This document shows positions 1 to 64,000 of a stretch of DNA of 64,000 bases, piece by piece. Position numbers and translations under genes: made by a program. The stretch comes from a virus, in the IMG/VR virus record IMGVR_UViG_3300027770_000032; one strand, given 5' to 3'. Every line of letters starts with the position of its first letter. Positions within the stretch are counted from its first letter, which is position 1. The notes under the pieces are model-generated. The model was given only the letters and a program-made list of their open reading frames with translations, was not told the DNA's origin and made no database searches.

Positions 1-3000
1 GAGAAACCAGAATATCTTGAAATAGGATATTCGATCTATAACATTGATTATGTCGGTAAGCAAGTTGTTGGCCAACTTTCAGGAGCCAAAGCCTTCGTCG
101 AGAAGTACATTCGGAGAAGAGTCGGAAAAGGCTTCGTCAACCTACTTTATATTTCTGGAAGACAAGGTGATTTTCGTAACGGCGAAGTCATTGGTCTCAA
201 CATTAATAATCAACCTGTATTTGATATTACCAAAAGATCGAAGTTAATCGGTTCTGTCAAAAGAGTCACAGTTCAAACTCGAGGCAGAGATTTTGCCGTC
301 GGAGATATAGTCAGATTTACAAACAGCGATCGAGGCCTTGGTGGTTTGGCAAGAGTAGAATCGATTAGTTCACAAACAGGACTCGTGGATTTTATTTTTA
401 TCGATGGTGGTTATGGATACACACTCGACACCGAATCGATCGTCTCTGAAAAAGTATTAAATCTGAATGAAGTGACTGCAGACTTTACTTCAGAAAGTTA
501 CTATCGTCTCTTCGAACGCGGTGTTCAACCTGTAGTGAATATCGGTTATAGTTCGGCATCTTCAGATGTTGCTGTCGGAAACACCATATATCGCTACGCC
601 GCAAATGGTATGCTTGCCGCTGAAGGCAGAATACTCGAAGTATCGACTTCTTCAAATACTGCAGGGTTTATCTCTGTATCTCATACTTCAGGAGTCTTTG
701 TTCCATCTGCTAACTATAGCACAGGAAGCAACAGTACGAATGGAATAACTTTTACGGCGAATACACTCACAGACAAGTCGATGTCTGGTAAGTTCATGAA
801 CATACCGACAGATTATGCTGTGATTATTACTGCACCTTCTGCCACATTCAATGTCGGTGATGTCGTACAACAACAGAATGCAGGATATATTACGGCTTCT
901 GGTACAGTGGCAAATGTCATTACACTTGAAAGTTCAGTGCAACTTACTCTTACCGATGCTCGCGGCGCTTTTAAGAATAGTAAGCGCATGGCGGATTGGG
1001 ATTACAAAGTCGGCACAGGCACGATCACTACATCTACTACGAGTAATGTAGTCACTGGAACCTCTACAGCTTTTAATAACAACTATATTAATTCGACTCT
1101 TTATATCACTAGTAACGTGTCAATTGGTAATGTGGCGAGCGTAACCAATTCAACTTCTCTGATACTTTCTACGAATGCTGCAGCCAACGCGACCGCAAAT
1201 GTTCATAACTACGGTTTAACGTATAAGCTTATCAATCAAACTAATAATCAAGTCTTCGCAAACGTAAGTTACGTGAATCTGAATGCTGGTTTATATGACA
1301 TCAAGAAGCAGGTTCATGTTATCGAATTTGATGAATGTTCTTCGAATAACGTTACCTTTGCAAATAATATCTACATCTACAATAGCGCGAATGTGATTGT
1401 TGCTGAAGGTTCTGTGATCACTGCTAACTATGCTTCTGCATCAAATACGGGAACATTAACGTTTATCTCGCGTAAGGGATACTGGAACGAAACCGATACA
1501 GTATACACTACCTCAACTCCACCGATCTCTGTATCATTTAACGCGAATTCCTCGGTAACTAATGCGACAGATGAGATTGCAATCACATCTGCAAATACTC
1601 TTTTTTCAGTTAATGACAGCGTTCTTTATACTGTTGCTGCCGGTAATACAGCACTAACAAACTTAGTTTCAGGTACTCGCTACTTTATTAAAACTTCAAA
1701 TTCATCTGCAGTGACGCTTTCTAATACCGTCGGCGGATCTACTATCAATCTAACAAAAGGTTTAACTGAAGCAGGACACTCGCTAAACAGTGCAGATAAC
1801 TTCAAGATCACATCTTATTCACTTGATATTACCGGCGGCGATTACGTTCGTTCATTCCCTTCAAAGATCATTGCGCCGCTTTCAAATACTACCGCAAACA
1901 TTTCATCAATTAGTTTTGGCACAGGCGCTGGGTTTGGTGTAGGTACGATCGGCGAAACAGAAGTCATCTTCATCGGTACAGATCTGATTGCTGCAAATAG
2001 CCAAGATACACTCGACTATAGTCGTCTTCAACTCTCTGTGACAGCGAATACTGGGTTCGATGAAGGTCAAAGAGTATATCAACAGATCCGCAAGGTTTCA
2101 TTTAATCCTTCGACTGCTGCAAATGCAACGACAGGGTTTATTACTATTACAAATGCTAATACTTACTATATTGCAGGCGATCGAGTTACTTATGAAGTAG
2201 CAACAGGTAATACAGTAATCAGTGGACTCGAAAGCGGTAAACCTTATTACGTCGCATTCTCAAATACCACTGGACTCATTCTTTCGAGTCCTGCGAACAA
2301 GTATATTCATATCAATAGCACGAGTTTTCCTGGAGAAAGCTTTGCTAATACATCGTTCAATATTCCTGCCTTCGCTGCAACGCGAACAAATGAATCTGGT
2401 CACTTCTTGTATAAGACTGCACATGGTACACTCTATGACGTGACTGGAACGAATCTTCTTATCAAAGATCCTATTCGCGACTTTGGTTTTACAAATACGA
2501 CGTCTGTTCCAGCAAACGGTAATATCATAGTATACGGCAATTCTGTTGTGAATACTGCAATTACAGCAGTAGCAGGATTACCAACTCTCGCTCAAGCAAA
2601 TCAGGTGTTCGCTTCGCAATTTATCTCTTCAGACGCATTTGGCTTTCCTAAAAATCCTGAAGGCAATTTCCTCGATATACTATATTCGTGTTTGACATTT
2701 GGTAGATTTGAAATCGGTATCATTGGATCACTCAATCAAGTCAATCCAGGTGAAGATTATGATGTCGATCCTTTTGTGCTCGCACACCAACCATATATTG
2801 CAGGATTCGATCGTAAAGACTTTGTGATTACGTTTGAAAATGCAACGAAAAACTTTCTTCCTGGAGAAATAGTCAATCAATCACAAGCAAATCTCAAGTT
2901 CTATGATCTCAAGGTTTCTTCTGGTGCATATAGCAATACGTATGATGCCAAGACATTTACTGTACAATCTCAATTTGAAGCCAACAGTTCATCAGACTTT

Positions 3001-5985
3001 ATCTTCTATCGAGACATCTCTACTACATTTAATGCCACTGATGAAGTCAACTCGAATACAGATTTCATTGAGATCGATGGAAATGTATATGCTGCAAATA
3101 ACTTAGTTCGTTACTTTACTGAGCCAGGCAATACTGCACTAACAGGACTCAGCAATAATACTTTCTATTATGTTTTAACAGCGAATTCGACAGGAGTTAT
3201 TCTTACTACTGACGCTGGAAACACTGCAGCCAAAGTCAATATTACTCAAAGCTCAAATGTAGCAGAATTTAACTCGAATACTAACGTACAGAATAGTAAT
3301 GATTTCATTAGCATTGCCTCTGCAAATAGTAAATTTGCAAACGGTGGTCAAGTTAGATACGTAATCTCATCGAACACTACTGTTGTTCCTGGCTTAGAAG
3401 CAGAAGCGCTCTATTATGTTCGCTACGCAAACAGCACCGGATTGGCTCTTTCGATTACAGCTGGCGGAGCCAACGTAGATTTGACCGCAGCAAATCCTGG
3501 AAGCAATGGACACTTCTTGAGATATTACAATGCCGATATGGGTGGTCATAATCTACGTAACTTTACAAATGAGTTTGGTAATGGACAAATTGTTCAATAC
3601 AAAATTCCGAATGGTAATACTGCGATCGGCGGTTTGACAGCAAATGCCGTTTACTATATTGTTTCTGCGAATAACGTAGGATTTAAGTTGTCTTCTACTC
3701 TCAGCGGTTCTGCGATCAATATCACTGCCAACTCGACCGGTGGAGAGTCACACACGATTGCAACTCTTCCAGGTTATCTGCCAAAAGATAAGCTATTCCA
3801 AACGAATAGCACGAGTGGCATTGTTAATTCTTTCGTCTCTTCAGTTTTTTCCAATACCACTGGCGGTTATATCAGAGTCACTGGAAATACTGCTCCGCTT
3901 GTCAATAATGCAATTATCTCTTCATATACTGTACCGACTGCGAATGGTCTCGTTTCAAGCGTCAGTCTCTTTGAAATTGTATCGACTGCCAAAGCCATCG
4001 TCAAGTCAAGTAATAGTAGTCATATGCTTGCAAAGAGAATTACATTCGAAAACACTTGGTTGTCAAGCGATACAATGATCGGAGAAGTTTCTGGTGCCGA
4101 AGCAAACGTAATAGGTGCGACTGAAGATTTATCAGTATTATATCCGATCGGATTAAATGCAGAAATCACAGCAAATGTTGTGACCGGAGACGGAGAAGTG
4201 ACTGCACTACAAGTGCTCGATTCAGGTTTTGCATATTCGAATGCTGAAATTGTCGACTTTGTTTCAGAAGATAATTTGAGAGCTGGCACTGCAAAGATCA
4301 CCCTTGACGGTCATGGCATTGGTATCGGATATTATCGAAGCTCGAAAGGATTCTTGTCTGACGATATCTACATTCATGATAACGACTATTACCAAGAGTA
4401 TTCTTATGAGATCCTCTCAAAGATCTCAGTAGACAGATACTCTGATATGTTTAAGAAAGTGATGCACGTCGCCGGAACGAAGTTCTTCGGATCTGCATTG
4501 ATCGTAGAAGAAGCAAATGTTGCACTCGCAGTGTCAAACACTTCGACAGGAGAAGAAGTACAGTTCAATTCGAACGATGATGTTTCGACACCGAATGATA
4601 CGATTGAAACAGATATCGAAGATGTGAGCTTTAAGTTTAATGTAGCGAATGTCGGCAATGATACTGATCTAATATCGTTAGGGACTAATCCTTATTATAC
4701 CACATTCCCATTAAATGTAAATGATTATTTACAATATACTACACTAGAAGCAAATCCAATCGGAGTAGGAAGTGCTTCAAGTCTATCGAATAATAGCTAT
4801 TATTATGTAGTGCTTGCGAATACGACAGGTATCAAGATCTCTGAAACACAAGGAGGAGATGCTCTCAATCTAAATACTGTGTCACTAAGTAATACTCTTG
4901 CATTGCATACGCTGACAAAAGTGATTAATCCTTTTGCAAATGGAGACTTGGTGCTTTATACTACTTCGAATACTGCAGTCCAAGCAAACATTACGGGCAC
5001 GTTTACTACGAATACTGGCGCAGTAGTAGATTCGTTTATTCGAGTTGCAAACAATAAGTTTAGAAACAGTGACTATGTTAATGTCACATTTGATTCTGCA
5101 ACATGTAATACTCAGAGCTTTAATGCAAATACTAATGTAGATGTTGATCCTGCAAATACTGCGAATGTCTTTATTACTATTAGTTCTCATCCATTTACGA
5201 ATAGCCAATCAGTGTTATATTATACAGATGCTGGAAATACGGCGATTAGTGGTCTCACTAACAATCAGATCTACTATGTAATAGAAACCACTGCGAATAC
5301 TCTCAAGCTTGCCACAGAATCAGGAAATACATCAGCAATTGCGAATATCATAGCATCTTCTATCAGCGAATCTGGTCATTATATTATGAGAGGATTTGAA
5401 GGTATTACGAATGCAACATCTTATTATGTGATGGATGCGAATACAATTGGCTTTAGACTTTCAACAACTGGAGCAAGAGCTTATGCTCCGGATAACGTGA
5501 CTGCTAATACTATTGGTGTAGTTGCAGCAGATGACTTCATTAAAATCGCGACAGCGAATAGTCGGTTTACTGCCGGTGACAGAGTATATTACGCAGTTCC
5601 TAAAAGCAATACTGCAATTACTCCGTTGACAGGCAATGCATACTACTACGTTACGCTTGCCAATACCACCGGTGTTAAGTTAGCAACTACTCCTGGTGGT
5701 TCGGCAATCAATATTACTGATACAAGAACAACCGCCGTTGCAGAAGTTCATACTCTTACAGTTACACCTATCATAAACTTTAAGAGCTCCAACACAGGAC
5801 TTACACTCAATCTTTCACAAATTAAATTAACAAATGCGCAATCATATTATATTGTAAATACTACTCCAAATACAGTAAAACTATCGTTAACTGCGAATGG
5901 AAGTCCTATAAATATAACAGCGAATACTACATCGAGTGGATCGGCGACGGCTGGTCACTTCTTGACAAAGACGATAGAGGAATAA
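1..5985 (+). CDS. Baseplate wedge subunit, gp7-like, with many inserted repeat domains (5'-truncated)
   Basis: Frame 1 is open from base 1 (EKPEYLEIGYSIYN...), so the ORF-track start at 346 is internal. Contains the motif GYYRSSKGFLSDDIYIHDNDYYQEYSYEI...FKKVMHVAGTKFFG typical of T4-like gp7; lies immediately upstream of gp8. Confidence 0.75.
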   Translation, partial: EKPEYLEIGYSIYNIDYVGKQVVGQLSGAKAFVEKYIRRRVGKGFVNLLYISGRQGDFRNGEVIGLNINNQPVFDITKRSKLIGSVKRVTVQTRGRDFAVGDIVRFTNSDRGLGGLARVESISSQTGLVDFIFIDGGYGYTLDTESIVSEKVLNLNEVTADFTSESYYRLFERGVQPVVNIGYSSASSDVAVGNTIYRYAANGMLAAEGRILEVSTSSNTAGFISVSHTSGVFVPSANYSTGSNSTNGITFTANTLTDKSMSGKFMNIPTDYAVIITAPSATFNVGDVVQQQNAGYITASGTVANVITLESSVQLTLTDARGAFKNSKRMADWDYKVGTGTITTSTTSNVVTGTSTAFNNNYINSTLYITSNVSIGNVASVTNSTSLILSTNAAANATANVHNYGLTYKLINQTNNQVFANVSYVNLNAGLYDIKKQVHVIEFDECSSNNVTFANNIYIYNSANVIVAEGSVITANYASASNTGTLTFISRKGYWNETDTVYTTSTPPISVSFNANSSVTNATDEIAITSANTLFSVNDSVLYTVAAGNTALTNLVSGTRYFIKTSNSSAVTLSNTVGGSTINLTKGLTEAGHSLNSADNFKITSYSLDITGGDYVRSFPSKIIAPLSNTTANISSISFGTGAGFGVGTIGETEVIFIGTDLIAANSQDTLDYSRLQLSVTANTGFDEGQRVYQQIRKVSFNPSTAANATTGFITITNANTYYIAGDRVTYEVATGNTVISGLESGKPYYVAFSNTTGLILSSPANKYIHINSTSFPGESFANTSFNIPAFAATRTNESGHFLYKTAHGTLYDVTGTNLLIKDPIRDFGFTNTTSVPANGNIIVYGNSVVNTAITAVAGLPTLAQANQVFASQFISSDAFGFPKNPEGNFLDILYSCLTFGRFEIGIIGSLNQVNPGEDYDVDPFVLAHQPYIAGFDRKDFVITFENATKNFLPGEIVNQSQANLKFYDLKVSSGAYSNTYDAKTFTVQSQFEANSSSDFIFYRDISTTFNATDEVNSNTDFIEIDGNVYAANNLVRYFTEPGNTALTGLSNNTFYYVLTANSTGVILTTDAGNTAAKVNITQSSNVAEFNSNTNVQNSNDFISIASANSKFANGGQVRYVISSNTTVVPGLEAEALYYVRYANSTGLALSITAGGANVDLTAANPGSNGHFLRYYNADMGGHNLRNFTNEFGNGQIVQYKIPNGNTAIGGLTANAVYYIVSANNVGFKLSSTLSGSAINITANSTGGESHTIATLPGYLPKDKLFQTNSTSGIVNSFVSSVFSNTTGGYIRVTGNTAPLVNNAIISSYTVPTANGLVSSVSLFEIVSTAKAIVKSSNSSHMLAKRITFENTWLSSDTMIGEVSGAEANVIGATEDLSVLYPIGLNAEITANVVTGDGEVTALQVLDSGFAYSNAEIVDFVSEDNLRAGTAKITLDGHGIGIGYYRSSKGFLSDDIYIHDNDYYQEYSYEILSKISVDRYSDMFKKVMHVAGTKFFGSALIVEEANVALAVSNTSTGEEVQFNSNDDVSTPNDTIETDIEDVSFKFNVANVGNDTDLISLGTNPYYTTFPLNVNDYLQYTTLEANPIGVGSASSLSNNSYYYVVLANTTGIKISETQGGDALNLNTVSLSNTLALHTLTKVINPFANGDLVLYTTSNTAVQANITGTFTTNTGAVVDSFIRVANNKFRNSDYVNVTFDSATCNTQSFNANTNVDVDPANTANVFITISSHPFTNSQSVLYYTDAGNTAISGLTNNQIYYVIETTANTLKLATESGNTSAIANIIASSISESGHYIMRGFEGITNATSYYVMDANTIGFRLSTTGARAYAPDNVTANTIGVVAADDFIKIATANSRFTAGDRVYYAVPKSNTAITPLTGNAYYYVTLANTTGVKLATTPGGSAINITDTRTTAVAEVHTLTVTPIINFKSSNTGLTLNLSQIKLTNAQSYYIVNTTPNTVKLSLTANGSPINITANTTSSGSATAGHFLTKTIEE
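5907..5914 (+). promoter_or_regulatory. T4-type late promoter (TATAAATA), internal to gp7, upstream of gp8
   Basis: Exact TATAAATA about 70 nt before the gp8 ATG; gp55 is encoded in this window. It lies in coding sequence, so it could be a chance match. Confidence 0.5.
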
Positions 5986-8409
5986 ATGGCAGTAACACAA
6001 AAACTCATTACGAGTAGTTTTAATGTAGCGGCAGCTGCAAACTTCATTAATAGCTTTGCTAACAATGATTACTTTGTCTATGCCGCTCGTCATATTCCTT
6101 ATGCTAACAGTGACACAATTATTCCTACTCCGAATAATAGTATACGTGTAGTCGATACAGATGTCTATGACAATATGATCTTTGCGAAGAAAGTTTCTTC
6201 TGCGGATGTCGTGCACATGGCAAAAAAGCATTTGTGGGAATCGAACACTCATTATGCAATGTATGATCATCTTGATGGAGATCTTGAAACCAAAGACTTC
6301 TTTATTACTGTCGATGATGATACAGAATATAATGTTTGGAAGTGCTTGTTTAACAAAAGCACTGATACTATTAATGTCAACTCGACTGTCGCTCCTTCTC
6401 GTGTAGGAAGCACTGCTGATTTGAATCCTGTCGAAACAGGTGACGGCTATGTATGGAAGTACATGTACACCATTACAAAAACTCAGTATGAAAAGTTTGC
6501 TACATCACAGTATATTCCTATTACCGCCAATGCTGCCGTCATAGCAGGCGCAACTCGCGGAACGATCGAAGTGATTAAAGTAGAAGATGCCGGAGCTGGA
6601 TATGATAATTACATTGCTTCTGCTACACTATTAACTTCCGATGTTACTGTTGAAGGTATTCCGACTTTCTATGGTGCACCTGCAACTGCTGCGTCGATTG
6701 ATGACTACTATCAAGGTTGTGTCATGAAGATCACTTCTGGTATAGCTGTCGGAGAATACAAGAGAATCGTCAATTACGAAGGCACTGCCGCCCAAAAGAA
6801 ATTCATTCTTGATTCTGCATTTATTAATACACCTTCTGCCGGAGATACTTACGAAGTATATCCATATGCATTCGTTTGGGGAGATGGTGAAGAATCAACT
6901 CCAGCCGAAGGAATTGTGTATATCGATGCGGCTTCGACAAATTCTATCAATAGAGTCGAACTTCTTGCGGTAGGTGAAAACTATCGAAAAGCTGAATCAT
7001 ATGTTTCTGAATTGCCTATTACTATTCCACCATCGATTTTTGATGAAACATACATTCAACTTCCTGCTGTGATTTCAAGTGCATCATACTTTTCTCCTGC
7101 ATCTTTGAGACCTATTATCTCACCAAAGAACGGCCACGGTTCAGATCCTTACAACGAACTCTTTGCAAAGAGAGTATGTCTGAGTGCTAAATTTAATAAT
7201 AGTGAAAGTGGAATTATTCCAACCGAAAATGACTTTCGACAAGTTGGCTTGATTAAGAATGCGACTTTCACAAAGGTTGATATCAACCTCGCTAATACTA
7301 TTGGTCCAGGTTTTTCGATTGGTGAAAAAGTCTATCAGTATCGAAAATTGAAATTGCATGGTAACGTATCGATCACATCAGGTAGCACGACTATTCAAAA
7401 AACAAATTTTGGTCTTCTTTCTAATACTGCTACAATTGTAAGCGGAGGAGTAGGATACAATAGTTCTGCAAATAACCAATTGGTGTTTAATAATTCCGGT
7501 ACAAATGGAACAGGCGCAATAGGTACATTTGCAACAACTGCAAACGTTATTACTTCTGTTACAATATCGAACACAGGATCCGGATACACTTCAGCGCCTA
7601 TCATCGGCTTCGATGCGGCTGCCGGAGGATCGAATGGCAGTATCACTATCGCTCTTGCAAACCCAGATGCTCCGACTTACAAAGATGCTTTCTCAGTTGG
7701 TGACTATGTTCTTGTCACAGACGGTTCGAATAATTATATCTCGACTGTCGCAAACGTTCCAGAAGACTATCGCATCACAACTGCAAATACAACCAGTTCA
7801 TTTACTGCAAATAATTGTGAAATCTCGGCTATTGTAGTTCAAGCAAGCGGCATCGTATCGTTCTCTGGCTCAAGTCAAATCGAACTCTCAAACGTTGCAG
7901 GCGTATTTACTTCTGGTAGTCGTATCATCGGAGTCGGCGGTATGTCAGGAGATACAGTCATTCCTGTATCAGGTACGACCGCAACTATTACTGGAACACC
8001 TGAAATTAACGATAGAGCAGCAAGTTCATTCGAGTACTCTCGTCAACTGACACGCCTCATTGGCACTTTTAGTGTAGGTGGTGTACCGTTCCTTGAAGAC
8101 GAAGAAATTCAACAAGAAAGTCTGATTGCATACGCACAACCTCGAGGCAGAGTTCATCATCTTGATGAGATCGACGGCGCTTCTGATATATTGTGGATTA
8201 GTAATAAATCAGGCATCTTTAATCTTGATCCTCGCGGAGTCAGAGATATTGCAGGCGCAGTATCTTCTGCAGAGCTTTCCCCATTATTGAATAAATACAA
8301 CGGAGACTTTGTAGTCGGTAGCGGCGAGGTTCTTTACTTAGAGAATCTTGATCCTATCGCTCGTAACGATAACAAATCAGAAATTATAAAGATAGTATTG
8401 GAGTTTTAA
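5986..8409 (+). CDS. gp8: Baseplate wedge subunit gp8 (extended)
   Basis: Motifs WESNTHYAMYD, YNVWKCLFN, TGDGYVWKYMYTI, ISPKNGHGSDP, NDFRQVGLIKN and C-terminal SGEVLYLEN...IKIVLEF; AGGA RBS. Confidence 0.85.
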   Translation: MAVTQKLITSSFNVAAAANFINSFANNDYFVYAARHIPYANSDTIIPTPNNSIRVVDTDVYDNMIFAKKVSSADVVHMAKKHLWESNTHYAMYDHLDGDLETKDFFITVDDDTEYNVWKCLFNKSTDTINVNSTVAPSRVGSTADLNPVETGDGYVWKYMYTITKTQYEKFATSQYIPITANAAVIAGATRGTIEVIKVEDAGAGYDNYIASATLLTSDVTVEGIPTFYGAPATAASIDDYYQGCVMKITSGIAVGEYKRIVNYEGTAAQKKFILDSAFINTPSAGDTYEVYPYAFVWGDGEESTPAEGIVYIDAASTNSINRVELLAVGENYRKAESYVSELPITIPPSIFDETYIQLPAVISSASYFSPASLRPIISPKNGHGSDPYNELFAKRVCLSAKFNNSESGIIPTENDFRQVGLIKNATFTKVDINLANTIGPGFSIGEKVYQYRKLKLHGNVSITSGSTTIQKTNFGLLSNTATIVSGGVGYNSSANNQLVFNNSGTNGTGAIGTFATTANVITSVTISNTGSGYTSAPIIGFDAAAGGSNGSITIALANPDAPTYKDAFSVGDYVLVTDGSNNYISTVANVPEDYRITTANTTSSFTANNCEISAIVVQASGIVSFSGSSQIELSNVAGVFTSGSRIIGVGGMSGDTVIPVSGTTATITGTPEINDRAASSFEYSRQLTRLIGTFSVGGVPFLEDEEIQQESLIAYAQPRGRVHHLDEIDGASDILWISNKSGIFNLDPRGVRDIAGAVSSAELSPLLNKYNGDFVVGSGEVLYLENLDPIARNDNKSEIIKIVLEF

Positions 8410-8413
8410 TTAA

Positions 8414-11400
8414 ATGGCTCTGGAAACCAACCTAAACGTATCTCCTTATTTTGATGACTTCGATTCCAAGAAGGACTTTTATAAAGTTCTGTTCCAGCCT
8501 GGTGTCGCAGTTCAAGCACGTGAGCTGAATCAGCTCCAGTCTATTTTGCAAAATCAAATTGAGAAGTTTGGTGACAACGTATTCAAGCGTGGTACAATTA
8601 TCGATGGTTGTACGATTACTAAGCATGACAAAGTTCCTTATATCAAGATCAACGATTTGACGACTAATGGTCTACAAGTCGATATCACTCTTTATAATAA
8701 TCGATATGTCAAGAACGCTGCAAATGTAGAAGCTTATATTGTAAAGACGACTTCCGGCTTGCAATCTCGTTCACCAGATTTGAACACACTATTTGTGAAC
8801 TATATCAGTTCTGGAACAGATTTCGAAACTGATTCTTTTGCTGCCGATGAAACTCTCACAGTTTTCGATAAGTCTTATCCTATCTTTAATATCAAAGTCA
8901 ACGACGGCGCTTCGAAGTTTGCGAATAATGATAGTGTAGTTGTGATGTCTGCTCTTGCAGTACAGAATAGTACTGGCGGCGCTGCAAATGCTGCGCAGTT
9001 TCTCGCAAATTCTGTAATTCAAAATGGCGTTGCAAACGCAGTGATTATCGAAGCCAATATCACTGCAAATAGTACCGCACTTATTTTGAAGGTAAGACCA
9101 GAGTATTCTGATCTTATTTCTGCAAATACGATCAAGTTCCGATTTGCTGCTGGTGAACAGATTCGCAACTTCACATCTGGCGCATCTGCGAATGTAGTCG
9201 CAATCGTTGGTTCAGGCGCAGTCGGCTCGATTACAACAGACAGTTTAGGTAAAGTTACTGCAGTTCAGGTAATCGGTCAAGGTTCAGGGTATTATGTCGA
9301 GCCACATGTCACTATCGCCAACAATTCAACTACATCAACAGCTACCGCTACAGAATTAGGCGAGCTTGAACTTGTAGCAGAAACATTCCTCGCTACGATT
9401 CAAATAGCAAATGCCACCTCAGTTCCGATTGGTACTGGCTACGGCGTCACTATTGGAGAAGGTACGATCTATCAAAAAGGATTCTTTTCAAGAGTCGCTT
9501 CTCAGTTTGAAGTTGTAAACAAATATTCGAATACTGCTTTTGATAAGTCTGTTGGTTTCTATACGAATGAAAGTATCGTCAATTCAAATCAAGATCAAAC
9601 ACTTCTTGATAATGCCACCGGTACTTATAACTATGCGGCTCCTGGTGCAGATCGCCTCAAACTCACACCAGTCATCAGCGTATTGACAAAAGCAGAAGCT
9701 GACGCAAATTCAGAATTTCTTCCGATCATTGAGTTTACAGATGGTCGACCATATCGTATTAATCAAGATACTATCTATAATGTCATTAACCGCCAACTAG
9801 CAGCAAGAACATACGAAGAATCTGGAAACTATGTCATCAATCAGTTTCTTACAGCGACGAAAGATTCCGATACTTTCTCAGATACCGCTAGTCTTGTGAA
9901 TATGAAAATCGACCCAGGTAAAGCTTATATTAACGGTATTCGTATCGAAACTATTGATAACTATAAGCAAAACATGAATAAGGGTACGACGAAGCTGAAT
10001 GATCCGGCTTCACAAACTCGTCTTGGTTATGGTAACTACTTCGAAGTCGACGAGCTTGTTGGTTCGTTTAACTTCGATATCGGCGGTCAAGTCGATCTTT
10101 ATGATACTGCTGCTAATTATATTAGCACTGGCTCGACTACAATTTCTGCTACTGGTACAAAGATTGGTACTGCAAGACTTCGTACTTTTGCTTATCAGAG
10201 TGGAGATATCGGCAACGCGAATGCTGTATATAGAATGTATCTCTTCGACATTAAGATGAACGCAGGCCAGAATACAAAAAATGTAAGAAGTATCTATTAT
10301 AGCAGCGGTAATAAAGCAATCGCGGACGTCGTATTAAGTGCCGGAGAAGCAGTACTTTATGACACATTTGATTCTTCTCTTCTCTTCAAGTTAAAAAGCG
10401 CCACTTCGAACGTGTCGAACATCACATATCAATATAGAACCATTAACACATCTGAAACTTCTAATTCTGCTGGTTACGTCGTTCTGAATCTTACATCTGG
10501 AGAATACTTTCCATATACTGAAGAGTTGAATACATCTGAAAAACGCGATTTGATTGTAATTCCAAACGGAAACTTTAAGTCTCAAAATAGTGCAACAGGC
10601 ACTATTAGCACTGCGAATAATACAACTGCGAATGTTGTAGGAACTGGTTCATTATTTACTACGCAATTTTCTCCTGGAGATTATGTTCTTCTTGCCAATT
10701 CTACGGCTGGAAATACGGCTGTAGCCCAAATCGCATCGATTGCAAACAGTACCTTAATGACTCTCGCCACCGTTCCAGGTAAAACATATTCTGGCGGTAG
10801 CATTACTCTTTATTATCCACAGAATATTCCGATCTCACTGACAAACAAAGCTACCAAGTGGGCGAACGTCGATAGTTCAAATAGTCAAATCATGACGATC
10901 TATGTCGGTAATAATGTCGCGAATGCTACTTCAAACGCTGCTGCTTCGATGCCAGTTTCTGTTGTTTATAATGCACAGAGAAACAATGTAAGCTCGGCAG
11001 CGAAAACATCAAACCGCGGTAACTATGCAAGAATTCGAATTGCAAATAACAATAGTGCAGGCATTCAAGGCCCATGGCCGCTCGGCGTATCCGATGCCTA
11101 TCGCCTGCGTGGAGTATATAAGAAAGACGCGACTGTTCAAGATGTTACGTTTAACGTAGCCACAAATATTACAGGATCAGGAACAGCTAACGCGTTTATT
11201 ACTATTACGAATAATCCATTCGCGAATGGCGATTCTCTTGTATATTCGAATGCCGCAGGTGTCGGAGTACTTGGCGGACTTGCAAATGCTACAGCATATT
11301 TTGCCGTATATGCAAATACATCTGGATTTGCACTCTCTGCTACTCGCGGAGGAGCAAATCTTACTCTGACTTCAAACAGTACTTCTGTGCATAAGTTTAC

Positions 11401-13795
11401 TGGTAATACCGCTTATTTTACAGAGAATACTTATGGAGTCACTGACGTCACGAATCAGTTTTACATTGATTCTGGTCAAAACGAAGATTTTCTCGACATC
11501 TCTAAACTCGTAAGAAAACCAAGATATGATACACTCGGAGCGAATGATATTCTTCTTGTCAAGTTTGATGCTTTTCAATCCTCATCCGGTGTCAAGACAA
11601 TTTCTTCCTATACCATTAATGACAGCGCAAATCTGACTTCTCTTGTAAGCGATACAAGCATTAACACGATGGAACTTCCAGAATTTCAAGGAAGTACAGG
11701 GATTTATTACGACGTCCGTGATTGCGTAGACCTTCGCCCTGCAGCCGCGAATACTATTAACTATGTGACTGATATTTCTTCGGTGGCATCCGGTGCAAAC
11801 TCTACTTCGATTATCAATCCTACATTTCCTTCAAATTCAAATTACTTTTCGTCAGCCAGTGCATTTTTCCCTGTGCCTAACTCTACGCTGTCTGCAAACG
11901 TAAGTTCATATCTTGGAAGAGTCGATCGAGTTATCATTAATTCGAACGGTGGGTTTGAAATAAGAAACGGAGAGCCGAGTATTTCTCCTGCTGTACCGCC
12001 TTCTCAAGATAATTCTCTTACTCTACAAATATACAATATTCCGCCATATCCTTCTCTTCCAGAAATACTTTCGGCAGATATGATTGCTATTACTGATACA
12101 AAAGTGTCGAGTGCGATTTCCGGAAAAAGAAAGAACATTTATACTATCAGACCTATTATTGGTGCTGCTGAAAGATCACTCATTCAGCAACGTCGCTATA
12201 CAATGTCAGACATTGGTAGTCTTGATAGAAGAATTAAAGATCTTGAGTATTACGTATCGTTTACTCTTGCAGAAGCATTGGCAAAAGCAAGATTTATTCC
12301 GAGTAGCCTCGATGCGGCTCTTGACAGATTTAAGTTTGGCTTTTTCGTAGATCCATTCACTGACTATGTTTATGCAGATGTCGGAAATCCAGAATTTTAT
12401 GCTAATATTCGAAATGATCAGCTTGGACCATACTTGAACGAATTAAATCTTGGGTTTAAATCAGATACTGATGAAGATGGTATTCTGACACTTCCATATA
12501 ATGAGTTTGTGATTGGAGAGCAAAGCATTGCAACAGATGGTCCTCTTCCTACAGTAGATCCTACAGTAGATCCTACAGTAGATCCTGTGCCAGTTACAAA
12601 CACAACAGGCGAAGTCACTGTTACGACTGTTACTCAAAGAATAGAGTCAGTTATAGAAAGAGAAAGAAGCACAAGCGCTTCTGACTCCGGTACTGTATAT
12701 GAAGAATTCACTTACAGATTCAGTAGTCTTTCTGGTCCAGCAGAGCTTTATGTAGTTTCGCGAGACAATTATATTTCTGCGACTGTTTATCAAGGAACTT
12801 CACAAAACGGTCCATTTACGGCCACACAAACTTCTTCTTCTGCATCTGGTATCACTAGTGCCGATATCGCTAGACTCTATCAAATAAATCAATTAAATGA
12901 TGGCCGAGGTGTTGAACATGTCGGAAGTATAGAGCGTAAGTCAATTCCTTCTGGCATCGATTCTGGTACTTTCATGGAAGATCAATTTAAGATTACATGG
13001 ACACACGATCCTTCTGCAGGACAATATGTAAAGGTAAGAATATACAAAGGTAAAAAGCACGGCGGACTCTTCGGAGGACAAGGAAGAACCGGTACTTACG
13101 GGTACCTTATGCAATATCCTACAGATTCTGTGACGACATCAGTAATAACAGTGCCGAATCCAAATACGTTTGAGTATACGGGTGTAATACATAATATTAA
13201 TCCAAATTCATTCACGATTACCAATTCATTAATAAATTATTATGTTTTTGGTAGTGGCATCAACTTAAATTATGTTGCCGATTCTCAGAAGTTTACAATT
13301 TCTGTGTCTGGTTTGAAACCTAATACGAATCATACGTTTACCTTCGATGGAGAAGATAAAACTTCGAAGTGTTCACAAGTAAGAACTTCTACAACGAATA
13401 CGACTGGTCTTCGAAGCGATGAAAACGGTATTTTGACATTCGATTTTTATTATGATGCTGGTCTTGATGAGGCAACAACAGATGTTACTGCTCAAAATCG
13501 TATTATCTCGAATATCGCCGGACAAAAACGATTTGTAATTGAAAATACTGGAGGCACTTCGCGAGCAGCAGGTGTAATTACTCTTGCTTACTACTCGAAT
13601 CTTCCTATACAAGAAGAATCTTTGAATATATCTCAGTCGACCACAGCTGCCTCAGTTTCACAGGCTGATGCCACAACGACTGGCAATACAACTCAGCCGC
13701 CCGTTGATACATTTATTGATCCAAGTGGAAGCTACAATGTACAGAGACTTGACTTTAGAAACTTCGAATCGCAGATAAATTTTAATATACCATAA
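8414..13795 (+). CDS. Large virion structural protein, VrlC/DUF4815-like (N-terminal part)
   Basis: N-terminal TNLNVSPYFDDF...KVLFQPGVAVQARELNQLQSILQNQI, APGADRLK, ARTYEESGNY, RRYTMSDIGSLDRRI and DRFKFGFFVDPF; usual position after gp8. Confidence 0.8.
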   Translation: MALETNLNVSPYFDDFDSKKDFYKVLFQPGVAVQARELNQLQSILQNQIEKFGDNVFKRGTIIDGCTITKHDKVPYIKINDLTTNGLQVDITLYNNRYVKNAANVEAYIVKTTSGLQSRSPDLNTLFVNYISSGTDFETDSFAADETLTVFDKSYPIFNIKVNDGASKFANNDSVVVMSALAVQNSTGGAANAAQFLANSVIQNGVANAVIIEANITANSTALILKVRPEYSDLISANTIKFRFAAGEQIRNFTSGASANVVAIVGSGAVGSITTDSLGKVTAVQVIGQGSGYYVEPHVTIANNSTTSTATATELGELELVAETFLATIQIANATSVPIGTGYGVTIGEGTIYQKGFFSRVASQFEVVNKYSNTAFDKSVGFYTNESIVNSNQDQTLLDNATGTYNYAAPGADRLKLTPVISVLTKAEADANSEFLPIIEFTDGRPYRINQDTIYNVINRQLAARTYEESGNYVINQFLTATKDSDTFSDTASLVNMKIDPGKAYINGIRIETIDNYKQNMNKGTTKLNDPASQTRLGYGNYFEVDELVGSFNFDIGGQVDLYDTAANYISTGSTTISATGTKIGTARLRTFAYQSGDIGNANAVYRMYLFDIKMNAGQNTKNVRSIYYSSGNKAIADVVLSAGEAVLYDTFDSSLLFKLKSATSNVSNITYQYRTINTSETSNSAGYVVLNLTSGEYFPYTEELNTSEKRDLIVIPNGNFKSQNSATGTISTANNTTANVVGTGSLFTTQFSPGDYVLLANSTAGNTAVAQIASIANSTLMTLATVPGKTYSGGSITLYYPQNIPISLTNKATKWANVDSSNSQIMTIYVGNNVANATSNAAASMPVSVVYNAQRNNVSSAAKTSNRGNYARIRIANNNSAGIQGPWPLGVSDAYRLRGVYKKDATVQDVTFNVATNITGSGTANAFITITNNPFANGDSLVYSNAAGVGVLGGLANATAYFAVYANTSGFALSATRGGANLTLTSNSTSVHKFTGNTAYFTENTYGVTDVTNQFYIDSGQNEDFLDISKLVRKPRYDTLGANDILLVKFDAFQSSSGVKTISSYTINDSANLTSLVSDTSINTMELPEFQGSTGIYYDVRDCVDLRPAAANTINYVTDISSVASGANSTSIINPTFPSNSNYFSSASAFFPVPNSTLSANVSSYLGRVDRVIINSNGGFEIRNGEPSISPAVPPSQDNSLTLQIYNIPPYPSLPEILSADMIAITDTKVSSAISGKRKNIYTIRPIIGAAERSLIQQRRYTMSDIGSLDRRIKDLEYYVSFTLAEALAKARFIPSSLDAALDRFKFGFFVDPFTDYVYADVGNPEFYANIRNDQLGPYLNELNLGFKSDTDEDGILTLPYNEFVIGEQSIATDGPLPTVDPTVDPTVDPVPVTNTTGEVTVTTVTQRIESVIERERSTSASDSGTVYEEFTYRFSSLSGPAELYVVSRDNYISATVYQGTSQNGPFTATQTSSSASGITSADIARLYQINQLNDGRGVEHVGSIERKSIPSGIDSGTFMEDQFKITWTHDPSAGQYVKVRIYKGKKHGGLFGGQGRTGTYGYLMQYPTDSVTTSVITVPNPNTFEYTGVIHNINPNSFTITNSLINYYVFGSGINLNYVADSQKFTISVSGLKPNTNHTFTFDGEDKTSKCSQVRTSTTNTTGLRSDENGILTFDFYYDAGLDEATTDVTAQNRIISNIAGQKRFVIENTGGTSRAAGVITLAYYSNLPIQEESLNISQSTTAASVSQADATTTGNTTQPPVDTFIDPSGSYNVQRLDFRNFESQINFNIP
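12548..12586 (+). repeat. Perfect 12-bp tandem repeat (CCTACAGTAGAT x3) encoding PTVDPTVDPTVDP linker
   Basis: Read directly from the sequence. Confidence 0.9.
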
Positions 13796-13841
13796 GATCG
13801 ATAGCGCGATAGATAAATAATAAAAATAAAAGAGGAAATGC

Positions 13842-15953
13842 ATGTCTTTTAATTATATTCAAACCTTTTACGTGAATCCGCAAACGGTAGCTAGTGCGCC
13901 AGAAGTCATGCTCACATCTATCGACGTATTCTTTAAGGCTAAACCTGTTCGCGGAGCCACAGTTTCTGGTGCAGTCGCTCCGACAGTGAACGCTTGGATC
14001 TGTGAAGTAGAAAACGATTCTCCTTTTGAGACTCGTCAAATTTTAAACTCTATGACTTTGATTGAGTATGATTTTATTTCTACTTCTCAAGATGCTTCGG
14101 CGGCGACTGTCATTGGATTTCGAAATCCTGTGAGACTTGCGACTGGAAAGCATTATGGATTAGTTCTTAAATTTAACGATCCAGGATTTGATGTATGGCA
14201 AAACGTACTTAGTCATAGACTTGTAACAGATGGTCAAGTTACGAACACTTTGTCAGTGGGTTCAAGAGGAACACACGGCGGCAAGTTATATGTTCCTACA
14301 AACACTTCTTCTCATCGTTCTCTGAGTGACAGAGATTTAAAATTTAAAGTCAAAGTAGCCAGATATACTGCTAACAACATTGTAATTAGTCTTGTGAATA
14401 AAGACTATGAGTTTTTCACAATCGACAACACGAATACCGGCGCTTTCATCGGCGGAGAATATATCTATCAAGATATTGCCAATGCTACGGGGACTGTCAC
14501 AGTTTCAACAACGAGTTTAAATGTAATCGGTACGGCAACAACATTTACTAATCTTTTACCTGCATCAAAAATTTTAGTTCAAAGCGGAGGCTCGAAACAA
14601 GTATTATCTGTGAATGCGATTACCAATGCTACTCACATGACAATTGCAAGCTTGCCATCTTTTTCTGCTTCTGGAATCGGTTTTAAAGTTCCTCCGATCG
14701 CAGCAGCCTATAATATCGATTATCCAAAATATAAGTTGATTTTGGTAGACTCAACTGCAAATGCTACAAATAAATTTGCGGTGAGTGGGGGAAGAATTAT
14801 AGGAGAGATATCCGGAGCAACCGCAAATATTGCTTCGATCGATCGCTATCCGGTTGATAACTTTAAACCTTCGTTCCTCATTGGTAATCCTTCTGGTTCT
14901 ACGTTTACTCTCGACTATAAGATCGCCAATTCTGCCAATCAGTTGTCTTCTACATCATCGAATATTAATCTTCTTCAGATGAATGACTCGGTAACTACAG
15001 GATATATCTTATCGAGATCAGTCGAAGTTGATACTTCGAAGAGCTCGAATCTTTTCGGAGACAAAAGAAAGTCAGTTGTCGCAAATTTAAATATTACAGT
15101 GAGTAGTGCAGACATCGATCGCTTTGCTGTTCCTTATGCAACCACACGTGAACTTGACTTCTACTTTTATCAAAACGACATTAATAATGTTTACACTGAG
15201 ACAAGAACAGTCGGACTGAGCAGTATTACTGACTACGACACAGAAACTGGTGCAAATGGCCTTGCGAAATCCAAGTATATTTCAAAAGTTATTAAATTTG
15301 CTCAAGATAAGAGAGCAGAAGATATCGTAGTATATCTGACAGGATATCGTCCAGCTGGAACAGAAATCAAAGTTTATGCAAAAATTCATAACGCAGCAGA
15401 CAGAGAATCATTTCAAAGCAAAGCCTGGACTCCTCTTGTATTGAAAGACAATATTGATCGCTTTAGCTCGACAGATCCAAATGATATGTATGAATTTACA
15501 TATGGATTTGATACAGCTCCCGAACTTCAAGTTGCTCTTGCCGGAACCGGCGCAATTACTTATGGTTCAAATAGCATTACTACAACAAACAATCATTCTG
15601 CGACGTTAACTGCCGGTGATTTGATTCGAATCAAAGATCAAGACGTTGGTAATCACGAAGTGTTTACAGTTTCGGCAGCAAATACTACTGCTATCAATAC
15701 ATATCGAAACATTACAACCTCAAGTCTCGTGTCGGCTGGAGTTACAAGATCAGATATTGTTATCGATAAACTGAAGTATAGAAATGTTGCTTGGAACAAT
15801 GTTGAAAATGATAATACTGTAAGATATGTTAATTCTGAATATGTAGAATTCGATCAATATACATCAATGCAAATTAAGATTGTTCTTCTTGCAACACAAA
15901 CTCATATCGTTCCGAAAGTAGAAGTGATTCAAGTCATCGGAGTTTCTGCATAA
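13842..15953 (+). CDS. Virion structural protein resembling the C-terminal half of VrlC/DUF4815-like proteins
   Basis: IQTFYV...MLTSIDVFFKAKP, DRDLKFKV, SKYISKVI...YRPAGTEIKVYAK and QIKIVL motifs; own AGAGG RBS. Confidence 0.65.
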   Translation: MSFNYIQTFYVNPQTVASAPEVMLTSIDVFFKAKPVRGATVSGAVAPTVNAWICEVENDSPFETRQILNSMTLIEYDFISTSQDASAATVIGFRNPVRLATGKHYGLVLKFNDPGFDVWQNVLSHRLVTDGQVTNTLSVGSRGTHGGKLYVPTNTSSHRSLSDRDLKFKVKVARYTANNIVISLVNKDYEFFTIDNTNTGAFIGGEYIYQDIANATGTVTVSTTSLNVIGTATTFTNLLPASKILVQSGGSKQVLSVNAITNATHMTIASLPSFSASGIGFKVPPIAAAYNIDYPKYKLILVDSTANATNKFAVSGGRIIGEISGATANIASIDRYPVDNFKPSFLIGNPSGSTFTLDYKIANSANQLSSTSSNINLLQMNDSVTTGYILSRSVEVDTSKSSNLFGDKRKSVVANLNITVSSADIDRFAVPYATTRELDFYFYQNDINNVYTETRTVGLSSITDYDTETGANGLAKSKYISKVIKFAQDKRAEDIVVYLTGYRPAGTEIKVYAKIHNAADRESFQSKAWTPLVLKDNIDRFSSTDPNDMYEFTYGFDTAPELQVALAGTGAITYGSNSITTTNNHSATLTAGDLIRIKDQDVGNHEVFTVSAANTTAINTYRNITTSSLVSAGVTRSDIVIDKLKYRNVAWNNVENDNTVRYVNSEYVEFDQYTSMQIKIVLLATQTHIVPKVEVIQVIGVSA

Positions 15954-16162
15954 TGTTAGTGAAGACTGAAACCGCCGGATTCATGAAAGATACTTCGACT
16001 GGAGCTTTCATAAATACTGATGATACAGCTTATGCAAAGTTTGTGGCAGAAAGATCGAATGCCAAGAATAGTAAAGATCTTTGTAATAGAATAAATGCAG
16101 TCGAAGACGACTTGAAAGAAATTAAAAATCTACTCTTACAAGTAGTGAATGGAAGAAATTAA
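15953..16162 (+). CDS. Small hypothetical protein with C-terminal coiled coil
   Basis: TAATG-coupled 69-aa ORF, MKDTSTGAFINTD...EIKNLLLQV. Confidence 0.7.
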   Translation: MLVKTETAGFMKDTSTGAFINTDDTAYAKFVAERSNAKNSKDLCNRINAVEDDLKEIKNLLLQVVNGRN

Positions 16163-18216
16163 TGTCAAGACCAGTAGCTAACGTTGATGTAATTACCGAC
16201 TCGTTTGAGATTTGGCTCCTTGAGACCAATGAACTTCTTCACGCGCTCTCGACAGAAATCATTACGGCAAATAGTACATATGCAAACACAGGTAACACTG
16301 CGTTTCCAAGAACAGCTCAGTTATACGGAACATTTGGTGCAAACAACCTAGTTGTAAAAGACTGGATGAAAGGCGGAAACGTCAACGGTTCGTTTGCGAA
16401 TCTTATGATCAGTACGAATACAGTTTTGAGTAATACTACCGCGACTGAAATTCGACTTGAGGTTGCCAACGGTTCTTCAAACTCTTTCATGTGGCAATAT
16501 GGTTTGCATGCTGGTTTGACTGGCGCAAATCTTGTCGCCAATACGACGAAGCTGACGATTCAATCAAATGCCACAGTCAATACTACGGCAAATGCTACTC
16601 TTGTCAGTGTTGCAAATAGCACATCTTCGGCAAACGTAGATGCTATCAGTTTTAAAACTGGCCTTTTCGTAGCGAATACGATTCAGATTACATTAGGTGC
16701 CAATGTCACTGCCAATGCCACGAACGGCGGAACGATTCAGGTGACCGGATCAGGAGCAGTCGGTAACAGTGTATCAAATAGCAGCGGTCTATATGTAGGC
16801 AATACTGTTACGAACAGTCAGATCACGAGTGTTCGATTCTTTGCTGCAGAAGGTAGTAATACTGTACTCGCAAACAATCAGATCATCAGTATGGTGAATA
16901 GCACTTCATCTGCCAATATCGATCCTATCAGTTTTAAGACAGGTATCTTTACTGCGAATACCATTCAGATTTCACTTGGCGCCAACGTCACCGCAAATGC
17001 TACTAACGGTGGTACAGTTCAAGTCACTGGAACAAGTACGATCGGTAATACAGTTGCAAATAGTACCGGTCTACACGTAAGTAATAGTTTAAACTCTTCG
17101 CAAGTCACAGCAATTCGTTTCCTTGCATCAGAAGGTTCGAATACCACTCTTGCAAATACTCGAATCATTAGCATCGCCAATTCGAGTGCCACGGCAAACA
17201 TCGAACCAAATGCATTTAAAACTGGCATCTTTACTGCCAATACTATTCAGATTTCGCTCGGTGCCAATGTCACTGCCAATGCCACGAATGGCGGAACGAT
17301 TCAGGTGACTGGAACATCTACTATCGGTAACACAGTTGCTAATAGTAGTGGAATCTTTGTAAGTAACAGTCTTAACTCGGCTGAACATTCAGCTGTCAGA
17401 TTTTATGCAGTCGAAGGTTCGAACACTACTCTTGCAAATACAAGAATCATCAGCATTGCCAATGCAACATCGACGTCGAATGTCACACCAACAGGATTCT
17501 TTGCTGGTATTGTCATTGCCAACCAAACAGTTGTTGCGGTCGGTGCGAACGTCTTTGCCAATGCCACTTCATTGCTTGTCGGCAATTCTTCATTCAACAC
17601 AGTCGTCGGTAACGGATCGATTACTGCATCTGCTAATCTTACCATTACGCCGACAAGTCACCTTGTCGTTGTCGGTGCTGCGACAGTCAGTTCGAACGTT
17701 GCTCTTGCAAATACTCTTTCAGTTGTAGGAAATACAACTCTTTCGAATACGCTCGCTGTGACTGGAGCAACTACGCTTTCTAGCACACTTGGTGTCACTG
17801 GAGCTGCAACACTTTCGAATACGATTGCTGTCACTGGTGCGGCTTCTTATGCAAACATCGTGACTTTCAAGACTGAACATGTGGTTGATGTCTTTGCGAA
17901 TGGAAACCTTGGAGCTACAACCGGTTCTGATCTTCTTGTCTTCGAATATCCAAAAGCAGATTATAGCACTGCTAAGCTTCTCATTCAATTAAAGAATACC
18001 GGAAATACACAAATTTCTGAAGTACTTCTTGCACATGATAACTCGACGGCGCAATTGACCACATACGGTACAGTTTCTTCACCGGTTGCAGCTAATTCCG
18101 GAGTCAGTTTACTTGGTACATTCTCTGCGAACGTGGCCACCGCAAATGTAAGAGTATATGTCAATCAGACTCGATCAAGCACAGCTGCAAAAGTTGTAGC
18201 GCAATTCATTAAGTAA
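16162..18216 (+). CDS. Fibre/baseplate-associated structural protein with three ~95-aa internal repeats
   Basis: N-terminal TDSFEIWLLETNEL; three copies of FKTGxFxANTIQIxLGANVTANATNGGT; C-terminal YSTAKLLIQ...SEVLLAHD...YGTV domain. Confidence 0.65.
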   Translation: MSRPVANVDVITDSFEIWLLETNELLHALSTEIITANSTYANTGNTAFPRTAQLYGTFGANNLVVKDWMKGGNVNGSFANLMISTNTVLSNTTATEIRLEVANGSSNSFMWQYGLHAGLTGANLVANTTKLTIQSNATVNTTANATLVSVANSTSSANVDAISFKTGLFVANTIQITLGANVTANATNGGTIQVTGSGAVGNSVSNSSGLYVGNTVTNSQITSVRFFAAEGSNTVLANNQIISMVNSTSSANIDPISFKTGIFTANTIQISLGANVTANATNGGTVQVTGTSTIGNTVANSTGLHVSNSLNSSQVTAIRFLASEGSNTTLANTRIISIANSSATANIEPNAFKTGIFTANTIQISLGANVTANATNGGTIQVTGTSTIGNTVANSSGIFVSNSLNSAEHSAVRFYAVEGSNTTLANTRIISIANATSTSNVTPTGFFAGIVIANQTVVAVGANVFANATSLLVGNSSFNTVVGNGSITASANLTITPTSHLVVVGAATVSSNVALANTLSVVGNTTLSNTLAVTGATTLSSTLGVTGAATLSNTIAVTGAASYANIVTFKTEHVVDVFANGNLGATTGSDLLVFEYPKADYSTAKLLIQLKNTGNTQISEVLLAHDNSTAQLTTYGTVSSPVAANSGVSLLGTFSANVATANVRVYVNQTRSSTAAKVVAQFIK

Positions 18217-18224
18217 GGTAAAAT

Positions 18225-19928
18225 ATGTCAGGCGCAAATAATAGATTTAAGGTTGATAATGGTCTAGTTGCTTCTGGAAACGCTATCTTTTACGATCGCG
18301 TTGATATGCAAGCCAATGCTTTTTTCAATAACGACTTATTCGTTGTATCTGGCAATCTTACTGTCAACGGCACGCTTATTTTTGCAAACGTTGTAATCGG
18401 AAATGGTGGAGTAATTCCTATTTCTGATCAGCAACCGCTTGGTAATACATCAAATCGATTCAATGCGTTTTTATATGATACTACTTCGTTTGGTACACTT
18501 CGCCCGAATGCAAACGGCGGTGCACTCGGTACGACAACCGAACGTTTTCAAGTATTTGCAAATAACATTACCGTGACGAATACCGTGAACTTTCCGAGTG
18601 GAGCAGGTGTTAACTCGTCGCTCTATACTGGTACAGCAAGCAATGCGAACACCGTATATAACATCTCGGCGAATGGTATCGTAGTTCGAACTGGTACCGG
18701 CACAGGTACTACGGTTTCTATCGCGTCGGCAAATGGTATTAGTGTTACGAATGGTAACGGAGTTTCTGGAAATCCGACGATTGGATTTGTAGCGAATGCT
18801 GGTTTAACTGCAAATGCCGGCGGCGTATGGGTTGATGCATCTGCAATTACTGTCGGTACACTTTCCACCGCGCGCGGTGGTACAGGTGGATCGATCAATA
18901 ATCTTCTTCCCGCACAATCGGCCGGCACGACCGGCTATGTTCTTTCTTCGAGCGGCGCGTCCGCAACATTATCATGGGCGGCACTTGCTGGACCACAAGG
19001 ACCACAAGGTGCAACCGGTTCTACAGGAGCAACTGGATCGACGGGTGCTCAAGGTGCTCAGGGTCCTCAAGGCACCACTGGCGCAACTGGTGCACAAGGT
19101 GCGACTGGCGCAACTGGCGCTCAAGGTGCCACAGGCGCAACTGGCGCTCAAGGTGCTCAGGGTCCTCAAGGTACCACTGGCGCAACTGGTGCGCAAGGAT
19201 CGACCGGCGCAACAGGTGCAACCGGATCGACTGGTTCTACGGGTGCACAGGGCCCGCAAGGCGCCACTGGTGCAACTGGAGCAGCATCAACTGTTGCTGG
19301 TCCTCAAGGACCGCAAGGAACTGCCGGTTCTACAGGTGCACAAGGCGCAACAGGTGCTCAAGGTGCAACCGGTGCAGCATCAACTGTTGCTGGTCCAACT
19401 GGACCACAAGGATCAACGGGACTTACTGGAGCACAAGGTCCGCAAGGTTCAACTGGTTCAACCGGTGCGACTGGCGCAACTGGACCTGCCGGCCCAGTCG
19501 CAGGTTCAAGTACGACGGTTCAATTCAACGATGCCGGCTTTGCAAATGGATCAGCAAACTTTACATTTACTAAATCGACTGGTTTAGTCTACGTCAATGG
19601 TAATGTACAAGCGGCCGACTTTGTGGTTGCATCTGATGATACACTCAAAAATGTAATTGGGAATATACCAAATGCGCTTGATATTGTTAACAGTCTCGAC
19701 GGTATTCGATACACTTGGAATGAACTCGGTCAACAGCTTCTCGGATACAAAGGTGATAAAGTTGAACTTGGGTTACTTGCTCAGCAAGTTGAAAAAGAAT
19801 TGCCTGAACTGATTGCAATGAGCGATAATGGCGACTACAAGATGGTCGCATATGCAAGACTTGTTGCGGTTCTGATTGAAGCTGTCAAGGAGTTAAGCAC
19901 TAAAGTTGATGCGCTGGAGAATCAATAA
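18225..19928 (+). CDS. Collagen-like tail fibre with C-terminal peptidase S74-type intramolecular chaperone
   Basis: Long G-X-Y tract, then SDDTLKNVI...GIRYTWN...[14 protein letters not shown]...[15 protein letters not shown] (S74 signature with the autocleavage S-D-x-x-x-K motif). Confidence 0.8.
18990..19497 (+). repeat. Collagen-like G-X-Y repeat tract (GAQ/GAT/GPQ/GST)
   Basis: Continuous Gly-X-Y triplets with two AASTVA interruptions. Confidence 0.95.
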
Positions 19929-20572
19929 TGGCTGTAACTATAGTCAATCCTGCGAGATTTAATGATGACGGTTTAGGGACTAGAAGATTTATTCGGGCCG
20001 CTTTCTTCGATGAAGGTTATGGTGTATCTACTAGTTTCCTTGCCTATGCGCAAGGTGCAGGCATTGTGCCCTCAACTGCAGATTTTAATGCAGTTGGCGC
20101 AGGTACAGCTGGTGATCCGTTACGGATGAGTCAGTTTAGTGGATTTGTTGTGCCGAAAAAACCCTTTTTCACTACATCATTAACAGAAGGTTTTTTTAGT
20201 AGTAGTGCAACTAATTATAAAAGCGGATATGCGAGAGATACAAACTCAGGTTTTGCTCCTCTAGGATCAGTTAGTACTGCTACAATAAGTGGCTCGTCAC
20301 AGTTTGTTGAGTTTGCTACAAGCGTAACACCATTTAAAAGTGGAACTTATACTCAAACATTGTTTGTAGTGACAGGGGATCAAAGAAGTGCTGGATGGAC
20401 CTCAGTAACTTTGTACAGCTCATCTTTTGTTGAAACTTACTCTCTTGTATATAGTGCCGAAAGCGGGCTTTCGGCATCTTTTGCATCAGGAAAGACTACA
20501 TGGTTATTGCTAGGCGGTGCTCCATCGTGGACAGGTGCGGGTGCAGTAAAAACATTTTCAATTACAGCATAG
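19928..20572 (+). CDS. Putative fibre-tip/adhesin protein (gp38-like position)
   Basis: TAATG-coupled to the S74 fibre; N-terminal region ends in PLRMSQFSG, reminiscent of the docking segment of fibre-tip proteins; Ser/Thr/Gly/aromatic-rich. Confidence 0.45.
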   Translation: MAVTIVNPARFNDDGLGTRRFIRAAFFDEGYGVSTSFLAYAQGAGIVPSTADFNAVGAGTAGDPLRMSQFSGFVVPKKPFFTTSLTEGFFSSSATNYKSGYARDTNSGFAPLGSVSTATISGSSQFVEFATSVTPFKSGTYTQTLFVVTGDQRSAGWTSVTLYSSSFVETYSLVYSAESGLSASFASGKTTWLLLGGAPSWTGAGAVKTFSITA

Positions 20573-20580
20573 GATATTTT

Positions 20581-21108
20581 ATGATAACGTTAACAAAGTG
20601 TGTTTCTACTGATGTAACTGTAGAAGAGTTAGAAAGATTATACAGTGAAGCATATACACATATATCCGAAGAACGTAAGCGAATGGGCGAAGAACAATTA
20701 AAAAATGCATTAGTCAATGATATAGATGGATATCCACTTATTAAGTATGAAGTAGATGAATATTTAGTTGCAATTGCTAGTTATACAAGCATGATTTATG
20801 ATGGTAAACAATACATGCTACATAGACACCCAATTTATGGTTGTGATATTAATGGATCAAAGGCCTGGTGGTACTCTGAAGAGTTTCAAGCTAAATTTAG
20901 TCAATATTTGGTTGATAATGATTATGCTGGTATAGTTACTGTAATTAATCCAAATTCGCCAGCCGCGAAAGCTGTAATTAGTCACTTTGGTTTTTTTGAA
21001 AAACATTTAAATAAACCTTATGTATTAGAAGATTTATCAGGAACAGGTATTACTCCGAGCGATGAAACATTATCTGTTTTAATTATTGATGTAAATAATA
21101 ACGTTTAA
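20581..21108 (+). CDS. Hypothetical protein, possibly GNAT-like fold
   Basis: ATG at 20581 with AGGA RBS (the track start at 20500 overlaps the upstream gene). The alpha/beta pattern ending INPNSPAAKAVISHFG is only weakly GNAT-like. Confidence 0.4.
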   Translation: MITLTKCVSTDVTVEELERLYSEAYTHISEERKRMGEEQLKNALVNDIDGYPLIKYEVDEYLVAIASYTSMIYDGKQYMLHRHPIYGCDINGSKAWWYSEEFQAKFSQYLVDNDYAGIVTVINPNSPAAKAVISHFGFFEKHLNKPYVLEDLSGTGITPSDETLSVLIIDVNNNV

Positions 21109-21119
21109 AGAGAGTACAA

Positions 21120-21449
21120 ATGGCACTGAAAGCAAACATAGTAATCGATCAGGGTACTTCATTTTCTACATCGATTGATGTGACAGATGAAAATGGTAAC
21201 ATCGTAAATCTGACAGGATTTACAGGTGCCGCACAACTACGTAAGCATTATACTTCGACCGCTCAAACCGCATTTACAGTTTCGATTACCGCTGTGACTG
21301 GTGTCGTCGCTCTTTCGATGTCAGCAAATACCACAAATGGTATTACTGCCGGAAGATACGTATATGACTGTGAGTTGACTGATGGTAGCGGAACAGTTTC
21401 TCGTCTTGTTGAAGGCATCGTCACAGTGACACCAGGAGTGACAAGATAA
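21120..21449 (+). CDS. Small conserved virion protein of T4-like phages
   Basis: ANIVIDQGTSF...AQLRKHY...AGRYVYD...RLVEGIVTVTPGVT pattern. Confidence 0.7.
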   Translation: MALKANIVIDQGTSFSTSIDVTDENGNIVNLTGFTGAAQLRKHYTSTAQTAFTVSITAVTGVVALSMSANTTNGITAGRYVYDCELTDGSGTVSRLVEGIVTVTPGVTR

Positions 21450-21715
21450 TGTCAATTCAAGGTCAAATTAGATCTTCGGCTACAACAATAAGGGCTAATG
21501 TTACTAATAATGGCGGAAGTCTTTCTGCACAATCACCTATTACTCTCAAGAATCAAATACAAGAAATACGAAGCATTGAAAATATACTTGACGTGAAAAC
21601 AGTTGATGTCACGAATGGCGCTACATTAATCTACAATTCTCAAAATGATAAATATGAGGTGAGACAACTGTCATTCGCAGATCTAGCAGTAGATCTCGAC
21701 GGCGGATCATTTTAA
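21449..21715 (+). CDS. Small structural protein ending LDGGSF
   Basis: DVKTVDVTNGATLIYNSQNDKY motif and a C-terminal LDGGxF shared with the next gene. Confidence 0.65.
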   Translation: MSIQGQIRSSATTIRANVTNNGGSLSAQSPITLKNQIQEIRSIENILDVKTVDVTNGATLIYNSQNDKYEVRQLSFADLAVDLDGGSF

Positions 21716-21732
21716 AGGAAAAGGAATAAAAC

Positions 21733-23478
21733 ATGGCCGTAGAGACCGGTAACTTAATTCAAATTAAAAGGTCGTTAACGACAGCTGATGCACCAGTATT
21801 AGCTAACGGTGAATTAGCATTTACAGCCAATGGAGATCACCTCTTTATTGGTTCGAATGGCGCTTCTATCACCATTGCCGGTAAGTTTAATCCTGGTACA
21901 CTGACCGCCAACCAAGCACTTGTTGCTAACGGCACTGGTTATATCGATGCTGTAAAAACTGCAAATCTTACTGTTCGCTCGATCACAGCAAACGGTACAT
22001 CTTCACCCGGTGCTGGCTATATGCTTGCAGTTGATGCTGGAGGTAATACTTTCTGGCAAGCGGCTGGCGCAGTATCTACCAACGTAAATTCAACTTACGC
22101 TTGGACAAACACACATAGCTTTGCTAACGTTGTCACATTCAATGGTGGCATTGTTGCGAACAGCTCGCTGACAGCGAATGGTACGACTGGTACTGCAGGA
22201 CAAGTTCTTGCATCGAACGGTACAGCTGTATACTGGTTAACACCACAAGTTGGAGACATTACTGCTGTTGCTGCTGGCGATGGTCTTACAGGAGGTGGTA
22301 CATCTGGTGATGTTACACTAAATGTTGGTGCTGCTAACGGTATTGGTGTTTCTGCAGACGCAATTATTGTTTTAGCAGCTAACGGTATCTCGGTTGACTC
22401 TTCGGGTGTTAACGTTCTTGCTGGCGCAAATGGCGGTATTGTTGCAAATGCGACTGGTGTACACGTTCGAGCCGGTGCTACTCTTGTAAGTAACTCTACT
22501 GGTCTGCATGTTAATACAGCTAACCTTTCGATTGCTACATCTCAATTAACTGGTGATGTTGCTCTTGGTTCAGGTACATCAGGTAACTATGTTGCGACTA
22601 TTACAGCCGGTAACGGTATTTCTGGATCATCTTCTTCAGAAGGTGGAGCAGCAACAATTGCTGTCGTAGCAAATAACGGTATCGTATCGAACACTTCGGG
22701 CGTCTTTGCTGCGGCTGCGAATGGTATTTCTGTTGATGCAGCAGGTATCAATGTAGTAGGCGGTTCAGGTCTTGTAGCTAACTCGACAGGTGTTCATGTT
22801 GGTGCTGCTAACGGCATTAACGTTACTGCAGATGCAGTTGGCCTTACAACTGGTTCAACACTCACCGTGAACTCGGCTGGACTACACGTTAACTCTGCAC
22901 TCTCGATTACAGATCTTTCTCTTTCAGGAAATCTGACCGTTCTCGGTACACTTTCAACAATCGATACTACCAACCTGACAGTCCAAGATTCGCTGATCGA
23001 GCTTGCAAACGGAAACGCAACAACCGACATTCTTGATATCGGTCTTTATGGTCAGTTCGGCTCAAGTGGATCTAAATTTACTGGTCTTTTCCGCGATGCT
23101 ACAGACGGAATCTATAAGCTCTTTACTGGATTAACAGTCGAGCCAACCACGACTGTTGATACATCAAACGCTAGCTTTACGACTGCTACATTACAGGCAT
23201 TCCTGACTTCAGGCGGTTTGGTTTCGAATGCGACTAACGTTACTCTTACTGCGAACTCGACACTCGCGGTTGGTATCACTGCGAATACATTGAGTCTTTC
23301 GACTCCTCTTGGTGTTGCTTCTGGTGGTCTTGGTCTATCAACTATCACAGCTGGTGCAATCCTTGTAGGTAACGGCGCTGGAGCAGCTACTATTCTTGTA
23401 GCTAATACAAATGGTAAGGTTCTGCAATCAAACGGAACATCGGTAGTATACGGATATCTTGACGGAGGCACGTTCTAA
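21733..23478 (+). CDS. Tail fibre-like protein
   Basis: N-terminal IQIKRS...LANGELA, GDITAVAAGDGLTGGG and repeated ANGIxV units, C-terminal LDGGTF. Confidence 0.75.
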   Translation: MAVETGNLIQIKRSLTTADAPVLANGELAFTANGDHLFIGSNGASITIAGKFNPGTLTANQALVANGTGYIDAVKTANLTVRSITANGTSSPGAGYMLAVDAGGNTFWQAAGAVSTNVNSTYAWTNTHSFANVVTFNGGIVANSSLTANGTTGTAGQVLASNGTAVYWLTPQVGDITAVAAGDGLTGGGTSGDVTLNVGAANGIGVSADAIIVLAANGISVDSSGVNVLAGANGGIVANATGVHVRAGATLVSNSTGLHVNTANLSIATSQLTGDVALGSGTSGNYVATITAGNGISGSSSSEGGAATIAVVANNGIVSNTSGVFAAAANGISVDAAGINVVGGSGLVANSTGVHVGAANGINVTADAVGLTTGSTLTVNSAGLHVNSALSITDLSLSGNLTVLGTLSTIDTTNLTVQDSLIELANGNATTDILDIGLYGQFGSSGSKFTGLFRDATDGIYKLFTGLTVEPTTTVDTSNASFTTATLQAFLTSGGLVSNATNVTLTANSTLAVGITANTLSLSTPLGVASGGLGLSTITAGAILVGNGAGAATILVANTNGKVLQSNGTSVVYGYLDGGTF

Positions 23479-23481
23479 TTT

Positions 23482-23673
23482 ATGGAAGCTGAATTTGTAA
23501 ATGAGTATATCAATCGATTACTCGCGAGTGTACATGATCTTACAAGTAAGAACGTAATGCTAGAAACGAAACTGGTCATGGCTGATAAAGCCATGACCAG
23601 TCTTCAAGCAAAAATTGTTGATCTTGAAAAACTTGGAAATAAAAACAAAAAAGCTGAAGATACTTCTGTATAA
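23482..23673 (+). CDS. Small coiled-coil protein (possible fibre assembly chaperone)
   Basis: 63-aa heptad-rich ORF (VNEYINRL...NVMLETKL) with GGAGG upstream. Confidence 0.6.
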   Translation: MEAEFVNEYINRLLASVHDLTSKNVMLETKLVMADKAMTSLQAKIVDLEKLGNKNKKAEDTSV

Positions 23674-23676
23674 ATA
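23669..23676 (+). promoter_or_regulatory. T4-type late promoter TATAAATA
   Basis: Exact consensus about 50 nt upstream of the long fibre ATG. Confidence 0.8.
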
Positions 23677-23726
23677 GAATATTAGGGGTTACATAACCGC
23701 TTCGTTGCTCTATATAGAGGTTGAGA

Positions 23727-26700
23727 ATGGCAAATAAGTTTCAATTCAAGCGCACGACAATTTCTGGTCGTACAGCTAATACTACTGACGTAGCAAATTC
23801 CGGCTTTATTGATAACGGCGAATTTGCAGTTAACTTAACTGATCGTAAAGTCTTCTCTTCAGATGCTGCCAATGCCATCTTCGAAGTCGGTTCAAATCTC
23901 TCTTCTCTTGCTGTTACTACGGTTGTCGCCAACGGATCTTCTGGATTAGGCGGACAAGTTCTTTCATCGAATGGAACCGCAGTTTATTGGGGTCCAGGTG
24001 GTACAGCAAATGCTGCTACCATGAATACCTATACGTTTACTGTGGCATCGAATACTACGGTGTTTACAGGTTTAGACGATACCTCAAATACATTCATATA
24101 TACTGCCGGACTTGAAAGCGTCTTTATTAATGGCTCTCGTCAGATTGCGGGTGTTGACTATAACACAACAAATACTACCGTTCTCACACTTACAGCGAAT
24201 GCGATTGCCGGTGATATTGTTCAAGTTACAACTTTAAATGGTGCTTCACTTACTCTCGGTTCTCAAGGTGCCCAAGGAGCAACCGGCGCTCAAGGTGCTA
24301 CTGGTGCTCAAGGCGCACAGGGTGCCCAAGGTGCACAAGGAGCCACTGGTGCAGCTTCATCGGTTGCCGGTCCACAAGGTTCTACTGGAGCTCAAGGTGC
24401 TCAAGGTGCTACTGGCGCTCAAGGTGCTCAAGGTGCTACTGGCGCTCAAGGTACAACTGGTTCTACAGGTGCTCAAGGTGCTACTGGAGCCCAAGGTGCT
24501 CAAGGTGCTACTGGCGCTCAAGGTGCTCAAGGTGCGGCTGGAGCTCAAGGTACAACTGGTTCTACAGGTGCTCAAGGTGCTCAAGGTGACACTGGCGCTC
24601 AAGGTGCTCAAGGATTACAAGGTGCACAAGGAGTTACCGGAGCACAAGGTGCTCAAGGTGCTACTGGCGCTCAAGGTGCTCAAGGTGCAGCTGCTGTTGT
24701 AGGTGGATCAAATACACAGATACAATTTAATGATTCTACCAGTTCCAATGGATCTGCAGGATTCACGTTTAACAAAATAAGTAATAATGTTACAATCGCT
24801 AATAATATATCTGCTACCTCTGGTACATTTGCTGGAGCAGTCTCTGGTATCACTACACTCGATGCTGGCAATACTACGATCACGGGTGTTACTAGATTAT
24901 CCTCTCCTACCATTAGTGCTCCATACTGGGGAGCAAATGGTATCAATTTAATTCAAAGTGCTGCAACCTTCATAGATAACACTACACCAGGCAATAACGG
25001 ATCGGTGTATATAAATCGTTTTGCATCTCAAACTTATAACGCAACGGTATCGACGGCGCAAATTCTATCAATCTATGGCACTTATTTTGAAGCGCCAATT
25101 TTGGGTGCTAATGTAATTACTGGTGGTGGTGGTGCACTTTATGGTAAGTTTGCATTGGGTGCGGAGGGAATCTACTCCAATGGCTCTATCTCCGTTCAAG
25201 GAGTATTAACCGCAAACAGTCCTGGTAATAATGACATTGTGGCTGTTGCATCAACAAATATTAGTGGCGCAAATGTGAATATTGGTGGCGTAACAACTAT
25301 TACTGGCGCACCAACTACTGGGCTTGTGGTAACTGTCGGCACTGCCAGCTTTACAGTAACCCCAAGTACCACTGGCACAATCACGATGGGGAACGCCACT
25401 GGTAGTGGTGATATTACTGTTGGACGGTCCACTAGAAATCAGACAGTCCAAATTGCTTCTGCCGCTACTACTTCCGGCAACACCAAGACTATCAATCTTG
25501 GCACAGGTGGTGCTGCAGGCTCAACAACCAATGTCAATATCGGTTCGACACTTTCTAATACATTTGTTACGATCAATGCTAATACCGTAACTTATACTGG
25601 AGCAGCATCTGGCATCACAACACTTGCTGCGGGTAATACTACGATCACCGGTGATATCACTGTTTCTGGTAATCTAACCATCAACGGAACAACAACGAAT
25701 ATAAATTCTACAAATCTTGTTGTAGAAGATAAAAACATTATACTTGCCGATGTTACTACTCCAACCGAGGTGACTGCGGATGGCGGTGGTATTACTCTGA
25801 AAGGTGCCACCGATAAGACATTTAACTGGGTAAATGCTACTACGAGTTGGACCTCTTCAGAAAATTTAGATCTTGCATCGGGCAAAACTTATAGGATCAA
25901 TGGCACTACTATTGCTAACTCCACAGCTTTAGGTACTGGAATTCTTGCATCTTCTTTAACCTCGGTAGGCACTTTAAGTTCTCTTACACTCGGCGGTGCT
26001 GTAACAGGTGTCACAACACTTGCCGCTGGCAATACTACGATTACTGGCTTTGCGAACGTAACATCAACGCTTGCCGTCGCTGGAATTACTACATTCTCAG
26101 GCAACGTAATTCTTGGCTCGTCCGGTCTTTCTGCAAATGGAGGATTTGGTTCTGCAGGACACGTTCTTTCATCGAATGGTACCGCTGCATATTGGACGAC
26201 TGCTGCTGCCACGGGTGTTACTAGCGTTGCGACCGCAAATGGACTTTCAGGTGGACCGATTACATCTACCGGCACAATTGGTGTTACAACAGGTCCGACG
26301 CTGACAGTCAATACGACTGGCATTCATGTCAACTCAGCATTATCAATCTCCGATCTTACACTCTCTGGCAATCTCACAGTATCTGGCACAAGAACATATG
26401 TGAACACAACGACACTTGATGTCGGTGATAATATCGTCACTCTGAATGCAGATCTTGGAGCTAATCCTCCTACTGAGAATGCCGGAATTGAAGTTATGCG
26501 CGGCACTTCCGCCAACGTTCAATTCCTTTGGGATGAAACAAACGATCGATGGTCAACTAATGACCAACCACTTGCAACCTTATCATTGACAGTTGGTAAC
26601 TCTTCTATTAGCTCTACTGTCAACGGTAGTAACTTTAGCGGTACTGCAAACAACTCGACGAATTTTGGTGGATCTTCGCTTGCAACTGTTCAAGGCCAAA

Positions 26701-29555
26701 TTACAGGAAATGCGGCGACTGCTTACACGAATGCTGTATCATATACCGATACGAAGATTGGAACAGCAAATACTGCCATTACAGGAAATGCTGCTACGGC
26801 ATATACTAACGCAGTATCTTATACTGATACTAAAATCGGAACTGCCAATACCGCAATGGTTGCAAATGCCGGAGCAGCCTATACAAATGCCATTGCAATT
26901 GCAGCGAATGCCAGCAATCTGACATCGGGTACGGTAGCATTTGCTCGACTTCCTACTGTCGACGCTGTCAATAATACTTCAATTACATTAGTTCCAGTCG
27001 CTAACAATGTCAAAACAGCATACGATGCGGCTATCACCGCCAATACAAATGCCAATACTGCATTAACCGCTGCAGGTGCTGCTTATACGAATGCCGTATC
27101 ATACACAGATGGTAAAATTCTAACATCGAATAGTGCTATTACAGGAAATGCTGCGACTGCTTATACGAATGCTGTGAGTTACACCGATACGAAGATCGGA
27201 ACTGCTAACACTGCAATGGTAGCGAATGCTGGAGCAGCGTATACGAATGCGACTATCTTTGCAGCGAATGCTTCGAATGCAAACAGCGGCACATTAGCTG
27301 AAGCTCGTCTTCCGCACAGGATGAATCAAGACGTTCGAACTAGTGATTCTCCAACTTTCGTAAATATGACGCTATCCGGAAATCTTACAGTTTCTGGTAC
27401 AAGAACATATGTCAACACCACAACGCTCGATGTTGGTGATAATATTATCACTCTGAATGCAGATCTTGGAGCTAATCCTCCTACAGAAAATGCTGGTCTC
27501 GAGATCATGCGCGGTACTTCTGCAAATGTTCAGTTTCTTTGGGATGAAACTAACGATCGTTGGTCGACTAATGACCAGCCACTCGCAACCTCATCTCTCG
27601 TAGCAAATGGTGCCGCTTCTGGTATCACGACACTTGCTGCTGGTAATACAACGATTACAGGTTTTGCTAACGTATCATCTACTCTTGCCGTAGCAGGCAT
27701 CTCTACATTCTCTGGCAACGTAGTTTTAGGCTCTGTAGGTCTTTCAGCTAACGGTGGCTTTGGTACAGCAGGTCAAGTTCTAGCATCAAATGGAACAGCT
27801 GCATATTGGTCTTCAGCTGTGGGTCCTCAAGGAGCTCAAGGTGCCCAGGGCGCAACTGGTGCTCAAGGTGCTCAAGGAACTACTGGTGCTCAAGGTGCTA
27901 CAGGTGCTCAAGGAACTACTGGTGCTCAAGGTACAGCTGGTACTACTGGTGCACAGGGTGCAACTGGCGCACAAGGCGCGCAGGGACTTCAAGGCGCACA
28001 AGGCTCCACTGGAGCCCAAGGCGCTCAAGGTGCAACTGGTGCTCAAGGTGTAGCTTCAAATTCTGCTACGATGAATACCTATACGTTTACTGCAACATCG
28101 AATACTACAATTATTACCGGAGCAGACGATACAGCGAACACTCTAGTATACACCATTGGACTTGAAAGCGTTTTTATCAATGGTTCTCGGCAGATTTCGG
28201 GAATAGATTATAATACAACGAATACTACAGTCATTACGCTTACAGCGAATGTTGTGAGTGCAGATGTTGTTCAAGTCACAACTTTAAGCGGTGGTGCTCT
28301 CGTTTCCGGAGCTCAAGGTGCAACTGGTGCACAAGGTGCTACTGGAGCTCAAGGTGCACAAGGAGCTACCGGCGGAGGCGTAACTTCTGTCGCGACAGCC
28401 AATGGTCTTTCTGGTGGAACGATTACAACTAGTGGCACAATCGGAGTAACTGCTGGGCCAACACTCACAGTCAATACCACTGGTATTCACGTGAACTCCG
28501 CATTATCAATTACCGATCTTACTCTATCTGGCAACCTGACAGTTTCTGGTACAAGAACTTATGTGAACACTACAACGCTCGATGTTGGCGATAATATTGT
28601 TACATTGAATGCAGATCTCGGCGCTAATCCACCCACCGAAAACGCTGGTCTCGAAATCATGCGTGGCACTTCCGCAAATGTTCAGTTTATGTGGGATGAA
28701 ACTAATGATCGTTGGTCAACAAACTCTCAACCACTCGCCGTTTCATCTCTCGTAGCTGCCGGAGCGGCATCAGGTATTACAACACTCGCTGCCGGTAACA
28801 CTACGATTACCGGCTTTGCCAACGTAACCACAACTATCCAAGGGGGTTCGTCACTAACTATCGCCGGTGCTGCATCTGGAATTACGACTCTTGCTGCCGG
28901 CAATACCACAATTACTGGTTTTATTAATGCTACTTCTACTGGAACATTCGCTTCAACTTTACAAGTCGGTAATAATTCCGGTGGGGTGGATGCAACATTG
29001 CATATCAAGTCAGTCCAAGGTGGCAACGGTAGATTCTTGCAATTCTCTCCACAGGCTAACTCAGTTAATGCTCTAGCACTGATGGCATCAAGTAACTCGA
29101 CAGGTGGTGAACAGTGGTGGTCGATTGGTTCTCAGACTGATGATACTTTTAAAATCCAAAAGGGCGTAGGCTTTGGCGGCGCTGGCCTCTCAATTTCGAA
29201 TACTGGCGGCATTGTGTCGTCCGATGTCGCTGACGCAGTTGGCTACAAAGGACTGCCGCAAAACGCCAAGACTGCAGCTTATGGGTTAATATTGACTGAC
29301 ATGGGTAAAATGATCAATACCACGACAGGCGGCGTAGTAATTCCAGCAAACGCCAACGTGGCGTTCCCACTTGGATCGACGATCGTTATCTATAATAACA
29401 GCGCATCCAGTCAGACGATCAGCATCACGACTGACACCATTTATCTTGCTGGCACAGCCACCACTGGTTCACGCACATTGGCCCAACGCGGCCTTGCGAC
29501 TTGCGTAAAGGTTGCTAGTACGACTTGGGTCGTTTCCGGAGCAGGAGTTACTTAA
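23727..29555 (+). CDS. Long modular tail fibre with collagen tracts and repeated domains
   Basis: ATG at 23727 after GAGG. N-terminal FQFKRT...[13 protein letters not shown]; collagen tracts near 24258-24690, 27822-28050 and 28308-28370; AYTNA coiled-coil repeats; C-terminal [15 protein letters not shown] domain. Confidence 0.8.
26350..28740 (+). repeat. Three dispersed ~230-bp copies of the module [24 protein letters not shown]...[11 protein letters not shown] (about 26350, 27365, 28515)
   Basis: Near-identical peptide in three places within the fibre; boundaries approximate. Confidence 0.85.
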
Positions 29556-30388
29556 TGACTGGTATCTTTGCTGGATTGTTGGGTGTAGGCGTTAGCGTAG
29601 TAACTGGCCAAGATGCCTACACCACTGCGGGTACATATACATGGGTTAAGCCAGCCGGGGTTACTAGCGTATCCATTGTTGCCGTTGGTTCCGGTAGACC
29701 CGGAGCAGCTAGTTTTTACGTTGGTGAGATCGGCGTGTGCTGGTGTGGCTTTGGCGGCGGTGGTGGCGGTGGAGGTGCGCTGGCCTACCTCAATAACTAT
29801 GATGTTTCAGCCCGATCCTCGTTGCAGATTGTAATCACCTCTGGTGGTAGCAGTACTGTTAACGACTGCGCGGCCGCGCATATATTTACGGCAGGGCTAG
29901 GCGGAGTGGGCAGCGGTAGTACTGGTGGCGATGGGGGCACTGCCACAGGTACATTTACGGCATCTTATGCTGGTGGTAAGGGTGGTATTGGCGGATATAC
30001 TGCGTGTGGCTATAATAATAACAACGGCGGTGGTGGTGGTGCTGGCGGCTATGCTGGCGTTGGTGGCTTTGGTGGCGGTCGAACCCCCCCACCAAACGGC
30101 TGTACTAATACCCCCAGTGTTGCTGGCTCTGGCGGCGGCGGCGGCGGCGGGGGCAATCCCTATAACGTAGGTGGTGGCGGCGTAGGCATACTTGGGCAAG
30201 GAACAAACGGCGCTGCTAACGGCGGTGGTGGGTCTGGCGGCGCTTCTGCAAATGTCAGAAATGGGGGAGCATACGGCGGTGGCGGCGCTGGTTGCAATGC
30301 AGTCTATGTTGCCTCAGGAGGCGCAGTTCGCATTATCTACCCTGGTACAACACGTTCCTTCCCATCGACTAATACAGGGGACCTATAA
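29555..30388 (+). CDS. Glycine-rich fibre-tip/adhesin-like protein
   Basis: TAATG coupling to the fibre; AYTTAGTYTWVKPAGVTSVSIVAVG N-terminus, polyglycine runs, Cys-containing variable loops and C-terminal GAVRIIYPG...FPSTNT. Confidence 0.7.
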   Translation: MTGIFAGLLGVGVSVVTGQDAYTTAGTYTWVKPAGVTSVSIVAVGSGRPGAASFYVGEIGVCWCGFGGGGGGGGALAYLNNYDVSARSSLQIVITSGGSSTVNDCAAAHIFTAGLGGVGSGSTGGDGGTATGTFTASYAGGKGGIGGYTACGYNNNNGGGGGAGGYAGVGGFGGGRTPPPNGCTNTPSVAGSGGGGGGGGNPYNVGGGGVGILGQGTNGAANGGGGSGGASANVRNGGAYGGGGAGCNAVYVASGGAVRIIYPGTTRSFPSTNTGDL

Positions 30389-30898
30389 ATGGAACACACT
30401 GATCTCGAACTCTACATTCAAATCCGTGACGGACAGCCGCATGAGCACCCGATATTTGCGGACAACTTCCGTGAGGCGTTTCCCGACGTGGATATGGAGA
30501 ACTTGCCAGACACGTTTGCCAAATTCATCCGCGTCGATGCCCCTGTGCCGGACACTTATGAGGTGTACGAAGGTGTGGCCTACCAGTGGTTTGATGGCAT
30601 AGTAAAGGACGTGCATTCTGTTCGCGCTATGACTGATGAAGAGCGCGCAGCCAAGGATGCAATACTGGCGCAGGAAGCAATAGACCGAGCCAATTTTGCG
30701 TTACAGTTCCGCATGGAGCGATGCCAGCAAACGGCGGATGAAACAGAGGATGCTACGCAAAAGCAGTATTGGCTTGACTGCCTTGAGGCCCACAGGCTGT
30801 GGGTGCTTGAAAGCGTCGATCCGATGACACCTGCATTTCCGCTCTTCCCTAAGAAGGATGAAAGCGGTAACTGGGTAAGTCGTTATACTATTATATAA
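30389..30898 (+). CDS. Hypothetical protein, probable tail fibre assembly/chaperone
   Basis: LYIQIRDGQPHEHPI...VRAMTDEE; directly follows the Gly-rich tip gene. Confidence 0.5.
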   Translation: MEHTDLELYIQIRDGQPHEHPIFADNFREAFPDVDMENLPDTFAKFIRVDAPVPDTYEVYEGVAYQWFDGIVKDVHSVRAMTDEERAAKDAILAQEAIDRANFALQFRMERCQQTADETEDATQKQYWLDCLEAHRLWVLESVDPMTPAFPLFPKKDESGNWVSRYTII

Positions 30899-30907
30899 GG
30901 ATTAATT

Positions 30908-31576
30908 ATGGCGCGTAAGAAAGTGTCGGAACCTATGGTGGCTCCGTTGGAAGAATTTCATTATTTTGTAACTCCCATCTATATTATTAAACAGCCACGG
31001 TTTCTTGATGTAGTTAAGACAATAGCATTGGACAGCATCAAGCAAGTTCACGGCAAAGCTAAGCCGGACAAAATACATCCTCTCCTCATGTCGGGCAATA
31101 TGTTGGAAGACACTCGCATCGAGGAGTTTGCCAACTTTGTAGGCGAGACGGCGTGGAATATCTTAGCTAGCCAAGGCTACGCTATGGAGAATTTTAGCAC
31201 TGGGTTTACTGAAATGTGGTGCCAAGAGCATTATCAAACGGCATCGATGGATTACCACGCGCATGCCGGAGGTAGCTTCCTTGTTGGCTTCTATTTCCTT
31301 GACACGCCGGAAGGATGCTCACCCGCTGTCATTCACGATCCTCGTCCAGGACGCGTCATGCTCGACTTGCCGCAAATTAATCCTAGCCAAGCAACGCTTG
31401 CAAGCACGGCGATTAACTTTATTCCAGAACCGGGGATGTTGATGTTCACACCGGCATGGTTAGCGCACAGCTTCAATCGCAATACGTCGAAGGACCCGTT
31501 CCGCTTCGTTCACTTTAACCTCGCCGTGCAGCCAAAGGCACCAGTCGCGTGTCTTGCGCCTGCAGAGGTGATCTGA
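30908..31576 (+). CDS. Putative 2OG-Fe(II) oxygenase (TIGR02466-like)
   Basis: HAH facial motif, HDPRP, PEPGMLMFTPAWLAHS, RFVHFNL. Confidence 0.8.
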   Translation: MARKKVSEPMVAPLEEFHYFVTPIYIIKQPRFLDVVKTIALDSIKQVHGKAKPDKIHPLLMSGNMLEDTRIEEFANFVGETAWNILASQGYAMENFSTGFTEMWCQEHYQTASMDYHAHAGGSFLVGFYFLDTPEGCSPAVIHDPRPGRVMLDLPQINPSQATLASTAINFIPEPGMLMFTPAWLAHSFNRNTSKDPFRFVHFNLAVQPKAPVACLAPAEVI

Positions 31577-31803
31577 TGTCGCATTTCGAAATACGCTATA
31601 ATCAAACTCGTGGTCAGCCGGGGCGCGGTACGATGGATCACGTATGGCGCGTGTTCGAGGACGGCAAGGAGTATTTGACGAAGAACGTAGAGATTAACGT
31701 GCCTTGTCGCGGGGAGAAAACCGGTAATGACTGGAGTATGGTCTGCGAGGGTGTGCTTACGTTAGATAGAGAAACATCGACTGCCACCATAGGGCTAGCG
31801 TAA
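31576..31803 (+). CDS. Small hypothetical protein
   Basis: TGATG-coupled with GAGG RBS; IRYNQTRGQPGRGTMDHVWRVFEDGKEYL. Confidence 0.7.
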   Translation: MSHFEIRYNQTRGQPGRGTMDHVWRVFEDGKEYLTKNVEINVPCRGEKTGNDWSMVCEGVLTLDRETSTATIGLA

Positions 31804-31842
31804 TATTATAAAGCATGCCGATTCGTTTAACATTGATAAATG

Positions 31843-31850
31843 TATAAATA
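31843..31850 (+). promoter_or_regulatory. T4-type late promoter TATAAATA
   Basis: Exact consensus in the intergenic gap 28 nt before the next fibre gene. Confidence 0.85.
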
Positions 31851-31878
31851 GAATAAAATCTGAGGGATAGGGAACCAG

Positions 31879-34596
31879 ATGGCTACACCAAATAACTTTC
31901 GCGTTAAATCAGGCCTGAATGTAGGCACTACAATAGCAGGCGGTAATACAACTATTACTGGCTTTGCGAATGTCAGCACCAGCGTCAACTCAGCTTCACT
32001 CACTGTAGGTTCTAGCTTCATTGCCAACACGAGCAAAGTGGCTATCGGTACGGCAGTCGGACTTGAAGCGAACGGTGGTATCGGTACTGCCGGTCAAGTA
32101 TTACACTCAAATGGTACTTCGATATACTGGGCAGTTGATGACAATGCCGGAGGAACAGTCACATCTGTCGCAACTGCCAACGGTCTTTCTGGTGGTCCAA
32201 TTACATCAACTGGTACACTCGGTGTAACGACCGGTTCGACACTTACGGTGAATACTGCCGGCATTCATGTGAACTCAGCCTTATCAATCACATCTCTTAC
32301 GTTAGCAGGTGCAGCTTCTGGTGTTACGACACTTGCTGCCGGTAATACAACAATTACAGGTTTTGCAAACGTAACAGGTAACGTACAAATAAGCGCGATC
32401 AATGCAACCTCATTTGGCGCTACGCTTACTTCAAATTCAACGACCGCTATTTTAACTCTTGGCAACTCTTCTGTTACCGCAACAATGAATAGTTCAACCT
32501 TTAGTGGCACTGCAAACAACTCTACGAATCTTGACGGGTCTTCATTAGCTACAGTACAAGGTCAAATTACTGGTAACGCTACTACTGCATATACAAACTC
32601 AGTATCCTACACTGACACAAAGATCGGTACAGCGAATACTGCGATGGTTGCAAATGCCGGTGCAGCATATACCAATGCGACTATTTTTGCTGCCAATGCT
32701 TCGAATGCAAACAATGGCACATTAGCTTTTGCTCGATTACCTTCATTGTTTGTTGGAACGACTACGATTCAGTCAACAAGTGCTGCACAAGCCGTAACAG
32801 GTATTACGACGCTTGCCGCAGGTAACACGACGATTACTGGTGATATTACCGTTTCTGGTAACCTTACTATCAATGGTACTACAACCAATATAAATTCTAC
32901 AAATCTTGTTGTAGAAGATAAAAACATTGTGCTTGCTGACGTAACTACTCCGACCGATGTGACTGCCGACGGTGGTGGTATTACTCTGAAAGGTGCCACC
33001 GATAAGACATTTAACTGGGTTGATGCAACTGACAGCTGGACTTCTTCTGAACATATCGATCTTGCGGCCGGTAAAGTCTATAAGATCGGTACTACTACTA
33101 TTGCTAACTCTACAGCTTTAGGTACTGGAATTCTTGCATCGTCTCTTACCTCTGTAGGCACTTTAAGTTCTCTTACGCTCGGTGGCGCAGTATCAGGCGT
33201 CACAACACTCGCTGCCGGTAATACTACTATTACTGGCTTTGCGAATGCTTCAGTTTCGGTCAACTCAGCATTGTTAACTGTGGGTACAGCCTTTGTTGCT
33301 AATACGATTGGAGCTTTTCACACTGGTACTGTTAACGCTGCATCATTTACAACCACTGGTTTAACAATTAATACTACTGCTATTGTTCCTACATCAAACT
33401 CATCAGGGCAGACATTAGGTAATACCACTTCTAGGTTTGTTTTGTCCGCCAACTCAATTGACACAACAGGCGCAATTAACATCGCCGCCGGGCAAGTGTT
33501 AAAATTCAATAATGATGTTGGTATTTCTCGCTCGCAAGCTGCAGTATTGTCTATCGGCAACGGAACTCAAAATGATTCTACTGGAACAATAAGTCTTACT
33601 GGTGGTTTATTTCAAGGCGCAGTCAATGCAGCTTCACATACTGTCGGTTCTAGCTTCATTGCCAACTCAACGGGCATTACATCAACTGGCTTTGCAAACG
33701 TATCGACTACATTACAAGTGGGAACGAATACAGCCACCTTTGGTACCGCTGTTTATATTATAGCAAGTGGTAACACCGGTGTTGGTACAAGTTCTCCGGC
33801 ATCACTGTTTCATGTCAAACGCGGCAGCAATGCTACCGAAAACTACCCTACTAATACTTGGGCGGCGCGCATTATCAATGCCACCGATGCCAATACTGAA
33901 AATGGCCTTGTTGTCGGCAATCGCTGGGCTGCGGTTGAGTCAACAATTTTTGAAGCCGGGTCGATTTATGGCGGAGGCTCTGCTTGGGCATCTTATTATA
34001 AAGTCACAGGCATTGGAACGCACACTTGGGGCACGGGCTCAACTGGCACTGAAGCTATGCGTATCGATACTAACGGTAACACTGGTATTGGTAACACCGC
34101 ACCGGCCCATAAATTATCGATAGGTGGCACGCTCGCAGCCGGTAACACTACGATCACGGGTTTTGCTAACGTATCGACCACTTTACAAGTAGGAGGCATT
34201 TCTACTCTTGCCGCAAACTTAGTAATGGCCAACAATTTTATTACTCGCCCAGTGTTAGCAGGTTACTCTGAACACGAAGTGTCAAACACGGCAGTTACTG
34301 GTACATTTACACTAGACTTTTCGACTGCAAACTTCTTCGATCTAATACTTACTGGAAACACGACAATCTCACCATCTGGAATTCCAGCGAATACAAGAAT
34401 GGTTTCTGCTACACTTGCAGTCAAACAAGATGCGACCGGAGGAAGAACCATTACATGGCCGACAGGTACTAAATACGCGGGTGCTGTCTCGCCTCCTGCG
34501 ACAACGACTGCAAATGCTGTCGATATCTGGTCGATTATGACGTACGATGCGGGCAATACTTACATTGTTTCATTGTCAGTAAAGAATGCGAGCTAA
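31879..34596 (+). CDS. Modular tail fibre protein
   Basis: N-terminal NFRVKSGL, repeated [11 protein letters not shown] units, modules shared with the 23727 fibre, GNTGIGxTxP repeats, C-terminal QDATGGRTITWP...AVDIWSIMTYDAG domain. Confidence 0.8.
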   Translation: MATPNNFRVKSGLNVGTTIAGGNTTITGFANVSTSVNSASLTVGSSFIANTSKVAIGTAVGLEANGGIGTAGQVLHSNGTSIYWAVDDNAGGTVTSVATANGLSGGPITSTGTLGVTTGSTLTVNTAGIHVNSALSITSLTLAGAASGVTTLAAGNTTITGFANVTGNVQISAINATSFGATLTSNSTTAILTLGNSSVTATMNSSTFSGTANNSTNLDGSSLATVQGQITGNATTAYTNSVSYTDTKIGTANTAMVANAGAAYTNATIFAANASNANNGTLAFARLPSLFVGTTTIQSTSAAQAVTGITTLAAGNTTITGDITVSGNLTINGTTTNINSTNLVVEDKNIVLADVTTPTDVTADGGGITLKGATDKTFNWVDATDSWTSSEHIDLAAGKVYKIGTTTIANSTALGTGILASSLTSVGTLSSLTLGGAVSGVTTLAAGNTTITGFANASVSVNSALLTVGTAFVANTIGAFHTGTVNAASFTTTGLTINTTAIVPTSNSSGQTLGNTTSRFVLSANSIDTTGAINIAAGQVLKFNNDVGISRSQAAVLSIGNGTQNDSTGTISLTGGLFQGAVNAASHTVGSSFIANSTGITSTGFANVSTTLQVGTNTATFGTAVYIIASGNTGVGTSSPASLFHVKRGSNATENYPTNTWAARIINATDANTENGLVVGNRWAAVESTIFEAGSIYGGGSAWASYYKVTGIGTHTWGTGSTGTEAMRIDTNGNTGIGNTAPAHKLSIGGTLAAGNTTITGFANVSTTLQVGGISTLAANLVMANNFITRPVLAGYSEHEVSNTAVTGTFTLDFSTANFFDLILTGNTTISPSGIPANTRMVSATLAVKQDATGGRTITWPTGTKYAGAVSPPATTTANAVDIWSIMTYDAGNTYIVSLSVKNAS

Positions 34597-34599
34597 GAT

Positions 34600-35922
34600 A
34601 TGGGTATTGGTGGAGGTTCTAAATTTACACTCGAAAAAACTTGGCGCGCAAGTGGTGTCGGCACGACTACGTTTAATGCACCAGGCAATATCGCAATCCC
34701 TTACGGTAGAAATGTAATCAACGTTGCTGGTGCAGGTGGCACCGGAACAGCAGCCATTTCTGGTAACTTAAACTATAATCCACTTGTACCAGGAACATTA
34801 AACTATAATCCACTTGTTCCAGGAACATTAAACTACAATCCACTCGTTCCTGGTACTCTTAACTATAACCCACTCGTTCCTGGTAACTTGAACTATAATC
34901 CACTTGTTCCTGGAACATTAAACTATAATCCTCTAGTTCCAGGCAATCTGAACTATAATCCGCTTGTTCCCGGAAACCTAAACTATAATCCACTTGTTCC
35001 TGGAACTGCCAACTATAATGCTGTCGTTCCGGGCACTTCTAACTATAATGCTGTCGTTCCGGGCACTTCTAACTATAATGCTGTCGTTCCAGGCAATTCT
35101 AACTTTAACCCAATTGTTCCAGGAACTGCGAGCACATATAATCCAGAGAGCGCAGGAACAGCGAGCTCATATAATGCTCCAAGCCCAGGAACAATTGCTG
35201 GATATACTCCCTATAAAGCCAAAGCGGGTACCGGAGGCAATCCGTTCTATAATGCTCCAACTGCTGGTAATCTGAATTATAACTCTCCTTCTCCAGGTAC
35301 AGTTGCAAGTTATAATTCTCCTTCAGGCGGCACATTTGCTGGTACTAATCCATCAAGTGGAGGTACATTTGCTGGTACTAATCCATCAAGTGGAGGTACA
35401 TTTGCTGGTACTAATCCATCAAGCGGCGGTACTTTATCTTCATACAATGCTCCAACTGGCCAAACATCGACCGGAACATATAATGCTCCAACTGGAAAAA
35501 CATCGACCGGAACATATAATGCTCCAACTGGTCAAACATCAACAGCAACATACAATGCTCCAACTGGCCAAACATCGACCGGAACATATAATGCTCCAAC
35601 TGGAAAAACATCAACAGGCACTTATAATGCACCAACGGGTCAAACCTCAACAGGCACTTATAATGCACCAACGGGTCAAACCTCGACCGGAACATATAAC
35701 GCTCCGACTGGACAAACGTCGTCAACATATAATCCAAATACTCCGGCAGTTGCCGGTACCTCATCATCAGCGCTCGGCGTGACAGCTCCCGGATCGGCGA
35801 CCGGAGGAACTCCAGCAACACCGGTAGGTCAAACACTTGTTAGCTATTATACATATCCAGATAACGCAACATATCCTGTGACAGTGGCTCCTGGGGGTAA
35901 TATAACTATAGTAGTATCGTAA
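34600..35922 (+). CDS. Pro/Tyr/Asn-rich tandem repeat protein, putative fibre-tip adhesin
   Basis: Non-repetitive N-terminus (TTTFNAPGNIAIPYG...VAGAGGTG) and C-terminus (SSALGVTAPG...YPVTVAPGGNITIV) flank about 320 aa of repeats; starts 3 nt after the fibre stop. Confidence 0.7.
   Translation: MGIGGGSKFTLEKTWRASGVGTTTFNAPGNIAIPYGRNVINVAGAGGTGTAAISGNLNYNPLVPGTLNYNPLVPGTLNYNPLVPGTLNYNPLVPGNLNYNPLVPGTLNYNPLVPGNLNYNPLVPGNLNYNPLVPGTANYNAVVPGTSNYNAVVPGTSNYNAVVPGNSNFNPIVPGTASTYNPESAGTASSYNAPSPGTIAGYTPYKAKAGTGGNPFYNAPTAGNLNYNSPSPGTVASYNSPSGGTFAGTNPSSGGTFAGTNPSSGGTFAGTNPSSGGTLSSYNAPTGQTSTGTYNAPTGKTSTGTYNAPTGQTSTATYNAPTGQTSTGTYNAPTGKTSTGTYNAPTGQTSTGTYNAPTGQTSTGTYNAPTGQTSSTYNPNTPAVAGTSSSALGVTAPGSATGGTPATPVGQTLVSYYTYPDNATYPVTVAPGGNITIVVS
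34762..35121 (+). repeat. 30-bp tandem repeats: 8x G(N/T)LNYNPLVP, 3x GT(A/S)NYNAVVP, 1x GNSNFNPIVP
   Basis: Counted from the translation and DNA. Confidence 0.95.
35326..35727 (+). repeat. 3x 33-bp (GGTFAGTNPSS) followed by 8x 36-bp (YNAPTG(Q/K)TSTGT) tandem repeats
   Basis: Counted from the translation and DNA; the last unit is one codon shorter. Confidence 0.95.
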
Positions 35923-35946
35923 TTTTTATATAATGAGGAATATATA

Positions 35947-36537
35947 ATGACTTTTGACTTTCAAAAATATAATGCGCCGTTGGAGTGTTTTGCTATATGG
36001 GAAGGTGGATTTACACCTGAAGAAGTAGACAAAATCCTTTATATGGAATCTCTCCAAAACTTTGGAAAAGGTACAGTAGGATCCGAGAATGCAGTTGCTA
36101 AAAAAGAAGTCAGAGACTCTGAAATAGCATGGATTCACCCCGATCAACATTCCCATTGGTTATTTGAACGACTTGCTGCAATCACATCAACCATAAATCA
36201 TCAACAATTTATGTATGATATTAAAGGTGTTGAACTTCTTCAATACACAAAATACAATATTAACCAACACTACACTTGGCACTGGGATGTTGAGTTTGGT
36301 TGGCAAAACTTTCAGCGTAAAATCTCTGCCACGATGATGCTCTCTGATCCTGATGAGTATGAAGGTGGTGAACTCGAGGTTTGCAATAATGGCAATTTTG
36401 AAGATACTAAAGTAGTGAAACCTAAAAAAGGTGATATTGTTTTCTTTGCATCTTGGATGCCGCATCGAGTAAAACCAGTTATTTCTGGTGAAAGAAAATC
36501 ATTGGTAATGTGGGTAATGGGAAAAAGGCAATCGTAA
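35947..36537 (+). CDS. 2OG-Fe(II) oxygenase, prolyl-4-hydroxylase/PKHD-type
   Basis: QYTKY...HYTWHWD (HxD), RKISATMMLSDPDEYEGGEL, HRVKPVISGERKSLVMW. Confidence 0.9.
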   Translation: MTFDFQKYNAPLECFAIWEGGFTPEEVDKILYMESLQNFGKGTVGSENAVAKKEVRDSEIAWIHPDQHSHWLFERLAAITSTINHQQFMYDIKGVELLQYTKYNINQHYTWHWDVEFGWQNFQRKISATMMLSDPDEYEGGELEVCNNGNFEDTKVVKPKKGDIVFFASWMPHRVKPVISGERKSLVMWVMGKRQS

Positions 36538-37253
36538 TGTTTAACTTCTTTAAAAAACCGGTGATGGAATTCTATTGCCATCCAGAACAACATGGTGTTA
36601 TTCCTGAACCAAAACCGGCTGCAAAGTATATAGCAGATTGGTTTAAAAAAATTCCTGTCGATCTTGATGAAAGAGACACGTTTGGTGCTCGATCAATGTC
36701 TGCAAAGAAATGTATGCCAATGCTAGATGCAATGACATTAGGATACGTGATTCCTTTACAAGCAGATCTACATCTCATTTCTAATCACGATCGCACTCAT
36801 ATTGAGGTGACAAATCCTCCTGGTACAAAGATTTGTGAGTTTCATAATATCAAGCAAGTTGGTGAAAAGACTGCGCCCGGATTTCCGGCAGCTCCAATAA
36901 AGTTCATCAACTATTGGGTGATTAAAACAAAGCCCGGTTATTCTACGATGATCATGCCATTAGTTAATAATTTTGATAATGACTTTACGTGTTTGTCAGG
37001 TCTTGTCGACACTGATAGATATCCTAAAGAAATCAATTTTCCTGCAATCTGGCACACTCCTAACTTTGATGATATTATTCCAGCAGGAACTCCACTTGTT
37101 GTAGTGTTTCCTATTAAAAGAAGCGATATTCCATCTAAACCAATCGTCAGAGAAATGACCACTAAAGAATTTAAACACATTGATAATATCAAAAAAGCAC
37201 AAGACAGTCGTCGTCATGTCTATACACAAGAATTGAGGGAACCTAGAAAATGA
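36537..37253 (+). CDS. Hypothetical protein, dUTPase-fold-like (DUF6065-like), paralogue 1
   Basis: ATG at 36537 (TAATG overlap). KKCMPMLDAMTLGYVIP, SGLVDTD, IIPAGTPLVVVFPIKR. Confidence 0.5.
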   Translation: MFNFFKKPVMEFYCHPEQHGVIPEPKPAAKYIADWFKKIPVDLDERDTFGARSMSAKKCMPMLDAMTLGYVIPLQADLHLISNHDRTHIEVTNPPGTKICEFHNIKQVGEKTAPGFPAAPIKFINYWVIKTKPGYSTMIMPLVNNFDNDFTCLSGLVDTDRYPKEINFPAIWHTPNFDDIIPAGTPLVVVFPIKRSDIPSKPIVREMTTKEFKHIDNIKKAQDSRRHVYTQELREPRK

Positions 37254-37969
37254 TTTTCAATTTTCTTAAAAAGAAAAAAGATCTTGAATTTGTAGATACC
37301 AGTAGAACTGCTTATCAGACATATCCTGTTGTAAGAGCGGCTGATATCAAACCGCGCACATTTGAATATCAAAAAAACAAATACAAAAAGCATATGTTGC
37401 CTCACTGCCCCGGTATGATTCAATATGCTGAGATGGGATATATTATTCCTGCATGGATTGATATTCACATTAGAGCGAATAAAGCAGGTGTTGCTCACTA
37501 TATTGGATCTGACGAACGCGGAACCCGCGGATATTTGCCAGGTAGAGTAATGGGTGCAGACGTAATCGATGGGATCTTTGAACCAGAAGATGGTGTTCCG
37601 TTGACTCCTCTTAATTTTGGAGCACCTTGGGCTATTTTTGGTCGTGGTAATATTACAGCCTTGTTATTACCTGCGATTTATCATTCAGACTTCTTAGACG
37701 ATTTGATGGTATTACCTGGATCTGTTGATTATGAAAAGTTTCATACTGCCAATTTTATCTGTGCTCCAAAGCGTGAGTGCGAGGTACATATCAAAGCTGG
37801 AGATCCTTTGTTGCATGTGATCCCGTTCTGGAATAAAGAATTTAATGCTGGATTTGGGCCTGGATCACAAGATCAAGTAGACAAATGGAATAATGAAATT
37901 CCCGGTGATGATAAACAATATTATCGTAGGTTTCAAATGTTAAAGAAAGTGTTTAGGTTGTCAAAATGA
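37250..37969 (+). CDS. Hypothetical protein, dUTPase-fold-like (DUF6065-like), paralogue 2
   Basis: HCPGMIQYAEMGYIIPAW, PGSVDYE and IKAGDPLLHVIPF align with the upstream gene; both begin MxFNF(F/L)KK-like. Confidence 0.5.
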   Translation: MIFNFLKKKKDLEFVDTSRTAYQTYPVVRAADIKPRTFEYQKNKYKKHMLPHCPGMIQYAEMGYIIPAWIDIHIRANKAGVAHYIGSDERGTRGYLPGRVMGADVIDGIFEPEDGVPLTPLNFGAPWAIFGRGNITALLLPAIYHSDFLDDLMVLPGSVDYEKFHTANFICAPKRECEVHIKAGDPLLHVIPFWNKEFNAGFGPGSQDQVDKWNNEIPGDDKQYYRRFQMLKKVFRLSK

Positions 37970-39036
37970 AAATATTTGTATCAATCTGTTCTTATAGAGA
38001 TCCACTTTTACATTATACTCTTGAGAGTTTAATTGAAAACAAATCAAATAGACACGAAGCAACTTACTCGATCTTAGAACAGATCGTATACAAAGACTCG
38101 CTTGAGAAGTTATATCCAGAACTTGTGGCAAGACCGGATGTTGTTTATAAAAGAGTCGAACCACAATATTCAGACGGGGTAGGTTGGGCGAGAAAGGTTA
38201 ACTCACTGAATGTAAGAGATGAGGATTTCTTTTATCAAATCGACAGTCATATGGTGTTCGATGAAAACTGGGATCGATATCTTGTAGAAGACTATAAGCG
38301 TGGTGTCAAGAAATCTGGTAGTAAGAAAGTTATTATTGACGGTGGAACTAAAACTTATACGTTAACTGAAAAGTTTGAACCGTATAAACATATAGAAGCT
38401 TACGGAATTACCACACATGCAAAATATTTTATGTGGGACAGAAATTCTATATTAGCAGTACATGGACATCATGTTCCTCCTACACCAGATGTGATGCCTA
38501 CAGCACATCTTTTTGCCGGCAATCTTTTTACTCATGTCGAATGGCTTCAAAATGTAGGAATCAATCATCTTTCGTTTTTTGATGCTGAAGAACAGCTTCT
38601 TACTATGACATCATTTGAAGCCGGTTACTATATGTACGCGCCGACTGAAGTTAAAGTATATCATTTCGCCGGATCCGGAGAGTATACTACTAAACAGTGG
38701 TATAAACCTATTATTAGTATGGATAAATACTCAGAATGCGTAAAAATATCTGTTAAACAGTGGACAGATTATCTTGAATATGTTCAAGAATCCGTTCTCA
38801 TAGATTACTACAAATATTCTGGCGTAGATTACATTAATCAAAAGATCGAAGATCGCGGTCGAGACTATCCTGCATTAGTCAGTAAAATGAATTATCCTTT
38901 GATACCAGGCGAAACTCACGTCGTTATTAATAAAGAAATTGAAGAAGACACTAAATCTAATATAATTGTTAATGAAGAAATTCAAGATGATAAAGGTGAA
39001 ATAACAAATGACAGTGCCGAATCTCAAACGGAATAG
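37966..39036 (+). CDS. Glycosyltransferase, GT60-like (Skp1-hydroxyproline GlcNAc transferase family)
   Basis: IFVSICSYRDP N-terminus, GVGWAR, QIDSHMVFDENWD (DSH metal motif), AGNLF, FFDAEE, YH. Confidence 0.8.
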   Translation: MKIFVSICSYRDPLLHYTLESLIENKSNRHEATYSILEQIVYKDSLEKLYPELVARPDVVYKRVEPQYSDGVGWARKVNSLNVRDEDFFYQIDSHMVFDENWDRYLVEDYKRGVKKSGSKKVIIDGGTKTYTLTEKFEPYKHIEAYGITTHAKYFMWDRNSILAVHGHHVPPTPDVMPTAHLFAGNLFTHVEWLQNVGINHLSFFDAEEQLLTMTSFEAGYYMYAPTEVKVYHFAGSGEYTTKQWYKPIISMDKYSECVKISVKQWTDYLEYVQESVLIDYYKYSGVDYINQKIEDRGRDYPALVSKMNYPLIPGETHVVINKEIEEDTKSNIIVNEEIQDDKGEITNDSAESQTE

Positions 39037-39469
39037 AGAATGTGGAGATTGTAAAGAATGCTGTACGGGCACTTTATATGCTGATATTTACGGAAAAATT
39101 ATGGATAAGGGAAGACCGTGTCACTACTTAGGTGGAGAGGGTTGCACTATTTATGAAAAAAGGCCAGGTGTTTGTAAAGCATATGCATGTGAATGGCTAA
39201 GAGATGATTCGACACTTATTCCAGAATGGATGAGACCGGATTTATCAAAAGTTATTATTACGCAAAAAGGCTGGGGTGATAATCTTCAACACAATTATTG
39301 GAATATCGCAGAAAGCCATCAGAAGATTGATTCTGTAATCTTAAATTGGGTCTATATGTATACGTCTTCTCATAATATATGTGCTAACATTGAAGTTGAC
39401 GGAAGATGGTATCAAATGGGCCCTCCCGAATTTGTAGAATATATGCAGAGAAGTGTTTCGGCGACTTAA
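39008..39469 (+). CDS. YkgJ-family cysteine-cluster (CxxCxxCC) protein
   Basis: RECGDCKECC, PCHYL...CTIYEKRPGVCKAYACEW. Confidence 0.85.
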   Translation: MTVPNLKRNRECGDCKECCTGTLYADIYGKIMDKGRPCHYLGGEGCTIYEKRPGVCKAYACEWLRDDSTLIPEWMRPDLSKVIITQKGWGDNLQHNYWNIAESHQKIDSVILNWVYMYTSSHNICANIEVDGRWYQMGPPEFVEYMQRSVSAT

Positions 39470-39473
39470 ATCT

Positions 39474-40067
39474 ATGTTATACGAAGAAATAAAACTTAAA
39501 AATCCTGGGGTATTAAAAACAAAACTACCTAATGATATATTCAGGCAGATAAAAGCTGATGCACTTGCAGATGCTGAAAAAAAGATCCCATATAATGAAC
39601 ATTTAGTAGGTCAAATTGCTGGTGAATATCAAATCAAAGTAAATCCATATTTTGAAAAAATTATTAATAATATGTGGATTGAATATAGAGAAAGATTTGA
39701 CTATCATCTTTCAAACCAATATTATATTTCTGATACAGCATGGATAAATGTCCAGAAAAAACATGAATTCAATCCCGTGCATCATCATGAAGGTGCAGCA
39801 TCTTGGGTTATATGGTTACAGATCCCGTATGATTTAGAGGAAGAATTGAACACTTTTAAAAATGCAAAAAGTCGTGATACTTCTTTATTTTATTTTTATT
39901 ATAATTCGTTTATAGGAACACAAGAAAATTCCCCGCTGTATATTGATAAACAATGGGAAGGAACTATGATTATGTTTCCGGCGATGCTGAAGCATAGCGT
40001 ATATCCATTTTATACTACAGACTCTCCAAGAATTTCAATATCTGGGAACATTGAAGTCCATGCATGA
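39474..40067 (+). CDS. Putative 2OG-Fe(II) oxygenase (HxH type)
   Basis: WINVQKKHEFNPVHHH, SWVIWLQIP, MFPAMLKHSVYPF, RISISGN; ATG 39474 chosen over the upstream GTG. Confidence 0.8.
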   Translation: MLYEEIKLKNPGVLKTKLPNDIFRQIKADALADAEKKIPYNEHLVGQIAGEYQIKVNPYFEKIINNMWIEYRERFDYHLSNQYYISDTAWINVQKKHEFNPVHHHEGAASWVIWLQIPYDLEEELNTFKNAKSRDTSLFYFYYNSFIGTQENSPLYIDKQWEGTMIMFPAMLKHSVYPFYTTDSPRISISGNIEVHA

Positions 40068-40890
40068 TATTCAATTTTGGAAAGAATTATGTCCAAATCT
40101 TACGATTGCAGAAATAGATCGTTGGGCAACACCGTCAGAAATTGCTATAGAAGATGTCAAAGATAAAATAGTTAACGACGGATATTTCCATATACCATTT
40201 GACTCATGGAATCTGCCTTTCGATGAAATGACTCGATGCATTGAAAAGTTAAAAGATCTTGATATGCAACCAGTATGGTGTTTTATATACGACGAGTTTT
40301 GGTTATTGACGGTCAAGATCGATGCACACATCAAATCTATTCTTGGTGAAAATTATTATCGGCTTCCTGAAGTGTGGGCATGGCATATCGATCCATCGAA
40401 AGAAGAAAGAGGCTGGAAGATACATCGAGAAGGCGGATATTATAGTACATTTGATGACGGTCTTCCAAAAACTTTAACTATCTGGATTCCTTTAACAGAT
40501 GCAACTTCAGAGAATGGTTGCATGTGTGTCGTGCCAATAGCAAACGATCCTAACTTTTATAATACAGACGAATCGTATTATGCAAATTGGCAAGAAGATT
40601 TTTATGATAATAGTAAAAAAATACTTGAAGCCAAATCAGGAGATGTGCTTGGATGGCATCCGCAGATATTACATTGGGGGAAAAAATCTACTAATAAAAA
40701 TGCAAATCCGCGAATATCAATATCCATGGAGTTTGTTTCGAATCGTATATTAGAACTAAATGATACTGCGTGTTTTTATGACAAAGAAGAACATCCATGG
40801 TTAGATCCATTTTATATTCCAGATCTGACTAAAAAGACAGAACTCATAAATAAGCTAGTATCACGATATCAACATATGTGGGAAAAGTAA
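40060..40890 (+). CDS. PhyH-family 2OG-Fe(II) dioxygenase
   Basis: WKIHRE, TIWIPLTDATSENGCMCVVP, GDVLGW...ILHWG, RISISMEF. Confidence 0.8.
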   Translation: MHDIQFWKELCPNLTIAEIDRWATPSEIAIEDVKDKIVNDGYFHIPFDSWNLPFDEMTRCIEKLKDLDMQPVWCFIYDEFWLLTVKIDAHIKSILGENYYRLPEVWAWHIDPSKEERGWKIHREGGYYSTFDDGLPKTLTIWIPLTDATSENGCMCVVPIANDPNFYNTDESYYANWQEDFYDNSKKILEAKSGDVLGWHPQILHWGKKSTNKNANPRISISMEFVSNRILELNDTACFYDKEEHPWLDPFYIPDLTKKTELINKLVSRYQHMWEK

Positions 40891-41499
40891 ATGCCTGAAC
40901 TAACCAAATACGAAAAATTAGTAAGACTTCAGCCGGTCGATTTTGTGCCTGAGATACAATTGTATCTATGTGATACAGCACATCACATCGTATATCCCGA
41001 TAGATATCCTTGTTGGGCATACGCATGGGTAGGCGGAAAGGCACTTGCCAGATATATTCTTGATAATCCGCAATTAGTTCAAGGCAAAACAATCATTGAC
41101 ATGGCAGCTGGATCTGGAATTGCAGCCATCGCAGCTAAAATGGCTGGCGCTGCAAGAGTAATAGCAGTCGATGACTATACACCGAGTATAGAAATCATGC
41201 AACTCAATGCTGAAGCGAATGGCGTTGAAATAGAATTGGTTCAACAAAGCGTTTTTGACTATCAACCAAGCCACGCCTATGACTTATTCATAATGGGCGA
41301 TCCATTCTATAACGATGATCTCTTCTCGTATGTTGAAAATAATTTCAAACCAGTACTTGTCGGATGCCCGGTAAGATCTCATACTTTGTATTATAATTTT
41401 TATGTAAAAAATCCAATACACACATATACTATTGAATCACCTCCAGGCTACGACGACTATCTCGAATTTGACACACACATTTGGTGGTTAAGTGCCTAA
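40891..41499 (+). CDS. SAM-dependent methyltransferase, family 16 / METTL20(ETFBKMT)-like
   Basis: PCWAYAWVGGKALARYILDNPQLVQGKTIIDMAAGSGIAAIAA, VIAVD, MGDPFY. Confidence 0.8.
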   Translation: MPELTKYEKLVRLQPVDFVPEIQLYLCDTAHHIVYPDRYPCWAYAWVGGKALARYILDNPQLVQGKTIIDMAAGSGIAAIAAKMAGAARVIAVDDYTPSIEIMQLNAEANGVEIELVQQSVFDYQPSHAYDLFIMGDPFYNDDLFSYVENNFKPVLVGCPVRSHTLYYNFYVKNPIHTYTIESPPGYDDYLEFDTHIWWLSA

Positions 41500-42250
41500 A
41501 TTTACGTGTTTATTAACACCAGGAAGATCGGGCTCTACGTTTTTATACACTGCATTTAATCAAATTCCAAATACTATTGCACATGAATCATACTATGTGT
41601 GTACTGATAATATCGAGCAGTGTTTTTCTTCTATTTACGGAAAATCGTTGGCAGAAAAAAACAGATTCATAAAGTCTAAGATCGAATATATCGAAAACTT
41701 AGACTGTGAATACTATGTTGATACTGTATCTCTTATATGCCAAGATAATAACTTAGAGTTGTTTATCGATAACGGTTATAAACCAAATGTCATTACGCTT
41801 CGCCGTGATCCAAGAGATGTTGCCTTAAGCTGGTATAGTTTTGGTTGGGATCCGACTAAGTCGCCTTTAACATCTGTCAATCCAAATGACAAAGATGCCA
41901 TCAAAATCACATTACAGGATCCACATGATTATCAATATTGTTTATGGTATTGCTTTGAGATTGAAAGACTGTGTAGACAATATAAAACAAAACTTGAATC
42001 TTGGGGCGTCAAACATTATGAAACATCCTTGTCTCATATAATAGACAAAGACAAGTTTAATTTGATGTTAGATTTTTTTGAAATGCCTAACATATCAGAG
42101 ATATGTCAAGGTAAAATAAATGAACTGAATGAATTTAAGGTCAGATCATTAGAAAATCATCTAATTCCTGAGTTGCAACAGCAGTTTCTAGAAAACATTA
42201 GAGACAATAATGACATAGAGTTTTTTGATATGGATCAGTGGAACTATTAG
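41492..42250 (+). CDS. Sulfotransferase-like P-loop protein
   Basis: TPGRSGSTFL (5'-PSB-like), AHE, ITLRRDPRDVALSW (3'-PB-like). Confidence 0.7.
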   Translation: MPKFTCLLTPGRSGSTFLYTAFNQIPNTIAHESYYVCTDNIEQCFSSIYGKSLAEKNRFIKSKIEYIENLDCEYYVDTVSLICQDNNLELFIDNGYKPNVITLRRDPRDVALSWYSFGWDPTKSPLTSVNPNDKDAIKITLQDPHDYQYCLWYCFEIERLCRQYKTKLESWGVKHYETSLSHIIDKDKFNLMLDFFEMPNISEICQGKINELNEFKVRSLENHLIPELQQQFLENIRDNNDIEFFDMDQWNY

Positions 42251-42831
42251 TCTCTATAAACAGGAAGTGGAAAACCATATTGTGCTACATTTCCTGGTGA
42301 AACATAATGTAAAAAGGCTTGTGTGATAGATTTTTGTTCTACCTTTGGTCGATAATGCCATCTTCCGTCAAATTCGGTTGTGCCATAAAACATAATAGCA
42401 TCTCCTTCTTCCATAAAGACTTCTACAGGATTTGATCCGTGTTCGTCATCACAGAAACATAAAGACGTTGGCTGATCGCCGTCTTTGTCAATTAGTATAG
42501 TAGCTGAGAATTCACAGACAGAACGATCTCGATGGATCTTGAGTTCAGAATCGGTATAATATTGCCTAAAAAATACATAAGAAGGAATCAATTCAGTATT
42601 AAAGATGTCTTGCACTTTATTCTTATATGCGAGCAGCATACTATCAGCAAAGATAGTAGGTTGATAGTGATCGACATTGCCAATGAGATAAGGATTTGCT
42701 TCTACAGTCTTAATATTCGAAGCCTGTGAAACATCCATAAAAGACTTACAAATCTGAATTACTTCTGCAGATAAAAAGTTCTTGATGAGAACATATCCAT
42801 GTTTTTTAAGATGTTTTCTAGCGTTTTTCAT
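42247..42831 (-). CDS. 2OG-Fe(II) oxygenase
   Basis: PSYVFFRQY...LKIHRDRSVCEFSATI, EGDAIMFYG, WHYRP, QAFLHYV. Start placed at the TAATG-coupled ATG (42831). Confidence 0.8.
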   Translation of the reverse strand: MKNARKHLKKHGYVLIKNFLSAEVIQICKSFMDVSQASNIKTVEANPYLIGNVDHYQPTIFADSMLLAYKNKVQDIFNTELIPSYVFFRQYYTDSELKIHRDRSVCEFSATILIDKDGDQPTSLCFCDDEHGSNPVEVFMEEGDAIMFYGTTEFDGRWHYRPKVEQKSITQAFLHYVSPGNVAQYGFPLPVYRD

Positions 42832-43592
42832 TATATGCCTTTCATCCACTTTGTTCCATGCTTCGAGCTGTACTTTGTTTCAGGATCGTATGCTGCAAAA
42901 TCTTCGTAGCGAGGATCTCCTGGCTCAGCTCGCTTGCCGATGCTATACTCGCCGATATGATTGACGATGTTATTTCCTTCTTCGGTCTTGAGCTTACATG
43001 TTTGCATGCCAAGTTGTTGCAACGATTTCGCGACGACATACTCACTTAAGTTCTTCTCGCCTACTGATTCGGTATGAGGAAGATCTACTATGGCACGCGG
43101 AAAAACACTTGCCAAACTCCAAAAATATGCTTCAGAAAGTTCTCCTCGATATTTTCCGAGTGTAATGTCTGTTTCATAAGCCTGAGTTTCCTCTTCAAAA
43201 TCATACCATTTTTGTCTTGTCAAACATACTTGAGAAACGTTACGATAATCATGTAAGATCTGAGTCATGTCGAGCATTCGAATCGGACAGTTGAACGTCA
43301 CATCATCTTCTGATAGATACACGTAGTCATAATCTCGTTCTCTCAGCAGTTCGAAGGTTCGATTCCATACGTATGGCAAACCCATATTCTGTTGATGTAA
43401 GAAGATCTCGGTAAAACCAAAACTTTTGGCTAACTCGAACATCGTACCATCGTGGCGACCTTTTGGCATATCATCGATAAAGATGCCTTCGACTTCACAA
43501 CCTTCAAAGTCTAACATATCACGCTGAGATTTGAGTGTAGGAATTAAATACTCGAGTCGATTCGTCGACCATATTACTTTACAAACTTTCAT
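42831..43592 (-). CDS. Glycosyltransferase (GT-A fold, family 2-like)
   Basis: NRLEYLIPTLKS, FIDD, NMGL, YVYLSEDD (DxD-like), VSQVCL, HIGE. Confidence 0.7.
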   Translation of the reverse strand: MKVCKVIWSTNRLEYLIPTLKSQRDMLDFEGCEVEGIFIDDMPKGRHDGTMFELAKSFGFTEIFLHQQNMGLPYVWNRTFELLRERDYDYVYLSEDDVTFNCPIRMLDMTQILHDYRNVSQVCLTRQKWYDFEEETQAYETDITLGKYRGELSEAYFWSLASVFPRAIVDLPHTESVGEKNLSEYVVAKSLQQLGMQTCKLKTEEGNNIVNHIGEYSIGKRAEPGDPRYEDFAAYDPETKYSSKHGTKWMKGI

Positions 43593-44140
43593 CTCACTTG
43601 CTCCGTGTCAAAAAAGAATGTCTGAAAAAGACGTCCATCATATAAATCTTTCCCAAAGTAATCTAAGCTAGCATGGAAAAGGTCACCGCTATAAAGAATC
43701 AATCGATTGTATTTGTTGCCTACAACATCGATTCGATCCCACTTGGTATAGTCATATGCTTCGTGCTCGTTTGTTGGAGCCCGATATTCGCCTGTTTCTT
43801 TGTGCCGATACATGGCAGTGCCAGCGGTATATGGAGCATCTGGTGACAAGTAGCATACACCAGCCCACATGCTTGTATGATCGCAATGAATCCACGTTCG
43901 ATCTAAAGCGGTAGCGTATTGAAAGGCACCAGTATAACCGGAATCTTCGTGCCAATTGGAAATCTTTCCGACTGGATTCATCCAATGCTGAATGCAATCT
44001 TTGACATCTTGTGTCAAGAATGAAGGTGTTCGTTTTCCTGGATAGTTACCTATGACGCCAAAGTCTTGAGTTAAAGCAAAGGCTCTGACCGCGTCTGGAT
44101 TGATATAGAAGTTATCAATAATCATCAAGTCTAAATTCAT
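43589..44140 (-). CDS. 2OG-Fe(II) oxygenase, DUF6445-like
   Basis: IIDNFYINPDAVR, NYPGKRT, WIHCD, WAGVCYLSP, YNRLILYSGDLFHAS, RLFQTFFF; GAGG RBS. Confidence 0.8.
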   Translation of the reverse strand: MNLDLMIIDNFYINPDAVRAFALTQDFGVIGNYPGKRTPSFLTQDVKDCIQHWMNPVGKISNWHEDSGYTGAFQYATALDRTWIHCDHTSMWAGVCYLSPDAPYTAGTAMYRHKETGEYRAPTNEHEAYDYTKWDRIDVVGNKYNRLILYSGDLFHASLDYFGKDLYDGRLFQTFFFDTEQVR

Positions 44141-44171
44141 AATATTTCAAGTCCTCATGCTATACTAGTTG

Positions 44172-44179
44172 TATTTATA
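44172..44179 (-). promoter_or_regulatory. T4-type late promoter on the minus strand driving the three reverse-oriented enzyme genes
   Basis: TATTTATA on + = TATAAATA on -, 31 nt upstream of the 44140 start. Confidence 0.8.
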
Positions 44180-44184
44180 CGTCT

Positions 44185-44192
44185 TATAAATA
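44185..44192 (+). promoter_or_regulatory. T4-type late promoter for the gp13 operon
   Basis: Exact TATAAATA, 33 nt before the gp13 ATG. Confidence 0.85.
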
Positions 44193-44225
44193 GCTAGACA
44201 CATAAATATAATAAAGAGGTATTCG

Positions 44226-44969
44226 ATGGCAACTCCTACTACAAAAGCGACATTTAAAGAGTATTGCCTTCGGAAGCTCGGCAAACCAGTCATTGAGATT
44301 AACGTCGACGATGATCAGGTAGATGATCGCATCGATGAAGCAATTCGTTACTGGTATGACTATCACTTCGATGGTTCAGAGAGAATATACTATAAGCATG
44401 CTATCACGTCAACTGACGTAACAAACAAGTATATCACTCTTCCAGAGAATATCATTGGTGCTGTCAGCATCTTCTCGATGGGTGATCCTTCGATTCGCTC
44501 TGACGACCTCTTTAATATTCGCTATCAGATCGCACTGAATGATATTTATACTTTGACAAACGTATCTCTTGTTCCATACTACATGGTCATGGAACATCTT
44601 GCACTCATGACTGAGCTTCTTGTTGGTAAACAACCTATTCGTTATTCTCGTCACAAAGATCGTCTTTATGTTGATATGGATTGGAATACAGTTGCTGTCG
44701 GTGAATTCTTACTCGTCGAAGCTTACGAAGTTGTAGATCCAGAAACATGGACAGATGCTTATAACGATCGTTGGCTTCAAAACTATGCTACGACTTTGAT
44801 TAAAGAACAATGGGGTTCGAATCTTACAAAGTTTACTGGAATGTCCTTACCGGGTGGAGTACAGTTTAACGGAGAGAAAATCTACAATGACGCGGTCGAC
44901 GCAAGAACTAAGATGGAACAAGAAATGATTTCATCTTATTCCCTTCCGGTTCTCGATATGATAGGTTAA
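44226..44969 (+). CDS. gp13: Neck protein gp13
   Basis: YCLRKLGKPVIEINVDDDQVDDRIDEA...YHFDG, KEQWGSNLTKF...LPGGVQFNG. Confidence 0.92.
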   Translation: MATPTTKATFKEYCLRKLGKPVIEINVDDDQVDDRIDEAIRYWYDYHFDGSERIYYKHAITSTDVTNKYITLPENIIGAVSIFSMGDPSIRSDDLFNIRYQIALNDIYTLTNVSLVPYYMVMEHLALMTELLVGKQPIRYSRHKDRLYVDMDWNTVAVGEFLLVEAYEVVDPETWTDAYNDRWLQNYATTLIKEQWGSNLTKFTGMSLPGGVQFNGEKIYNDAVDARTKMEQEMISSYSLPVLDMIG

Positions 44970-44973
44970 CCCT

Positions 44974-45702
44974 ATGACAACCAATTTCTATTTTAACAAC
45001 TTTACAAATAGTCAAGAGCAGATCTTAATCGAGGATCTGGTTCTTGAGTCTATTCAAATATATGGTCATGATGTATTCTATTGTCCTCGTACACTCGTAG
45101 CCAAAGATGAAATCTACGAAGAAGATGCAGTATCAGAATACAACAGTAATTACTTAATTGACATGTATATTCGTAGCTATGAAAGTTACGAAGGCGACGG
45201 GCAATTCTTGTCGAAGTTTGGTCTTGAAATCAGAGATCAAGTCACATTTACTGTCTCTGTTCGTAACTTTATGAATGAGATCGGAAACGTTGAGATGATC
45301 GATCGTCCTCAAGAAGGCGATCTGATTTATCTTGCAATGGCAGATCGTTTAATGTATGTGAAGTATGTGAACAAAACTCCTGTCTTTTATCAGATGGGCG
45401 CTATCCAGATGTATGATCTTGTTTGTGAGATGTTCGAGTATGGTAGCGAGAAGTTGAATACAGGTATTACAGCTATCGATAGCATTGAGAAAAACTCCAG
45501 TCTAAGTCTCGATGCCTTTGGAATCTTGACGAATGACAATTTACTTCTGATTACTCAAGAAGGAAATCCAATCATACAAGGTAGCTATGATTTTGGCACA
45601 CAAGCCGGAGATGCATTCGAAGATAATATCGAGTTTGAAACAGACGGGGACACTATCCTTGACTGGACGCAGATAGATCCGTTTAGTGAAGGACAAGTAT
45701 AA
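44974..45702 (+). CDS. gp14: Neck protein gp14
   Basis: EQILIEDLVLESIQIYG, LSKFGLEIRD, RPQEGDLIY, DPFSE. Confidence 0.92.
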   Translation: MTTNFYFNNFTNSQEQILIEDLVLESIQIYGHDVFYCPRTLVAKDEIYEEDAVSEYNSNYLIDMYIRSYESYEGDGQFLSKFGLEIRDQVTFTVSVRNFMNEIGNVEMIDRPQEGDLIYLAMADRLMYVKYVNKTPVFYQMGAIQMYDLVCEMFEYGSEKLNTGITAIDSIEKNSSLSLDAFGILTNDNLLLITQEGNPIIQGSYDFGTQAGDAFEDNIEFETDGDTILDWTQIDPFSEGQV

Positions 45703-46532
45703 TGTTTGGAAGAACATGGAATCATGACAGTTTAAGAAAATACATCATTGTATTTGGTACTGTCTTCAACGATATCTATATCAATCGACTTAGCTCGACT
45801 GGAGAAGTACTTCAGACTCTGAAAGTCCCTTTAACGTACGGTCCAAAAGACAAAATACTTTCGAGACTCGAACAAAGCCCGAGACTCGATAATCAAGTTG
45901 GTATTATTCTTCCTCGTATTTCTTTTGAAATGACGACTTTAGAATATGATCCTACTCGTAAGTTAAACACTCTGAATAAGCTGACGAAGCAATCTGCAAC
46001 CGCGGGCACCGATGACGAAGTCAAGTATCAATATCAACCTGTTCCATATGATATGCAGTTCGAAATGAACATCTTAGTGAAGAATGCCGAAGATGGCACG
46101 CGTATCGTAGAGCAGATCGTACCTTACTTTACACCAGCTTTTACCGTAAGCGTGAATGTTGTACCAGAAGTCGATAGCGCGCGAGATATTCCTATTGTTC
46201 TAAATAGTATCTCTTCTCAAGATCAATATGAAGGCAACTTCGAACAAAGAAGAGCTTTAATATGGACACTTAGCTTTACATTGAAAGGTTGGTTGTACGG
46301 ACCATCGAAGAAATCAAAACTAATTAAACACGCTGAAACTGTATTTAGATTTCCAGAAGATGTCGCGACCGGAAATACTAATAGCACAGCGAATACGATA
46401 GTAGTGACTTCACGTCCTGGACTCACCGCGAACGGAGAACCTACTACCAACACTGCTTTAAGTATTTCGTATGAAGATATTATAAGTACAGATGACTATG
46501 CCATTATTAATACAATTACTGAGAATATCTAA
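45702..46532 (+). CDS. gp15: Tail sheath stabiliser/terminator gp15
   Basis: RKYIIVFGTVFNDI, KVPLTYGPKDK, LPRISFEM, PVPYDMQFE, EQIVPYFTP, KGWLYGP. Confidence 0.92.
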   Translation: MFGRTWNHDSLRKYIIVFGTVFNDIYINRLSSTGEVLQTLKVPLTYGPKDKILSRLEQSPRLDNQVGIILPRISFEMTTLEYDPTRKLNTLNKLTKQSATAGTDDEVKYQYQPVPYDMQFEMNILVKNAEDGTRIVEQIVPYFTPAFTVSVNVVPEVDSARDIPIVLNSISSQDQYEGNFEQRRALIWTLSFTLKGWLYGPSKKSKLIKHAETVFRFPEDVATGNTNSTANTIVVTSRPGLTANGEPTTNTALSISYEDIISTDDYAIINTITENI

Positions 46533-46921
46533 TGAGCAATGAACTTGATAAATTTTTAAACATCGCCGCCGGCGATAACTTACCAGCTGTGATCGAAAAA
46601 AAGATGAGTACTCAAGTCTCGGCTGACTTTGAATTTGCTCGCGAGAATATGATGGAAGTCATTAATAAAGGGCAAGAAGCTCTCTTCGATCTAATGGATG
46701 TGGCAAAACAAAGTCAACATCCAAGAGCATATGAAGTACTTGCTGGAATGATGAACACTATGGTCGGAGCGAGTAAAGATCTTTTGGATTTACAAGTCAA
46801 AAAGAAAAAATTGATGGAAGATGATCCTTCTGCTTCTCCACAACAAGTCACAAACAATCTTTTTGTTGGTTCGACTGCAGAGTTACAAAAATATCTAAAG
46901 CAGCATAAAGATGGCGAGTGA
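46532..46921 (+). CDS. gp16: Terminase small subunit gp16
   Basis: DFEFARENM, HPRAYEV, NNLFVGSTAELQK. Confidence 0.92.
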   Translation: MSNELDKFLNIAAGDNLPAVIEKKMSTQVSADFEFARENMMEVINKGQEALFDLMDVAKQSQHPRAYEVLAGMMNTMVGASKDLLDLQVKKKKLMEDDPSASPQQVTNNLFVGSTAELQKYLKQHKDGE

Positions 46922-48584
46922 AAATTACTTAGGTAATCCTCGATTAAAAAGAGCTGACACAAAGGTCGAGTATACTCCAGAGCAAGTTGCCGAGTATATT
47001 AAGTGCTCTGAGGATCCGATCTACTTCATCTTAACTTACTGTAAGATTGTCAATATTGACAAGGGTTTGATCATGTTCCCGCTCTGGGAATTCCAGAAGG
47101 AAATGATCCTTGCATTCGAAGAGAATCGATTTGTCATCTGTAAGATGCCTCGTCAGGTTGGTAAGACGACGACTGTTGCCGCTTATTTGCTTTGGAAGAT
47201 CGTATTTAACGAAGAATACTCGATCGCTATTCTGGCTAACAAAGATAGACAGGCAAGAGAAATCCTTGGTCGTATTCAGTTGATGTTCGAGCATCTTCCG
47301 AAGTGGCTTCAGATGGGTGTGACTGAGTGGAATAAGGGTAACATTAAGCTCGAGAACGGATCTGAAATCCTTGCCTCAGCTACTTCGTCTTCTGCGATTC
47401 GTGGTACTTCACAGAACATGGTTTACCTCGACGAGTTTGCCTTCGTTCCGACCAATATTCAAGACGAATTCTTTGCTTCGGTCTATCCTACCATTTCATC
47501 TGGTCAAAGTTCGAAGGTTCTGATTACTTCGACACCGAACGGCATGAACATGTTCTATCGTATCTGGACCGAGTCAGAAGAAGGCCGTAATGCTTATGCT
47601 CGTGTCGATGTTCACTGGTCACAGATTCCAGGCCGTGACGAAGCATGGAGAGAACAGACGATCAGCAATACGTCTGAAGATCAGTTCAGACAAGAATACG
47701 AGTGCGAGTTCCTTGGTTCTTCGAATACTTTGATTCATCCTACCAAGCTTCGTAATATGGTCTATAAACAACCGATTGCTCAGGCAGACGGTGGACTCAA
47801 GATCTATGAAGAGCCAGAACCAGATACCATTTATGCTATCGTGGTTGATACTGCTCGAGGAGCCGGAGCAGATTATTCTGCTTTTATTGTCGTCAACGTA
47901 TCGACGATGCCATATCGTCAAGTCGCAGCATTTCGAAACAATCTAATATCTCCATTAATATATCCAAATATTATCTACGGTGCCGCAGTCAAATATAATG
48001 ATGCTCTCGTTCTCGTCGAAACAAATGATATTGGTCAGCAAGTCGCGGACATCTTACACTATGATCTTGAATATGATGGAGTTCTGGTGACTGCGAATAA
48101 TGGTAGAACAGGACAAAGTTTATCAGGTGGTTTTGCTACCACTACACACTATGGAGTCAAAACATCAAAGCAAGTCAAGAGAATTGGTTGTGCCACATTG
48201 AAAACTCTTGTTGAGGGTGACAAGTTTTTAATTTATGATTATGATACTATCTATGAGTTGAGTCGTTTTTCACTCAAGAACACTCTGAAAGGAAATCAGT
48301 CTTACGAAGCAGAAGACGGCAATGATGACATGGCCATGTGTTGTGTTCTCTTTGCCTGGTTGACTACACAACCGTATCTGAAAGAGATTACAAATATCGA
48401 TATTCGTATGCAAATTTACGAGCAGAACGAAAAGATGCTTGAGCAACAGATGCTACCATTCGGTCTCATGAGTACAGGTGATGATGCTCATGACGAAGAA
48501 GTCAATGAGTCGTTATTTGACGGCGGACCAAGAGATGATTTTTGGGTAGCGCAAAAGCGTGGTTTTTTCGAAGGAAACTTTTAG
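46911..48584 (+). CDS. gp17: Terminase large subunit gp17
   Basis: YLGNPRLK, PRQVGKTT (Walker A), YLDEFAF (Walker B), STPNG, VDTARG and GNDDMAM nuclease motifs. Confidence 0.97.
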   Translation: MASENYLGNPRLKRADTKVEYTPEQVAEYIKCSEDPIYFILTYCKIVNIDKGLIMFPLWEFQKEMILAFEENRFVICKMPRQVGKTTTVAAYLLWKIVFNEEYSIAILANKDRQAREILGRIQLMFEHLPKWLQMGVTEWNKGNIKLENGSEILASATSSSAIRGTSQNMVYLDEFAFVPTNIQDEFFASVYPTISSGQSSKVLITSTPNGMNMFYRIWTESEEGRNAYARVDVHWSQIPGRDEAWREQTISNTSEDQFRQEYECEFLGSSNTLIHPTKLRNMVYKQPIAQADGGLKIYEEPEPDTIYAIVVDTARGAGADYSAFIVVNVSTMPYRQVAAFRNNLISPLIYPNIIYGAAVKYNDALVLVETNDIGQQVADILHYDLEYDGVLVTANNGRTGQSLSGGFATTTHYGVKTSKQVKRIGCATLKTLVEGDKFLIYDYDTIYELSRFSLKNTLKGNQSYEAEDGNDDMAMCCVLFAWLTTQPYLKEITNIDIRMQIYEQNEKMLEQQMLPFGLMSTGDDAHDEEVNESLFDGGPRDDFWVAQKRGFFEGNF

Positions 48585-48645
48585 TATCAAATTAAATATA
48601 CGATTAATTTGGGTTTTATGAACAAATACCCTAATTTTTTGAAGT

Positions 48646-48653
48646 TATAAATA
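48646..48653 (+). promoter_or_regulatory. T4-type late promoter for gp18
   Basis: Exact TATAAATA in the gp17-gp18 gap. Confidence 0.85.
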
Positions 48654-48697
48654 AAGTAAATGCAACTTACATGACTAACCTTTAAAGGGAGATAACA

Positions 48698-51310
48698 ATG
48701 GCGTTTCAAGTCAGCCCAGGAATCAATGTTTCCGAAATTGATCTTACAACTACTGTTCCAGCACTTGCGACTACGGTCGGCGGTTTTGGCGGAGTATTTC
48801 GTTGGGGACCAGTCGGAAAGTTCGTTCTTGTAGATTCAGAAAATACACTCGCAAATCGCTTCGGTAAACCGACCTCGGACAACTACGAAACGTTTTATAC
48901 AGCCGCAAATTTCCTTTCTTATGGAAATGCTTTGTATGTTTCGCGGGCCGCCAATACAACAGGTTTTTCTAATACAGCGACTGTTACGCTTAGTAGTAAT
49001 ACTACGCTTGCCACGGCGAACGGCGCGGCTCTTGGCCTTACAGTTGGTAATCGCGTGCAAGGCGATGGCATTCCCGATGATACCTTCGTTACAGCGGTTT
49101 CCAATACCACTACTACTATTTCGAGAGCCGCGACAGCAAATGCTTCAGCTCTAATTTCATTCTTTGCGAATGCTACTACTCTCTCTGCTTATGCTGGTGA
49201 TACAGCTGCAGTCGTTGCATCAAACGTAGTTGTTAGAAACTCAGAAGAATTTGAAAACAAAGGCGCAGCGAATACAACTTTCGCTGGAACAGAGTTTGTA
49301 GCTCGTTATCCGGGTGCACTCGGTAACTCTCTCAAAGTTTCAATGTGCGACAGTGATAGACAATACGCTGAAACCATCACGTTTGAAACTAATACTTCAT
49401 GGGGTTCAACCACTGCAAATGCATATGCTCTTGCTGATCTTACATCGGCAACAATAGCTATCGATGTTGGTAGCAATACTGCTAACGTAGTATTCGTATG
49501 GTCTAACGACGATTTCGCAGATCGTGTAGCCGCTTCTGCAACAGCACGCGCAGTTGGATCGAACGGTGTATCAGCTAACTTTATCTCTCTTGCTACCGCA
49601 AATACACTCTTTACGAACGGTGACGCAGTATGGTATGCAAAGGGAGCTTCTTCGACTGCGAATAGCATTCAAGGTTTATCAGAAGGTACATCGTACTACA
49701 TTACTGGAGCGAATACAAGTGGCTTTACTCTCTCGCTAACATCTGGCGGAGCAAACGTTGCCATCTCGAATGGCGCAGCCAACTCGGTTGTTTATTTTAC
49801 AAAACAAACAGCGACTGGTCTCGGTCTTACTCTTGCACAAGCACGTCTGGCTGTCACAGCGCTTAAAGATAAGATCACTGTCGGCGATTATATCGAAGTT
49901 GGTAATACTTCTATCGGTAAGCAGAACATGAAGGTTGTCTCAGAGGGCGCGCAAGCCGATGACGGTACAAACATTTACTTCAACATCGTTTTCGATTCAA
50001 CTTGGAACAAGTCGACTAACTTTAGTGCTACTTCACTGAAGCGTCAATGGGAATACTTCAACACTGTAGATTCTGCTCCAGGCGTATCTCAAGCGATGAC
50101 AAACGCCGGACTTTCTACGAAAGACGAAGTTTCAGTTGTTGTGGTTGACGAAGATGGTCTAATCAGCGGAACACCTGGTCAAGTGCTTGAAATCTACCAA
50201 AACCTTTCGCGTGCAACAGATGCTAAGAAAGAAGATGGTACAACTAACTACTACAAGACGGCGATCAACGACTTCTCACGTTGGATTTGGGCTACAAACG
50301 ATCGCTCTGGCGCTGCTTCGAATACTCTCTCAACCGTTGCTAACTCGACCAATACGACGACTTATACAAAGTCATTCGTTCGCGGAACAGACGGTGCGAC
50401 AGAAAGTACAGTATCAATGGCAGCCGTTGGTGCTGCATACGATCTCTTCGCAGATGCAAGTACAGTCGATGTTTCTTTGATTCTTCAAGGGAAAGCAATC
50501 GGAACGAACGACGTTCAGTTAGCTAACTATCTGATCGACAACATTGCAGAAGTTCGTAAGGATTGCGTAGTATTCGTTTCGCCAGCCTACTCTGATGTTG
50601 TAGGTATCACTACAGAAAATGCACAAGCGCAGAACATCGTAGATTTCAGAAATCTTCTGCGTAATACCTCATATGCATTCCTCGATTCTGGTTACAAATA
50701 TCAGTACGACAAGTATGCAGATATCTATCGCTACATTCCATTGAACGGCGATATTGCTGGTATTACTGCTCGCAGCGATAGCCTAAAAGATCCTTGGTTC
50801 TCTCCTGCTGGATTTACTCGCGGTCAAATTAAAAACCTCGTCAAGCTGGCGTTTAGCCCTGGAAAAACTGAAAGAGATCTTCTGTATAAGAATGATGTCA
50901 ATCCAATCGTGACATTCCCGGGTCAAGGCACAGTACTCTACGGAGATAAGACTCTCCTCGGTCGTGCAAGTGCATTCGATCGTATTAACGTACGTCGCTT
51001 GTTTATTGTTCTTGAAAAGGCGATTGCAACAGCTTCAAACTCTACGCTGTTTGAATTCAACGACGATTTCACAAGATCACAGTTTGTGAATCTGGTTGAG
51101 CCATATCTTCGCGACGTTCAAGGTCGTCGTGGAATCTTTGACTTCCGCGTGGTTTGTGACGAGACGAATAACACTGCTGAAGTAATTGACAGCAATCGCT
51201 TTGTTGGAGACATCTACATTAAGCCTGCTAAGTCGATCAACTTCATTCAGCTAAACTTCGTCGCCGTCAGATCTGGTGTCGAGTTCAACGAAATCGCTGG
51301 CCAGTTCTAA
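48698..51310 (+). CDS. gp18: Tail sheath protein gp18 (870 aa, with insertions)
   Basis: SPGINVSEIDLT, FRWGP, ARYPGALGN, PWFSPAG, FDRINVRRLF, IYIKPAKSINFIQLNF. Confidence 0.96.
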   Translation: MAFQVSPGINVSEIDLTTTVPALATTVGGFGGVFRWGPVGKFVLVDSENTLANRFGKPTSDNYETFYTAANFLSYGNALYVSRAANTTGFSNTATVTLSSNTTLATANGAALGLTVGNRVQGDGIPDDTFVTAVSNTTTTISRAATANASALISFFANATTLSAYAGDTAAVVASNVVVRNSEEFENKGAANTTFAGTEFVARYPGALGNSLKVSMCDSDRQYAETITFETNTSWGSTTANAYALADLTSATIAIDVGSNTANVVFVWSNDDFADRVAASATARAVGSNGVSANFISLATANTLFTNGDAVWYAKGASSTANSIQGLSEGTSYYITGANTSGFTLSLTSGGANVAISNGAANSVVYFTKQTATGLGLTLAQARLAVTALKDKITVGDYIEVGNTSIGKQNMKVVSEGAQADDGTNIYFNIVFDSTWNKSTNFSATSLKRQWEYFNTVDSAPGVSQAMTNAGLSTKDEVSVVVVDEDGLISGTPGQVLEIYQNLSRATDAKKEDGTTNYYKTAINDFSRWIWATNDRSGAASNTLSTVANSTNTTTYTKSFVRGTDGATESTVSMAAVGAAYDLFADASTVDVSLILQGKAIGTNDVQLANYLIDNIAEVRKDCVVFVSPAYSDVVGITTENAQAQNIVDFRNLLRNTSYAFLDSGYKYQYDKYADIYRYIPLNGDIAGITARSDSLKDPWFSPAGFTRGQIKNLVKLAFSPGKTERDLLYKNDVNPIVTFPGQGTVLYGDKTLLGRASAFDRINVRRLFIVLEKAIATASNSTLFEFNDDFTRSQFVNLVEPYLRDVQGRRGIFDFRVVCDETNNTAEVIDSNRFVGDIYIKPAKSINFIQLNFVAVRSGVEFNEIAGQF

Positions 51311-51340
51311 TAAATAAAAATAAACGTAGGAGGAAAGTAA

Positions 51341-51883
51341 ATGGCTTTTAATATCAATGAAATGAGAAGCCAGCTACAATTTGGCGGTGCAAGACAAAAT
51401 CTGTTCCAAGTGGATATTTCAAATCCCGCGAACAGTGATGGAGATCGAAAAACAAGATTCATGTGTCAGGCAGCTCAGCTGCCTGGCTCTGATCTTGGAG
51501 TCATTCCAGTGTTTTACTTTGGTCGTCAAATGAAGTTAGCTGGTGATAGAACATTCGCCGAATGGACAGTCACAATCATGAACGATGAAGACTTCTTGAT
51601 TCGGAATGCCATGGAAGAATGGTCGAATCAGATCAATCGTCTACAGCGCAACGTCAGAGAAATTGGCCCTGGATATAAGTCTCAGGCCACAGTCACTCAG
51701 TTTGGTAAAGATGGTACGAAGATCCGTACTTATGATTTTAACGGAATCTTCCCAAGTAATATCAGCCCTATCGAGCTCGATTGGTCGACGACTGATCAGA
51801 TCGAACTGTTCCAGGTGACATTCCAATATGACTACTGGTCAGTTGGTAAGGTCGGACAGACAGGCGATGCCGGCGGTGATTAA
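51341..51883 (+). CDS. gp19: Tail tube protein gp19
   Basis: GGARQNLFQV, AGDRTFAEWTVTIMNDEDF, FPSNISPIELDW, VTFQYDYW. Confidence 0.95.
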   Translation: MAFNINEMRSQLQFGGARQNLFQVDISNPANSDGDRKTRFMCQAAQLPGSDLGVIPVFYFGRQMKLAGDRTFAEWTVTIMNDEDFLIRNAMEEWSNQINRLQRNVREIGPGYKSQATVTQFGKDGTKIRTYDFNGIFPSNISPIELDWSTTDQIELFQVTFQYDYWSVGKVGQTGDAGGD

Positions 51884-51884
51884 T

Positions 51885-51917
51885 AAGTAAAGGGTAGTTA
51901 TTACCCTTACTTTTTTT
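51885..51917 (+). terminator. Rho-independent terminator after gp19
   Basis: AAGTA(A)AGGGTA-GTTAT-TACCCTTACTT stem-loop followed by a T run. Confidence 0.75.
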
Positions 51918-51938
51918 GTTATTTAAATTGGAGAATCC

Positions 51939-53576
51939 ATGGCCGAGTTATTTGGTTTTGAAATTAAAAGAAAGCAAGAAGAAAAAGCGCTTCTATCATT
52001 TGCCCCAAAACAGGACGATGATGGAGCGCTTGTTCTTGCTGAAGGTGGAGCTTACGGCCAGTACGTTGATATGGAAGGTTCTATTCGAACCGAATCAGAG
52101 CTTGTCTCGACGTATAGAGAGATGGCTCAACATCCTGACATCGAATTGGCAGTCGATGATATTATCAACGAAGCGGTTGTCATTGATCCAAAAAAAGAAG
52201 TCGTATCTTTAAATCTTGACGATTTAAAACAGCCAGACAAAGTCAAGAAACTTATTCTCGACGAATTCGAAACTGTACTCGAACTTCTTGAATTTAATAG
52301 CCACGCATACGAGATCTTTCGGAAATGGTATGTCGACGGCAGAATATTCTATCACTTGATGATCGACGAGAAGAAGCCGAGAGAAGGTATTCAGGAACTA
52401 CGCTATGTAGATCCTCGCAAGCTTCGGAAAGTCAAGACTCAGAAGAAAAGAAAAGTTGCAAAAGATTCAAACGTCATTGTTCCGATGGTAGGCGAAGAGT
52501 TCTACATCTACAATGAAAACGGTTTTGGTAAAACTCCAAGTCAACCGAATTATCAAGATCCTACTACACAAGGCATTAAGATCGCAGTCGACTCGATTGT
52601 CAACGTATCTTCTGGCCTTGTCAATGTCAAAGGTGACATGGTTCTTGGTTATCTGCAGAAGGCAATTAAGCCACTCAATCAGTTAAAGGCGATGGAAGAC
52701 TCATTAGTCATCTATCGTATCTCACGTGCACCTGAACGTCGTATCTTCTACATCGATGTCGGTAACCTACCGAAAATGAAAGCTGAGCAATATCTTCGTG
52801 ATGTGATGACTCGCTTTAAAAATAAAGTCGTGTACGATGCCGGAACCGGAGAAATCCGCGATGATCGGAAACACATGACCATGCTCGAAGATTTCTGGCT
52901 ACCTCGTCGTGAAGGCGGTAAGGGTACAGAAATCACTACTCTTCCGGGAGGTCAGAACCTTGGACAGATCGACGACATCGTTTACTTTCAACGTAAGCTT
53001 TACAAAGCTTTGAACGTTCCGATCTCTCGCCTCGATCCTGAACAAGCATTTAACTTTGGCCGAGCCACTGAAGTGACTCGCGACGAAGTGAAGTTTGCTA
53101 AATTTATTACACGTCTTCGCACTCGATTCTCAGAAATTTTTAGTAAGATTCTTGAGAAACAATTGATTCTGAAAGGTATCATTACATCAGAAGATTGGGC
53201 CGAATTTAAAGCTAACTTTAAATACGAATATTCTGAAGATAATCACTTCGCCGAACTCAAGAATACAGAGATTCTTCGCGATCGTATTTCGATGTTACGT
53301 GATGTCGATGACTATGCAGGAAAATACTATTCGCACGAATGGATTCGTCGGAACGTTCTTTATCAGACAGAAGAAGATATGGAAGAGATCGACAAGCAGA
53401 TTATTGAAGAAATGGATAATCCGCAGTATGCTCCACCAGAAATGGGGCCAGGTGGAGAACAGTTACCTCCTGAAGATGCAGGCACTCCGCCTTCTCCAGA
53501 TGATGCGACTCCTTCACCAGCAGGTAAACCGAAGGCTACTTCTATTCCAAACGTACCAGATTTGGTAGGAAAATAA
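51939..53576 (+). CDS. gp20: Portal protein gp20
   Basis: FRKWYVDGRI, MEDSLVIYRISRAPERRIFYIDVGNLPK, EDFWLPRREGGKGTEITTLPGGQNLG. Confidence 0.97.
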   Translation: MAELFGFEIKRKQEEKALLSFAPKQDDDGALVLAEGGAYGQYVDMEGSIRTESELVSTYREMAQHPDIELAVDDIINEAVVIDPKKEVVSLNLDDLKQPDKVKKLILDEFETVLELLEFNSHAYEIFRKWYVDGRIFYHLMIDEKKPREGIQELRYVDPRKLRKVKTQKKRKVAKDSNVIVPMVGEEFYIYNENGFGKTPSQPNYQDPTTQGIKIAVDSIVNVSSGLVNVKGDMVLGYLQKAIKPLNQLKAMEDSLVIYRISRAPERRIFYIDVGNLPKMKAEQYLRDVMTRFKNKVVYDAGTGEIRDDRKHMTMLEDFWLPRREGGKGTEITTLPGGQNLGQIDDIVYFQRKLYKALNVPISRLDPEQAFNFGRATEVTRDEVKFAKFITRLRTRFSEIFSKILEKQLILKGIITSEDWAEFKANFKYEYSEDNHFAELKNTEILRDRISMLRDVDDYAGKYYSHEWIRRNVLYQTEEDMEEIDKQIIEEMDNPQYAPPEMGPGGEQLPPEDAGTPPSPDDATPSPAGKPKATSIPNVPDLVGK

Positions 53577-53582
53577 ACCGAG

Positions 53583-53590
53583 TATAAATA
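53583..53590 (+). promoter_or_regulatory. T4-type late promoter
   Basis: Exact TATAAATA between gp20 and the prohead core genes. Confidence 0.85.
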
Positions 53591-53614
53591 GTAAAAGAAT
53601 TTTGGAGAATTTAT

Positions 53615-53941
53615 ATGGATATTGACGAACTGATTGGAGCAACCGTAGATCAACAACCGACACGGTTTGCAAACGCATTCGACGCAATTATGAGACAGAA
53701 GATTGACGCAAGACTCGAAGATGAAAGCGTTGCATATGCTCAGCAAATGTTCGCCGAACCAGAAGACATCGATGACGAAGACGAAGCCGCTGATGATGCC
53801 TTCGACGAAGAAGATTTTGAAATTGACGACGAAGAGTTCGAAGACGAAGATTTTAATATCGATGATCTTGATCTCGAAGAATTAGAAGATCTCGAAGACT
53901 TAGACACAGAGGAAGATGACGACGATGGCGAAGACGCTTAA
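53615..53941 (+). CDS. Acidic prohead core protein, gp67-like
   Basis: Position after gp20; short helical N-terminus followed by a very D/E-rich tail. Confidence 0.7.
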   Translation: MDIDELIGATVDQQPTRFANAFDAIMRQKIDARLEDESVAYAQQMFAEPEDIDDEDEAADDAFDEEDFEIDDEEFEDEDFNIDDLDLEELEDLEDLDTEEDDDDGEDA

Positions 53942-55142
53942 AGATTTCTTAAATGAAAGACAGCTTGGGCCGATGGTCGTCAAGAATCCTGACGAGCAGA
54001 AGTTCATTGACAAACACGTAGTTGCGAAGACTGCTGATCGCAACGGCAATGACGACGAAGTTTTCAAGGGCTCGAAGGTCAAGATGGCCGATCGCAAGAA
54101 AGAACGTCACGGTTATAATCCTGGCGAAGACGAAGACGTGTATGAAGAACTGAAGGGTGCTCAGCATAAGATCGATGCTAATAAGAATGGCAAGGTCGAT
54201 GCGCATGACTTCCAACTTCTTCGTAAGAAGAAGAAAGTTGCTGAAGAAGCCGAACAGATCGATGAACTATCACACGGCACACTTCGTAGATACCGAATGA
54301 AGGCAAAGTCTATTGCTGACCAGGGCGGTGAACAACGTGCTAAAGGTCGCGAACTAGCCGGCCGTAAGTCATATGGTGATATGATAGGTGGTATTAAAAA
54401 GCCTAAAGTTATGGCCAAAGAAGAAGCCGAGCAGATCGATGAGCTTTCGAAAGAAACTGTTCGCACCTATTACAACAAGGCTGGCGAGCAAGGCAAGAAG
54501 ATTGCTGATAAGATGAAGATGGGTGGCGGTGATTGGTCAAACGACGGATCAGATACCAAGACTCTGAAGAAGCGTGCAGCTGGTCGTACGATGGCTTTGA
54601 AGCGTCGCAGCGGTGAAATCAAGATGTCTGAAGAAGCTGAACAGATCGACGAGATCTCGGCCGGAAAGAAAGATGCATACGCCCAAAAAGCTGGAAAGCA
54701 ACTTCCAGGTTTGTTTGCAAAAAGCAACAGCGCTGATGGAGCTCGTAAGTACTATAATCGTAAGAACGCTGTTCGTAAAATTGCGAATGAAGAAACTGAG
54801 CAAGTTGACGAGAAGTTAGACATGAAGAAAGCGTCGATGGGAACCGTAATCAAGGATTTCCAAAAGTCTGATGCTCCTCAGTTTATGGGTAAGTCACAGA
54901 AAAAGCGCCAAGTTATGGCAATTGCAGCGAAGCTCTCAGCAGAACGCGGCGGCAAACCACTTAATAAAGAAGAGCGTCTTCTAACTAAGCTGGCTGATAT
55001 TTCAGAAACACATCAGAGAACGATGGTATCGGTCTTTGAAAAACTCAACGAAGATAACCAATATGCATTCATGCAAGCCTGCGACACCGCAGACGGCATC
55101 GAACAGATGTTGGATTTCTCAATCAGTTATAGAGGTGAATAA
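53925..55142 (+). CDS. Prohead core/internal head protein with repeated protease-site motifs
   Basis: MAKTLKDFLNE N-terminus; four EExEQ(I/V)DE repeats separating basic segments; KDFQKSDAPQFMGKS module; lies between the gp67-like gene and gp21. Alternative start at 53916. Confidence 0.65.
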   Translation: MAKTLKDFLNERQLGPMVVKNPDEQKFIDKHVVAKTADRNGNDDEVFKGSKVKMADRKKERHGYNPGEDEDVYEELKGAQHKIDANKNGKVDAHDFQLLRKKKKVAEEAEQIDELSHGTLRRYRMKAKSIADQGGEQRAKGRELAGRKSYGDMIGGIKKPKVMAKEEAEQIDELSKETVRTYYNKAGEQGKKIADKMKMGGGDWSNDGSDTKTLKKRAAGRTMALKRRSGEIKMSEEAEQIDEISAGKKDAYAQKAGKQLPGLFAKSNSADGARKYYNRKNAVRKIANEETEQVDEKLDMKKASMGTVIKDFQKSDAPQFMGKSQKKRQVMAIAAKLSAERGGKPLNKEERLLTKLADISETHQRTMVSVFEKLNEDNQYAFMQACDTADGIEQMLDFSISYRGE

Positions 55143-55543
55143 TGGCTGTTACTATTACATCAAATAAGAAAAATACCTCTGCTGTTATTCACATATCTGC
55201 TGCGAATAGCGGCAATATTGTGGTTGTTGGCAATAGCACTACTACGAATGTTGGTGCCACTGCCACCTGTCTTGCTACGAGTGATGAGGTTCTTTCTGGA
55301 GCTTACATTACACAAATTGCATGGGGTTGCGACGGTAATGGTCATATTCAAGTGTTAAGAGGTACGACTCTTGTTGGAGTGTATGACTCGACTAGCTATA
55401 TTGATTATGCCGGTAACGGTATGCCGCTCAATGTAAATCCTACTGCAAATTTAGTAGTCAATTTTGTCGGTTCAGCAAACGCATATTGTTTGCTGGAAGT
55501 ACAGAAGCAAGGCACATTCATTTCACCATATAACAACTCATAA
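55142..55543 (+). CDS. Hypothetical beta-rich protein (possible head decoration protein)
   Basis: TAATG-coupled ORF with GAGG RBS; ANS/NST-rich like the other virion proteins. Confidence 0.55.
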   Translation: MAVTITSNKKNTSAVIHISAANSGNIVVVGNSTTTNVGATATCLATSDEVLSGAYITQIAWGCDGNGHIQVLRGTTLVGVYDSTSYIDYAGNGMPLNVNPTANLVVNFVGSANAYCLLEVQKQGTFISPYNNS

Positions 55544-55554
55544 GGTAAGAAGAC

Positions 55555-56232
55555 ATGAAGCTAATCACCGAAGTTGTTGAAGATCTGAAATGCATTACTG
55601 AATCTCGTGAAGACGGGAAGAAGAACGTATACATTGAAGGTATCTTCTTGCAAGGAGGCATTAAGAACCGCAACGGTCGTATGTATCCTGTCGAGACTCT
55701 TGAAAAAGAAGTCAATCGTTACGACGAGTCTTACATTCAAAAAGGTCGTGCTCTCGGCGAGTTAGGTCATCCTGATGGTCCATCGATTAACCTCGATCGT
55801 GTATCTCATATGATCACTTCTTTGAAGAGAGAAGGCACCAATTTCGTGGGTCGGGCAAAGCTGATGGATACTCCGATGGGTAACATCGCCAAGGGGCTGA
55901 TCGGCGAAGGTGTCAAGCTCGGTGTTTCATCCAGAGGTATGGGTTCATTAAAGCTAAATAAAGAAGGCATTAATGAAGTTCAAGACGATTTCTATCTCGC
56001 CACAGCCGCTGATATTGTTGCAGATCCATCTGCTCCTGATGCGTTTGTCAACGGAATTATGGAAGGTGTTGAGTGGGTTTGGCAAGACGAACTTCTCGTT
56101 GCAAAGAAACAAGCGGCGCAGGTAATAGAACAAACCGTACAAAATATTGAAAGCGCATCTTCGAAAAGACAGCTTCAAGCTAAAAAGTTTGAAATTTTTG
56201 AGAACTTCCTCAATAAAATTTCTAAAATCTAA
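55555..56232 (+). CDS. gp21: Prohead protease gp21
   Basis: YIEGIFLQ...NRNGRMYP, ALGELGHP, LGVSSRGMGSL, ADIVADPSAPDAFV. Confidence 0.96.
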   Translation: MKLITEVVEDLKCITESREDGKKNVYIEGIFLQGGIKNRNGRMYPVETLEKEVNRYDESYIQKGRALGELGHPDGPSINLDRVSHMITSLKREGTNFVGRAKLMDTPMGNIAKGLIGEGVKLGVSSRGMGSLKLNKEGINEVQDDFYLATAADIVADPSAPDAFVNGIMEGVEWVWQDELLVAKKQAAQVIEQTVQNIESASSKRQLQAKKFEIFENFLNKISKI

Positions 56233-56268
56233 TTAGAATAAATAAATAAATATTACAAGGAGTCAAAA

Positions 56269-57255
56269 ATGTCAAATAAAGATACGAGTGAAATCGTTCA
56301 AGACGGTATCGATGAATCTGCTGGTTCGGAAACATTGAAGCCGAATCCAACACGCGCAGAGATGCTAGCTACTTTTAGCTCGCTCCTTGCTCAGCTGAAG
56401 GGCGAAGATCTTTCGCACTTCTTTAACGATTCGATCAAGCAATATAGTGCTGATGGTGTTCCTTCAGCTACCGCTCCTGGTGGAGCTCCTGGTATGGGGC
56501 AAATGCCGATGCCTACGCTCAATGCGGTCAAAGAAGACATCGACGAAGTATTCGCCGGCGAAGATCTTACCGAAGAAGCAAAAGAAAAGTTTTCTACGAT
56601 TTTTGAAGCAGCTGTTTCAGCTCGCGTTTCGATCGAAGAAGCTCGTCTTGAAGAAGAGTTTGAAACTCGTCTTGGCGAAGAAGTAGAAGAAATCAAAGAA
56701 GAGATCACTACAAAGATCGATCAGTATCTCGATTACGTAGTAGAATCGTGGATGGAAGACAACAAGCTTGCTGTCGAATCCACATTACGCGCCGATATTG
56801 CAGAGAACTTCATGGAAGGTCTTTACAATCTATTTGCAGAATCATACATCACAGTACCTGAAGAGAAGCTTGATGTAGTTGGTGAATTGAAGGCACAGAT
56901 CGAAGAACTTGAAACAAAGTTCGACGAGTCTGTAAATAAGCAACTCGAACTACAGTCAGTCATCGATGAAGCGACAATGGAAGCGACATTCGACGAAGTG
57001 ACTGAAGGTCTTGCTGCTACGCAGGTAGAAAAGCTTCGCACTCTTGCAGAAGGTATCGAGTTCACAGATTCTGAGTCTTATGTAAAGAAACTCAACATTC
57101 TAAAAGGCAAGTACTTCTCTGAGAAGAAAGAAGTCAATACTGGCGTTATTACAGAAGAAGCGACAGAAGGTCTTACTGAAGATAAGCCTGTAGCGGTTGG
57201 TGAAATGGCAAACTATGTCAGCGCGATTTCAAGAACTAAAACCAAAAACTTTTAA
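56269..57255 (+). CDS. gp22: Prohead scaffolding protein gp22
   Basis: TIFEAAV, IDQYLDYVVESWMEDNKLAVE; acidic coiled coil directly before gp23. Confidence 0.92.
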   Translation: MSNKDTSEIVQDGIDESAGSETLKPNPTRAEMLATFSSLLAQLKGEDLSHFFNDSIKQYSADGVPSATAPGGAPGMGQMPMPTLNAVKEDIDEVFAGEDLTEEAKEKFSTIFEAAVSARVSIEEARLEEEFETRLGEEVEEIKEEITTKIDQYLDYVVESWMEDNKLAVESTLRADIAENFMEGLYNLFAESYITVPEEKLDVVGELKAQIEELETKFDESVNKQLELQSVIDEATMEATFDEVTEGLAATQVEKLRTLAEGIEFTDSESYVKKLNILKGKYFSEKKEVNTGVITEEATEGLTEDKPVAVGEMANYVSAISRTKTKNF

Positions 57256-57298
57256 TTGATAAATAATAAACAAATCCTAAGGATAAAGGGAGAATAAA

Positions 57299-58657
57299 AT
57301 GTTAGCTGAGGAACTAAATAACAAGTGGAAGCCAGTGCTCGAGCACACGGATCTTCCAGAAATTACAGATGCTCATAAGCGCCTTGTCACAGCGACAGTG
57401 CTTGAGAACACAGAGCGCGCGCTTCGCGAAGCTGGTGGTGGACAGCAAATGCTTGGTGAAGGCGATGGTCACATCAACTCTGCAGGCAGCGGCGCTGTTG
57501 CAAACTTCGATCCAGTATTGATTTCACTCGTACGTCGTTCGATGCCAAATCTGATTGCTTATGACGTTTGCGGCGTTCAGCCAATGAACGGTCCAACCGG
57601 CCTTATCTTCGCAATGCGTTCGCAGTATGCTAACTCGACAGATGCGAACACGGCAGAAGCATTCTACAACGAAGCAAACACAGGTCACGCTTCGCGTCTC
57701 GGCGCTGGTTTGACAGCTGCTAACACCGGTGCTGCTACAGCAACTACTGTTGGTGCTAACACTGTTGGTACATCACCTGATTCGTCAAACAACGCTGGCA
57801 ACTCGTTCTACAACTACACAATGGGTCTTCTCGTTGGTTCGGCTGAATTGCTCGGCGCGAACAGCACATACATCTTCCCGGAAATGGGCTTCTCGATCGA
57901 GAAGGTGACTGTATCTGCAAAGACACGTGCTCTGAAGGCTGAATACACGCTTGAACTCGCACAAGATCTGAAAGCGATTCATGGTCTTGACGCAGAATCA
58001 GAACTTTCGAACATTCTTTCGGGCGAAATCCTTGCAGAAATCAACCGTGAAGTTGTTCGCTCTATCATCATCACTGCTGAAAAAGGTGCAACCGATGGTA
58101 CCACAACTGCTGGTATCTTCGATCTCGACACCGATTCAAACGGTCGTTGGTCAGTTGAAAAGTTCAAAGGCCTTCTGTTCCAGATCGAACGTGAATGCAA
58201 CCAGATCGCGAAGCAAACACGTCGCGGTAAAGGTAACGTAATCATCTGCTCTTCGGACGTTGCTTCGGCACTTCAGATGGCAGGCGTTCTTGATTACGCT
58301 CCTGCGATGAATACCTCTTCGTTGAATATCGACGATACAGGCAACACATTTGCTGGTGTTATCAATGGTCGCATTAAGGTCTATATTGATCCATATGCTG
58401 GTACAAACTTCTTGGTCGTAGGCTATAAGGGTTCGAATCCATTCGACGCTGGCCTCTTCTATTGCCCATACGTTCCACTTCAGATGGTTCGTGCGGTTGA
58501 TCCAGGTTCGTTCCAGCCGAAGATTGGCTTCAAGACACGCTACGGCATGGCACCGAATCCATTCGCGAAGGGTACAACTGCTGCTTCTGCAACAGCTGTT
58601 CTTGAGCAGGATTCGAACAAGTACTATCGTCGCGTTCTTGTTAACAACTTGATGTAA
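57299..58657 (+). CDS. gp23: Major capsid protein gp23
   Basis: DPVLISLVRRSMPNLIAYDVCGVQPMNGPTGLIFAMR, RALKAEYTLELAQDLKAIHGLDAE, FYCPYVPL, FQPKIGFKTRYG. Confidence 0.98.
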   Translation: MLAEELNNKWKPVLEHTDLPEITDAHKRLVTATVLENTERALREAGGGQQMLGEGDGHINSAGSGAVANFDPVLISLVRRSMPNLIAYDVCGVQPMNGPTGLIFAMRSQYANSTDANTAEAFYNEANTGHASRLGAGLTAANTGAATATTVGANTVGTSPDSSNNAGNSFYNYTMGLLVGSAELLGANSTYIFPEMGFSIEKVTVSAKTRALKAEYTLELAQDLKAIHGLDAESELSNILSGEILAEINREVVRSIIITAEKGATDGTTTAGIFDLDTDSNGRWSVEKFKGLLFQIERECNQIAKQTRRGKGNVIICSSDVASALQMAGVLDYAPAMNTSSLNIDDTGNTFAGVINGRIKVYIDPYAGTNFLVVGYKGSNPFDAGLFYCPYVPLQMVRAVDPGSFQPKIGFKTRYGMAPNPFAKGTTAASATAVLEQDSNKYYRRVLVNNLM

Positions 58658-58695
58658 GTATAAGAGTTGGTATAAAACCAACCACTAAAACTAAG

Positions 58696-58725
58696 GAGGG
58701 GGATCGAAAGGTCCTCCTCTTTTTT
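58696..58725 (+). terminator. Rho-independent terminator after gp23
   Basis: GAGGGGGATC-GAAA-GGTCCTCCTC stem with GNRA loop, then TTTTTT. Confidence 0.85.
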
Positions 58726-58738
58726 GGCATGTACAATA

Positions 58739-58746
58739 TATAAATA
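58739..58746 (+). promoter_or_regulatory. T4-type late promoter
   Basis: Exact TATAAATA just after the gp23 terminator. Confidence 0.8.
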
Positions 58747-58781
58747 GTGTGTATAATGGGTATTACAGCCGAAGGAAAGAT

Positions 58782-59294
58782 ATGACTGCCGTAAACAATA
58801 TAAACAAAAACTTTCTGTCACCTTTAGGCTATAAGTTTACCTTAGCGCGAGCACCGGCGATTAGTTACAATGTACAGAACGTTCGTTTTCCTGGAGTACA
58901 GATGAGTAACGGAGAGAGCCCAACTCCATTCGTTCCGATTCCAGTCACAGGCAAACTAACTTATAGCCCACTCGATCTGACGTTCCGAGTGAATGAAGAT
59001 ATGACAGATTATCTCGAGATCTATAACTGGATGGTAGCACTCGCTTCTCCTACCAGTTTTGACGGTTATAAAGCTTTGCAAAATTCTCAGGTCGGCGGTG
59101 CAGCTACTTTATATTCGGATCTCAATCTGCAGATTATGAATAGTAGCATGAACTCGAATATTATGATAACTTTTTATGATGCATTTCCGATTAGCATAGG
59201 AGATATTGAGTTTAATACTACAGATACTAGTGTCAATTATATAGAATGCAGTGTAGAGTTTAAATATCTAAGGTATGATATCGAAGTTTTATAG
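58782..59294 (+). CDS. gp3: Tail completion/tube terminator gp3-like
   Basis: NFLSPLGYKF, FRVNEDMTDYLEIYNWM, FYDAFPISIG; position between gp23 and uvsY; ATG 58782 after AAGGA. Confidence 0.8.
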   Translation: MTAVNNINKNFLSPLGYKFTLARAPAISYNVQNVRFPGVQMSNGESPTPFVPIPVTGKLTYSPLDLTFRVNEDMTDYLEIYNWMVALASPTSFDGYKALQNSQVGGAATLYSDLNLQIMNSSMNSNIMITFYDAFPISIGDIEFNTTDTSVNYIECSVEFKYLRYDIEVL

Positions 59295-59303
59295 GATTTA
59301 GTT

Positions 59304-59738
59304 ATGAAAATTGATGACATTTATGCAGAATGGGAAAAGGATTCCCAGATTAATCGCTCTGAGCTCGGCGACGAGGCGCTCAACATTCCAAAGCTCCATC
59401 ACAAGTATTTCAAGATCTTTACGCATGAGCGGCTGTTGCTTCGTAAGCAAGAAGTCGAACTGAAGCAACTGAAGCTCGAGAAGCTGGAGTTTTACACTCT
59501 CGGACCGACAGAAGAGTCTCATGAGAAAGGTTGGCGCTTGCCACCGCAAGGAAAAATACTGAAATCTGAAGTGAATAACTATATCGAAGCAGACAAGGAT
59601 ATGGTGAATCTATCACTGAAAATCGGCATTCAGCACGAGAAGATCGATCTCCTTGAATCCATCATCAAGTCTCTCACTGCTCGTGGTTTTAATATTAAGG
59701 CCGCTATCGAGTGGGAGCGTTTTAAAGTAGGTATTTAA
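59304..59738 (+). CDS. uvsY: Recombination mediator UvsY
   Basis: WEKDSQI, IPKLHHKY, YIEADKD, RGFNIKAAIEWERF. Confidence 0.9.
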   Translation: MKIDDIYAEWEKDSQINRSELGDEALNIPKLHHKYFKIFTHERLLLRKQEVELKQLKLEKLEFYTLGPTEESHEKGWRLPPQGKILKSEVNNYIEADKDMVNLSLKIGIQHEKIDLLESIIKSLTARGFNIKAAIEWERFKVGI

Positions 59739-61201
59739 TGAGTTCAGTGCACCTTAAATTTATTAATAATGTCCACGTCAAAGTGGAGGCAGAGCCATCG
59801 ACTATTATGGAACTGGCAGATGCGTTTACGTTCTATGCTGAGAACTATAAGTTCCATCCAAAGTATCGAGCCAGAATGTGGGATGGAAAGATTCGTCTCG
59901 TTAACAATCTAACTGGATATGTATACGCCGGATTGGCAAGGCATATTAAAAAGTTTTGTGATGCTCGAAACTATACATTCTCGTTTGATGAAGAGATGTA
60001 CTATGATGGTGTATCTGAGCATGAGTTGAGAGAATTCATAGATACTCTTAGAATTCCTGAAAAGTATGCAATTCGAGACTATCAGTTTGATTCAATCTTA
60101 AAGTGTATTCGATCGAATCGAAGAACATTAGTATCGCCAACTTCTTCTGGTAAATCATTGATGATCTACATTCTGATGAGATGGTATCAGAAACACAAAG
60201 GTTTGATTATCGTTCCTACGATTGGGCTGGTAAATCAGATGGAGAGTGACTTTCGAGAGTATGGATATACAGGTGATATTCATATGTCGACTCAAGGTTT
60301 GAGTAAGGCGAATGATATTGAAGCCGAACTTGTTATTACAACGTGGCAGTCACTCAATAATGGTAAGAATAAGATGCCAAAACCTTGGTATCAACAGTTT
60401 GGAGTCGTATTCGGAGATGAAGCACATGGAGCAAAAGCGACTTCGCTTATACAAATTCTTAGCAGTCTTACTGATTGTAAGTATCGTTTTGGTACTACCG
60501 GCACGCTCGATGGTACACCTCTTAATGAGACAACAATCGAAGGTCTCTTCGGTCCAAAGTACAAAGCAGTTACCACAAAAGAGCTCATGGATCAAGGATA
60601 CGTATCTAAACTCAAGATCAAGTGTATTGTCCTTAAGTATGATGAACAGACAAGCAAAGAGCTCAAAGGAAAAACATACCAAGAAGAAATCGATTTCCTC
60701 GTTGGTAGTGAAGCTCGGAATAAGTTCATTCGCAACCTCGGACTCTCTTTAAAAGGTAATAAGCTTGTTTTCTTTCGAATTGTCGATCATGGTAAAACAC
60801 TCTATGATCTCATCACAAGAAGTACTAATCATAATGTTTTTTACATCGATGGTTCTGTTAGTGGTGATATGCGAGAGTCTATACGAAAGGCTCTCGAAGA
60901 AGAAGAAAACGCCATCCTCCTCGCCTCGCTCGGAACGACATCGACAGGCGTGAGTATCAATCGACTACATCATATGATCGCCGCTTCTCCATCGAAGTCG
61001 AAGATTAAAGTTCTACAGTCCATCGGTCGTATGCTTCGATTGCATGAAGAGAAACAAGAACACGGCGCCATCTTATATGATATCGTCGATGATCTCTCTT
61101 ACAAATCCCATCAAAACTTTACGCTCAAGCATTTTATTGAAAGAACAAAGATCTATGATGCTGAGCAGTTTGACTACGAAATCTATAACGTAAAGGTTTA
61201 A
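59738..61201 (+). CDS. uvsW: SF2 helicase UvsW
   Basis: WDGKIRL, RDYQ, SPTSSGKS, GDEAH, GTTGT, LQSIGRMLR. Confidence 0.95.
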   Translation: MSSVHLKFINNVHVKVEAEPSTIMELADAFTFYAENYKFHPKYRARMWDGKIRLVNNLTGYVYAGLARHIKKFCDARNYTFSFDEEMYYDGVSEHELREFIDTLRIPEKYAIRDYQFDSILKCIRSNRRTLVSPTSSGKSLMIYILMRWYQKHKGLIIVPTIGLVNQMESDFREYGYTGDIHMSTQGLSKANDIEAELVITTWQSLNNGKNKMPKPWYQQFGVVFGDEAHGAKATSLIQILSSLTDCKYRFGTTGTLDGTPLNETTIEGLFGPKYKAVTTKELMDQGYVSKLKIKCIVLKYDEQTSKELKGKTYQEEIDFLVGSEARNKFIRNLGLSLKGNKLVFFRIVDHGKTLYDLITRSTNHNVFYIDGSVSGDMRESIRKALEEEENAILLASLGTTSTGVSINRLHHMIAASPSKSKIKVLQSIGRMLRLHEEKQEHGAILYDIVDDLSYKSHQNFTLKHFIERTKIYDAEQFDYEIYNVKV

Positions 61202-61203
61202 TT

Positions 61204-61587
61204 ATGATAAAAGTATTACATCTGATTAACGGCGAAGTCCTGATCGGTAAAATCAAAAATGAAACAGATAGATCGGCGACATATACAATTGAACAACCAT
61301 TTATGATGGATATTGTCGACGACTCAGATGAAGGTTCTGGTATTCGTATGGATTATTTGTTAGCATTTTCGAAAGATAACTGTGTACATATAAAGAAAAA
61401 CGTGGTATTGTATAACTATAATCCTTCGAATAGACTCGAAGAATATTATGGCCGACTCGTTGAATTTACGGCTAAACGCGATAATGATGTCATGTTAAAA
61501 CAAACCCTCGAGGGTATGGATGAGATGGATCGTAAGATGAAATCTTTTCTGACACAAAGACTCGTAGGAAAAAGTACAGTAAATTGA
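61204..61587 (+). CDS. Conserved hypothetical protein (Sm-like N-terminus)
   Basis: KVLHLINGEVLIGKI; usual position between uvsW and gp55. Confidence 0.65.
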   Translation: MIKVLHLINGEVLIGKIKNETDRSATYTIEQPFMMDIVDDSDEGSGIRMDYLLAFSKDNCVHIKKNVVLYNYNPSNRLEEYYGRLVEFTAKRDNDVMLKQTLEGMDEMDRKMKSFLTQRLVGKSTVN

Positions 61588-61596
61588 GAAAGTTGA

Positions 61597-62160
61597 ATGA
61601 TGATTAAAAAGAAACCGACTACCCACTATATCGACAATAAGTTGTTTTATACCGAGATGGTCAAGTTCTGGAATTCTTGTCAAGAAGCGAAGAAAAATGG
61701 TGAACCAAGGCCAGCGATTCCGAATTACGTAGGCAAGTGCATCATGATGATTGCGCAACGCCTCTCAACTCGACCTAACTTTATCGGATATTCGTATCGT
61801 GAAGAGATGGTCGGAGATGGTATTGAAAACTGCTTGACATACATTCATAACTTCAATCCAGACAAATCTTCGAATCCATTCGCATACTTTACTCAAATCA
61901 TTTACTATGCATTTCTACGCCGAATTCAAAAAGAAAAGAAGCACACATATATCAAGCACAAAGCTTTTGAGAATAGCATGATCATGAACACACTCGTGGA
62001 CATGGCGCCTGAAGATCGATCGCATTTTAATGCCGCGTTTATCAATGTCTCAGAAAAGCTTGGTGAATTGGTAGAGAAATTTGAAGCAAAGAAACCACCA
62101 AAGCCTGTCGAAAAGAAAGGCGTAGAGAAGTTTATCGAGGACGAAGAAGATGAAGGATAA
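61597..62160 (+). CDS. gp55: Late-transcription sigma factor gp55
   Basis: HYIDNK, RPNFIGYSYREEMVGDGIENC, NPFAYFTQIIYYAFLRRIQKEKK. Confidence 0.96.
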   Translation: MMIKKKPTTHYIDNKLFYTEMVKFWNSCQEAKKNGEPRPAIPNYVGKCIMMIAQRLSTRPNFIGYSYREEMVGDGIENCLTYIHNFNPDKSSNPFAYFTQIIYYAFLRRIQKEKKHTYIKHKAFENSMIMNTLVDMAPEDRSHFNAAFINVSEKLGELVEKFEAKKPPKPVEKKGVEKFIEDEEDEG

Positions 62161-62320
62161 TATTCCAACACTCATTGAACAGATCAAAGAAAATATGCTT
62201 GACGAAGGAACACCGAAACATATTCGATATAACTATATGGTCTCAATGGAAGCCATTCGTGATTATGCAGATAAAGCATTACGTGAATATCACAGTAACA
62301 AAAAGAAGATTTTTAAATGA
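62150..62320 (+). CDS. Small hypothetical protein (56 aa, below the ORF-track cutoff)
   Basis: MKDNIPTLIEQIKENMLDEGTPKHIRYNYMVSMEAIRDYADKALREYHSNKKKIFK; GAGGA upstream; fills the gp55-gp47 gap with an ATGA overlap into gp47. Confidence 0.7.
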   Translation: MKDNIPTLIEQIKENMLDEGTPKHIRYNYMVSMEAIRDYADKALREYHSNKKKIFK

Positions 62321-63381
62321 AGATTGCTTTAATTACTGACACCCATTGGGGTGCTCGTGGAGATTCTGCGGCTTTCGCAGAATATTTTAATAGGTTTTAT
62401 TATGAACATTTCTTTCCGTACCTTTCTGCTAATGGTATTAGCCGCATTTTTCATTTGGGTGACATTGTTGATCGACGAAAGTATATCAACTTTGTTACAG
62501 CCAGACATTTACGGCGATTCGTCGAACACTGTGATACTTCCGGAATCAGACTAGACGTTATCATTGGTAATCATGATACTTCGTTTAAGAATACGAACGA
62601 AGTGAATTCTATGCGCGAATTGTTTGATCACTCGACGTATGACATTCACTATTACTCAGATCCTACAGAAGTAGATATCGACGGCTTGAGTGTTGCCGTA
62701 CTTCCTTGGATTTGTTCTGGTAACTATGACGAAAGCATGAAGTTTATCGATAACACTTCTGCGCAGGTTTTATTTGGGCATCTCGAACTCGCTGGCTTCG
62801 AGATGTATAAGGGTGCAGTAAATGATCATGGATTTAGCGCTAGCATGTTTGATAAGTTTGATGTCGTGTGTAGTGGGCATTTCCATCATAAATCCACGCG
62901 TGGTAATATCAATTATCTCGGCGCACCCTATGAAATGTCTTGGTCTGACTATGATGATCCAAGGGGCTTTCATATATTTGACACAGACACTCGTGAGCTA
63001 ACATTTATACAGAATCCTTATACGATGTTTCAGAAGTGGTTTTATGATGATGCCAAGTGGCCTAACTTCGAATCGATTCATGAGTTAGATTTCGATACTG
63101 TCAAAGGTAACTATGTGAAGGTAATTGTAAAGAACAAGAACAACCCGTTCTGGTTCGATACATATATTGACAAGCTCGAAAAGGCAGGTGCTCTTGACAT
63201 ACAGGTGGTCGAAGATAATCTCAATCTTCAATTGGAAGATGACCGTGACATTGTCAATGAAGCGGAAGATACACTCACAATCCTCACCAAAGTGATTGAC
63301 CAGTGGGAAACTCCAGTGGATAAAAAAAGATTGTACAATTTCTTAACAACGTTGTATGGTGAAGCTTTAAGTGTGGAGTAA
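62317..63381 (+). CDS. gp47: Recombination nuclease gp47 (Mre11/SbcD-like)
   Basis: ITDTHWG, HLGDIVDRRK, IGNHD, GHLE, SGHFH. Confidence 0.95.
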   Translation: MKIALITDTHWGARGDSAAFAEYFNRFYYEHFFPYLSANGISRIFHLGDIVDRRKYINFVTARHLRRFVEHCDTSGIRLDVIIGNHDTSFKNTNEVNSMRELFDHSTYDIHYYSDPTEVDIDGLSVAVLPWICSGNYDESMKFIDNTSAQVLFGHLELAGFEMYKGAVNDHGFSASMFDKFDVVCSGHFHHKSTRGNINYLGAPYEMSWSDYDDPRGFHIFDTDTRELTFIQNPYTMFQKWFYDDAKWPNFESIHELDFDTVKGNYVKVIVKNKNNPFWFDTYIDKLEKAGALDIQVVEDNLNLQLEDDRDIVNEAEDTLTILTKVIDQWETPVDKKRLYNFLTTLYGEALSVE

Positions 63382-63383
63382 TC

Positions 63384-64000
63384 ATGATTTATTTTAACAA
63401 ACTCCGTTGGCAGAATCTTCTGTCGACTGGAAATCAAATGACTGAAGTCCAATTGGATCGCAGCAAATCTACACTCATTCTCGGTGAAAATGGCGCAGGC
63501 AAGTCGACGATCTTGGATGCGCTGTCTTATGTCTTGTATGGTAAAGCTTTCCGTAATATCAATAAGCCACAGCTTGTCAATTCGATGACAAATAAGAACC
63601 TTTTAGTTGAATGTGAGTTCCTGATAGGAAAAAACGCCTTTCTTGTAAAAAGAGGTATGCGACCTAACCTCTTCGAGATATATCAAAATGGTGTACTATT
63701 AAATCAAAATAGCTCCAATAAAGATTATCAAGATTACTTTGAGAAGCAATTATTGAAATTAAGTTTCAAATCCTTCAGCCAGATCGTAGTATTAGGCTCT
63801 GCAAACTATTTGCCCTTTATGCAGCTCCCAGCTCATGGGCGAAGAGAAGTCATCGAAGATCTTCTGGACATACAAATCTTTAGTACGATGAATACGCTAC
63901 TCAAAGAAAAGATCATTGAGAATCGGAATGAACTTCACGAGTCTGATCATAAGATTAACTTGATCGAAAACAAGATCGAGCTGGCAGAGAAGCACATCGT
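63384..64000 (+). CDS. gp46: Recombination ATPase gp46 (Rad50/SbcC-like), 3'-truncated
   Basis: Translated by hand: MIYFNKLRWQNLLSTGN...LILGENGAGKSTILDALS...GKAFRNINKPQLVNS...SFSQIVVLGS...REVIEDLLDI; open to the window end. Confidence 0.93.
   Translation, partial: MIYFNKLRWQNLLSTGNQMTEVQLDRSKSTLILGENGAGKSTILDALSYVLYGKAFRNINKPQLVNSMTNKNLLVECEFLIGKNAFLVKRGMRPNLFEIYQNGVLLNQNSSNKDYQDYFEKQLLKLSFKSFSQIVVLGSANYLPFMQLPAHGRREVIEDLLDIQIFSTMNTLLKEKIIENRNELHESDHKINLIENKIELAEKHI

Follow-up and report, generated by a model that had tools for sequence, protein, structure and literature searches.

Pairing of a P4H-type oxygenase with a GT60 glycosyltransferase is known from the Skp1 pathway of Dictyostelium and Toxoplasma, in which the prolyl 4-hydroxylase PhyA is followed by Gnt1, a GT60 enzyme (PMC6939170). 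All GT60 enzymes characterised so far are polypeptide alpha-GlcNAc transferases, and their acceptors are the hydroxyproline of Skp1 (after P4H) or Thr/Ser of mucin-like repeats (PMC6939170, PMC8724618). In mucin-type O-GlcNAc initiation, the GT60 pp-alphaGlcNAcTs of Trypanosoma cruzi and Dictyostelium act on dense Ser/Thr/Pro-rich repeats (PMC8724618); these enzymes work in the Golgi and do not require a hydroxylase. Viral repetitive fibre proteins are modified by viral enzymes in the case of Mimivirus L230 (a collagen lysyl hydroxylase/glycosyltransferase), a collagen glucosyltransferase and the PBCV-1 prolyl 4-hydroxylase (PMC9546862, PMC9614988). These systems belong to eukaryotic viruses, target Lys or Pro in collagen Gly-X-Y or PAPK repeats and use LH/GT25-like families.

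Among phages, gp38 caps the gp37 trimer (Salmonella phage S16, T2-type; PDB 6F45). A separate small gene behind the distal fibre gene encodes it; this tip protein is rich in repeats, contains variable segments and sets host binding (PMC6851490). Up to five or more 2OG-Fe(II) oxygenases (Oxy_3, Oxy_5 and PhyH types) are scattered in the genomes of marine cyanomyoviruses, which also encode a 'ferrochelatase-domain' hypothetical protein; the oxygenase substrates are not known, and 2OG balance or DNA repair have been proposed as roles (PMC3037559). Isolated cyanophages show no linkage of these genes to a repeat protein of the type described below. Freeman et al. in 2023 reportedly found that mycobacteriophage glycosyltransferases encoded near structural genes decorate virion proteins, a system also mentioned in PMC11256854. 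There, proteins of the capsid and the tail tube are the targets, the glycosyltransferases belong to other families, and neither a hydroxylase nor a repeat adhesin is involved.

The window analysed was a 64,000-nt stretch of DNA from an uncultured T4-like phage. Positions 31843-44179, bounded by one TATAAATA motif at each end, contained a tail-fibre gene, a repeat protein gene (REP) and 12 tightly packed genes, nine on the + strand (35947-42250) and three on the - strand (42247-44140), with overlaps or gaps of 0-24 nt (Table 1). This map agrees with an earlier sequence-only reading, which had described a fibre gene, a repeat protein and 12 near-gapless genes with an upstream motif on both arms. 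Nine or ten of the 12 genes look like enzyme genes.

Table 1. Features of the region, in order of position in the window.
Feature	Position	Strand	Evidence or remark
TATAAATA, T4-late-promoter-like motif	31843..31850	+	28 nt before fibre ATG
Tail fibre, 905 aa	31879..34596	+	PHROG tail-fibre matches, E 1e-10 to 1e-23
REP, repeat protein, 440 aa	34600..35922	+	Conserved ends, two repeat arms, short unique centre
PKHD/P4H-type 2OG-Fe(II) hydroxylase, 196 aa (core)	35947..36537	+	2OG-FeII_Oxy_3, PF13640, E 1e-19, 71.7 bits (cut-off 27)
DUF6065a, dUTPase-like fold (core)	36510..37253	+	PF19541, phrog_7084
DUF6065b, paralogue of DUF6065a (core)	37250..37969	+	phrog_7084, E 8e-16
GT60 polypeptide GlcNAc-transferase-like, 356 aa (core)	37966..39036	+	PF11397, E 1e-22, 81.3 bits (cut-off 21)
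CxxCxxCC (YkgJ-like) Cys-cluster protein (outer)	39008..39469	+	PF03692 E 0.002, below gathering score; phrog_9155 E 2e-37
2OG-FeII_Oxy_5 oxygenase (outer)	39453..40067	+	PF13759, E 6e-13
PhyH-type 2OG oxygenase (outer)	40051..40890	+	PF05721, E 3e-13
Class I SAM methyltransferase, PrmA / Methyltransf_16 type (outer)	40891..41499	+	Above gathering scores
Sulfotransferase-like (outer)	41492..42250	+	Sulfotransfer_1, PF00685, E 4e-6, 26.8 bits (cut-off 22)
phrog_2954 protein (p2954), cyanophage 'ferrochelatase-domain' hypothetical (outer)	42247..42849	-	PhyH E 0.048; HRD...H by eye
GT-A glycosyltransferase candidate, GTw (outer)	42831..43592	-	phrog_2456, E 1.7e-5 over 38 residues
DUF6445 protein, 2OG-oxygenase-like, first minus-arm gene (outer)	43589..44140	-	PF20043 E 1.5e-14; weak Oxy_5; phrog_1644
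TATAAATA	44172..44179	-	32 nt before DUF6445 start

The - strand copy of TATAAATA lay back to back with the motif of gp13 (44185-44192). Nine copies were present in the window, compared with 4.2 +/- 2.1 after shuffling (nine copies were reached in 5 of 100 shuffles), and eight of the nine were placed within approximately 80 nt upstream of structural or late gene starts. The motif is above chance by position, not by count. Sigma-70-like and terminator-like signals were searched inside the fibre arm (+) and none was above chance. A motif before both arms, overlapping genes and no terminator-like signal above chance are consistent with co-transcription. The enzyme genes belong to late-type operons of the structural module, with late timing as a prediction.

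The last ~100 residues of the fibre formed a conserved domain, present together with REP in every related locus (C-terminal domain alignment); by tblastn, every locus had a match to fibre residues ~790-905 directly before REP. REP was Pro/Asn/Tyr/Thr-rich (T 16, G 15, N 13, P 12%). Its conserved ends (N-terminal ~45 aa, C-terminal ~50 aa) flanked two Asn/Pro/Tyr/Ser/Thr-rich arms, NYNPLVPGxL x8+ and YNAPTGxTSTGT x8. The corresponding DNA contained tandem repeats of 30 bp x12, 33 bp x3 and 36 bp x7.8; as the copies match at only 80-97%, the repeats are not an assembly artefact. In the AF2 model, the terminal domains were beta-rich (pLDDT >84), the arms beta-solenoid-like (50-70) and the centre scored below 50. 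REP is presumably a distal, host-contacting fibre-tip adhesin and the modification substrate. Its gene position matches that of gp38, but REP has no sequence or profile similarity to gp38, carries Asn/Pro/Tyr repeats where gp38 has Gly-rich motifs, and has beta-rich, not helical, terminal domains. Unlike REP, gp38 is not accompanied by dedicated modifying enzymes. The second arm is Thr/Ser/Pro-rich, like the acceptors of mucin-type GT60 enzymes.

Hydroxylase matches in the PDB were PiuC/PKHD hydroxylases and the PBCV-1 P4H (5c5t). H112, D114 and R183 were kept in all 57 homologues and H173 in 55 of them; the protein did not reach the NCBIfam equivalog cut-offs for PKHD, and the family is broad. 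In GT60, D93-S94-H95, D12, H233 and E208-E209 were invariant in 47 unique homologues. Catalytic residues of both enzymes were retained at 30-50% identity. For DUF6065a, the true start is probably at 36537, giving 238 aa. Its AF2 model (pLDDT 86) had dUTPase/dCTP deaminase as top matches (VIA Z 10, Foldseek E 1.5e-4), so that the two dUTPase-fold-like paralogues proposed earlier were confirmed at the level of fold; no similarity to dUTPases was detected at profile level. The paralogues shared 25% identity (blastp E 5e-7). A nucleotide-enzyme fold alone does not indicate a protein substrate.

The likeness to the Skp1 pathway lies in the P4H-type oxygenase and the GT60, both above Pfam gathering scores with conserved catalytic motifs. 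The phage, a bacterial virus, encodes no Skp1, and its presumed substrate is its own repeat protein. Two dUTPase-fold proteins are encoded between hydroxylase and GT60, the hydroxylase resembles PhyA less than it does the PKHD/PiuC-type enzymes of bacteria, and PgtA, AgtA or Gat1-type extension enzymes were not found. In contrast to mucin-type initiation, GT60 is here paired with a hydroxylase, and in contrast to the giant-virus systems the repeats are non-collagen and the families are GT60 and DUF6065.

Linkage was assessed across ~140 related loci, with counts made in 42 DUF6065a clusters (<95% identity). DUF6065b was present in 42/42 clusters and the hydroxylase in 41/42, the sole miss being due to truncation at the end of the locus. 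REP was present in 38 of 39 testable clusters by an automatic test, and in 39/39 once a mini-REP in locus L146 was recognised by eye; GT60 was present in 34/41. In a reverse search from the REP N-terminal domain alone, 45/46 testable loci contained the hydroxylase together with the DUF6065 pair. The REP-seeded and DUF6065-seeded searches agreed in placing REP, hydroxylase and DUF6065 pair together in every testable lineage. This comparison divides the region into a conserved core, the cassette of REP, hydroxylase, DUF6065a, DUF6065b and GT60 together with the fibre C-terminal domain, and a variable outer set of eight genes.

The cassette stayed together whether it lay before gp13, in inverted orientation to gp13 or between other fibre genes, and also in a phage whose neighbouring genes differed (L046). 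Non-T4 contexts were represented as well, among them a prophage-like region of an Undibacterium chromosome, where its neighbours were a DUF4376 fibre-assembly-like gene and a gene for a capsid protein. In loci L133-L135, REP was present as two paralogues with a separate hydroxylase gene behind each; GT60 accompanied one of these pairs and DUF6065a/b the other. The coupling of REP, hydroxylase and DUF6065 pair goes far beyond that expected from a common hot spot of insertion. The core is best read as a mobile 'fibre-tip cassette' beside lineage-specific further enzyme genes. An association of the enzymes with fibre or tip genes in other phages, as the sequence-only reading expected, was found for the core. 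Enzyme content, whose covariation with the adjacent tip protein that reading had proposed as a check, did not co-vary with REP composition, and loci with and without GT60 showed no difference in REP composition. In L040, other genes and then gp13 come after REP, and the 16-kb locus lacks hydroxylase, DUF6065 and GT60; the enzymes are thus not indispensable to a REP. No isolated phage carried the cassette, and homologues of GT60, of the methyltransferase and of the sulfotransferase were absent from 50,697 isolated phage records; DUF6065 was present among isolated phages only in three cyanophages (24% identity). No paper describing the cassette was found in the literature.

These results suggest that the phage adds chemical decorations to the fibre with which it binds its host. 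We infer, at a probability of about 0.55, that the fibre-tip protein is the substrate of the core enzymes, being first hydroxylated and then given O-GlcNAc; the inference extends to step order, chemistry, timing and virion location. Fibre, REP and enzyme genes would be transcribed late from TATAAATA at 31843. The hydroxylase would oxidise residues of the REP repeats, proline being likeliest by family and asparagine possible. As proline makes up only 3-5% of the repeats in L012, L013, L045 and L139, where the hydroxylase is still present, the target residue is uncertain. GT60 would move GlcNAc from UDP-GlcNAc onto the new hydroxyl, or straight onto Ser/Thr, and the DUF6065 pair would provide a further, probably nucleotide-dependent step. 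The outcome would be an adhesin surface carrying chemical decorations. Lysine is nearly absent from the repeats, and their lysine methylation is therefore unlikely. Modification of a structural adhesin, as proposed earlier, is kept for the core genes coupled to REP and not extended to the outer eight; the proposed RiPP-like organisation is not supported, as no RiPP-like leader, protease or exporter was found.

The same arrangement could arise if the core proteins bound the fibre without covalent change, as assembly or trimerisation chaperones or tip parts, with the oxygenase and GT domains co-opted as binders. Genes directly 3' of a fibre gene are in the usual place for fibre chaperones and adhesins, the dUTPase-fold matches include the non-enzymatic viral proteins UL82 and ORF10, DUF6065 homologues adjoin the tail module of haloarchaeal viruses, and L040 has a REP without cassette enzymes. 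Proteins with the dUTPase fold are trimeric, as fibres are, and herpesvirus tegument proteins reuse the fold without catalysis. However, the Fe/2OG residues and the GT60 DxH metal motif are invariant across 30-50% identity, which indicates retained catalysis, and DUF6065a is the most conserved cassette protein, with many invariant polar residues (including D167-T-D169-x-Y171) in an enzyme-typical pattern. Binding without catalysis is rated improbable. Action on nucleotides or phage DNA, with the dUTPase-fold proteins serving the dNTP pool, oxygenases acting on bases, and glycosyltransferase and methyltransferase decorating them, would suit the dUTPase/dCTP-deaminase fold of DUF6065. Some phage DNA hypermodification pathways join oxygenase and glycosyltransferase steps. 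Yet no TET/JBP, DNA-glycosyltransferase or DNA-methylase family was matched, the GT60 family consists of polypeptide transferases, the methyltransferase resembles protein MTases, DUF6065 lacks profile-level dUTPase similarity, and the genes are in late-type structural operons and come after a fibre-tip gene, even where the element is small and prophage-like. This explanation is very improbable, and the earlier view that DNA modification is less likely holds for the core.

Alternatively, the whole stretch could be a hyperplastic auxiliary island of the cyanomyovirus kind, acting on host metabolites, proteins or envelope, with the fibre site as a tolerated insertion. The oxygenases and the 'ferrochelatase-domain' hypothetical of cyanomyoviruses are in keeping with this, as are differences in the outer eight between close relatives, an island GC of 0.35-0.37 against 0.42-0.51 in flanking structural genes, and another Oxy_5 gene upstream at 30908. 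A hot spot leaves unexplained the adjacency of REP, hydroxylase and DUF6065 in 39/39 testable lineages and in unrelated contexts, and likewise the duplicated REPs that bring their own hydroxylase. For the stretch as a whole such an island is unlikely and for the core it is not plausible; for the outer genes alone it is plausible, at roughly even odds.

The 12 genes had been read as one pathway, which is supported only in part, and the outer set speaks against it. The Cys-cluster, Oxy_5, PhyH, methyltransferase, sulfotransferase-like and p2954 genes were confined to the 3-5 closest clusters and lost singly (L002 lacked Oxy_5 and p2954; L004 also lacked Oxy_5), and GTw and DUF6445 travelled together beside gp13, tracking gp13 and not REP (synteny). 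Nothing links the outer eight to REP; they make up an island of variable content that shares the late transcription units and may add extra decorations. The methyltransferase, whose closest solved and named relatives are protein methyltransferases, and the sulfotransferase-like protein, with PAPS-loop-like PGRSGST and RRDPRD..S motifs, were confirmed as proposed. The YkgJ assignment rested on a CxxCxxCC match below the gathering score. Of five proposed 2OG oxygenases, three were firm, one probable and one weak; p2954 is possibly a 2OG oxygenase. GT60 was upheld as one of two proposed glycosyltransferases, while GTw, without a match in Pfam, PDB or NCBIfam, is a possible second on weak evidence. 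Elsewhere in the window, another fibre of 1944 aa was followed by a Gly-rich 287-aa ORF.

Family searches and the gene map identified the content of the window as the structural module of a T4-like myovirus that has not been cultured. The studied region is preceded by genes for the baseplate and several fibres (346-31576) and followed by gp13, gp14, gp15, gp16, gp17, gp18 and head genes. The major capsid protein shared about 60% identity with its counterparts in Stenotrophomonas DLP6, Pelagibacter Mosig, Methylophilales Melnitz and cyanomyoviruses; megablast against isolated phages returned no near-identical DNA and no close isolate. Every element that the sequence-only reading had placed in the region was recovered in position. 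The twelve genes after REP, the repeat protein that follows the fibre gene, are separated by overlaps or by gaps of 24 nt or less; nine belong to the + strand arm and three to the - strand arm, and the arms converge at 42247-42250. The T4-late-promoter-like motif TATAAATA was confirmed upstream of both arms. Of its nine copies in the window, eight lie within approximately 80 nt upstream of the start of a structural or late gene; scans for sigma-70-like promoter and terminator-like sites within the region gave chance level only.

Positions of the fibre gene, REP, the core enzyme genes and the late-promoter-like motifs
Feature	Position	Strand	Basis
TATAAATA	31843	+	Sequence match to T4-type late unit, at about -10, before fibre
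Fibre	31879-34596	+	PHROG tail-fibre matches
REP	34600-35922	+	
Hydroxylase	35947-36537	+	
DUF6065a	36510-37253	+	
DUF6065b	37250-37969	+	
GT60	37966-39036	+	
TATAAATA	44172	-	Sequence match to T4-type late unit, at about -10, before minus arm

Related loci were collected by three independent routes, seeded with GT60 (11 IMG/VR loci, plus two further places via the GT60 homologue P0240), with nothing but the N-terminal domain of REP (49 loci) and with DUF6065a (80 IMG/VR loci plus 2 in bacterial genome assemblies). Synteny was assessed by tblastn, and presence was counted over 42 dereplicated DUF6065a clusters (<95% identity). Five elements were found in constant order, namely the fibre C-terminal domain, REP, hydroxylase, DUF6065a and DUF6065b, with GT60 usually next. 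DUF6065b was present in 42/42 clusters, the hydroxylase in 41/42 (the sole miss being cut by the locus end) and GT60 in 34/41. An automatic test found REP in 38 of 39 testable clusters, and the 39th carries a shortened form, a mini-REP of 210 aa that keeps the terminal domains. The proposed association of the enzyme homologues with fibre or tip genes elsewhere therefore stood for the core, hydroxylase and both DUF6065 genes being found in 45 of the 46 testable REP-seeded loci, and failed for the outer eight genes, which were limited to a few closest clusters or linked to gp13. Because these eight behave differently in related loci, the twelve genes were divided into a conserved four-enzyme core and a lineage-specific island.

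The cassette was found immediately ahead of gp13, flanked by other fibre genes, or inverted relative to gp13. In one locus (L046) the downstream genes are other fibres and a lysozyme-like protein, read by eye from the translation; in Undibacterium sp. Rencai35W (863-kb contig) the neighbours of the cassette are a capsid gene and one for a DUF4376 protein. Three loci (L133-L135, approximately 465-8500) carry two tandem modules, REP + hydroxylase + GT60 and then a second REP + second hydroxylase + DUF6065a/b. The constant gene set in differing surroundings and the paired paralogues of L133-L135 fit a functional unit rather than a shared insertion site. REP can exist without nearby core enzymes, as shown by L040, where no hydroxylase, DUF6065 or GT60 lies in its neighbourhood. 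The Undibacterium locus (4691-8936) is prophage-like and comprises a fibre of 360 aa that shares the conserved C-terminal domain, a mini-REP (210 aa), hydroxylase, DUF6065a/b and the DUF4376 protein, without GT60; it is a possible culturable entry point for a minimal cassette.

The REP gene starts 3 nt after the fibre gene and encodes 440 aa of tandem repeats, comprising NYNPLVPGxL-type 10-mers, GGTFAGTNPSS 11-mers and YNAPTGxTSTGT 12-mers, with units including NYNPLVPGTL and YNAPTGQTSTGT. Across the family (210-884 aa), a conserved N-terminal part of approximately 45 aa and C-terminal part of approximately 50 aa enclose two repeat arms around a variable centre. The arms are very variable in sequence and length, and their repeats contain 8-29% Asn, 3-20% Pro, 0-20% Tyr, 9-29% Ser+Thr and approximately 0-1% Lys. 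The AF2 model was confident for the terminal domains only, the arms being predicted at low confidence as stacked short strands of beta-solenoid-like appearance; the corresponding VIA matches (Z up to 8.7) are within the range of common arrangements and serve as no more than a lead. The fibre C-terminal domain and REP co-occurred in all loci, and this, together with its position after the fibre gene, suggests by analogy that REP may be a tip protein capping the fibre. Modelled as a complex with REP, the fibre C-terminal domain in three copies scored 0.17 (mark 0.32), which counts neither as support for docking nor as evidence against it. In phage S16, gp37 is capped by gp38 (PMC6851490), which likewise has its own gene immediately behind that of the distal fibre. 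However, gp38 has a helical attachment domain and Gly-rich motifs, and REP differs in composition and predicted secondary structure; no homology to gp38 was detected, REP having no Pfam or PHROG match.

The hydroxylase matched PF13640 (2OG-Fe(II) oxygenase, P4H/PKHD type) at 71.7 bits against a cut-off of 27. Its HxD...H iron triad is conserved (H112 and D114 in 57/57 homologues, H173 in 55/57), as is the 2OG-binding basic residue R183 (57/57). It was not assigned to the bacterial PKHD YbiX/PiuC equivalogs, for which the best NCBIfam score was 70.4 bits against a cut-off of 143. GT60 matched PF11397 (polypeptide GlcNAc-transferase) at 81.3 bits against a cut-off of 21, and this domain was carried by 120/120 GT60 homologues among the matches listed. 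Residues D93-S94-H95, D12 and H233 were invariant in 47 unique homologues; the DxH is presumably the GT-A metal-binding motif, as in GT27/GT60. Since HxD...H, the 2OG-binding Arg and DxH are kept across 30-50% identity, both enzymes are probably still catalytic. PDB sequence searches with GT60, the sulfotransferase, the weak glycosyltransferase and phrog_2954 found no relative.

The two paralogues described as dUTPase-fold-like were assigned to DUF6065/phrog_7084. The fold was upheld by AF2, VIA and Foldseek, and membership by sequence profile was not. The DUF6065a model (pLDDT 86) gave 22 best VIA hits, all in the dUTPase/dCTP deaminase superfamily (top match Z 10.0, rmsd 3.3 over 120 residues), and an independent structure search with Foldseek gave E 1.5e-4. 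There was no dUTPase Pfam match, and a PDB search with the DUF6065 profile (A1), run up to E 10, retrieved no dUTPase. The five dUTPase motifs were absent, only a GLVDTDxY stretch recalling motif III by eye. In the ESM Atlas, DUF6065a matched only unnamed viral clusters. The family comprises approximately 430 proteins, mostly viral, and among isolated phage records was found only in haloarchaeal tailed viruses (at approximately 32% identity and next to the tail module) and, at 24% identity, in three cyanophages. DUF6065, PF19541 and phrog_7084 were not mentioned in the literature searched; if the proposed role is true, the cassette would be a first functional context for DUF6065. The haloarchaeal homologues (approximately 32% identity) occur in 49 virus records, and in Halophage HF1, the sole record examined, a lone DUF6065 gene (6905-7789) faces the end of the tail/baseplate module in convergent orientation, without a hydroxylase neighbour.

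Most of the enzyme assignments proposed for the region were confirmed by family searches. Five 2OG-Fe(II) oxygenases had been proposed across the region, of which three are firm (Oxy_3, Oxy_5, PhyH), DUF6445 is probable and phrog_2954 is weak (HRD...H by eye). GT60 was the firm member of the two proposed glycosyltransferases, the second being weak, and the YkgJ Cys-cluster protein gave only a sub-threshold CxxCxxCC match. The methyltransferase was verified by family search as PrmA/Methyltransf_16-type (39.2 bits against a cut-off of 22 and 31.6 against 21, respectively), making it a candidate protein methyltransferase. The sulfotransferase-like protein passed the Pfam cut-off narrowly (PF00685, 26.8 bits against 22), and contains PGRSGST and RRDPRD..S, which we take to be the PAPS-binding loops. 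No homologue of GT60, the methyltransferase or the sulfotransferase was found among 50,697 isolated phage records. The Cys-cluster, Oxy_5, PhyH, methyltransferase, sulfotransferase and phrog_2954 genes are confined to the closest three to five clusters, with single losses (L002 is without Oxy_5 and phrog_2954). The weak glycosyltransferase and DUF6445 form a pair kept divergent from gp13, whatever the orientation of the cassette.

A second sulfotransferase-like ORF (a weak Sulfotransfer_2 match in one case) recurs in 15 other loci, within the cassette or following it, e.g. L040 (9602-10907), L012 (6404-7845) and L046 (9383-10006), sometimes with a 208-251-aa ORF of no assigned family. It is present in four of the seven GT60-less clusters, and gave no BLAST match to the sulfotransferase of the window.

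In the simplest reading, the hydroxylase would oxidise the REP repeats first, GT60 would then add O-GlcNAc to the hydroxylated repeats, and DUF6065a/b would carry out a further step. The probability assigned to covalent modification of REP or fibre by the core was about 0.55. Four REPs with only 3-5% Pro are still accompanied by the hydroxylase, so Asn or another residue is a possible target. Methylation of Lys in the repeats was judged unlikely, because Lys makes up only 0-1% of repeat residues. The suggestion that enzyme content co-varies with the tip protein was not borne out, REP composition being the same with or without GT60. The RiPP-like organisation that had been proposed was also abandoned: with 440 aa and conserved terminal domains, REP does not resemble a short leader-core precursor, it has no leader, and the 12 genes encode neither a protease nor a transporter or exporter. 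The full 12-gene pathway as first proposed appears improbable. A further-reaching reading, of low probability, is a portable "self-decorating adhesin" cassette in phages of several morphotypes, in which their own 2OG oxygenase would hydroxylate the tip repeat protein, GT60 would O-GlcNAcylate it as a counterpart of the eukaryotic Skp1/mucin pathways, the DUF6065 pair would be a new kind of protein-modifying enzyme (possibly transferring a nucleotide-derived group onto the newly formed hydroxyls instead of water), and sulfation, methylation and further hydroxylation would be added on top in this lineage.

Phage virion glycosylation is known from mycobacteriophages. Oxygenase-rich regions without assigned substrate are known in cyanomyoviruses (PMC3037559), and the collagen fibres of Mimivirus are modified by a virus-encoded hydroxylase and glycosyltransferase (PMC9546862, PMC9614988). 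If the proposed role is true, the cassette would be another case of virus-encoded post-translational decoration of virion fibres. Characterised GT60 enzymes all transfer GlcNAc onto protein hydroxyls; Gnt1 targets the hydroxyproline that PhyA makes on Skp1, and pp-alphaGlcNAcTs target Thr/Ser of mucin-like repeats (PMC6939170, PMC8724618). As in the Skp1 pathway, the cassette pairs a P4H-type hydroxylase with a GT60 enzyme (both present in 34/41 clusters; adjacent in L133-L135). The Skp1 pathway has Skp1 as substrate and extension glycosyltransferases, whereas the neighbouring substrate candidate of the cassette is a phage repeat protein, and neither Skp1 nor extension glycosyltransferase families were found among the ORFs scanned. 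In the literature searched, neither GT60 nor Gnt1 was linked to phages; if true, this compact cassette of five genes would be the first GT60/P4H pair used by a bacterial virus. The usual explanation of how phage fibres recognise their hosts invokes amino-acid sequence alone. Hydroxylation and glycosylation of the receptor-binding tip would, if true, add a chemical layer to host range, protease stability and receptor-mimic defence evasion.

Several further features of the window were recorded. GC content is 35-37% in the enzyme island (36000-42000), whereas the fibre and structural genes on either side have 42-51%. A short way upstream of the promoter of the fibre gene, at 30908-31803, lie an extra 2OG-FeII_Oxy_5 gene (E 2e-10) and an 84-aa ORF, which recur as a pair in L091-L111 and L136; the oxygenase island therefore reaches past the left border of the region. 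Directly after a 1944-aa fibre gene (23721-29555) is a 287-aa ORF (29525-30388) with many Gly runs (GGGGGGGG, GGDGG, GGKGGIGG), which may be a gp38-like tip adhesin of that fibre. It had no Pfam match and no similarity to the REP profile. Identity is 91% between residues 305-456 of the fibre preceding REP (32791-33246) and residues 628-779 of the 1944-aa protein (25602-26057); outside this segment the two proteins are only 40-50% alike, which suggests a recent exchange of the segment between the two genes. A module of approximately 70-120 aa (30-43% identity) is common to the 1879-aa baseplate protein (346-5985), which has four copies, the 1793-aa phrog_358 protein (8414-13795) and the sheath protein gp18 (48698-51310).

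Follow-up and report, generated by a model that had tools for sequence, protein, structure and literature searches.

The open reading frame at positions 34600–35922 of the window (the whole stretch of viral DNA that was analysed, 64,000 nucleotides) is read on the plus strand, stands in a structural-module context of the T4-like myovirus type, and encodes a product of 440 amino acids, hereafter P0001 (Table 1). Its start follows the stop of a tail-fibre-like gene (34596) after a gap of 3 nt, and an HMM of its N-terminal domain matched this ORF only within the window. Between its two terminal segments the protein is laid out as 8+3+3 short units, a turn of 20 residues, and again 3+3(4)+8 units, and a regular-expression parse showed that the returning units differ from the outgoing ones in both sequence and length. 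The composition is of low complexity (T 16%, N 15%, G 14%, P 13%), and the protein contains no His.

Units were counted per arm by a "knob", defined as [YF]N or xNP in each unit. In P0001, 14 knob units were counted on either side of one knob-free gap of 26 residues, and the aromatic-Asn knob [YF]N is present in every unit of both arms, the rung motif reading [YF]N or N[YF]N. Tandem Repeats Finder independently found periods of 30 bp (12.0 copies), 33 bp (3.1 copies, 97% matches) and 36 bp (7.8 copies). A preliminary description, made from the letters of this one gene, had placed a mirror-symmetric order of copy numbers, 8-3-core-3-8, at positions 34762–35727, with a single loop at its centre. 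Parsing at the level of single bases showed this span to be exactly the two arms, and the order was borne out. Only the split of the middle blocks is ambiguous, as these can be read as 3-3 and 3-3 or as 3-3 and 2-4, according to the placement of a transitional GG unit. A search for DNA inverted repeats within the gene found none, which rules out a DNA palindrome as the origin of the symmetry and makes the mirror order a property of the protein.

Table 1. Features of P0001 and of the adjoining genes, with positions in the window.
Feature	Positions	Strand	Residues	Evidence or remarks
Tail-fibre-like gene, 905 aa	31879–34596	+		PHROG tail-fibre matches on residues 771–901 of its product
Predicted base domain, N-terminal half	34600–34761	+	1–54	Kept in all homologues
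Conserved motif of N-terminal half		+	1–54	F.LEKTW...TFN.PGN..IPYG.....V.G.GG.G
Outgoing arm, block 1: 8 x 10-aa G[NT]LNYNPLVP	34762–35001	+	55–134	Regular expression and Tandem Repeats Finder; count equals that of the 8 x 12-aa returning block
Outgoing arm, block 2: 3 x 10-aa GT[AS]NYNAVVP	35002–35091	+		Regular-expression parse
Outgoing arm, 3 unique FN/YN units (10, 11, 11 aa)	35092–35187	+		Regular expression and knob count
Turn/tip, 20 aa, GTIAGYTPYKAKAGTGGNPF (GTIAGY...GGNPF)	35188–35247	+		Sole long knob-free gap of the middle region
Returning arm, unique YN units beside tip	35248–35325	+		Regular expression and knob count
Returning arm, 3 x 11-aa GGTFAGTNPSS	35326–35424	+		Regular expression; 33-bp period
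Returning arm, GG-type stretch including degenerate fourth unit (GGTLSS-YN)	35326–35442	+		Regular-expression parse
Returning arm, 8 x YNAPTG[QK]TSTGT (seven of 12 aa; last copy 11 aa)	35443–35727	+		Regular expression; 36-bp period
Predicted base domain, C-terminal half, with stop codon	35728–35922	+	377–440	Kept in all homologues
Conserved motif of C-terminal half		+	377–440	ALGV..PG...SYY.YPD..TYPV.V..GG...I
Cassette: 2OG-Fe(II) oxygenase PF13640 (prolyl-hydroxylase-like), DUF6065 and paralogue, GlcNAc transferase PF11397	35947–39036	+		Pfam

Synteny extends to the homologues. Of the 14 loci examined, 12 have immediately 5' of the homologue a gene that shares the sequence of this fibre at 55–95% identity, most often over its last ~130 aa only, and the homologue starts within 0–4 nt of the stop of the upstream fibre gene. 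On the other side, the PF13640 oxygenase and the first DUF6065 gene adjoin the homologue in 13 of the 14 loci (L002 is without them), and the cassette to which they belong possibly encodes modifying enzymes.

No profile of Pfam, PHROG, NCBIfam or the PDB matched P0001 beyond low-complexity hits, the gp38 families in Pfam, PHROG and NCBIfam included, and searches of GenBank phages by megablast and tblastn returned no homologue, only low-complexity hits. The relatives collected form a family of 238 clusters at 50% identity, all of them metagenomic. As judged by these comparisons, the family is undescribed, purely metagenomic and associated with the tail fibres of T4-like myophages. Weak tblastn matches (26% identity) were seen to a "pentapeptide repeats containing protein". 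A pentapeptide-repeat solenoid found no support in profiles: the Pfam pentapeptide models (PF00805 and relatives; A(D/N)LXX) matched 0 of 46 family members at E<=10, and P0001 gave none at E<=1. The glycine-rich domain of phage fibres Gly_rich_2 (PF21722), which we took to be a candidate for the base domain, likewise gained no support from profiles, with no Pfam match in P0001 or the 46 members; a fold search gave one weak ESM-Atlas row (TM 0.22 over 47 residues). A collagen-like chain with Gly at every third residue does not agree with units such as GNLNYNPLVP and YNAPTGQTSTGT, which have 1–2 Gly per 10–12 residues. Weak Pfam matches to Extensin_1 and to Pro-rich models were obtained for some of the 46 members.

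In the AlphaFold2 prediction of P0001, pLDDT was 90–97 at residues ~20–55 and 87–97 in the C-terminal segment, and in both AlphaFold2 models the N- and C-terminal segments had pLDDT >90. Aligned with VIA-align, the two segments fell as one domain onto single beta-sandwich chains (Z up to 5.7, about 80–95 residues). At AlphaFold2 confidence, the N- and C-terminal ~55–60 residues are thus predicted to fold into one small beta-sandwich base. The preliminary description had proposed such a base from both termini, with an AlphaFold model as a check of the paired arms; the base stood, at pLDDT >90 for residues ~20–55 and ~380–440, whereas the arms reached a pLDDT of only ~35 and gave no usable model in which rung contacts could be read. 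Contact between rungs is therefore suggested by the covariation described below. In a 178-aa homologue, DSSP bridges were placed at residues 50, 53, 59, 63, 67–69 and 73 and at residues 97, 101–104, 108, 112, 119 and 122, which sum to about 171, as in an antiparallel ladder, at low confidence (pLDDT 43–63). A prediction with three copies of P0004 (247 aa; alignment A3) scored 0.00 and weighs neither way on a trimer. Fold searches with VIA-align wide, Foldseek against the PDB and ESM Atlas returned nothing more specific than generic rows of the beta-sandwich or jelly-roll kind (Z<=5.7, E>=0.4, TM<=0.30).

That independent slippage should not produce matched arms had been argued from a single gene, which cannot decide whether a mirror order exceeds chance; comparison of homologues shows that it does. 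The closest relative (L001, 72% identity) has blocks of 7-5-3 outgoing and 3-5-7 returning units (15/15), compared with 8-3-3 and 3(2)-3(4)-8 (14/14) in P0001. As block sizes differ between the two proteins in both arms, the arms have changed together; in L001, five units of the block-2 class stand opposite five GG-type units, and seven opposite seven in the outer blocks. Clade A, comprising IMG/VR loci L005–L028, resolved this to single units. The left "..FP" units and the right 9-aa "VANGP" units share their positions from the base in 9/9 proteins, in six distinct patterns (e.g. 5,6,14,16; 5,6,13,15,17,19; 5,6,7,11,15,17) with probabilities under random placement of 5e-3 to 4e-6 each, and in direct N-to-C order in 0/9. 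Mutual information between left FP units and right unit length was 0.67 bit at register 0 and <=0.08 at shifts 1–3. Moreover a second, independent feature, the left knob Y/F set against the right knob (A/Q)N(Y/F), also peaked at the antiparallel register (0.42 versus <=0.12 elsewhere). In L002, from a second clade, the pattern of 8- and 11-aa units is the same in both arms over 17 units when read from the base, whereas direct order differs.

In a multi-module clade of 19 proteins, the inner arms (38–68 aa and 62–95 aa) vary together with r=0.996, and their lengths are uncorrelated with those of the core or the outer arms. The arms are heterotypic, Y-type 10-mers facing GG-type 11-mers; this order is reversed in other clades (e.g. 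P0076, P0094, L022), and P0013 has the types swapped at levels 5 and 6, with the mirror image of the swap in the opposite arm. Paired units are unequal in length (10 versus 12 aa in P0001), which excludes a plain beta-ribbon as the mode of pairing. Left and right copy numbers among homologues, which the preliminary description had itself named as the test of its reading, were correlated across the family (r=0.66 for 141 proteins, r=0.80 for 79 cluster representatives), with fewer independent co-changes than proteins because sequences within clades are kin. The two counts were within one unit of each other in 59% of the 79 representatives, compared with 39% in permutations (p<1e-4). The agreement is finer than had been proposed, as variant units stand equidistant from the base, and the suggested tunability of length is in keeping with the 3 to 28 units per arm that homologues carry.

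Automated nearest-neighbour contrasts of arm counts were discarded as too noisy, with the tip mis-detected (e.g. in L026) and the rule broken by multi-module proteins, and clade-specific parses were used instead. Unequal arms occur in P0011 (3/8), P0019 (4/7), P0009 (7/5) and P0025 (about 11/14). The first three are singletons on contigs of 2–6 kb and could be collapsed assemblies; P0011 and P0019 have the same three extra units, however, so that the asymmetry may be real. As regards the tip, a turn motif K-[FY]-G, related to that of P0001, occurs in L001 and clade A, and the tip of other clades has a Cys-containing globular core.

These comparisons support the pairing of the two arms into a stalk of adjustable length. 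We put a probability of roughly 0.8 on P0001 being a fold-back fibrous protein, with a base from both termini and in-register antiparallel arms, that serves as a distal fibre or adhesin stalk of tunable length. The first ~55 and last ~60 residues would form the beta-sandwich base; the chain would leave it via about 14 units of 10–11 aa, turn in the 20-aa loop, and return through about 14 units of 10–12 aa of different sequence. A base made of the two termini of one chain forces that chain back to its start. Outgoing unit i, counted from the base, would lie against returning unit i, antiparallel and in register, each rung being built by the aromatic-Asn knobs [YF]N of both arms. As the arms are encoded by tandem DNA repeats, slippage or recombination readily alters copy number. 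Variants would persist only where both arms had changed to match, and it is through such selection that the stalk could span 3 to 28 rungs across the family and yet stay paired.

The position of the gene and the conservation of its neighbours point to docking of the base on the conserved C-terminal domain of the upstream fibre protein, and this 905-aa protein is the probable docking partner. With the base so attached, the tip of the stalk would face the host surface, and the protein would serve as a distal fibre or adhesin module of tunable length, with a putative role in receptor binding. The adjacent enzymes may hydroxylate and glycosylate the stalk; collagen and extensins need hydroxyproline. 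A stronger version of the proposal, which we advance tentatively and at a little under even odds, is that of a new ladder fibre with no known fold relative, in which two different repeat arms of one chain zip via their aromatic-Asn knobs, copy number (3–28 rungs) sets the length, gain and loss are compensatory, and the hydroxylase and GlcNAc-transferase may be needed to make the fibre stable.

The same mirror covariation would be obtained if the arms paired between subunits, each outgoing arm against the returning arms of its neighbours, in a trimer or other oligomer with a multi-stranded, possibly six-stranded, shaft resembling the gp37 needle. Phage tail fibres are trimeric as a rule, and a fibre gene directly precedes this one; a two-stranded monomer of 14–28 rungs seems mechanically weak, and low monomer confidence such as that of the arms is often seen when partners are absent. 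Nothing counts against this arrangement, the base being nonetheless confidently predicted as a monomeric fold of one chain's termini, and we regard it as a serious contender, if one that falls short of probable. Very unlikely, in our opinion, is that the arms are two independent solenoids or sheets, equal in length only because both have to reach from base to tip, and without contacts between units. The left arm of P0001 does allow a reading as pentapeptides, tblastn gave the weak matches mentioned, and sequences and unit lengths differ between the arms, but the covariation holds unit by unit and in exact register. Moreover, a left unit changed at one residue has as its counterpart a right unit of the same level that lacks one residue, knob residues covary at the antiparallel register only, and the Pfam pentapeptide models fail in all 46 members.

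A disordered, possibly heavily glycosylated Pro/Thr/Asn-rich spacer of the extensin or mucin kind, whose symmetry is inherited or accidental, would suit the low-complexity composition, the low AlphaFold2 confidence of the arms, the weak Extensin_1 and Pro-rich matches, and the adjacent hydroxylase and GlcNAc-transferase genes. Modification is compatible with a paired structure as well, however, and disorder gives no cause for mirrored patterns that differ among relatives yet are matched; the invariant aromatic-Asn of each unit suggests in addition a structural role, and we consider such a spacer highly improbable. The location of the gene directly 3' of a fibre gene is typical of fibre chaperones, as the genes T4 g38 and lambda tfa lie directly downstream of theirs, and P0001 could by this token be a non-virion assembly factor whose repeats template or measure the fibre. 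We think this unlikely, as no chaperone family of Pfam or PHROG matched it, a middle of extremely variable length and sequence beside a conserved base looks more like a host-facing protein than a chaperone, and the length of the upstream fibre (479–1283 aa across loci) does not obviously track arm number.

Phages owe their host range to the distal ends of their tail fibres, and to our knowledge almost nothing is known of these parts in the abundant T4-like phages that infect aquatic bacteria. The large family identified here (238 clusters) is named in no database. Sequence comparison alone yields a map of repeat pairing at the level of residue register, which makes the structural hypothesis directly testable, and natural variants from 3+3 units (as in members like P0072) through 6+6 (P0004) to 28+28 lend themselves to structural work. 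A self-pairing ladder, if true, would be a new fibrous fold with natural length tuning by compensatory repeat change, and paired evolution of the arms would be to a protein what stem covariation is to RNA. The stalk could act as a modular spacer in engineered phage receptor-binding proteins, and the conserved association with a pair of hydroxylase and GlcNAc-transferase genes offers a testable case of modification of a phage virion protein.

We compared the proposed structure with known systems. Beta-solenoids and pentapeptide-repeat proteins likewise have tandem repeats of short units in which an Asn and an aromatic or aliphatic residue recur (Asn ladders, aromatic stacks), but they wind in one direction, require no second, mirrored arm, and differ from the P0001 family, in which unit lengths of 8–12 aa vary within one arm. 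The gp38 adhesins of the T2/T6/S16 type bind the fibre end and set host range, with short Gly motifs alternating with variable segments. Like P0001 (3-nt gap; 12/14 loci similar), they are encoded by a separate gene directly after the fibre gene; unlike it, they consist of an N-terminal attachment domain and a C-terminal polyglycine-II sandwich, with no clasp of both termini and no two arms of matched copy number, and P0001 has no Pfam, PHROG or PDB match. In topology alone, SMC and Rad50 proteins are alike in having a head from the N- and C-termini, antiparallel arms, a far apex and length-matched halves. Homology is absent: theirs are alpha-helical coiled coils of ATPases, whereas the Pro/Asn/Gly/Thr-rich repeats of 8–12 aa found here cannot be helical.

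The receptor-binding tip of T4 gp37 contains a needle domain with seven iron sites along the needle (PDB 2XGF; Bartual et al. 2010; PMC6957217). That needle belongs to the fibre protein proper and is an obligate trimer, whereas P0001 is a separate product of 440 aa whose two termini are predicted to make a domain of their own; its rungs are HxH-iron sites, whereas P0001 is without any His, and tandem repeats that vary in number are absent from the gp37 needle. No sequence or profile match links the two, and the solved gp37 tips were not recovered by PDB profile search, Foldseek or VIA-align, the fold comparison covering the base only. The gp37 tip lies distally on a tail fibre of the T4 type, with its end turned to the host, as is predicted for P0001, and in both the chain would run out and back with its segments side by side in a slender rod that bears rungs at regular intervals. 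For P0001, an out-and-back chain with adjacent termini is indicated by the AlphaFold2 base (pLDDT >90) together with the mirror covariation of the arms.

In P0001, the repeat protein of the window, a regex parse and Tandem Repeats Finder agreed to the base with the repeats of the preliminary description, in which the copy numbers of the arms mirror each other (8-3-core-3-8). Every unit of both arms carries a knob, that is, an aromatic-Asn ([YF]N) or x-Asn-Pro motif, and 14 such units lie on either side of the turn; counted by blocks from the base, the domain made of the N- and C-terminal segments, the arms read 8-3-3 and 8-4(3)-2(3), with totals of 14/14. The composition of the arms is dominated by Thr (16%), Asn (15%), Gly (14%) and Pro (13%), and the protein contains neither His nor Cys. 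As no inverted DNA repeat was found within the gene, a DNA palindrome is ruled out as the source of the mirror order. Identity between DNA repeats of the same block is 80–97%, and a three-unit DNA super-period was detected in both arms (90 bp on the left, 34771-35079; 108 bp on the right, 35441-35717), which suggests expansion in three-unit blocks, left and right alike. Together, these identities and super-periods indicate recent, block-wise expansion, and therefore the matching of the arms must be under continual selection.

Features of P0001 and its surroundings in the window
Feature	Coordinates	Strand	Basis or remark
Further 2OG-Fe(II)/PhyH-type oxygenases (PF13759, PF05721)	30908-31576 and 40051-40890		Flank fibre region
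Tail-fibre-like ORF, 905 aa	31879-34596	+	PHROG tail-fibre matches on last 130 residues
P0001 ORF, 440 aa	34600-35922	+	
Left arm, 8 x 10 aa	34762-35001		Regex parse, Tandem Repeats Finder
Left arm, 3 x 10 aa	35002-35091		Regex parse, Tandem Repeats Finder
Left arm, three unique units	35092-35187		Regex parse, Tandem Repeats Finder
Turn, 20 aa	35188-35247		Regex parse, Tandem Repeats Finder
Right arm, unique units	35248-35325		Regex parse, Tandem Repeats Finder
Right arm, 3 x 11 aa + degenerate fourth	35326-35442		Regex parse, Tandem Repeats Finder
Right arm, 8 x 12 aa (last copy 11 aa)	35443-35727		Regex parse, Tandem Repeats Finder
PF13640 prolyl-hydroxylase-like 2OG-Fe(II) oxygenase, DUF6065 + paralogue, PF11397 GlcNAc transferase	35947-39036		Cassette directly after P0001

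No match to P0001 was found in Pfam, PHROGs or NCBIfam, among PDB sequences or, beyond low-complexity ones, in 50,697 GenBank phage records, and the databases and literature searched held no description of the family. Relatives were recovered as 66 proteins of a 90%-clustered metagenomic set, at 34 IMG/VR loci and, at 50% identity clustering, in 238 clusters with E<=1e-3 (177 of them with E<=1e-10). All of them conserve the N-terminal ~50 aa and the C-terminal ~55 aa around a hypervariable middle built from 8–12-aa knob units, to which many clades add between one and three non-repeat cores that are aromatic and contain Cys. In most cases the two arms are heterotypic: 'PGNxNYNPxx' 10-mers face 'GGNFAGxNPxx' 11-mers, and in some clades (P0076, P0094, L022) the two types have exchanged sides, a swap that points to a left-right partnership rather than to two autonomous arrays.

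The preliminary description had proposed paired antiparallel arms and asked whether the arms co-vary among homologues, and five different parts of the family show that they do. The nearest relative (L001, 72% identity to P0001) has, outgoing from the base, 7 LNYN, 5 ANYN and 3 other units and, on the returning arm, 7 TGQxSTGxYN, 5 GG-type and 3 PG-type units (15/15). Clade A comprises 11 distinct proteins of 394–685 aa from many IMG/VR metagenomes, one of them identical on 11 contigs; its majority units are ..PG/..AG 10-11-mers on the left and 10-mers on the right, and its minority units carry an aromatic insertion ('IIFP', 'IIYP') on the left and are one residue short ('VANGP', 9 aa) on the right. 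Left and right minority units occupy identical positions from the base in all nine proteins that have them, in six patterns (9,10; 5,6,14,16; 5,6,13,15,17,19; 5,6,13,15,17; 5,6,10,15,17; 5,6,7,11,15,17), and the two proteins without one type are also without the other. When the arms were compared in direct N-to-C order, no pattern matched. Mutual information between the left and right minority features was 0.67 bit at register 0 and <=0.08 at shifts of 1–3, and a second feature pair, left-knob Y/F versus right-knob (A/Q)N(Y/F), had its sole peak at the register that antiparallel strands would give.

In the locus L002 both arms are made of one unit type; read from the base, they arrange their 11- and 8-aa units identically over 17 units, but in direct order the arrangements differ. 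In clade B (P0003-P0013), with arm counts of 6/6, 7/7 and 7/7, a left Y-type/S-type alternation lies opposite a right 11-/10-aa alternation at matching levels, and at levels 5 and 6 of P0013, where unit types have changed places, the other arm mirrors the change. The multi-module clade (P0015-P0058) has the order a0-core1-a1-core2-a2-core3-a3; conserved Cys pairs (VCEP...CP.P and CPSP...C) occur in two of its three cores, none of which is made of repeats. The arms flanking its central Cys-core, whose lengths were taken from sequence anchors instead of unit counts, span 38–68 aa and 62–95 aa and correlate with r=0.996 (n=19), being uncorrelated with core length or with the outer arms; the arrangement resembles a stalk bearing side domains, with a1 paired to a2 and core1 perhaps lying opposite core3. 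When units were counted crudely across the family, left and right correlated with r=0.66 over 141 proteins and with r=0.80 over 79 cluster representatives, and none of 10,000 permutations reached the observed frequency of |L-R|<=1. Unequal arms were seen in four homologues, P0011 (3/8), P0019 (4/7), P0009 (7/5) and P0025 (about 11/14). The first three are singletons on 2–6 kb contigs, and assembly collapse of near-identical repeats is a plausible explanation for them; as P0011 and P0019 have in common three extra base-proximal GGNYANTNP units, some real asymmetry, in the form of an overhang, may also be tolerated.

A base built from both termini, also part of the earlier proposal, was supported by structural modeling. 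An AlphaFold2 model of P0001, built on an alignment of 46 members of the family, had pLDDT values of 90–97 at residues ~20–55 and ~380–440 and of ~35 in the arms; for the 178-aa homologue P0072 the values were >90 in the base and 43–63 in the arms. After trimming of the low-confidence parts, both terminal segments co-aligned (80–95 residues, Z up to 5.7) to single beta-sandwich/jelly-roll domains, matches that are generic and indicate no specific relationship. As the segments align together as a single domain, the modeled chain ends where it starts, which by itself forces a fold-back topology.

The comparative signal for paired arms of tunable length is strong, and the covariation is to a protein what compensatory change is to an RNA stem, implying that outgoing unit i from the base would adjoin returning unit i, with the knobs forming the rungs. 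Shorter units have shorter partners (8 with 8; 10 with 9, as against the usual 11 with 10), which argues that path length between rungs would have to match. An extended ladder or ribbon fits somewhat better than a fixed-pitch solenoid, and a face-to-face pair of meander sheets is another possible fold; no profile match to solenoid or pentapeptide families was found. The low-confidence P0072 model shows isolated beta-bridges in both arms at positions summing to ~171, as in an antiparallel ladder. The stalk may be a two-stranded ribbon formed by a monomer, or it may belong to a multi-stranded shaft formed by a trimer. The turn of P0001 contains YTPYKAKAG, and a Lys-aromatic-Gly motif (K[FY]G), often with GYTP, occurs at the tips of L001 and of the 10 clade A proteins inspected there, from the loci L004-L028 (one has KYD). 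As turns are more conserved than arms, they may be structural, or sites of binding or modification.

The window holds a T4-like myovirus structural module (baseplate wedge, tail fibres, terminase, sheath, portal and major head protein), whose portal shares only ~54% identity with its counterparts in cyanomyoviruses, Pelagibacter phage Mosig and Stenotrophomonas phage DLP6; oxygenases are unusually numerous in it. P0001 starts 3 nt past the stop of the tail-fibre-like ORF. Among 14 loci examined, 12 have directly upstream of the homologue a gene (122–1283 aa) sharing sequence with this fibre, mostly only over the last ~130 aa (55–95% identity), and the homologue starts 0–4 nt after its stop; no such gene was found upstream in L022 and L032. 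This conserved C-terminal module (34201-34596 in the window), without a Pfam match, is a candidate docking site, and its adjoining a conserved base domain suggests that the base may dock there. The PF13640 oxygenase and first DUF6065 genes adjoin the homologue in 13/14 loci (L002 lacks them), upstream of it in L032 and separated by two unrelated ORFs in L034; the DUF6065 paralogue is present in 12/14 and the PF11397 transferase in 10/14. Besides the window, the cassette was noted in L001, L003-L028, L022, L032 and L034. In protists, a PF13640 and PF11397 enzyme pair makes hydroxyproline-GlcNAc on Skp1. P0001, adjoining such a pair, is Pro-rich with many x-Pro-Gly sites, and modification of its arms by these enzymes is plausible. 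The gp38-like gene position, the conserved fibre C-terminus beside a conserved base, and a hypervariable middle, which is what host-facing parts look like, lead us to interpret P0001 as a fibre or adhesin module that is distal and length-tunable, with a probability of roughly 55%; the chief alternative is that it acts as an assembly factor.

In working principle, the closest known system is the T4 gp37 tip, a distal fibre element in which the chain folds back into a thin needle with regular rungs, there bearing seven iron sites (PMC6957217). No match of P0001 to it was found in sequence, or in a fold comparison that covered the base, and P0001 differs in lacking His, in lacking a tandem-repeat-free architecture and in being a separate protein. 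With the gp38 adhesins of T2/S16-type phages it shares gene position and the alternation of conserved and variable parts, but not architecture. With SMC/Rad50 arms it has only topology in common, namely a head made by the two termini and antiparallel arms that match each other.
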